This document shows positions 1 to 30,916 of a DNA stretch of 30,916 nucleotides, piece after piece. The translations under genes were made by a program, and so were the position numbers. The number at the start of each line of letters is the position of its first letter. Positions within the stretch are counted from its first letter, which is position 1. The notes beneath the pieces were generated by a model. It was not told the origin of the DNA. It saw only the letters and a list, made by a program, of their open reading frames with translations, and searched no databases. Origin of the DNA: a virus. Taxonomy: Duplodnaviria; Caudoviricetes. The stretch spans positions 1-30,916 of the IMG/VR virus record IMGVR_UViG_3300048507_001074; one strand, 5' to 3'.

Positions 1-392
1 CAGAGCCCGAGCCAGAACCTGAAGATCCCGAACCAGAGCCCGAGCCAGAACCTGAAGATCCCGAACCAGAGCCCGAGCCAGAACCTGAAGATCCCGAACC
101 AGAGCCCGAGCCAGAACCTGAAGATCCTGAACCAGAGCCTGAGCCTGAGCCAAAACCTGAAGATCCTGAACCAGAGCCTGAGCCTGAGCCAAAACCTGAA
201 GATCCTGAACCAGATCCTGAACCAGAGCCTGAGCTAAAGCCTAAAAAGCCTTCTAAAATTAAATATTTTATAATAGGAGGAGTAGTATTAGCTTCATTAA
301 TTTTATTTTTTGTTTTATCTCAATGTGGAGAAATAGAATATGTGGATTGGGATCAAAAGTTTTTAGATGAAATAAATAATAATCCAAATTGA
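1..392 (+). CDS. Partial (5'-truncated) Pro/Glu-repeat protein with a C-terminal transmembrane helix
   Basis: Not in the ORF track. Frame 3 reads ([11 protein letters not shown])n...[51 protein letters not shown], ending in TGA at 390-392. Confidence 0.8.
3..212 (+). repeat. Coding tandem repeat: four 33-bp units then two 39-bp units
   Basis: gagcccgagccagaacctgaagatcccgaacca at 3, 36, 69 and 102 (last with one synonymous change). gagcctgagcctgagccaaaacctgaagatcctgaacca at 135 and 174. Confidence 0.95.
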
Positions 393-394
393 AA

Positions 395-423
395 TTGACA
401 TCGTTATCTTAATTTGGTATTAT
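395..423 (+). promoter_or_regulatory. Sigma70-type promoter with extended -10, upstream of nrdB, probably near-leaderless
   Basis: TTGACA (395-400), 17-bp spacer, TG-n-TATTAT (418-423), ATG 8 nt later at 432. Confidence 0.75.
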
Positions 424-431
424 TAATATAT

Positions 432-1445
432 ATGAAAAATAAAACAGGACAATTATTAACAGAAAACATTGCTGGAGTAAATAGAATTTTACCTCACAAG
501 CATAAGTATGCGTGGGATTTATTTTTAAAAAGTTGTGCAAATAACTGGATGCCTACTGAAATCAGTATGCAGAATGACATTAAACAATGGAAAAATGATG
601 AAATCACAGAAGATGAAAAATTACTCGTTAAACGCTGCCTTGGATTCTTTGCTGGATCTGAGTCTTTGGTTGGTAATAACTTGCTTCTTTCGGCTTTTAG
701 ATTTATTACTGATGCTGAGTGTCGTCAGTACATTCTTCGTCAAGCTTTTGAAGAAAGTCTTCATAATCTCACGGTAGTATATGTGTGCGATAGCCTTGAT
801 CTAAATATAGAAGAAGTTTTTGCTGCATACGAAACAATTCCAAGTATAAAAGCCAAAGATGATTTTTTAATGGAAATCACTAATGACATTAGTCGTCAAG
901 ACTTTGATCCTCATACTACAGAAGGCAAGCAGGAAATCTTGCGAAACTTTCTAACTTATTGGATAGTATGCGAAGGAACATTTTTCTTTAGTGGATTCGC
1001 TATGCTTTTGGCGCTGGGTCGACAAAATAAGCTGCAGGGAATCTCTGATCAAATCAAATATACTTTGAGAGATGAAAGCTCTCATATTGCATTTGGTACA
1101 TATTTAATTAATACTTTAATAGAGCAAAATCCTGAAATTTGGACAGAAGAAATTCAGAACGAATTTGTTGAGCATATGAAAAAAGCTGTTGAGCTTGAGA
1201 TTGCATACGCTCATGACGTTTTGCCTACTGGGATCCTTGGTTTAAATGCGGATATGTTCGTCGACTACATGTATTACATTGGTAATCGTAGGCTTGAAGG
1301 TATTGGATTAGATTACCGTTTTCCTAGCGACAAAAATCCTTTTCCTTGGCTTAGTGAAGTAGTTGATGTTCAAGCGATGGGTAATTTCTTTGAGCGCAGG
1401 GTTAGAGAATACCAGCAAAGTGGAGCTCTTGAGGATGATTTTTAA
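432..1445 (+). CDS. nrdB: Ribonucleotide reductase class I beta subunit, class Ic (R2c)-like
   Basis: Ferritin-like ligands in FFAGSESLV, EESLH, EGTFF and DESSH. C-terminal NFFERRVREY. ATG 432 is preferred over TTG 414, which lies inside the promoter. Confidence 0.95.
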   Translation: MKNKTGQLLTENIAGVNRILPHKHKYAWDLFLKSCANNWMPTEISMQNDIKQWKNDEITEDEKLLVKRCLGFFAGSESLVGNNLLLSAFRFITDAECRQYILRQAFEESLHNLTVVYVCDSLDLNIEEVFAAYETIPSIKAKDDFLMEITNDISRQDFDPHTTEGKQEILRNFLTYWIVCEGTFFFSGFAMLLALGRQNKLQGISDQIKYTLRDESSHIAFGTYLINTLIEQNPEIWTEEIQNEFVEHMKKAVELEIAYAHDVLPTGILGLNADMFVDYMYYIGNRRLEGIGLDYRFPSDKNPFPWLSEVVDVQAMGNFFERRVREYQQSGALEDDF

Positions 1446-1491
1446 TCTCGGAATAAGTTTGCAAAGTTATTAAGTTAATTCTTTATTCTAC

Positions 1492-1519
1492 AAAAAAGCC
1501 CCCAAATGGGGGCTTTTTT
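1492..1519. terminator. Bidirectional intrinsic terminator between convergent nrdB and DUF1501 genes
   Basis: AAAAAAGCCCCC-AAAT-GGGGGCTTTTTT, a perfect stem with a U-tract on both strands. Confidence 0.9.
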
Positions 1520-1538
1520 ATTAAGCTAATATATAATG

Positions 1539-2822
1539 TTAAGCCAATATATCAAGTAAAGGTTCACCTTTATGAGCTATTGTAAATGGCCTTCCAGAAG
1601 GAGAATACTGGTAGTCATTTAGAGGAAGTCCTAAAGTATGAGCAATAGTTGCATTCAAGTCTTCTGGCTTGATTGGTTTGCCTTCTATAGGAGATCTTCC
1701 TGTTTTATCGGTTTCCCCGTAAGTCATACCGCCTTTGATTCCGCCTCCTGCAAGAAATGCGGTAAAGCAGTAAGGCCAATGATCTCTTCCGTCTCTACCG
1801 TTAATATTTGGGGTTCTTCCAAATTCAGAAGTTAATACCACCAAAGTCTCCGAAAGCAGACCTCTTCTGTTCAAATCAAAAAGTAATCCGCTTAAAGCCT
1901 GATCTATGTCTGCGCAATTCGCTGCTACTCTATCAAAGTTGTTATCGTGAGTATCCCATCCTCCTCGCGTTACTTCGACATATCTAACACCGTTTTCAAC
2001 CAATCTTCTTGCTAATAAACAACCTTTTCCGAAATTAGTTTGACCGTAAAGCTCGCTTGTTGCTACTGTTTCTTTTGTTATATCGAAAGCGTTTAAATCG
2101 TCACTATTCATTAATTTAACTGCATCTTTATATAGATCAGAGTAAGCTCTAACTTGTTTTTGAGGAAACTGAGTAGAAAAATTCTCATTTAATGCCTCTG
2201 CGATAGATATTCTGCTTTGAAAATGCTCGTGATCTAGATATGATGCCATTTTACTATTAGATAATCCTGCGGCTGGATTATTGATTGGTAAGGCGCCATA
2301 TTTAGATTCTAGAAATCCTGCTCCACCTCCTCCTCCGCCAATTTTAACATTGGATGGAATGGTTCTATTTATTGCACCTCCAAGTTTAGAAACCCAGCTA
2401 CCAAATGTTGGGTGCACAATAGTGCCTCTTTTGAGGTAACTGGTATGCATAAGATAACTCGCTTGTTCATGAGCTCCCTGACTAGTATTCATAGTTTTAA
2501 TAATTGCACCATGATGCATAAACTGTGCGGTTTTTGGTAAATTTTCTGATAAAATCACTCCGTCTGCACTAGTTGGAATAGATTTTGTCGGCCCCTGAAT
2601 ATCTGGCGCATCAGGCTTTGGCCCAAAAGTATCAAGGTGAGACATGGCTCCTGACATATTTAAATATATAACGTGTCTAGCTGTTGGTATTCTGGATGCA
2701 GGCTCAAGGGCGCTAACATTGTTATGTATATAAGCTCCGGCCATAGGCATTAAGCCTACTCCAAAGCACGCTTTTGCGGCATACGCAATAAATTCTCTTC
2801 TTCCTAATTCATCTACTTTCAT
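1539..2822 (-). CDS. DUF1501 family protein with probable Tat signal
   Basis: N-terminal LGRREFI plus hydrophobic stretch. Family motifs GAMSHLDTF, FGKGCLLARRLVENGVRYVEV, GGWDTH, SEFGRTP, GRDHW, LAGGGIKGG. Confidence 0.9.
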   Translation of the reverse strand: MKVDELGRREFIAYAAKACFGVGLMPMAGAYIHNNVSALEPASRIPTARHVIYLNMSGAMSHLDTFGPKPDAPDIQGPTKSIPTSADGVILSENLPKTAQFMHHGAIIKTMNTSQGAHEQASYLMHTSYLKRGTIVHPTFGSWVSKLGGAINRTIPSNVKIGGGGGGAGFLESKYGALPINNPAAGLSNSKMASYLDHEHFQSRISIAEALNENFSTQFPQKQVRAYSDLYKDAVKLMNSDDLNAFDITKETVATSELYGQTNFGKGCLLARRLVENGVRYVEVTRGGWDTHDNNFDRVAANCADIDQALSGLLFDLNRRGLLSETLVVLTSEFGRTPNINGRDGRDHWPYCFTAFLAGGGIKGGMTYGETDKTGRSPIEGKPIKPEDLNATIAHTLGLPLNDYQYSPSGRPFTIAHKGEPLLDILA

Positions 2823-2843
2823 AATTTTATTTGGTTTTAGTTT

Positions 2844-5114
2844 TTATTTTATAAATATAAATTCGTGTGTGTTTATTAAAGTCCAGATTATTTCTTTATA
2901 TACCTCTTTCTTGTCTTTTAATGACGATTTAAATAATGATATTTCTTTTGAGGATGGATTTCTATTTAAAATATATCTAAATCCAACTTTAATTTTATCA
3001 TCTAAAGATTTTTGAGATTGCACTGCTTTAATAATTTCAAAGTTTTTATTTTTTAATAACCTTGTTTCTACAAAACCGTTAAGCAAATTGAGTACCTGGG
3101 TTGCAGAGGCGCTTTTATTTGAGTTTTCGATCTGCTCCCTATCTGAACCACCAAACTCACGAATAAGGTGCCCTACGGGAGCAGGAGAGGATAATTCAGA
3201 AGCTCTTACGGAATTACGATCTTTTACAAAGTTTTGTTTGTAATCGTCTTTCTTGGTTTGTTGCTGGGATTTAAATTTATCAACACAAGATTCGCAGCAA
3301 AATGCAACCGTCTCTCCGTTTTCATTAATAGCTAATAAAGTTGGATCAATAGCTCTGCCTGGTTTAATTGGGCAATCTGTATTTATTGGTTCTGTGAATT
3401 TTGGTTTATTTGCTGTTTTTGGCCTTTCGGTTTTATTTATTTTGGCCATAAGATCTTGAAATAATTCTTCACCAGTCATTGCCGAAAAGTTTTGAAAGTC
3501 TTCGTAGCCTTTTGTGTTTTGCTGAAGTTTTCTGGAATCTATATCGTTAAACGTTAAATTTACTAATGAATCCCAGACTTGTTCGCCACTCATTCTTTCA
3601 AGCATTGGCCCTTGATAGAAATATGGAATAGCGTTGTGAGATTGTTTTTCAGAATTTGGTCCTGCGATAATCCATTTTACATCTACAGGCATAGACTGAT
3701 CTTTATTATCTTTTGGGATAACATCTCTTATTACAGATTGACGCTGAAAAGTTTTTGTGTTATATAATACCCTTAAAAACTCTTTTAAATCGTAATCTAA
3801 AGCTACCATAACTTTTTCCAAATGTAGCTGAAGTTTTGGATCTGTAGCTAATGTATCATCAAACATGTTATCAATTGGCTCAATTAAAGCTAGTCCAAAA
3901 GCTTCTTTCCATAACCTATTTACAATAACAGCTGTAAATCTAGGATTCGAATCTGTTGCAAGCCAATTTGCATATATTTCTCGAGACCCTGCTTGAGGAG
4001 CTTTTGTTTTTATGTCGATTTCTTTTCCAAAAATTGTTTTTCCAGATAATGTTTCGCTTGGTTTTGCATTATCGTATTGATAGTCATTTGGTAAATTTAT
4101 TTTCCCTGAACCCAGACTATCTAGACCTGTTTGAAGAATGTCTTGAATGTCCCTAGATTCATTTCTTAACTGTCTAGATTTTTGCGGCTCACCTGCTTGC
4201 TCTAGCCTTCTTTGTTCTGTATTAACCAATCTATTAAATTGACCTAAATTATCAACACCTCTTCTTCTTAGATTTGTCGAACCGCTTGTGAACGCAGCCA
4301 TTTCGTAGAATTGTTTTTGTGTCCAGCGATCAAATGGATGATCATGGCATTGGGCGCATTCAAGACTAGTGCCAAGAAAGATGCGAACTGTATTGGCCAT
4401 ATTGTCGAGGGGCATGTTTACATCTCGCGCAAAGTAACTAACTCCTTCATTACCTCTTTCCCATAAAGCTCCAGATGAAGAAAGCATTTCTCTAACCCAA
4501 ACATCATATGGTCTATTATTTGATATAAATTCTTTTACATAATTTTTATATGGTATACCTGATACTCTATTATTTAATCTGTCTTTCATTCTTAGTATAT
4601 CTGCCCAGAAGTTGAACCAATGACTTACATACCCCTCGCTGCCTAATAGTTGATCTATTAATTTTGATCTTTTGTTTTTGTCTTTACTATTTAAAAAGGT
4701 GTCTACTTCCGTTAACGATGGAGTTCTCCCGATAACCTTTAAATAAGATCTGCGCAAAAATGTAGCATCATCAACTTCTTTGTTTGGTTTGAGGTTATAT
4801 GATCGTAATTTTGTTTCAATTAAACTATCAATATATCTTGCATGGGTATTTAAATCTTTATCTGATAGTGGTTTTTTAAATTTCGGCAAAGCTTCGTGGC
4901 TTGGCGGGAAGTTGTTTTTGATATAAGCTTGATTATCTTCTGTAAGAGAATCTATTGCTATTCTAAATAATTGTAGATCACTTGCTCTTTTTATTAAAGC
5001 GTGAGTTGCATTTGCCTCAAGAATATCTCCTTTTAAATCTTTTCCGTTATTAAAATAAAGAGTATCAGCGAAACAGTAAATTGATGATAAGAATAGTAAA
5101 AGTAGTTTTTTCAT
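2844..5114 (-). CDS. DUF1549 (PSCyt2)/DUF1553 (PSD1) protein with a CxxCH motif and a YHS-like Cys insert
   Basis: Sec-like signal MKKLLLLFLSSIYCFA. Motifs DDATFLRRSYL, FLGTSLECAQCHDHPFDRWTQKQFY, VIVNRLW, terminal LINTHEFIFIK. Insert CPIKPG...VAFCCESCVDKF. Confidence 0.88.
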   Translation of the reverse strand: MKKLLLLFLSSIYCFADTLYFNNGKDLKGDILEANATHALIKRASDLQLFRIAIDSLTEDNQAYIKNNFPPSHEALPKFKKPLSDKDLNTHARYIDSLIETKLRSYNLKPNKEVDDATFLRRSYLKVIGRTPSLTEVDTFLNSKDKNKRSKLIDQLLGSEGYVSHWFNFWADILRMKDRLNNRVSGIPYKNYVKEFISNNRPYDVWVREMLSSSGALWERGNEGVSYFARDVNMPLDNMANTVRIFLGTSLECAQCHDHPFDRWTQKQFYEMAAFTSGSTNLRRRGVDNLGQFNRLVNTEQRRLEQAGEPQKSRQLRNESRDIQDILQTGLDSLGSGKINLPNDYQYDNAKPSETLSGKTIFGKEIDIKTKAPQAGSREIYANWLATDSNPRFTAVIVNRLWKEAFGLALIEPIDNMFDDTLATDPKLQLHLEKVMVALDYDLKEFLRVLYNTKTFQRQSVIRDVIPKDNKDQSMPVDVKWIIAGPNSEKQSHNAIPYFYQGPMLERMSGEQVWDSLVNLTFNDIDSRKLQQNTKGYEDFQNFSAMTGEELFQDLMAKINKTERPKTANKPKFTEPINTDCPIKPGRAIDPTLLAINENGETVAFCCESCVDKFKSQQQTKKDDYKQNFVKDRNSVRASELSSPAPVGHLIREFGGSDREQIENSNKSASATQVLNLLNGFVETRLLKNKNFEIIKAVQSQKSLDDKIKVGFRYILNRNPSSKEISLFKSSLKDKKEVYKEIIWTLINTHEFIFIK

Positions 5115-5120
5115 AATAAA

Positions 5121-5149
5121 ATTATTACACTATTTGATTAATTTGTCAA
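5121..5149 (-). promoter_or_regulatory. Sigma70-type promoter overlapping a GTGTA motif, upstream of the DUF1549/1553 gene
   Basis: Minus strand: TTGACA (5149-5144), 17 bp, TG-n-AATAAT (5126-5121), 6 nt, ATG (5114). Confidence 0.65.
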
Positions 5150-5171
5150 GAAGTTTTTTAATCGTGCCAAC

Positions 5172-5200
5172 AAAAAAGCCGCCCATTTCTGAGCGGCTTT
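5172..5200 (-). terminator. Intrinsic terminator after the beta-barrel/small membrane protein pair
   Basis: Minus strand: AAAGCCGCTCA-GAAA-TGGGCGGCTTTTTT, a GC stem with a GNRA loop and a U-tract. Confidence 0.9.
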
Positions 5201-5223
5201 AGGAACATTATATTAGATAAAGT

Positions 5224-5463
5224 TTAATCTTTATCGCTTTTTTGCTTAAAAAGCGCAACGATAAGCAAAAGAGTGATAATTCCCGCTAAGGAAGCTCCTT
5301 CTCCTACGAATCCTGTGACAACATCCTGAAGGTTGCCAATAACATTAATGGGTGCTCCTGCGCCAAATACGACCTGGGCGACAACGAGCAATCCGATAAT
5401 AGAGAGCAGGACACTGGTAACTCCTCCTGCGTAATTTTTGATTGTATCTATTGTATTTTTCAT
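5224..5463 (-). CDS. Small two-helix membrane protein (79 aa)
   Basis: Start moved to ATG 5463 (MKNTIDTIK) to avoid overlap with the upstream gene. Hydrophobic segments VLLSIIGLLVVAQVVFG and LAGIITLLLIVALF. Confidence 0.8.
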   Translation of the reverse strand: MKNTIDTIKNYAGGVTSVLLSIIGLLVVAQVVFGAGAPINVIGNLQDVVTGFVGEGASLAGIITLLLIVALFKQKSDKD

Positions 5464-5470
5464 AATTAAA

Positions 5471-6124
5471 TTAGAAAGAAAAGGTGAATGATGCGGAAAG
5501 TACGTCTTCTCCGTCAATTGAGTCTGAGTCTACTCGATCGTATCCAGCAGAAGCTTGAACTGAATCTGTCAAGGTTTTTGATAAAGATAATCCGAGAGAA
5601 TAATAATCATTATCTTCAATACCGTATCTATCGGAATTACCTAAAGCGCCAGCCAATGTCAAGTCTGCGAAGTTCAGGTCAAAAGTATGAGAAGCTCCAC
5701 CTTCAAATACATAATTATTATCGCTAGTATCTCTAAGAATTAAAAAATACGGGGATAAGGTATAATTAAGACTTAATTCAAGGGCTGCATCAAGTTGACT
5801 GCCTCCATCGATGATTTCTTCATGCTCAAGTCCGACATAAACGTTTAATAAGTCTCCAATTGCGCTGGAAACGCCGCCAGAGAAAATATAAACACTCTTT
5901 CCATCAGAGAGCTCGTCAAAAGATGAAACTGAGCCTTCTACGTTCAGACTTTCGACTTCTGCGCCATAAGATACTGAAGCCGAAATACTTTCTTCGGTCA
6001 AAAGCGAACCTTTACTGAATGTATCGGTGCCATAACCCAAGGAAACGGCGCCTGATCCAGCATGGACTGCGTTAATAAAAAAAGCTGCTACAAGAGCAGT
6101 AACTGTTATTAGTTTGGTTTTCAT
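5471..6124 (-). CDS. Putative outer-membrane beta-barrel (porin-like) protein
   Basis: Signal peptide ending VHA, alternating amphipathic strands rich in S/G/Y, and C-terminal LSASFTFSF with a terminal Phe (beta-signal). Confidence 0.75.
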   Translation of the reverse strand: MKTKLITVTALVAAFFINAVHAGSGAVSLGYGTDTFSKGSLLTEESISASVSYGAEVESLNVEGSVSSFDELSDGKSVYIFSGGVSSAIGDLLNVYVGLEHEEIIDGGSQLDAALELSLNYTLSPYFLILRDTSDNNYVFEGGASHTFDLNFADLTLAGALGNSDRYGIEDNDYYSLGLSLSKTLTDSVQASAGYDRVDSDSIDGEDVLSASFTFSF

Positions 6125-6138
6125 AATTAAAACTCCAG

Positions 6139-6167
6139 ATTATAAAGCAAAAACTATCGTTTGTCAA
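6139..6167 (-). promoter_or_regulatory. Perfect-consensus sigma70 promoter for the beta-barrel gene
   Basis: Minus strand: TTGACA (6167-6162, overlapping the hsp20 stop), 17 bp, TATAAT (6144-6139), 14 nt to ATG. Confidence 0.85.
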
Positions 6168-6589
6168 GTAATTTTTATTCTAGTCTTTGATTTTTCTTTT
6201 TTTCTTGGTATTGCAATCTCTAATATACCATTATTCATTTTTGCTGATATTTTTTCTTGATCCAATTCAGAGCTTATTTTAAATGTATTTTTAAATCCAT
6301 CTTTAAATATTTGTTGTTGAGTATATTTTCCTTCGATAGATTCTTCTTTTGGGCTTTGATAAGAAACAATTAATTTATCAGCTTGACAGTCGATGTTTAT
6401 ATCTTCTTTTGGTATGCCAGGAGTAAGAAGTTCTATTACGGTTTCTTTTTCTTTGGAGATAACATTTGCTTGTACTGGATAATCATCTAAGCTTTTAAAC
6501 TCATCATTATCTAATAAGTCATCAAATATATTTTTAAATGTATCAGAAATAAATTTTGGTTGATATTGTTTTTTGAAGTAGTATGCCAT
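6164..6589 (-). CDS. Small heat-shock protein, Hsp20/alpha-crystallin family
   Basis: PGIPKEDINI, FKNTFKI, ISAKMNNGILEIAIPR, terminal IKI (IxI motif), 141 aa. Confidence 0.93.
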   Translation of the reverse strand: MAYYFKKQYQPKFISDTFKNIFDDLLDNDEFKSLDDYPVQANVISKEKETVIELLTPGIPKEDINIDCQADKLIVSYQSPKEESIEGKYTQQQIFKDGFKNTFKISSELDQEKISAKMNNGILEIAIPRKKEKSKTRIKIT

Positions 6590-6673
6590 TTTGTCTCTTT
6601 TTTTAAGTGTTATAAACTAGTGTGTAAATTCGTCTCTTAAATCACTAAATTCAAGTATTTACTATTAAACTAT

Positions 6674-6690
6674 TGCTAATAGTATGCCAA
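6674..6690 (-). promoter_or_regulatory. Candidate sigma54 (-24/-12) promoter for hsp20
   Basis: Minus strand TTGGCATACTATTAGCA has GG-N10-GC spacing and resembles TGGCACG-N4-TTGCW. It lies in the 105-bp intergenic gap. Confidence 0.55.
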
Positions 6691-6694
6691 AAAA

Positions 6695-7291
6695 TTAAGA
6701 CCTAAACAAAAAAGGCTTCCATTCTTCTCGCTCTCGCTGAAATGGATGAAAGAATGGGTATGGGTTGGCAGGTTTAAGCTCTTTTCCTTCTTTATTTGTA
6801 TATGGATAAATTGCCGCCTTCTTGCAATTGCATGTTTGACAAGTAAGCGTAACATTATAACTTTCTTTAGTTCCCCCTTTGCTTTTTGGGTAAATATGCT
6901 CTATTGTCATATCTTTCATGTCAAACCTATCGCCGCAAATTTGACAACGACCTTTATATCTTTTATATAAATAGCGTAAGTTAGGCTTATTCTTAGTTTG
7001 AAAAACCCATTTTGCGGTTGTCAATAAAATGGTTGGAACAGGGTATAATGCATTAGAAGAAGAGAGAAATGGTTGGCTTTTGTAATAAGATGCTCGAGAT
7101 GAATCAATCCAATCTTCCCACAATAAAGGTTCTCCTGAGAAACTCAGAGCTTTAACAGAAGGATTTTTATGCGAAGATGATCCTGAAGATATTAATTTTC
7201 TAATACCTTCTTTTGCTGTAGTAATATTAATTGGCGTCCAGAAATGAGACAGTATTAACACTGTCCTGTCCTTACTATCAATTAAATTCAA
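6695..7291 (-). CDS. HNH endonuclease
   Basis: CQIC...TIEHIYPKSKGG...NVTLTCQTCNCKK, TTG start. Confidence 0.9.
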   Translation of the reverse strand: MNLIDSKDRTVLILSHFWTPINITTAKEGIRKLISSGSSSHKNPSVKALSFSGEPLLWEDWIDSSRASYYKSQPFLSSSNALYPVPTILLTTAKWVFQTKNKPNLRYLYKRYKGRCQICGDRFDMKDMTIEHIYPKSKGGTKESYNVTLTCQTCNCKKAAIYPYTNKEGKELKPANPYPFFHPFQREREEWKPFLFRS

Positions 7292-7293
7292 AT

Positions 7294-8712
7294 TTATTTT
7301 TCTTCGTGATGACCGCCTTTGGAGGAATTAGGTTTTTCATGAGTATAGCCCATTTTTTTCATTTTTAAATGATCTTCCATAGTCTTCGCTTTATAACCTT
7401 TGCCTGTTTTCGGGTCATACATCATATGCGGCTTGAAATCTTCTGCAGCATAATCCTTTTTCATTTTTTTAGATTGAGCTTTTTTAATAGCTTCTTTTGA
7501 CGGGTAATCTTTATCTCCTGGCTTTGCAGCTTTATAGTTTTTGCCCATTCTTTTTTTCTTTTTTTGAATATTTTCCCAGAGTCCTGCATCAGAAGTTTCT
7601 CCTTGTTTTTTAAGAATTGCATCTTGCAGAGGTTTGGGTAATTTTTTTTGCTTTTCAGTTAAACCTGCTTCTCCTTTTTCATATAAAGAGCTTTTCATTT
7701 TTTTGTATTGCATTGCGCATGCAGCATAAGTTTTATCTTTATCCATCCCAGCTGTATTGACAAGATCTTCATCGTATTTTGCGCAATGATCTATAAACGC
7801 TTTTTCCATGTAATCTGAGGAAGCTTCTGTAGACTCTTCAATTTCTTCGCCTTTTGTATAATCTGTTACGCTTTTTTTGCGCTCCCACATTTTACAACTC
7901 CAATAACGAGCTTTTGTTTTTGGCCCAGGGTTTTCGCAATTGTGTCTTGCTCGAAAACTTTTACGCCTATTTGGATCGTCGCGTTTAATTTCCATATTTG
8001 GATCACCAAAATTAACTTTAACAACATTACCTTTTTCGTTTTTTACATAGACTGAAAACTTTTTGGGGCCTTTTGGAGTTCTGAATGGTTTATTTAATTT
8101 TTTACCTTCATTAGCTTTTTTAGCCCAGCTTTCTTCGTCGATTACTTCTTCAAAACCAAGTTCTTCTACATCAATAAAAATAGTACTCCACATTTCATCT
8201 GTGAATTCTGGATCTTCTTGTAATTGATTATTATAAATATCTAACTTAGCCTGAATAAAATCTTCTTCTGTGAATAAATTGATTTCATCTCTTATTCCAT
8301 CATCGATTAAAACGTTTGCGGAAGCTTTAGAAATATCTTGATCAGCTTTTCTATAACTATCTTTTACTTTTCCACCCCTAACCATTTTAAGAAACATATT
8401 TACTCTTGCCATGGCCCATTGGCCTCTGGTTTTTCCGGGTCTATGACTAGAAGAAAAAGCCCCTGCTCCTCTGCGATATACTTTTTTAAGTTGAGATAAA
8501 GTAACTTTTTTGCTGTATTTGTCGTTATGCTCTTTAACTTTTGTCTTTAAAGCTTCTACAACTTTATCAGAGAAAGTGATCGAGCTGCCTTTTTTGGCTG
8601 CACTTCCAGGTTTGTTCTTGCTGGAACCTTTGCGTTTTTCGGATTTTTTTGCGGGTGTTTGCGCAGAACTTTTAGGTCCTGGACGTTTTGCTGAATAAGA
8701 GTCTTCTTTCAT
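7294..8712 (-). CDS. Modular Lys-rich phage protein, possible internal head protein
   Basis: Basic modules familiar from large-phage hypothetical proteins (LKKVYRRGAGAF...WAMARVN; VKVNFGDPNMEIKRD...SFRARHNC...ARYWSCKMW; GLWENIQKKK), several separated by acidic linkers. Confidence 0.6.
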   Translation of the reverse strand: MKEDSYSAKRPGPKSSAQTPAKKSEKRKGSSKNKPGSAAKKGSSITFSDKVVEALKTKVKEHNDKYSKKVTLSQLKKVYRRGAGAFSSSHRPGKTRGQWAMARVNMFLKMVRGGKVKDSYRKADQDISKASANVLIDDGIRDEINLFTEEDFIQAKLDIYNNQLQEDPEFTDEMWSTIFIDVEELGFEEVIDEESWAKKANEGKKLNKPFRTPKGPKKFSVYVKNEKGNVVKVNFGDPNMEIKRDDPNRRKSFRARHNCENPGPKTKARYWSCKMWERKKSVTDYTKGEEIEESTEASSDYMEKAFIDHCAKYDEDLVNTAGMDKDKTYAACAMQYKKMKSSLYEKGEAGLTEKQKKLPKPLQDAILKKQGETSDAGLWENIQKKKKRMGKNYKAAKPGDKDYPSKEAIKKAQSKKMKKDYAAEDFKPHMMYDPKTGKGYKAKTMEDHLKMKKMGYTHEKPNSSKGGHHEEK

Positions 8713-8714
8713 AA

Positions 8715-9749
8715 TTATGTGTTACACAATAAATTGTAATCATTCTCGTACATTTTTTGCACTAATTTTTTAAAATTTGTTTTTCTTTTCCATCCTAATT
8801 CTTTTTCTGCTAAAGATGGATCTCCGCACAATTTGTGAACTTCTGCTGGTCGATAAAATTTTGGGTTAACTTCAAATAGTATTTCTTTGTTTTCTGTAAG
8901 ATATTTTTCTTCTTCATTTTTACCCGATTTAACATATTTAATATTAGCGCAACTTAAAGCTTCTTCAAGAAATTCTCTTACGCTATGCATTTCACCGCTT
9001 CCAAGCACATAATTTTTTGGACGATCTTGATTAAGCATTAACCAAACCCCGTCCATGAAATCTTCTGCGTCGCTCCAGTCTCTCTTGGCTTCAATATTTC
9101 CTAAAGTAAGAGGCGTTATTTTTTGATTGTTTTCTATTTGAGTTTTTATTTTTGCAATACCATGAGTGATTTTTCTAGTAACAAAATCTAATCCGCGCCT
9201 TTTTCCTTCGTGATTGAATAACCAACCTTGTATAGCATATAAACCATAAGACTCTCTGTAGACCCTAACAATATGTCTCGCAGCACATTTCGCCGCACCA
9301 TAAGGAGATTGAGGTAACAGTGGATGAGATTCATTTTGAGGAGAGAAAACTACATCGCCAAATTCTTCACTGCTTCCAGCATTGTAAAATCTACAGTGAG
9401 GAGAGAACCTTCTAATTGATTCTAAAATATGTAGCACTGCATTAGAATCTGTTTCCCATGTTTGTATTGGATAGTTCCAGCTTCCAGCTACAAAAGACTG
9501 CGCAGCAAAGTTGATAAAAAAATCTGGTTGTAAATCAATGACTATATCACGAATACTATGTGCGTCGTTTAAATCCATGTCAATCAACTCAAATCGCGGT
9601 TCATTTTGTAAGTGCAAAATATTTTCGTGATTTTTGACGCTTAAGCGTCGTGCCGTGCCATAGATTTTATGATCTGTGTTTTGCAGAAGATAGTCTACCA
9701 TGTGACTACCGTCTTGACCTGTTACTCCTGTTACTAAAACTTTTTTCAT
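8715..9749 (-). CDS. gmd: GDP-mannose 4,6-dehydratase
   Basis: TGVTGQDGS, AAQSFV, SSEEFG, SPYGAAK (YxxxK), LFNHEG, FVTRKIT, KRDW, YRPAEV. Confidence 0.95.
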   Translation of the reverse strand: MKKVLVTGVTGQDGSHMVDYLLQNTDHKIYGTARRLSVKNHENILHLQNEPRFELIDMDLNDAHSIRDIVIDLQPDFFINFAAQSFVAGSWNYPIQTWETDSNAVLHILESIRRFSPHCRFYNAGSSEEFGDVVFSPQNESHPLLPQSPYGAAKCAARHIVRVYRESYGLYAIQGWLFNHEGKRRGLDFVTRKITHGIAKIKTQIENNQKITPLTLGNIEAKRDWSDAEDFMDGVWLMLNQDRPKNYVLGSGEMHSVREFLEEALSCANIKYVKSGKNEEEKYLTENKEILFEVNPKFYRPAEVHKLCGDPSLAEKELGWKRKTNFKKLVQKMYENDYNLLCNT

Positions 9750-10141
9750 TTTAATTTTAAAATTGAATTTATTGTGTTATCTGTCATGGGTGTTGGCAAT
9801 GAGTTTTCTTCTATATTAAAAAATCCCCATTCATCGTGTTCAAAAAAATCTTGAGCTTTTTCGTTTGGAAAGGTTAAGTCATTTAATGATGCGTGGAAAA
9901 CTGCAAATTTATTTTCTTCGTCCATATTATAAGAAGTTAAAAACTTTACATCTTTTTCATTTAAATCTATCAAGGTCTCTTCGTAAACTTCTCTTATGGC
10001 TCCTACTTTTGGATCTTCCGATGTTTCGATTAATCCGCAGGGCATAGACCAATATCCTTGAAAGCTTGCCGCAAAAGAACTTCTTCTGCCGAGAAGAATG
10101 AGTTTTCCAAAAGTTAAAATAATTCCTGCCGCTTTATACAT
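9746..10141 (-). CDS. Nudix hydrolase
   Basis: Nudix box GLIETSEDPKVGAIREVYEET. The stop overlaps the gmd start. Confidence 0.88.
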   Translation of the reverse strand: MYKAAGIILTFGKLILLGRRSSFAASFQGYWSMPCGLIETSEDPKVGAIREVYEETLIDLNEKDVKFLTSYNMDEENKFAVFHASLNDLTFPNEKAQDFFEHDEWGFFNIEENSLPTPMTDNTINSILKLK

Positions 10142-11213
10142 CTAAAAAATCATCTAGTTTTTGTTTGTTTTCCCAGTGCGGACAGCCTTCGTAATTCATT
10201 TTTACAATTTCGTCTCCATCTTCAGGTTCAAGGTTGTGTCTCGAATCAACAAATGCAGTTTTTTTAATTTTCCCTTCAGAATCTTTTAAAGCATAGTATT
10301 CCATAGGCTTGCGATATGGACAAATAAAAGCTTTTATGGGTTCTCCATTTTTATCTAAAATTGGTTCACCTTTAGACATTTTATATCCATCTTTTCCGCA
10401 GGCTAAGGGGCCGCCAAACGTTCCATCTTTAGGAAAATCTTGTAGAGCTGCAAAATTTGATTTAGCAGTCTCTTCATCAAAATTATCTAAGTATTCTTGA
10501 AATTGATTTAGTTGATATTCAAAACCCTCAAGCTCTTCTTGGGTAATCTTATCCATTTTGACATAACCTTTTCCATAGTTTCCAAGCAAGTCTTTATCTA
10601 AGTCAAATCTTAAAAACAAAAATTCGCTTTGTGGATTTGTTTCAGGCATAAGATGTTTGACTGCCAAACAATAAATTAAGTTTTGTAAATTATCTGTTAT
10701 ATCTTTGCCTTTAAAAACTGATTTGCTGCTTTTGAAGTCTCTAATGATTACAGAGTTATCTTTATAAACAAACAGTTTATCGATATAACCTCTTATTGCG
10801 TATCTTACATTTTTCTCAGGTTTATTTATTTCGAGGTCAAAAAATTGCTCAGACTCCGCCTTAACAGGTTTATCTTCGATGTCTCCAAAAAAATCACACC
10901 TCAAGCCATTAACTATCATTTCGTCAATCAATTCTAGGTTTTCAGAATCATTTACAGATAATTCTTCAGCTTCTTTTTTTACTTGAGATGCTACAGCTTT
11001 AGTGTTCCATATTGTGCCATCTTCTATGATTTGGTTAAATTCTTTTTTATGTTTAGTGCCTAATAATTCAAATACATTATGGCAAATAGTTCCTCTACTA
11101 GATCCATCATTACCTGTATCTGGAAGTTTTAATTTATAATTGCACCAATATGTCCAGCTGCATGTTTGCGCGGTTTTAATTCTACTTGCGGAAAGTTTTG
11201 TTAATTCACTCAT
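10134..11213 (-). CDS. PD-(D/E)XK exonuclease, Cas4/RecB-like
   Basis: LSASRIK...C, RGTICH, SE...IRGYIDK...IRDFKS, QNLIY, and three C-terminal Cys (possible Fe-S staple). Confidence 0.85.
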   Translation of the reverse strand: MSELTKLSASRIKTAQTCSWTYWCNYKLKLPDTGNDGSSRGTICHNVFELLGTKHKKEFNQIIEDGTIWNTKAVASQVKKEAEELSVNDSENLELIDEMIVNGLRCDFFGDIEDKPVKAESEQFFDLEINKPEKNVRYAIRGYIDKLFVYKDNSVIIRDFKSSKSVFKGKDITDNLQNLIYCLAVKHLMPETNPQSEFLFLRFDLDKDLLGNYGKGYVKMDKITQEELEGFEYQLNQFQEYLDNFDEETAKSNFAALQDFPKDGTFGGPLACGKDGYKMSKGEPILDKNGEPIKAFICPYRKPMEYYALKDSEGKIKKTAFVDSRHNLEPEDGDEIVKMNYEGCPHWENKQKLDDFLDV

Positions 11214-12240
11214 CTAATAATATTGATTGGTTTTTTAATAAGGATTTCGGCAAGTGTTTTTGTATTTTTGTAATTTTTTCTAAAATAAATTTTTGCTGTT
11301 CTTTTGGGTTTATTGATAATAGCTTTTTTTCCCACTTTTTAAAATCTTCTTCATTCATTTCTCCGAAATCTTTTGCAGTTGGAAGACATATAGATATATT
11401 CTCAGGGCTATAATAATTTAAAAGCTTCAGATAATTTTTTATACTAGCTTCTAAGCCCCTGTTTCTTTCTGAGGAAGCATCATTGTTTAACCCTAGAATA
11501 ATTCTTGGATTGTTTATTGATAAAGTTGCGCAAATTAATTTACTTGATACATCAAGACCAAAAGTTACTAAAACATTATGATATCCAAATTCATTAAGTT
11601 TAAGTAGGTCCCCAATACTCTCAACAAATATTACATAGCCTTTGGATTCAATTTCTTGTTTGGTTTTGTCGTTTGTATATAGTGGGTATATCCATGATTT
11701 TTTACGACCTACATGCTTCCATTTCGGCCTGCCTTCTATAGTAGTCATATCTCTTCCTGAGAAACCGTGTATTTGTCCGTGTTCATTGTAAATCGGGAAA
11801 ACAAATCTTTTATTAAGTTTTCCGTTTGTTGCGAATCCACCTTTTAGGTTTTTAAGATTTTCCGAACTGATACCTTTATCATTGTAAAATTTATAATGAG
11901 GTAACAATTTTTTAAGACATTCTTCTGGGTATATTTCTTCCATTTCTAATTTTTCTGAATTTTGTATTCTGTTGTATGCATCTCCAAGATTATCTTCATC
12001 AATAAATTTTTTAACTTCGCTTTTATCATTGGTTCCAAGAGTAATTTCCACTAATCTCTGAAAAGGAGAGAAGGATGAATTTTGTACGTGATCTTTCCAT
12101 ACTCCGGTATTTTTATAGATTTGTATCGCAGTTTTATTATCGCCGTTTCTGAAAACGGCATTAGTCTGCCAATACGAGCCTCTGTCGGATAATTTGTAAC
12201 CCAACTCAAGTAGGGAGTCTTTTATTTTTTCTGGACTCAT
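11206..12240 (-). CDS. DnaG-type (TOPRIM) DNA primase, divergent
   Basis: RFVFPIYNEHGQIHGFSGR, PKWK, FVESIGD, LNND, KDFGE. Directly downstream of the helicase. Confidence 0.8.
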   Translation of the reverse strand: MSPEKIKDSLLELGYKLSDRGSYWQTNAVFRNGDNKTAIQIYKNTGVWKDHVQNSSFSPFQRLVEITLGTNDKSEVKKFIDEDNLGDAYNRIQNSEKLEMEEIYPEECLKKLLPHYKFYNDKGISSENLKNLKGGFATNGKLNKRFVFPIYNEHGQIHGFSGRDMTTIEGRPKWKHVGRKKSWIYPLYTNDKTKQEIESKGYVIFVESIGDLLKLNEFGYHNVLVTFGLDVSSKLICATLSINNPRIILGLNNDASSERNRGLEASIKNYLKLLNYYSPENISICLPTAKDFGEMNEEDFKKWEKKLLSINPKEQQKFILEKITKIQKHLPKSLLKNQSILLDE

Positions 12241-13754
12241 TAGATATTTGGGATTTCATCGGTCATGCCTTCGAGCAAGCCAACGCCTTCAGAGTCCATA
12301 TGCTCAACCATATCTTGAAGATCTCCTCTTTCTTCAATATTAAAATTTTCCATATGCAAGTTGATGTAATTCTTTTTCTTGCTTCCGTCAGGCATTTCGA
12401 TAGGCTGTAAAGCTCTATGCACATCTTGACCTAACCATCTGTATTTTAATGAAATGAATTTATGAGTGCCGAAACCTTCAGGTTCTGATTGAATTTCGTC
12501 CATGGTTTTTTGCCGAAGCAAAAACAAGTGGGAGCAGAACTGAGTGATTTGGTCAGATAGAGATACAATACTTTCATCATCTACCACATTTTCAGATCTT
12601 CTGTTATTTGTAATTCCTAACCTATTACTTTGAACACTAGTCAGCATTGAGATAGTTGGGCCATCAGAAAAGCATAATTCTTTATTTATTAACTGTTTAA
12701 ATTTATCAACCATTCTGCCTACAACTTCCCAAGAGCTAGATCCATTTTGTCTTTCGTAAGTTGTTTTAATGTAGTCAAAGCTAAATATCATCTTATTACC
12801 TCGCCCAACTTCAGAAAAATAAAATCTTCTGATAATATTTAACATACTGTCTATGCTGTGACCTGCAACATTGTAATAGTAAAACTTTAAGTTTTTTATT
12901 TTAAGCCAAGTATTTCTAACTTTATCTACAATTTCTTGCCCAGCCTGCCTCCATCTTCCGGTTTCAAGTAAATGCATTGGTACTCCAGATAGAGCGGAGC
13001 ATTGGCGAACAATCAATTCTTCTTTGCTCATTTCCCCGTTATCAAAATGAAGTATTGGCACATTATTGTTTAAGCTTGAAACTTTTGTGCAGAAATCCAT
13101 ACAAAATTGAGTCTTACCTACTCCAGCTCTTGCAACAACTACTGTTATATTTCCTGGTCGTAAAAGCGAGCCATAAAGCTGATTAACTCTTTCGTGAGGC
13201 CCCATTAAGCCAAATTGATCAATTGGATTATTACCTCTTTCTTCAATAAAATTTTCCATATCATCAAAAAGATTTTCAGGTTTATTCGATCCAATTTCAT
13301 AGAGATTGACTTTACCGTTGTGTATTTTATCTGCCTGAGAAACAATCTCATCAAAAGATGCGCTTGATGCAATTGTTTTCATGTTTTTTGCAACCTCTAG
13401 AGATGCATCGTGAATCTCTCTCCTAACAGTCATTTTCTTTAATTCTTGAGCAGTTTTAACTACGCCATCTTTTGATATCTGTCTTAATGATAAAGCCTTA
13501 ATGTAGTCCGCGATATTAATATTGTCTTCGAATGATATATTTAAAGACTGAACTCTCTGAGCTAATAGCACTTCATCTAAAGAGTCTCCTTGTTCTAGGG
13601 CTTGCCGCAAGATAGAGAAAATTGTTTTATTAACTATCGAATGTTTGTCGTAAAAATCGCCTTGATCTATAAATGCTGCGATTAGTGGATATGTTTCTGG
13701 GTACTTTATCAACCCAGATAATAAGTGTTGTTCTATTTCGTATGAGTATACCAT
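12240..13754 (-). CDS. dnaB: DnaB-like replicative helicase
   Basis: N-terminal EQHLLSGL...DFY, Walker A ARAGVGKT, GEMSKEEL, Walker B FDYI. Confidence 0.92.
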   Translation of the reverse strand: MVYSYEIEQHLLSGLIKYPETYPLIAAFIDQGDFYDKHSIVNKTIFSILRQALEQGDSLDEVLLAQRVQSLNISFEDNINIADYIKALSLRQISKDGVVKTAQELKKMTVRREIHDASLEVAKNMKTIASSASFDEIVSQADKIHNGKVNLYEIGSNKPENLFDDMENFIEERGNNPIDQFGLMGPHERVNQLYGSLLRPGNITVVVARAGVGKTQFCMDFCTKVSSLNNNVPILHFDNGEMSKEELIVRQCSALSGVPMHLLETGRWRQAGQEIVDKVRNTWLKIKNLKFYYYNVAGHSIDSMLNIIRRFYFSEVGRGNKMIFSFDYIKTTYERQNGSSSWEVVGRMVDKFKQLINKELCFSDGPTISMLTSVQSNRLGITNNRRSENVVDDESIVSLSDQITQFCSHLFLLRQKTMDEIQSEPEGFGTHKFISLKYRWLGQDVHRALQPIEMPDGSKKKNYINLHMENFNIEERGDLQDMVEHMDSEGVGLLEGMTDEIPNI

Positions 13755-13760
13755 GTTCTA

Positions 13761-13789
13761 ATGGTATCACTAATACGTTTTGAAGTCAA
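13761..13789 (-). promoter_or_regulatory. Sigma70-type extended -10 promoter, probably leaderless, for the helicase-primase block
   Basis: Minus strand: TTGACT (13789-13784), 17 bp, TG-n-TACCAT (13766-13761), 6 nt, ATG. Confidence 0.7.
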
Positions 13790-14058
13790 GAATTTTCTTC
13801 GTCAGTTGGAAAATCAATACTCAAATCTTGGCAGCTCATTTGCTCTAAGTATTGTTCAAGAGCTTTCCTTAGTCCCATTTCTACGATAGGAGACTGGGTC
13901 TTGGTTATTATTGATGGAGAACCTTCTTGGTTGACATATGCCAAGACAAAGCCGCTATCTCCATCTGTAAATCCACTAAATTCAAACAATTGACGTAATA
14001 TATTATCTGGTAAATTAAATTGACCTAAATTTTCTGGATCAAGATTTTCGTCATTCAT
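13786..14058 (-). CDS. Hypothetical acidic protein (90 aa)
   Basis: Fills the gap co-directionally and is preceded by a GTGTA motif. Confidence 0.75.
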   Translation of the reverse strand: MNDENLDPENLGQFNLPDNILRQLFEFSGFTDGDSGFVLAYVNQEGSPSIITKTQSPIVEMGLRKALEQYLEQMSCQDLSIDFPTDEENS

Positions 14059-14077
14059 ATATATTATAATACACTAT

Positions 14078-14488
14078 TTATAGAATGACTCCATGTTTCT
14101 TGAAAAAAACTTTATTTAATTCTTCTGTAGAGTATATTTCTATCAATTGAATGTCATTGATTTCGCAGAATTTTAATTTATCTCTATCTCTGGAAAGTTG
14201 ATTAATGTAGTTGATTCTGTTACCTCCGTGAAAAAAAGGTACATACCTTGTATGCTGTGCGCCTTGGACTTCTATAGCTATTTTTTTATTAGCATTATAA
14301 AAATCTAAAGAAAGCTTTGTCCCTGCAACAGGAAATTCTTCGAAAACGATATGATGCCCCCAAAAGTCTTGAAGGAATTGTTTGGTTTCGAACTGAATAT
14401 TACTTTTGCTTTTAGCTTGCCAGTCTATCAAATAGTTTTTTGATTTTTTGACACTTCTTATTGCGCCATTTAATGTCTTAAAGCGCAT
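14078..14488 (-). CDS. Vsr/DUF559-like restriction-fold endonuclease
   Basis: FEEFPV...LDFY...IAIEVQGAQH...RDRDKLKFCEINDIQLIEI. Confidence 0.8.
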   Translation of the reverse strand: MRFKTLNGAIRSVKKSKNYLIDWQAKSKSNIQFETKQFLQDFWGHHIVFEEFPVAGTKLSLDFYNANKKIAIEVQGAQHTRYVPFFHGGNRINYINQLSRDRDKLKFCEINDIQLIEIYSTEELNKVFFKKHGVIL

Positions 14489-15590
14489 TGGTTAGCTTTT
14501 GAAAATCTTCATAAAGAAAGTTGCAGAGGGTTTCGTTTTCTTCTAGATATTCAATGAGTTTAGGTTCGCCTTGTATTTTTTCAATCATTTCTACATCTTT
14601 TTCCTTAAGTTCATTGAGAAAATCTTCTGACACAGTAATCCAAGCGCCTTTCTTTTCTATAAGATTAAAAAGATATAACATATCCAATATCTCTCTGGCT
14701 CTCCATACTGAGTTGCCATTTTTCTGACCATATTTGATTGGGTATTTTACCCCAGAACCTGTTTTTTCATTGACACTTTTTCTGAATTTTATTTTACAAT
14801 AATGTCCTGCAGGACTGCCTTTATCTTCAAGCTTAGCTGCTGAAGGGTTTGGAAAAATAATATCTGAATTATACCTTTCTTCAAACTCTAATATAAAGTT
14901 GGCGTAGTGCTTGATTGCGTTTCCACCTGCTTGTTTAACCTTTGGTCCGCCTCTAGATGCATATGGATTTGTAGCTACTTCTACGCGAACTTGACTGGTT
15001 AAAATCATTGTGTGCCCCATTTTTGTAATAGGTAGAACCATTTTCTTTAAAAACACAGAAGTGATTAAAGCTCCTCCTGCTACCTGCTCTGATTCTGCAA
15101 ATGGTTTATCTATGTCGCCTATTCTGCATAATGCATCTACGCTATCAACGATAAACATATACCTTTTATCTTCTTCATTATGAAAGACTAACTCTCTTAT
15201 CAATTCGAAAACTTTTTCAAAAATATTACAATCAAATACAAAAAATTTTTCTGGGTCAGTGTTAATCCCAGATCTCTCTATCATCTCTGTGCTAAATCTT
15301 CCTTCGCTTTTTATGTAGATAATCATTCCTTTATCTTTAAAATGCTTCTGAAAGTTTCGAGCAAAAGCCATCGCGCAACTAGTTTTTCCACCCTCATTAA
15401 TGCCTGTAAATCGATGCGCTCCGCTAGGGAGTCCTCCTCCTAATGCTATATCAAGATTTAAGCTTCCGCTGGAAATTTTGTAATCTTCAGATTCGTGAAA
15501 GTTATAGTGGTACTTTTTATTGTCTTTATCTGAAAGAAAGCTTGCGATTTGATCTGTTGTACTGATTTGTTTTTCTTTTGTTTTACTCAT
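14478..15590 (-). CDS. recA: RecA/UvsX-like recombinase
   Basis: SSGSLNLDIALGGGLP, Walker A GINEGGKTS, Walker B IVDSV, SQVR, GGNAIKHYA. Confidence 0.92.
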   Translation of the reverse strand: MSKTKEKQISTTDQIASFLSDKDNKKYHYNFHESEDYKISSGSLNLDIALGGGLPSGAHRFTGINEGGKTSCAMAFARNFQKHFKDKGMIIYIKSEGRFSTEMIERSGINTDPEKFFVFDCNIFEKVFELIRELVFHNEEDKRYMFIVDSVDALCRIGDIDKPFAESEQVAGGALITSVFLKKMVLPITKMGHTMILTSQVRVEVATNPYASRGGPKVKQAGGNAIKHYANFILEFEERYNSDIIFPNPSAAKLEDKGSPAGHYCKIKFRKSVNEKTGSGVKYPIKYGQKNGNSVWRAREILDMLYLFNLIEKKGAWITVSEDFLNELKEKDVEMIEKIQGEPKLIEYLEENETLCNFLYEDFQKLTNAL

Positions 15591-15915
15591 CTATAAATTG
15601 TCTAATTGATTTTGGTTTTTTCGATAAAATTTTATCTTCTCCAGTTTTTTCGCCAAGAATAATATCTTGCCTTGGGGGTATGACATAATTGAATTCATTG
15701 TACTTTTTGCGCAGCAGAGTTATTCCATTGGCTGCTTTAAGTACTGCTAATGAAGGTACTTTTTGTATTTGAACTTTTTGCCAGAAATCTTGATTTGGAA
15801 ATATTTCCATCAAAGAGTTAAGTAATTTCATTTCTCTAGCCCAAAACATCCTCTTTTGAGTCGAGGGCTCTTGAACTAATCTCTTGATTACATTTCTCTT
15901 GTTAAACTTTGGCAC
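15583..15915 (-). CDS. Hypothetical basic protein (110 aa), GTG start
   Basis: The promoter ends 6 nt before the GTG, and the stop overlaps the recA start. Confidence 0.75.
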   Translation of the reverse strand: MPKFNKRNVIKRLVQEPSTQKRMFWAREMKLLNSLMEIFPNQDFWQKVQIQKVPSLAVLKAANGITLLRKKYNEFNYVIPPRQDIILGEKTGEDKILSKKPKSIRQFIDE

Positions 15916-15921
15916 TATACA

Positions 15922-15950
15922 ACAGTACCATGTAAGTTAAGTGAAGTCAA
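15922..15950 (-). promoter_or_regulatory. Sigma70-type extended -10 promoter, probably leaderless, for the recA block
   Basis: Minus strand: TTGACT (15950-15945), 17 bp, TG-n-TACTGT (15927-15922), 6 nt, GTG. Confidence 0.7.
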
Positions 15951-15952
15951 GC

Positions 15953-17905
15953 TTATTTTTGAAAGCTGTATTCTGGTTTAATTTTCTTTAATTCTCTGTT
16001 GCTTGTTCTGATATCTATTCTAGATGATATAGCTTTTTCGAAAGAAGTTGAAAATGAATCGGGCTGTATGTTGGTTGCCTCAATTTCTTTTGCGATTCCC
16101 TGCATGGTTTTAATTTGATCGTCAGAAAAAGGTTCAAATTTTGAGAATTGATGGTATCCTCCTATAGAGCTTTTTATTCTAAGCATAAACCTGCCGCCGC
16201 CTATATCATTCATGAAAATTATTGAGCCAGAGTTTTTCTTTAAAGATTCTTCGAGCAATTTATTTTTCTGATTTTTTAACTCATTAACTTGGTTTTCTAA
16301 AGTTTTATTTTGAGATTTATTTATTTTAAGCATTTGATTTTCTTGAGATAAATTTTGCATTTCTTCTTTTAGTTCTTCGAAATTATTTTCTATAGAATTG
16401 CATTCTATTTTTATTGATTGTATTTCTTTTTTATTTTCTTCGTGTTTACCTAAAACAGATTTGATTTCTCTTGCGCTTTTTTGAACTTCTTCGGCGTTTT
16501 TAAATAATTGTTTTTTATCTTCTTTTAATTGAATGATTTGCGTTTCTAAATTTTGTTTTTCTTCGCTGAGTGTTTCAATGTCTTTAGATATACCCGCAGT
16601 TTCTTCTTGATTGATAATCGATTTTTCAACTTCAAGTTTTAACTTCCTTGCGGATTCTTTATTTTTAGAAATTTCTTGTTTATATTTTTCAATTTGATTT
16701 TCGTGAAGTTCTACGATTTTTTGCTCTTCTTCTAAATCTTTTTTTCTTTCATTCAATTCAAATTCTTTATCCTCTAAATTCTTATGTTTTAGTTCAATTT
16801 CATTGATTTTTTCAAGATATAATGACTCATCCATTGCCATTTTGGGAAATTTCTTAGAAAGAGATATGTGAGCCGCAAGAACTAATAGAACTGCTAGTGG
16901 GTCAAATACAAAAATCAATATAACTATAACTATTCTTACAGCTTTGCCGATATCAAAATCAAGTCCAGTAAAGTCTGCGATTAATTCTGCTACATATTTA
17001 ATAGGCCCGACTTCAGCCTCTAGCTGTCTTGATCCATCATCAAGATCAAATTTTTGCTTTTCTAGTTCATCAATTTTATCAAGAGCATTAGATATATTAG
17101 CGTTCAACTCTTCAATCTTATTTTCAACATTTTCAGGTTTTTCAAAACCTATGCTCTGATAATCTTGTATTCTTTTTCTTATATCAGATATTAATGCGGA
17201 CGTTTCGTTTCGGTATTTAGAAATGCGAGCTTCAATATCGGATTTTTTCGAAGCAAGCTCCTCTCTTTCTTGAGCTTGTTCGTTTGTGATTTTTTCTAGC
17301 TCTTTTGTTTTATTTGAGAATAATCCTCCGGATTTATTTTTTACTACATTTAATTGTTCATTTAATTCATTAATTCTTAATTGTATAGGTTCAAGCATTT
17401 TACTATCTAATGCAATATCTTTTTCTAATTGAGAGCTTAACTGATCTATTTTGTCTTGTTCTAGCTTGATATTCTGGGAACTCTGGTCACTTCTGTTTTT
17501 GTTTTTATTTTCATTTTGCAAGATCAACTCTTTTTGTCTTTTAATATAATCGTTTTCTCGAGCTATTTTAGATTCAACTTGAGTAACTAAAGCATTCGCT
17601 TTTTCAGCGTGTTGTTCGTGCTCGATATGAGATTTAGATAAAAAGCCAAAAATACCCATACTTGTAATTCCCATAAGAACTATGATTGCTCCAAATAAAT
17701 ATATTTTTAATGTGATTGGCGCAGTTTTCCAGTTTTTATGCAACCATATAGCAGCAATTATTTTACCGACTTCTAGCACGGCGCCCATTGCTATAACTGC
17801 CTCTATAGAGCCTGGGAAGATTGTAGCTAAACCAATTATACTAAAATAGGCCGCTATCAGTGAAATGCTTAAAGCTGAAATTAATGTTGTTATTGCAAAA
17901 ATCAT
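15953..17905 (-). CDS. Membrane protein with two long coiled coils
   Basis: About three N-terminal hydrophobic helices, a ~200-aa E/K/Q heptad region, a TM segment IVIVILIFVFDPLAVLLVLAA, then a second ~200-aa coiled coil. Confidence 0.8.
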   Translation of the reverse strand: MIFAITTLISALSISLIAAYFSIIGLATIFPGSIEAVIAMGAVLEVGKIIAAIWLHKNWKTAPITLKIYLFGAIIVLMGITSMGIFGFLSKSHIEHEQHAEKANALVTQVESKIARENDYIKRQKELILQNENKNKNRSDQSSQNIKLEQDKIDQLSSQLEKDIALDSKMLEPIQLRINELNEQLNVVKNKSGGLFSNKTKELEKITNEQAQEREELASKKSDIEARISKYRNETSALISDIRKRIQDYQSIGFEKPENVENKIEELNANISNALDKIDELEKQKFDLDDGSRQLEAEVGPIKYVAELIADFTGLDFDIGKAVRIVIVILIFVFDPLAVLLVLAAHISLSKKFPKMAMDESLYLEKINEIELKHKNLEDKEFELNERKKDLEEEQKIVELHENQIEKYKQEISKNKESARKLKLEVEKSIINQEETAGISKDIETLSEEKQNLETQIIQLKEDKKQLFKNAEEVQKSAREIKSVLGKHEENKKEIQSIKIECNSIENNFEELKEEMQNLSQENQMLKINKSQNKTLENQVNELKNQKNKLLEESLKKNSGSIIFMNDIGGGRFMLRIKSSIGGYHQFSKFEPFSDDQIKTMQGIAKEIEATNIQPDSFSTSFEKAISSRIDIRTSNRELKKIKPEYSFQK

Positions 17906-18138
17906 GATATTTTGTAGTTTGAGTTTGGAGGTTGTTTTTTATTGGTATCATCTATAGTTGAGATATCTTCGCGATTTGAGTTTGCGTAGAAACCGCCATT
18001 GTCGTTGCCATAATAACCTTCTTGACCCTTTTTAGCTAGCGGGTCAACTTTTTGTTGTGAAGGGTAGTCAAATTGATCAAAAGATATCTCTCGATTATCA
18101 TTTGGGTATCTAAAATTTGGATCGTCTGATAAACTCAT
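17902..18138 (-). CDS. Hypothetical protein (78 aa)
   Basis: ATGA overlap with the next gene and an upstream GTGTA motif. Confidence 0.65.
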   Translation of the reverse strand: MSLSDDPNFRYPNDNREISFDQFDYPSQQKVDPLAKKGQEGYYGNDNGGFYANSNREDISTIDDTNKKQPPNSNYKIS

Positions 18139-18152
18139 GCCTTTTAATTACA

Positions 18153-18320
18153 CTAATCACTTTTAATCTGAACAGTAATTTTCTGGCCATTGTCTAATTC
18201 TATAATTGCAAACTTTGCTCCATCATCTGGTCCACCCATTTCTTCATACTCCTGTATAATAGTTCCCCATATTTTTCCATATGGAGTTAAAACTATGCAT
18301 CGATTTTCTTTTTTACTCAT
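18153..18320 (-). CDS. Hypothetical protein (55 aa), below the ORF-track cutoff
   Basis: MSKKENRCIVLTPYGKIWGTIIQEYEEMGGPDDGAKFAIIELDNGQKITVQIKSD*. It fills the gap and has GTGTA 9 nt upstream. Confidence 0.7.
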   Translation of the reverse strand: MSKKENRCIVLTPYGKIWGTIIQEYEEMGGPDDGAKFAIIELDNGQKITVQIKSD

Positions 18321-18329
18321 GTTAATATA

Positions 18330-18405
18330 TACACTTTTAGCTAAATCTACAAAAGTTAAAAGTTAACTTTGGACTTTTATTAGACTTTACTTTAACTTTT
18401 GTGTA
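18330..18405. repeat. Divergent intergenic region with eight ACTTT/AAAGT pentamers, a 12-bp inverted repeat and a 12-bp palindrome
   Basis: ACAAAAGTTAAA (18349-18360) pairs with TTTAACTTTTGT (18391-18402). AAAGTTAACTTT at 18359-18370. Outward-facing GTGTA at both ends. Confidence 0.75.
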
Positions 18406-18414
18406 TCATAAGTG

Positions 18415-20388
18415 ATGAGCAAGAGAAAATATGAAAAAAAGTCTGATTATTGGAATAAATTTAAAAAAGAAGACTTAAATGATCTAACTGAATCTTTCAG
18501 CAAAGACATTAACACTCCTGCTTCTGCAGGAGAACCATATTATATCGAATCTTCTGCTGCATACATCAGGTCTCAATCTCGATCAGACGAAAATGCTTCT
18601 CGCAGAAACTCTATACATAAATCTGATAAAAAGTTTAGATTTGCAAATATAGCGGATGGACTGTTGCCTTATAATTATTCCAAGGATGGAGTTAGTATTC
18701 GTAATGCTATAGAATTGTGCCAAAAAGCTTATGCAAATGTAGCTGTGTTTAGAAACGCTATTGATATAATGTCTGAATTTGCAAACACAAAAATATATTT
18801 AGAAGGTGGAAATCAAAAATCTAGGGAATTTATATATAAGTGGTTTGAGAAAATAAACTTATGGTCTCTAAGTGATCAATATTTTAGAGAATATTATAGA
18901 AGTGGAAACATTTTCTTATATAGAGTAGATGGACAGTTTTCTAGAGAAGACTTTGATAAGCTTAGTAAAGTCTACGGCTCAACAATTTCTCTTCAACCCG
19001 GCAAGATACCTGTTAAGTACATCATGCTTAACCCTTTTGATGTTGTCGCTCACCGAGGATCTTCTTTTGAGTCAGCTCTTTATGAAAAAATATTATCTGA
19101 GTATGACATAGAAAGACTAAGAAGTCCTAAAACAGATTATGACCTAGAAATATTTGAATCCTTGGATCAAGAAGTTCGTGATCAAATTAAAAATGGCGGT
19201 TACAATTCAGACGGTATAAAAATAAAACTTAATCCTGATAAGTTAATTTACTCTTTTTACAAAAAACAAGACTACGAACCTTTCGCTATCCCTTTTGGGT
19301 ATTCCGTACTTGATGATATAAATTTTAAACTTGAACTTAAAAAAATAGATCAAGCAATCTGCAGAACTATAGAAAATGTTATTTTATTAATAACTATGGG
19401 GGCAGAGCCAGACAAGGGAGGTATTAATCCAAGAAATATGGAGGCAATGCAGAACCTTTTTAAAAACGAAAGCGTTGGAAGGGTTTTGGTTAGCGATTTT
19501 ACAACAAAAGCTCAATTTGTTATTCCTGACATTAGTAAAGTTGTAGGTCCGTCTAAATATGAAGTGATTAACAACGACATTAAAGAGGGTCTACAAAATG
19601 TTATTGTCGGAGATGAAAGGTATAGTAATACTCAAGTTAAAACCACTATATTCCTTGAAAGATTGAAGGAATCTAGAAACGCTTTCTTAAATCAATTCTT
19701 GCAACCACAAATCAAAATGATTTGCCAAAATCTTGGTTTTAGAAAATATCCAACCGCCAAATTTGAAGAAGCAGATATCAAAGATGAGGTTCAATTACAG
19801 AGAGTTGCAACTAGGCTTATGGAACTTGGTATAATCACTCCTGAACAAGGAATGGATGTACTAGATAAGGGAGTATATCCCAAGCCCGATGAATTAGAGC
19901 CTGCTCAGAGAGAGTATATAGATAAGAGAAAGCAGGGTATGTATAACCCAATCGTCGGAGGTGTTCCAATGATAGAGGATGATCCTGGTCTGCAAAATAC
20001 ACAACCAACTAAAGAGGTAGGTAGACCCGTTGGAACTTCTGATATACCTCAAGAATCTCAATCGGAAGATTTATATAGCAGAAAAAATTTACAAGAAGCA
20101 ATTTATGAAAGCGAGAAGTTTAGGAATGAAGCTTATACTTTCATGAGAAAAAACACTTCTAAAAGTAAGCTTAATAAAACACAAAAAAATATGATTGATG
20201 AGTTGTGTCAATCTATTATGATTGCATCCGATAAAAATTTATGGATTAAAAAATTAGAAGAATGTATCGATGATTCCAATAACATTGAAAATTTGGGATG
20301 CTTGGAAGGAGTTCAAGAAATAGCGGCAAAACACGATTTAGATTTATATTCTGCTGCATTACTTTATCATAGCAGTAAGGGGGAGTAA
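18415..20388 (+). CDS. Probable phage portal protein
   Basis: About 657 aa. YANVAVFRNAIDIMSEF and YFREYYRSGNIFLY match the portal N-terminal pattern; PFAIPFG and LMELGIIT also fit. First gene of the structural strand. ATG 18415 chosen over GTG 18412. Confidence 0.72.
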   Translation: MSKRKYEKKSDYWNKFKKEDLNDLTESFSKDINTPASAGEPYYIESSAAYIRSQSRSDENASRRNSIHKSDKKFRFANIADGLLPYNYSKDGVSIRNAIELCQKAYANVAVFRNAIDIMSEFANTKIYLEGGNQKSREFIYKWFEKINLWSLSDQYFREYYRSGNIFLYRVDGQFSREDFDKLSKVYGSTISLQPGKIPVKYIMLNPFDVVAHRGSSFESALYEKILSEYDIERLRSPKTDYDLEIFESLDQEVRDQIKNGGYNSDGIKIKLNPDKLIYSFYKKQDYEPFAIPFGYSVLDDINFKLELKKIDQAICRTIENVILLITMGAEPDKGGINPRNMEAMQNLFKNESVGRVLVSDFTTKAQFVIPDISKVVGPSKYEVINNDIKEGLQNVIVGDERYSNTQVKTTIFLERLKESRNAFLNQFLQPQIKMICQNLGFRKYPTAKFEEADIKDEVQLQRVATRLMELGIITPEQGMDVLDKGVYPKPDELEPAQREYIDKRKQGMYNPIVGGVPMIEDDPGLQNTQPTKEVGRPVGTSDIPQESQSEDLYSRKNLQEAIYESEKFRNEAYTFMRKNTSKSKLNKTQKNMIDELCQSIMIASDKNLWIKKLEECIDDSNNIENLGCLEGVQEIAAKHDLDLYSAALLYHSSKGE

Positions 20389-20391
20389 GGA

Positions 20392-23064
20392 ATGGGAGCT
20401 TTCGAAACTTTCGTAAACGCTAACCTGGGCATAAGAAAGCCGCTGATTCTGGATAGCGGTCCACCTTCATTGAGTCAAAAGGCTGCAGGTATTGTTGGTT
20501 CAGAATATATTGATCTTGATGATAATTCAATATATGAAAAAACTGGTGAAAATAATAGCGTAGATTGGAAGTTCATTAGAAAGTTGGGGAGTTCGAATGA
20601 ACAATTAGTTAATATTTCAGGAGATTTTTATCAGGAATTAAATGAAATTAATCAAGAATTAATACAAGTTTCAGGATCTTTAAGGCAAGAGATATCTTCT
20701 ATTTCGGATAATGTTGTAGCATCAAAAGTAGATTTACCGACTGGCGTTGGAGATATATCATTGAAATATCATGACATTCATCATTCTTTAAATTTTAATG
20801 CAACTCCACATGTCTTTGTTAATCTCACATCAAATTCTGGATGCCCCGCTTTTTATGCATACTCCACTTATGAAGTTGATCAAAGCGGGTTTAAGGTTGC
20901 TTTTTCAGATATTATAAGGAAAGAGCATCAAGCACTAGAGCTTTTGATTATAGAATCAACTTTTGGATCTAACGCTTTACTTTCTCAGGAGATAAATTTT
21001 CCAGAAATAGGCACAGGTTATGTAAGTTCAGGAACTTATGATTTAAACGCGTCCGCCACTTCTCAACTTGATGTAAGTTATTCTTTAGATCAAACAGGCG
21101 CAGTAGAATTAAGTAATAATGCTTTAATATTAAATTATGGTGGGGAAGTGAATATTACTGCAAGTCAGACAGGCAATGAGTTGTATAATGCAGCAGGCGA
21201 TGTTACTAGGTCCCTTACTATAATTGACGATACTATTTGTGATTATGTAACTTTACATATCCAAAGCGACACAAATAATGAATCTGATCCTATTGTTGAC
21301 AGCTCACTATTAACGGGTCAAGTTTATCAAAGTGGAGACGTGGGTCATATAACTGGATCAAACTTATTCTCGACAAGTTCTATTGAATTTGATGGAGATG
21401 GAGATTGGTTATATGTAGATTCACAAGATGAATTAACCGGAGACTTTACAGCAGAAGCTTGGTTTAATATTAAAAATATTCCAGCTGCTTCAGGATTCAA
21501 TTTATCATCTGATACATCAGAATCTCTTTTAGAAGATGATGTTCTTGAGATTACTGGAGATATGACTTTAAGTTATGTTAATGATAGAGTATCTTCTATT
21601 GGTAGTAATACAATTACATTAACAAATTTAAGCGGCATTAACTTTGAAGAAGATCAAAGACTATTGTTAATTTCAACTTATGGGCCATCCGGTTCGACCG
21701 TAGGTAACTATGAGTTTGTAGAGACTTCAACTATTAATCAAAACACGATAACGCTAAAATCAAACATACAAAAAGATTATGATGTTGATAATTATACATT
21801 TATTGTTGCTCCAAAAAGATATAATAAAATTATTGTTGAAGAGAATGTGAACGTTTCTTCTGAAGCCTGGTCTGATTCTAGTAGCTCTATTCAAGGTTTG
21901 GTATTGTTATCTGCTAATGAAATAGTTGTTAAAGGTAATCTATCCGCAAATTCACTTGGATTTAGAGGAGGTAATATCGGAAATGCATCAAGTCCAAGCG
22001 GAGGCAGGGGAGAGAGTTATGTTCCTGGAGTTTGGAATGTAAAATCTACGTCTCAAGCATATGGTGCTGGCGGCGGAGGTAAATATACTTCTTCAAGCGG
22101 CACTGACACAGGAAGTTCTGGAGCGGGAGGCGGACATGGATCTGCTGGTACTAATGGTTCTGGAGGCACTGCAAAAGCAGGTGAAGCTTTTGCTTCTATC
22201 AATAACACTATTAAGGAAAAAGTTTTTATGGGTCCTGGAGGCGGACAAGGAGCTTCTGATAATGCAAGTCCATTCGACAATTCTTCATCTAGAGGAGGTT
22301 ACGGAGGACGTGGAGGTGGAATTGTAATTATTGATTCAATTAATTGCCAAGTAACTGCTTCTGCATCTATAAAAGCTAATGGGCAGCAAGGGTTTGAAGC
22401 TTATGACCCAGGTGATGCTGAGCCAGGTAATGGAGGAGGCGGAGCTGGAGGTTCTATATTATTTATGGGCAATTTAAATAATGAAGGTTTAATTGAAACA
22501 AAATATGGAGATCGAAGAAAAGCAGACGGTAGCGGTCAAAGCTCTGGCTATGGATATACATCTGGTTACGGAGGTAATGGAGTTATTGCTTGGTTTGGGT
22601 ATCAGGTTGGTAATAAGCCTAGTTATTGCCTTGATCATTACTTATGGAAAAATTCATCCTTTATCTTGAGTGGAGGTTCGACTACTCAGACATCAACAGG
22701 AGGTAGCTCAATAGCCATCAACGCAGTATCAAAAAATTCTTCAGAGTATCAAATTACATATGGAAGTATCGGTAATAATGTGTTGGTTGATAGTAGCTTA
22801 AGTTTTAACAACTGGTATCATATAGCTATGGTTAGAAAAAATGGAGCTGAAACATTGTATTTAAATGGTTCATCGGTAAGTACTAGACAAAATTCTGTAA
22901 CTTACCAGAATGACGCTTATTCTATAGGTGGTCAAGCTTTGAATAATTTCGTGTCACCTTTACCTATGAAGGGTAATCTACAAGATCTTCGCATAACACA
23001 AAAAGCTTTATATCATAATAATTTTACAACTCCAACTTCTTTATTGAAAATATGTAATAATTAA
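20392..23064 (+). CDS. Virion/tail-associated protein with an Ig-like module, a Gly-rich domain and an interrupted LamG (ConA-like) domain
   Basis: SIEFDGDGDWL...GDFTAEAW, then much later WYHIAMVR...LYLNG...GNLQDLRIT. GGGG-rich region in between. QEINF...ITASQTGNELYNAA Ig-like module. Confidence 0.75.
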   Translation: MGAFETFVNANLGIRKPLILDSGPPSLSQKAAGIVGSEYIDLDDNSIYEKTGENNSVDWKFIRKLGSSNEQLVNISGDFYQELNEINQELIQVSGSLRQEISSISDNVVASKVDLPTGVGDISLKYHDIHHSLNFNATPHVFVNLTSNSGCPAFYAYSTYEVDQSGFKVAFSDIIRKEHQALELLIIESTFGSNALLSQEINFPEIGTGYVSSGTYDLNASATSQLDVSYSLDQTGAVELSNNALILNYGGEVNITASQTGNELYNAAGDVTRSLTIIDDTICDYVTLHIQSDTNNESDPIVDSSLLTGQVYQSGDVGHITGSNLFSTSSIEFDGDGDWLYVDSQDELTGDFTAEAWFNIKNIPAASGFNLSSDTSESLLEDDVLEITGDMTLSYVNDRVSSIGSNTITLTNLSGINFEEDQRLLLISTYGPSGSTVGNYEFVETSTINQNTITLKSNIQKDYDVDNYTFIVAPKRYNKIIVEENVNVSSEAWSDSSSSIQGLVLLSANEIVVKGNLSANSLGFRGGNIGNASSPSGGRGESYVPGVWNVKSTSQAYGAGGGGKYTSSSGTDTGSSGAGGGHGSAGTNGSGGTAKAGEAFASINNTIKEKVFMGPGGGQGASDNASPFDNSSSRGGYGGRGGGIVIIDSINCQVTASASIKANGQQGFEAYDPGDAEPGNGGGGAGGSILFMGNLNNEGLIETKYGDRRKADGSGQSSGYGYTSGYGGNGVIAWFGYQVGNKPSYCLDHYLWKNSSFILSGGSTTQTSTGGSSIAINAVSKNSSEYQITYGSIGNNVLVDSSLSFNNWYHIAMVRKNGAETLYLNGSSVSTRQNSVTYQNDAYSIGGQALNNFVSPLPMKGNLQDLRITQKALYHNNFTTPTSLLKICNN

Positions 23065-23091
23065 ATTAAGTTTAATTTAACTTAGTTTTTT
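23065..23091 (+). terminator. Possible weak AT-rich terminator
   Basis: ATTAAGTT-taattt-AACTTAGT followed by a T run directly after the stop codon; low predicted stability. Confidence 0.3.
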
Positions 23092-23117
23092 GTTTGATAG
23101 ATCGTGTAAATAACGAC

Positions 23118-24188
23118 ATGAATATTGTTTTAACTGCAAGTTTTGATAAAGGAATTTTTTGTAATGGTTTACAGCAGAATATCGTTTTCTTAGCCGAAAT
23201 GCTTCAGGATATGGGGTATGATCCTGTTATATGTATAAATCATGAAAAATCTAAATGTATTGACGCGCCAAATAATTTATTGATTATAGATGAAAATGAT
23301 CTTGTAAATTTGGAAAATGTAGATTATTTATTGCAAACAGGTTGGGTAGTAGGTAATAAAGTTATTGATCACTTAAAAATCAAGAATAAGGGTATGCAAA
23401 ATGTGCATGTTCATTATGGGAATAGAATGCTTGCGGATGTTGAGCAAGCAAGTTGGGACACTATATCTGTTGGTAACTATAGTATAGATCAAGTTTGGAT
23501 TTCTCCTCATTATGAGATTTCGCTAAATTACTTTAAAACGTTTTATCATACAGAAAAGGTATTTGTCTTGCCTTATATCTGGAGCCCTAAATATATACAA
23601 GTTCACGAAATGATCTGGAATAAAGCAGGATTTTCTTGCAAATATAATCCTCGAGATCCCAAGAATATAGCTATCGTTGAGCCGAATTTAAATATGACCA
23701 AAAGCTGCGTTCCTGCTATTATGCTTGTTGAAGAATATTACAATAGTTATCCACAAGTATTTGATAAAATGACAGTTTATTGTTCTAGTAATCTTAGCGG
23801 CAAAAAATACTTTAGATCATTAATGTGGGGCTTGAATTTAATTAAAGATCAAAAAGTTTCTTTTGATGGTAGGCAAAAAATTAGCAAGATATTTTCTCAA
23901 GAATCAAATGTTGTAGTATCTCATCAACTTTTAAATGCATTGAATTATACATATCTAGAGGCTTTATATTTTAATATTCCGTTGGTTCATAATTCAGAAT
24001 ATATCAAAGAAGCGGGTTATTACTACCCAGATTACGATACTAAAACTGGCGCAAAAGCTTTAAATGGTGCTTTATCTTTTCACGACTCCAATCTTGAAAA
24101 CTACCAAAAAATTGCAAAAAGAATTATAGATAGGTATTCTCCTAATAACGAACAAGTTAGAAAAAAGTACAAAGACTTATTTGAGTGA
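23118..24188 (+). CDS. DUF2827 family protein (putative GT-B glycosyltransferase), paralog 1
   Basis: NGLQQNIVFL, PYIWSP, EPNLN, VSHQLLNALNYTYLEALYFNIPLVHNS...GYYYP. ATG 23118 follows GTGTA-N9. Confidence 0.75.
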   Translation: MNIVLTASFDKGIFCNGLQQNIVFLAEMLQDMGYDPVICINHEKSKCIDAPNNLLIIDENDLVNLENVDYLLQTGWVVGNKVIDHLKIKNKGMQNVHVHYGNRMLADVEQASWDTISVGNYSIDQVWISPHYEISLNYFKTFYHTEKVFVLPYIWSPKYIQVHEMIWNKAGFSCKYNPRDPKNIAIVEPNLNMTKSCVPAIMLVEEYYNSYPQVFDKMTVYCSSNLSGKKYFRSLMWGLNLIKDQKVSFDGRQKISKIFSQESNVVVSHQLLNALNYTYLEALYFNIPLVHNSEYIKEAGYYYPDYDTKTGAKALNGALSFHDSNLENYQKIAKRIIDRYSPNNEQVRKKYKDLFE

Positions 24189-25276
24189 AAATAGGAATTA
24201 CTATAGATTTATCTTTAGCTTTTTGGGCTAATGGAGTTCAGCAAAATATAGTATTTCTGAGCCATTTATTTTCTTCAGTACCTGATAATGAGTGTTGCTA
24301 TATCAGCGAATCAAGACTGTCAGATTCGATAGAAAGCGAAACTGAATATGTTAGTCCAGAGCAAATCAAGGAATCAAATATTAAGTTTGACGTAATTATT
24401 GTCGCAGGTTTAGGTTTAGATGATGAAATTTATGATCATTTGATTAAGATTAATCCTGATATTAAAATTGTATTGATACACTGCTTTAATAAGCTTATGG
24501 ACGATATAGCCTTTAATGTTGCATACCCAGATACAAATCAATCTCCTGCTCAAACACCTAAGTATTTATCTGAAATATGGGTTCTACCTCATCATGAATT
24601 TTCGATTGAATATATAAAATCATACTATAATTTCGATAAAATTAAACAAGTGCCTTACTTATGGAGTCCGTTTTTTGTTAATCAAAAATTACATGAAATG
24701 AAGCAAAAGGGTGTTAGCCCATTATTTAAAAAAGGTTGGGAAAATAAGGTATGCATTTTTGAGCCTAATTTTTCTCACATAAAGAATTGCCTAGTTCCTT
24801 TAATGATCTGCGAAAAATTTCAAAATACTTTTGGCGACGATCTTTTTTCTTTGAATGTTTTTTGTTGTGAAAAATTAAGGAACAATAACTTTTTTAAAAA
24901 ATTCGTGGCGCGTTTAAATATAATCAATAAAAGAGAAAACTTTTGTTTTTTTAATAATAGATGGTCTACTCTTGCTGGATTAGCTAGATGGGGAAGCACA
25001 GTGGTGAGTCATCAAATGTATAACTCCTTGAATTATGCTCATTTAGAAACATTGTATTTAGGTCTTCCACTAATACATAATTCAGAGCCATTAATGGATC
25101 TTGGGTATTATTATCCAGATTTTGATATAGATATGGGCGCGAAGCAATTGAAAAGCGCTATTATAAATCATGATTCATGTATAGATAGTTATACTAAAGA
25201 TGCAAAAGATTTTATAAAAAAATTCGACCCAAATTCAGGCTCTAATATTAAAGAATATATGGATCTGTTAAAGTAA
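24185..25276 (+). CDS. DUF2827 family protein (putative GT-B glycosyltransferase), paralog 2
   Basis: MKIGIT...WANGVQQNIVFL, PYLWSP, FEPN, VSHQMYNSLNYAHLETLYLGLPLIHNS...GYYYP. GTGA overlap with paralog 1. Confidence 0.75.
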   Translation: MKIGITIDLSLAFWANGVQQNIVFLSHLFSSVPDNECCYISESRLSDSIESETEYVSPEQIKESNIKFDVIIVAGLGLDDEIYDHLIKINPDIKIVLIHCFNKLMDDIAFNVAYPDTNQSPAQTPKYLSEIWVLPHHEFSIEYIKSYYNFDKIKQVPYLWSPFFVNQKLHEMKQKGVSPLFKKGWENKVCIFEPNFSHIKNCLVPLMICEKFQNTFGDDLFSLNVFCCEKLRNNNFFKKFVARLNIINKRENFCFFNNRWSTLAGLARWGSTVVSHQMYNSLNYAHLETLYLGLPLIHNSEPLMDLGYYYPDFDIDMGAKQLKSAIINHDSCIDSYTKDAKDFIKKFDPNSGSNIKEYMDLLK

Positions 25277-26409
25277 TGAGGTTGAAGAACATAGACGGAT
25301 GTTTTTTTATTAATCTTGATAAAAGAGTTGACAGGCTTCAACATATAAATAATACCTTACCTTTTGATTCCGAGAGAGTATCTGCCGTAAACGCTTCTAC
25401 ATTGCAGTTAACTGATGAGATTAAAAAATTATTTTCTAATAATTATTATAAATTTGCTAAAGCAGAAATTAGTTGCACCTTGAGTCATTATTACTTGTGG
25501 AAAAAATTAATTGATGATGAATCCGCGCAAAACTATTTAATACTAGAAGATGACGTTTGTTTTAAGAATGAGTTCGTGAAATTCTGGAATGGAAGGTATG
25601 CAGATAATATTCCTGCTGATTTTGATCTTATATATCTTGGCGGTTGTCAGCCATATAATAAACCTCATTATAAAAATGTTACCGAATCATATAATTTATA
25701 TTTTAATAGAATTAAAAATAATGACTATTTTTCAGAGAATAATCATTTTTGGCATATGACAACATGTTCTTATATTATCAGCAAGGAGGCCGCGAAAAAA
25801 GCTTGCGAATGGATTGGTGAGCATGGATTTAATTCGGTAATAGATCATTTTATGATTAATTTTTTTAATCACAATCCTTACTATGGTAATCCTGATAATT
25901 TTTATCATATCAATCCTTTGATGGCAAATCAAATTCATGAAGAGAATGACAATACAGAATTAGATCAAAATTCAGATATAAGATACGCGCCCGAGAAATT
26001 TAAAAAAGAAGACACACATAATAAAAAGGTAATTTTTTTAGACAATAATCTTAAAGAGGCGAATTTTATTAAAGATTTATTTGGTTTAGAAGATTATGAA
26101 TATATAACAGATAATTCTCTAACCAAAGTTTATAATAATAGTATTATTGTTTATAGTGATTTTCTGTCTAAAGATTTAAGCATATACCCTGATAAGTATA
26201 TTCCTGCGTTTAATAAACTTAGAGATAATCGGATTGAATATTTTAAAAAGGCCGCGAATAAAAATTGCATATTGATTCATCTAGCAGATATTGATTGTGT
26301 TGCGGATATATCCCATTATAAATATTTCAAAAATGTGTTTAGACAATTTTACAGAGAGGACTGTGATCATGATTGTGTAAGTTATATACCGCTTGGTTAT
26401 AAAGAATAA
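25276..26409 (+). CDS. Glycosyltransferase family 25 with an extra C-terminal segment
   Basis: FINLDKRVDR, EISCTLSHYYLW, LILEDD, DLIYLG, SYIISKEAAKK. Confidence 0.85.
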   Translation: MRLKNIDGCFFINLDKRVDRLQHINNTLPFDSERVSAVNASTLQLTDEIKKLFSNNYYKFAKAEISCTLSHYYLWKKLIDDESAQNYLILEDDVCFKNEFVKFWNGRYADNIPADFDLIYLGGCQPYNKPHYKNVTESYNLYFNRIKNNDYFSENNHFWHMTTCSYIISKEAAKKACEWIGEHGFNSVIDHFMINFFNHNPYYGNPDNFYHINPLMANQIHEENDNTELDQNSDIRYAPEKFKKEDTHNKKVIFLDNNLKEANFIKDLFGLEDYEYITDNSLTKVYNNSIIVYSDFLSKDLSIYPDKYIPAFNKLRDNRIEYFKKAANKNCILIHLADIDCVADISHYKYFKNVFRQFYREDCDHDCVSYIPLGYKE

Positions 26410-26410
26410 T

Positions 26411-27001
26411 ATGATAAATCATAATAAAAAGTATATTTTTATACATATTCCAAAAACAGGAGGAAGTTCTATAGAAAAAGCGTTGTTATCTAATGAAGGA
26501 GTTGATATGTCTTCTGTGGGTAAAACTATTTTCTCTAATTTATCAAAAGATATTTTAGATGAATATGTTTTGGGTAAAAATAGACAACACCTTGAGATGC
26601 ATGAGTTTGACGATGAATTTCAAAAAAATTATTTTTCTTTTTGTTTTGTAAGAAATCCTTGGGATTGGATTGTTAGTGAATTCGAGTGGATGCGCGATGT
26701 TTACAATGATTTTGACGAGTATATTTACAGAATAAAAAACGGATCCGTTATGGTTTATAAGTACCACTTGAATCCGCAAATATCTTTCATCAATAAAAAC
26801 ATAAAATTTATCGGAAGGTTTGAAAATTTTAAAGACGATTTTTTAAAAGTATGCAAAACCATAGGCATACCAGATCTAGAGCTTCCTCATATATATAAGA
26901 ATACAAGAATGGATTACAGGTCTTACTATAATGCTGAGACTAAAAAAATTATAGAAAATATATATTTAAAAGATATACTTGAATTTGGTTATAAATTTTA
27001 A
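26411..27001 (+). CDS. Sulfotransferase (Sulfotransfer_2, carbohydrate sulfotransferase-like)
   Basis: PAPS-binding motifs FIHIPKTGGSSI and FVRNPWDWIVS, FIGRFENFKDDF, terminal DILEFGYKF. Start at ATG 26411. Confidence 0.88.
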   Translation: MINHNKKYIFIHIPKTGGSSIEKALLSNEGVDMSSVGKTIFSNLSKDILDEYVLGKNRQHLEMHEFDDEFQKNYFSFCFVRNPWDWIVSEFEWMRDVYNDFDEYIYRIKNGSVMVYKYHLNPQISFINKNIKFIGRFENFKDDFLKVCKTIGIPDLELPHIYKNTRMDYRSYYNAETKKIIENIYLKDILEFGYKF

Positions 27002-27002
27002 A

Positions 27003-28292
27003 ATGAAAGATTTTATTGAATCTAGAAAATGGGTGTGGGGATTTTTCTCTAATATTAATGATAGACCTAATGCTGAACAAATTTTAAGTCAATTAACTTC
27101 TTTTGATTTTGATTATTTTATTGATGAAGATTTTTGCTTAAAGAGTGTTTATGATAGATCTACTATTTTGAAGCAATGCTCGTTTGTGATTTGTCCTGCA
27201 AGTAAAAGAAGTTTAGAGGTTTCGGAATTTTATTTAGCGTTAGATAATGGTTGTATCCCGATAGTTGAAAGCTCTGATTATTGGGTGAATGTTTTTGGTG
27301 AAAATCCTATATTACAAATTAATGAAGATTGGTCGGGTTTAGGGTCTAGTATTCAAACATTGATTGACGATGTTGACTCTATGAGTAAATATAGAAAGAG
27401 GTTGTTTGATTGGTGGTTGACTTATAAAAAATCTATAGTCGATGAGGCAAGTTCTTTAATCGCGGCTAATCAAGATAATAATTCTGATATATATGCAAGC
27501 GAAGATAATAAATTAAGTTTAAAACGCGCAGAGTTTTTTAAGATAAAAAATAAATGGCCCGAGTTTTTGAGTTATGATTTTTTGAATTTTGCCGCGAAAC
27601 AATCAGGTGCTAGGTCAGTAGAAGCAGATAGTTTTTCATGTTATAATCCAGGAGCAAATATTGCAATTGTTACATTGTACACAAATGAAATCGCGGAATA
27701 TTCAATAGAGTCAGAATATAGCATTAGAAGATATTGTGAGAGGAATAATTATACGTTTTACGTTTATAGAGATTCTTTGGATAAAGATAGTAACCCTAAT
27801 TGGTCTAAGCCAAAGGCTATATTAAATCATATCAAAAATCATGATTTTATTGTTTGGATTGATTCTGATACTTTAATATTTAATCCAAGTAAAAAATTAG
27901 AAGATATACTTGATCCATGTTCTTCGACAAAACAAATCTTTGCATGTGAAGATATTGGATCTAATAATAAAAAATTACCAAAAGGATCTTTATTTAATTC
28001 TGGGGTGGTTATATTCAAAAATCATGACTACACATATAACATATTAAAAAAATGGTGGGACTTTAGGCATGAAGGTGATACGTCGTCTTTATATTCTAGT
28101 GGCGGTGATCAAGAAATACTAATAAGTATTATTAAAAAATCTGATCCTTTTTTGCATAATTTAAAAATATTTCCTATGAACAAATTTAATACAGAACCGC
28201 GAATGGTTGATGATCAAACATTTATAATACATTTTATGGCGTATCCTTATTTATTAAAATGTTTATTCATGAAATACTGGAACGCTAATTAA
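27003..28292 (+). CDS. Fusion of a degenerate exostosin/GT47-like segment and a GT34-like glycosyltransferase
   Basis: N-part SFVICP...FYLALDNGCIPIV. C-part YCERNNY, WSKPKAI, VWIDSD (DxD), FNSGV, DQ, FIIHF. Start at ATG 27003. Confidence 0.75.
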   Translation: MKDFIESRKWVWGFFSNINDRPNAEQILSQLTSFDFDYFIDEDFCLKSVYDRSTILKQCSFVICPASKRSLEVSEFYLALDNGCIPIVESSDYWVNVFGENPILQINEDWSGLGSSIQTLIDDVDSMSKYRKRLFDWWLTYKKSIVDEASSLIAANQDNNSDIYASEDNKLSLKRAEFFKIKNKWPEFLSYDFLNFAAKQSGARSVEADSFSCYNPGANIAIVTLYTNEIAEYSIESEYSIRRYCERNNYTFYVYRDSLDKDSNPNWSKPKAILNHIKNHDFIVWIDSDTLIFNPSKKLEDILDPCSSTKQIFACEDIGSNNKKLPKGSLFNSGVVIFKNHDYTYNILKKWWDFRHEGDTSSLYSSGGDQEILISIIKKSDPFLHNLKIFPMNKFNTEPRMVDDQTFIIHFMAYPYLLKCLFMKYWNAN

Positions 28293-28346
28293 TTTTAAAC
28301 CAAGCTAAAAGATTCTAAAAAGGGTATTTTACCTGTATATATAAGT

Positions 28347-30413
28347 ATGAGTAAAATATTTCGTACGGAAAAGCTGTCGCTCAATGGGGGCAATATCCTC
28401 TTGACGTCAGATAGCAATAACAATTTTGCTTTCAAAAGTGCGGATGGACAGAATGTTATCATTAGTAATTCTACTATTAGTGGTGATATATCAAGTTTAG
28501 CCGCAAAAGATATTTCCATAGATACAGATATATCTAGTTTAGCTGTTAAAGACAGCTCTCTTAATACTGATGTTTCTAGTTTAAATGCAAAAGATAATTT
28601 ATTAGATGTAGACATTTCCAGTCTTGCAGCTAAAGATTCCGATCTTGATTCGGATATCTCTAGCTTGGTAGCTAAAGACGGAAACGTTGATACAGAAATC
28701 TCTAGTCTTGCTGCTAAGGATTCTGGTTTAGACACAGATGTTTCTAGTCTTCAAGCTCAGCGCGTAAGCGATGAGTCTACGAAAGACACAGAAGTTTCTA
28801 GCCTCGCTGCTAAGGATTCTGGTTTGGATACAGATGTTTCTAGTCTTCAAGCTCAGCGCGTAAGCGATGAATCCACAAAAAACACAGAAGTTTCTAGCCT
28901 CGCTGCTAAGGATTCTGATCTTGATTCCGACATTTCTAGCTTGGTAGCTAAAGACGGAAATATGGATACAGAGATCTCTAGCCTTGCTGCTAAGGATTCA
29001 GGCTTAGACACAGACGTTTCTAGTCTTCAAGCTCAACGCGTAAGCGATGTGTCTACAAAAGACACAGAAGTTTCTAGCCTCGCTGCTAAAGATTCTGGTT
29101 TGGATACAGACATTTCTAGTCTTCAAGCTCAGCGCGTAAGCGATGAATCCACAAAAAACACAGAAGTTTCTAGCCTCGCCGCTAAGGATTCTAATCTTGA
29201 TTCCGACATCTCTAGCTTGGTAGCTAAAGACGGAAACATGGATACAGAAATCTCTAGTCTTGCTGCTAAGGATTCTGGTTTAGACACAGACGTTTCTAGT
29301 CTTCAAGCTCAACGCGTAAGCGATGTGTCTACAAAAGACACAGAAGTTTCTAGCCTCGCTGCTAAGGATTCTGGTTTAGACACAGATGTTTCTAGTCTCG
29401 CTGCTGCGGACGGAGTTATTAACACTTCAATTTCTAGCCTTGAAACCTCAAAAGACGCAGACGTTTCTAGCCTCGCTGCTAAAGATTCTGATATTGATGC
29501 TGACATCTCTAGCTTGGTAGCTAAAGACGGAAACGTCGACACAGAAATCTCTAGCTTGGCAGCTAAAGACTCCTCTCTTGATACAGATGTTTCAAGTCTT
29601 TCAGTAATCTTGAATACTAATAATATTTTTTCAAGTTCAAAAGAACTAACTATTAATACCAGAAGTATTGAGGTAGATTGGAGTGATACTTATCAACCTT
29701 CTACAGTTCCTTCTGTTGTAGGTATGATTAGAAGTTCAAATGCTGGAGATCCTATTATCGCAGCGAACCTTAGTGGTACAGCAACTACTGGCTCGGCAAC
29801 ATTTGTGTTTTCCGGTCCGATTTCAAGCAACTATTATAAGCTTGATGTTATGGCTGTAAATCCTGATGAATCTTTTACAACTGTTGTGACTGACGAAATT
29901 CAGGAATCTAATATTTCAAGCTTAGCTTCTATAAATAGCGATATCGCTACAGACGTCAGCTCTCTAGATACAAACGTTTCTAGTTTATCTGTGGTCACTT
30001 CTACAGTTCAAACTTCTAATTCAACTGATGTTTCTAGTCTTGCAGCTAAGGACACTAGCTTGGATACAGACATCTCAAGTTTAGCCGCAGCTTCAACCGG
30101 TTCGATTGGTTCGACTGACGTTTCTAGTCTTGCAGCTAAGGACACTAGCTTGGATACAGACATCTCAAGTTTAGCCGCAGCTTCAACCGGTTCGGTTGGT
30201 TCGACTGACGTTTCTAGTCTTGCAGCTAAGGATACTAGTTTGGATACAGATATCTCAAGTTTATCTTATGCAATGATTCAGTGGGATTCTTCTGTTCCAA
30301 CAGGCGTTAATAGCGCTGGATCAGCTGGAGATATAGTTTATGATTCTAATTACATGTATGTATGTGTAAGTGCTAATACATGGAAAAGAATGGTCTTGGG
30401 AGAATGGAGTTAA
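28347..30413 (+). CDS. Ser/Asp-rich repetitive coiled-coil fibre protein
   Basis: Dozens of [DE][VI]SSL-based 14- and 18-aa repeats. C-terminal GSAGDIVYDSNYMYVCVSANTWKR resembles a motif common in phage fibres. Confidence 0.8.
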   Translation: MSKIFRTEKLSLNGGNILLTSDSNNNFAFKSADGQNVIISNSTISGDISSLAAKDISIDTDISSLAVKDSSLNTDVSSLNAKDNLLDVDISSLAAKDSDLDSDISSLVAKDGNVDTEISSLAAKDSGLDTDVSSLQAQRVSDESTKDTEVSSLAAKDSGLDTDVSSLQAQRVSDESTKNTEVSSLAAKDSDLDSDISSLVAKDGNMDTEISSLAAKDSGLDTDVSSLQAQRVSDVSTKDTEVSSLAAKDSGLDTDISSLQAQRVSDESTKNTEVSSLAAKDSNLDSDISSLVAKDGNMDTEISSLAAKDSGLDTDVSSLQAQRVSDVSTKDTEVSSLAAKDSGLDTDVSSLAAADGVINTSISSLETSKDADVSSLAAKDSDIDADISSLVAKDGNVDTEISSLAAKDSSLDTDVSSLSVILNTNNIFSSSKELTINTRSIEVDWSDTYQPSTVPSVVGMIRSSNAGDPIIAANLSGTATTGSATFVFSGPISSNYYKLDVMAVNPDESFTTVVTDEIQESNISSLASINSDIATDVSSLDTNVSSLSVVTSTVQTSNSTDVSSLAAKDTSLDTDISSLAAASTGSIGSTDVSSLAAKDTSLDTDISSLAAASTGSVGSTDVSSLAAKDTSLDTDISSLSYAMIQWDSSVPTGVNSAGSAGDIVYDSNYMYVCVSANTWKRMVLGEWS
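28480..29600 (+). repeat. Nested coding repeat: 42- and 54-bp units organised into a 276-bp higher-order unit
   Basis: Marker ttggtagctaaagacggaaa recurs at 28665, 28941, 29217 (276-bp period) and 29514. Confidence 0.9.
30021..30263 (+). repeat. 90-bp coding tandem repeat (about 2.7 copies)
   Basis: STDVSSLAAKDTSLDTDISSLAAASTGS[IV]G units begin at 30021, 30111 and 30201. Confidence 0.92.
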
Positions 30414-30432
30414 TATTTAAAATAATAAAAAA

Positions 30433-30916
30433 ATGAATAATTTATATTTAATAAAAAGCGGCGACAATGGTTTTGTCGAAGAAACTTCAGCGGTAATTAG
30501 CGCTGAAGGTGGAGATATCAGTATTAATAGTAGTTTGCATGTTGATTCTGCGGGTAATATAGGTATAGGTTCCTCTAATCCGACTAATAAACTTGATGTC
30601 GTTGGTTCTGCTAGTATTTCGAATGATTTAACTGTTGATAATATAATTTTATCTAGCGTTGGAGGACAACTCCCAGCTAATGCGAATGATATCATAGTAT
30701 ACAATGGAACGAACTGGGTTGTTGGTGCTGCCAGTCAACTTCCTGGCGGCGGAGGAGGAGCTGGTAATTCGGATGTTCCTGCTGGCTTGATTAATACATT
30801 AACTGAAGGAGAATCAATTCACGAAGTTAATTTTGGATTTGATAGTAATAACGATCGAATTGTATATGATAATGTTCCTAAAATTGCAGCTAGTTTAGAA
30901 ATTGATGGTCCTGGAG
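30433..30916 (+). CDS. Partial (3'-truncated) tail-fibre-like protein
   Basis: Not in the ORF track; open to the window end. MNNLYLIKSG...VDSAGNIGIGSSNPTNKLDVVG (GNVGIGT-type fibre repeat)...IIVYNGTNW... Confidence 0.8.
   Translation, partial: MNNLYLIKSGDNGFVEETSAVISAEGGDISINSSLHVDSAGNIGIGSSNPTNKLDVVGSASISNDLTVDNIILSSVGGQLPANANDIIVYNGTNWVVGAASQLPGGGGGAGNSDVPAGLINTLTEGESIHEVNFGFDSNNDRIVYDNVPKIAASLEIDGPG

Follow-up and report, generated by a model that had tools for sequence, protein, structure and literature searches.

A candidate fibre-glycosylation locus with paired DUF2827 genes in an uncultured marine phage

Results

Organization of the Locus

The window analysed here, meaning the whole stretch of 30,916 nucleotides, comes from an uncultured marine phage with a lambda-like tail. 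Unless stated otherwise, the features described lie on the + strand. A gene that matches Portal_Mu/Phage_portal clusters (Atlas) and is, by context, a probable portal gene (18415..20388) opens the region; in 46 of 79 loci the gene just before its homolog is a terminase homolog. Next comes an 890-aa virion-type protein (20392..23064) with a conserved N-terminus, a small beta-sandwich (106-187) and a LamG extension (Pfam, E 2e-11). The LamG part is optional: another sample has 344 letters in its place, and locus L001, 99% identical to the window, is without it.

Five enzyme genes follow, in the order DUF2827 paralog A (23118..24188), DUF2827 paralog B (24185..25276), GT25, sulfotransferase and GT34, spaced by -4, -1, +1 and +1 nt. 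The last lies 54 nt from a 688-aa fibre gene (28347..30413) rich in SSL repeats, behind which a long tail-fibre gene begins (30433..30916; S74-type family in relatives). Coordinates, Pfam families and gaps thus agree with the original prediction of a five-gene run between a LamG gene and an SSL fibre. One public contig, which may derive from the source sample, matches positions 18400-28685 without a difference, and a contig set from a separate study contains the same cassette at about 98% identity; the cassette is therefore not an assembly artefact. Scans of the locus for promoters and terminators gave chance-level results only. RNA run X18 covered mostly pieces of the fibre gene, at a small share, and gave no evidence of expression. 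A GDP-mannose 4,6-dehydratase gene (Pfam) on the - strand (8715..9749) is a possible source of donor for the cassette.

The DUF2827 Pair Is Predicted to Consist of GT4-Like Glycosyltransferases

Both paralogs match DUF2827 (PF10933) over their full length (E 1e-67 and 2e-65; 229 and 221 bits against a Pfam cut-off of 25) and share 30% identity. Paralog B, downstream of A, belongs to a separate, faster-evolving orthologous subfamily. We found no DUF2827 match among 50,697 GenBank phages and none among the sequences of solved structures. The structure of paralog A was modelled (pLDDT 95) and shows two Rossmann domains in a GT4-like arrangement of the GT-B fold, which had been anticipated, and matches BshA (E 9e-11, Z 24).

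The motif E-x7-E binds the donor in GT4-like retaining glycosyltransferases. In paralog A, N273-x7-E281 and R252 are invariant, so that the first motif position is Asn. E281 of A and E288 of B, which we take to be the second Glu of the GT4 motif, are present in 109/109 and 73/73 sequences, respectively. We predict both paralogs to be retaining GT4-like glycosyltransferases. A GT fold could also be retained by proteins that merely assist fibre assembly and transfer no sugar, the serines of the fibre being structural. Such a role would fit the literature we found, which reports no activity for any DUF2827, but the donor-site residues are invariant in both paralogs and DUF2827 occurs fused to GT2, GT25 and methyltransferase-like domains, and we consider it very improbable.

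The original prediction had compared the pair with GtfA/GtfB. As a mechanism this comparison did not hold. Neither protein has a Pfam match to DUF1975, and the 356-aa model has two domains, against 506 aa for GtfA; by motif, both paralogs keep the donor-site Glu and Arg, which argues against a division into catalytic subunit and non-catalytic chaperone; and 3 of 42 cassettes contain a single DUF2827 copy.

The fold itself is uninformative about the acceptor, since the model of paralog A matches T4 DNA alpha-glucosyltransferase (Z 20.0) as well as it matches SdgB (19.2) and GtfA (18.9); T4 BGT scores 16.0. The T4 matches would be in line with hypermodification of phage DNA. However, a thymidylate-synthase-family (hydroxymethylase) gene was found in 0/5 complete genomes (control positive in 10/14), and the cassette genes lie among structural rather than replication genes. 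With bacterial DUF2827 genes also found in a different context, beside adhesins, a role in DNA modification is extremely improbable. A search for TET/JBP matched nothing anywhere, controls included, and was uninformative.

A Split A075L-Like Enzyme Flanks the Sulfotransferase

The Pfam match to GT25 (E 2e-22) covers only residues 9-181 of its ORF. This domain (25276..26010) is intact, with 69/73 conserved columns kept. Fused behind it is the N-terminal half (26020..26409) of a split GT47/GT114 (A075L-like) enzyme, in which the Glu of the conserved HLxDE is lost. The C-terminal half (27003..27482) lies beyond the sulfotransferase gene, as the N-terminus of the GT34 gene. The GT34 match (E 9e-12) is confined to the C-terminal part of that gene (27650..28292), an intact domain with 31/33 conserved columns and the DxD present.

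By itself the C-terminal half has no Pfam match; it was recovered with a profile built from relatives. Relatives of the module match PF24785/PF03016, A075L (E 3e-6), which is its nearest solved relative, and EXT1. The predicted "GT47-like" gene therefore stands as homology to the A075L/GT47 type, but as half of a split enzyme, and probably not as an active one. In the window 17/35 conserved columns of the C-terminal half are lost, and the equivalents of A075L Arg208 (phosphate-binding; kept in 31/31 relatives) and Glu211 (ribose-binding; 30/31) are both replaced; relative L004 has the enzyme in intact form. Because these donor-binding residues are gone, the split enzyme of the window phage is, judging from its sequence, probably catalytically dead. 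Third codon positions account for 12/16 differences in the sulfotransferase and 10/24 in the split halves (p 0.054). These 40 are part of the 106 differences listed, and a difference in codon-position bias is no more than hinted at.

The sulfotransferase (26411..27001) matches Sulfotransfer_2 (PF03567, E 5e-14) and contains both motifs of the PAPS-binding type. Sulfation was predicted for the fibre glycan; the enzyme assignment stands, but its link to that glycan is weak, as the gene occurs in only 7/42 cassettes and sulfotransferase genes lie outside the cassette in 4/5 complete genomes. A literature search found no sulfated glycan on a phage virion.

The SSL-Repeat Fibre

Dozens of SSL repeats had been noted in the 688-aa protein, and we counted 37, 35 of them as [IV]SSL. 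Their spacing (14 residues, 21 times; 18, 6 times; 7, 5 times; 16, twice; 11, once) is that of heptads and hendecads. The remaining ORFs of the window contain 8 SSL in 9,348 residues. An N-terminal anchor (1-46) leads into an acidic SSL coiled-coil stalk (47-423; net charge -48 over 377 aa) and an H-type-lectin/gp53-like tip domain (425-505), followed by a second SSL stalk and a 46-aa C-terminal module. The tip of the relative in locus L155 gave matches to pyocin and phage fibre tips and to H-type lectins (PDB E 0.01; BFVD E 1e-4). We regard the protein as a candidate trimeric phage fibre with a predicted tip fold.

Serine precedes the stalk leucine at 450/748 positions against 154 expected (39 stalks, within which repeats are not independent events), whereas control coiled coils gave 207/3248 against 257 expected. 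The repeat units themselves differ widely among DUF2827-linked fibres, for example SSLAAKD, SLTTRLS and SLDTRV, and the L155 fibre has a single repeat only.

Cassette and Fibre in Related Phages

Locus searches with single proteins returned one locus for DUF2827 and none for the low-complexity fibre, and alignments were used instead. We compared 42 dereplicated relatives with a DUF2827 cassette; 41 of 101 clusters were left out, their sequences ending before the cassette does. The automatic repeat detector missed L056, L057 and L060, where the repeats were recognised by eye. The cassette ends at a member of the SSL fibre family in 31/42 relatives, in line with the predicted co-occurrence, and at a long tail fibre in 11/42; no fibre was found at the cassette end of L049. 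The loci not adjacent to an SSL fibre (11/42) include several of the closest relatives. Where another fibre ends the cassette, the SSL fibre was 17-18 kb away in 2/2 contigs checked, and in L091 the gene just upstream, a homolog of the virion-type gene, has 81 SSL repeats.

In 4/42 loci, among the most diverged relatives, DUF2827 stands directly before the fibre with no gene between. Elsewhere the two are separated by a hypervariable array of GT25/32/2/8/34 genes and pyruvyl-, methyl- and sulfotransferases. One complete clade member, G059, the sole such genome, lacks both DUF2827 and the fibre. In a first set of 35 records, 26 were without DUF2827, 25 of these 26 being fragments; a second portal search yielded no further complete DUF2827-negative genome. 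The clade as a whole is estimated to comprise about 1,700 portal-bearing stretches. Records found through the fibre (L176, L177, L182 and L183) had DUF2827 in 0/4 cases and are uninformative, being 9-56% complete, with two cut within the cassette.

The minimal DUF2827-fibre units and the joint absence in G059 favour the fibre as acceptor, although genes of a structural module can remain neighbours by descent alone, with no functional link. The cassette might instead glycosylate different parts of the virion, namely capsid, tail tube and long tail fibres, or a wide set of Ser-rich virion proteins, with the SSL fibre only one neighbour in a structural module. This would account for the 11/42 cassettes that end at a long tail fibre and for SSL or LSG repeats in further structural genes (L091, G016), and it has precedents in capsid and tail-tube glycans of mycobacteriophage (as cited in PMC12619734) and capsid glycans of chlorovirus. 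The same minimal units in the most diverged relatives, the joint absence in G059 and the parallel in SLST adhesins speak against it, and we judge it unlikely. Additional DUF2827 copies lie distant from any fibre in G042 and G053, and a comparable repeat gene accompanies DUF2827 in only 2/11 giant-virus loci. In G059, which has neither DUF2827 nor SSL fibre, GT and sulfotransferase genes make up about 40 kb, and additional GT clusters occur in G016; the extension genes may thus serve another glycan.

The composition of the array raises the possibility that DUF2827 and the array remodel host LPS or capsule against superinfection. GT25, GT8, WbsX and pyruvyltransferases belong to families characteristic of LPS/capsule loci, and hypervariable GT islands by tail fibres are read in this way for pelagimyophages in PMC7029224. 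On the other hand, none of the five cassette enzymes has a membrane segment, a GtrA flippase, which together with a membrane-bound transferase marks Gtr serotype conversion, was found in 0/5 complete genomes (control positive in 8/14), and the cassette lies inside a late structural operon. Bacterial DUF2827 genes track adhesins rather than LPS loci. Host-surface remodelling is, on balance, quite unlikely.

Discussion

We favour modification of the adjacent fibre. DUF2827 A and B would prime the fibre while still in the host cytoplasm, by attaching a first sugar to SSL-repeat serines, a step that, from gene context, we think somewhat better than an even bet. The intact GT25 and GT34 domains could then extend the primed glycan, for which we put the chances slightly below even. 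Decoration by the sulfotransferase, giving a sulfated fibre glycan, is a tentative proposal that we would not bet on. The split GT47/GT114 module would probably contribute no catalysis in the window phage. Through its variable array, each phage lineage may acquire its own fibre glycan, as in a capsule serotype locus. In its fullest and most speculative form, which is probably wrong in some part, this large marine phage clade would possess a modular "glycan serotype" locus acting on its virion: DUF2827 proteins, a novel family of O-glycosyltransferases with protein substrates, would read the S-L heptad in coiled-coil fibres, and swappable GT polyproteins, clipped together by a split A075L-like enzyme (a dead linker here), would build lineage-specific sulfated, methylated or pyruvylated fibre glycans.

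If fibre modification is correct, DUF2827 gains a function both in phages and next to the adhesins of bacteria, the heptad coiled coil is added to the types of acceptor for O-glycosylation, and there is a testable alternative to the usual view that GT islands of marine phages modify the host. Fibre glycosylation is cheap to test, as the smallest natural unit, present in L057 and L058, is one enzyme and one fibre.

The closest parallel is bacterial. The original prediction placed DUF2827 in Burkholderia, whose trimeric adhesins carry SLST repeats, and on a Burkholderia ambifaria plasmid a YadA gene with 36 SLST is indeed followed by two DUF2827 genes. This agrees with a preprint (bioRxiv 10.64898/2026.01.22.700529) that reports arrays of DUF2827 genes next to trimeric autotransporter adhesins in bacteria and proposes that they encode glycosyltransferases. 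These arrays are of the same Pfam family (about 26-29% identity), in tandem and next to a Ser-rich coiled-coil fibre, as here. The phage repeats, however, are acidic and the bacterial SLST neutral, and the phage has a variable array of GT, sulfo-, methyl- and pyruvyltransferases between pair and fibre. GtfA/GtfB systems (PMC6973325) resemble the phage locus in their fixed GT-B pair, variable downstream GTs, Ser-rich surface protein and, as proposed for the phage, cytoplasmic action. The phage differs in having no DUF1975, no catalytic/chaperone split by motif and no SecA2/Y2, and its candidate substrate is a heptad coiled coil.

Among viruses, A075L (PMC11571054) and A111/114R (PMC7826918) of chlorovirus PBCV-1 build N-glycans on the capsid protein of a eukaryotic virus. 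They too are virus-encoded, soluble, multi-domain GT polyproteins, but in the window phage the A075L-like enzyme is divided between two ORFs and has decayed. Mycobacteriophage GTs glycosylate virion proteins, the capsid and tail tube (Freeman 2023, as cited in PMC12619734), whereas the candidate acceptor here is a repeat fibre. Pelagimyophages share with the window phage a marine origin and a hypervariable GT-rich region by the tail fibres, interpreted there as modifying host O-antigen; the accessible part of PMC7029224 names no DUF2827 or Ser-rich acceptor, and the window phage has a lambda-like tail.

Cassette layout and the Ser-rich fibre

The five glycan-modifying genes of the cassette (DUF2827 paralogs A and B, a GT25 ORF, a sulfotransferase and a GT34 ORF; 23118..28292, + strand) overlap or abut one another immediately before the 688-aa fibre gene (28347..30413) with its Ser-Ser-Leu (SSL) repeats, as originally observed. 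The cassette is real and conserved. A membrane segment was found in none of its five enzymes, whose 19-residue hydropathy peaks at 1.22. From its N terminus, the fibre comprises an anchor, a stalk, a domain of 80 residues and a second stalk, and it ends in a short C-terminal module; the first stalk (47-423) is devoid of proline, with 22% Ser and a net charge of -48. The predicted fold of a 137-aa relative has a confident tip domain (pLDDT >90), whose top matches, all weak, were pyocin and phage fibre tips and H-type lectins (E 0.01 in PDB, 1e-4 in BFVD). We infer that the Ser-rich protein sits in the virion as a trimeric fibre.

The fibre-tip beta-sandwich (window 29619-29861; also in loci L038, L004 and L188) recurs as a graft on many structural proteins of the clade that are otherwise unrelated, including a neck-like gene, long fibres and the upstream gene. 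The LamG extension of the upstream 890-aa gene (window 20657-23097) can be exchanged as a module: in another sample, 344 letters stand in its place. In one relative (L091:1160-5749) the homolog of this gene has expanded, encoding 1,529 aa that include 81 SSL repeats, and lies immediately before the DUF2827 pair. L025, L029 and their relatives have, after the fibre, a conserved gene for a charged protein of 205-230 aa, possibly with a J-domain-like motif; it trails the fibre in most relatives, even where the fibre relocates, and is absent behind the window's fibre. The protein is possibly a fibre chaperone.

Co-occurrence of DUF2827 and the fibre

The 203 DUF2827 loci formed 101 clusters at 95%, 41 of which stop too early to judge. 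A fibre gene is reached in 42 clusters, and is of the SSL family in 31 and the long tail fibre in 11, bearing out the expected association of DUF2827 with Ser-rich fibre genes within the phage clade. Another 18 clusters meet an opposite-strand gene first; 16 are giant-virus, distant phage or bacterial loci, and the other two are L048, with an SSL fibre inverted just past that gene, and L049, without a fibre there. In the most diverged loci of the clade (L057, L058, L060 and L226) DUF2827 abuts the fibre with zero genes between, and the repeat units differ, Ser-Leu being common to all. Where the long fibre ends the cassette, both contigs examined for it had an SSL fibre at a distance of 17-18 kb. 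The window has the long-fibre type of gene order, yet an SSL fibre follows its cassette; another contig, of comparable depth, shares the gene start, which suggests a further paralog elsewhere.

The window fibre was matched in 22 of 41 DUF2827 records and in three of the four near-complete ones; the fourth, G042, carries the diverged fibre of L058. Of two complete genomes chosen by portal alone, G053 has both DUF2827 and fibre and G059 neither. Three points weigh against the association: the negative control is one genome, such repeats accompany only 2 of 11 giant-virus DUF2827 loci, and stand-alone DUF2827 copies occur in G042 and G053.

Predicted fold of DUF2827 and its proposed acceptor

The model of paralog A (pLDDT 95) matches GT4-like GT-B enzymes: BshA (E 9e-11, Z 24.0), with Z scores of 23.4 for PglH-type 6eji, 20.0 for T4 AGT, 19.2 for SdgB, 18.9 for GtfA and 16.0 for BGT. 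The GT-B fold anticipated for DUF2827 was thus recovered, and at the level of the predicted model we regard the fold, and only the fold, as settled; it leaves the acceptor undecided. A and B are distinct orthologous subfamilies in fixed order. The donor-site Glu is invariant (E281 in 109/109 A, E288 in 73/73 B), and the preceding Arg is present in 109/109 A and 67/73 B sequences.

We lean towards the SSL fibre as the acceptor of DUF2827 glycosylation. Glycan acceptors among the other virion proteins, which have precedents in mycobacteriophages (as cited in PMC12619734) and chloroviruses (PMC7826918), seem unlikely. Remodelling of host surface glycans, the published reading of pelagimyophage islands (PMC7029224; also PMC12801897), appears less likely still, GtrA being absent from all five complete relatives. 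That the enzymes modify phage DNA is very improbable, as a thymidylate-synthase-family gene is absent from the same number of complete relatives.

The variable array and possible sulfation

Pfam analysis of 78 of the 111 dereplicated cassette proteins revealed a shuffled array of GT25, GT32, GT2, GT8, GT34, WbsX, pyruvyltransferase, sulfotransferase and several methyltransferase domains, frequently joined in polyproteins of 700-1,260 aa. Among 42 cassettes, GT34 occurs in 37, GT25 in 30 and a split enzyme in 18, while four have none of these nor a sulfotransferase. Extension of the fibre glycan by the array enzymes is plausible, and we propose it tentatively.

Profile searches found the sulfotransferase in only 7/42 cassettes (L056 has a different type), four of five complete genomes also encode sulfotransferases beyond the cassette, and G059 instead contains a glycan island of 40 kb with mucin-like Thr/Ser tracts. 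Sulfation is therefore an optional decoration and its link to the fibre the weakest step of our reading: the sulfotransferase was correctly recognised in the window, but a sulfate on the fibre glycan is doubtful. The G059 island (194-kb complete genome; L302-L305, L307) comprises ~40 kb of glycosyl-, sulfo- and methyltransferase and nucleotide-sugar genes without DUF2827, and the tracts lie on several structural proteins, possibly reflecting a second virion glycosylation chemistry.

A split A075L-like enzyme

Two stretches, the C-terminal 120 residues of the GT25 ORF and the N-terminal 155 of the GT34 ORF, are halves of one enzyme (halves at 26020..26409 and 27003..27482); both are present or both absent in 42/42 cassettes, and in L153 they are contiguous. 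C-halves of relatives match chlorovirus A075L and EXT1, and their invariant Arg and Glu correspond, counted along the alignment, to A075L Arg208 and Glu211, described as binding phosphate and ribose (PMC11571054); the EXT1 counterpart is Glu349 (PMC9178029). This Arg and Glu are both replaced in the window, whose C-half has lost 17 of 35 conserved columns, whereas GT25 lacks 4 of 73 and GT34 2 of 33. The same allele (1 difference in 305) occurs in a contig from another study; a second allele differs at 34/305. Judged from these losses, the module is probably catalytically dead in the window phage; it may nonetheless persist as a link between the two polyproteins.

The phage and its possible host

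The window is a piece of a large tailed phage genome and encodes ribonucleotide reductase, RecA, DnaB, primase, GDP-mannose dehydratase, DUF1501 and DUF1549/1553. A scan of 99 of the 115 ORFs of 170-1500 aa in G016 (complete relative, 184 kb) found the minor tail genes L and M, of lambda-like type, together with a tape-measure-like gene of 2,202 aa. Because one cassette contig was binned with Coraliomargarita, a Verrucomicrobiota host is a lead. At least half of the cassette's words are present in 15 seawater runs.

The phage-borne DUF1501 and DUF1549/DUF1553 pair (window 1539-5114, - strand), of families typical of Planctomycetes/Verrucomicrobia, also occurs in G016. Window 1-392 encodes the end of a Pro-Glu repeat protein; its homolog in G016 is a subtilase that has both a PEPK tract and, at its C terminus, a membrane segment. 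A gene for a small porin-like outer-membrane protein with a signal peptide (5471-6124, - strand) lies beside Hsp20. G016 (L313, L316) also carries an APS kinase-like gene, a SET-domain protein, ClpB and DNA polymerase III alpha.

Comparison with known glycosylation systems

A preprint describes DUF2827 as a putative glycosyltransferase whose genes neighbour those of trimeric adhesins (bioRxiv 10.64898/2026.01.22.700529), and PMC7142374 raises sugar on such adhesin repeats as speculation. In the one case we checked, a B. ambifaria plasmid, a YadA with 36 SLST repeats precedes a DUF2827 pair. A Prochlorococcus DUF2827 (L164:1-9633) is part of a cluster resembling type I secretion loci and follows a gene for a Ser/Thr-rich repeat protein. 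The hallmarks of GtfA/GtfB are DUF1975 and a catalytic/chaperone split (PMC6973325); neither was found in the DUF2827 pair, and 3/42 units have a single copy. The original proposal that the pair works as GtfA/GtfB does is therefore not supported mechanistically, and the phage pair is not a member of that system. Serine-rich-repeat systems combine a fixed primer with variable extenders, and the phage cassette may work alike; the predicted system would extend virus-encoded glycosylation of virions by a further variant, one resting on an uncharacterised priming family.
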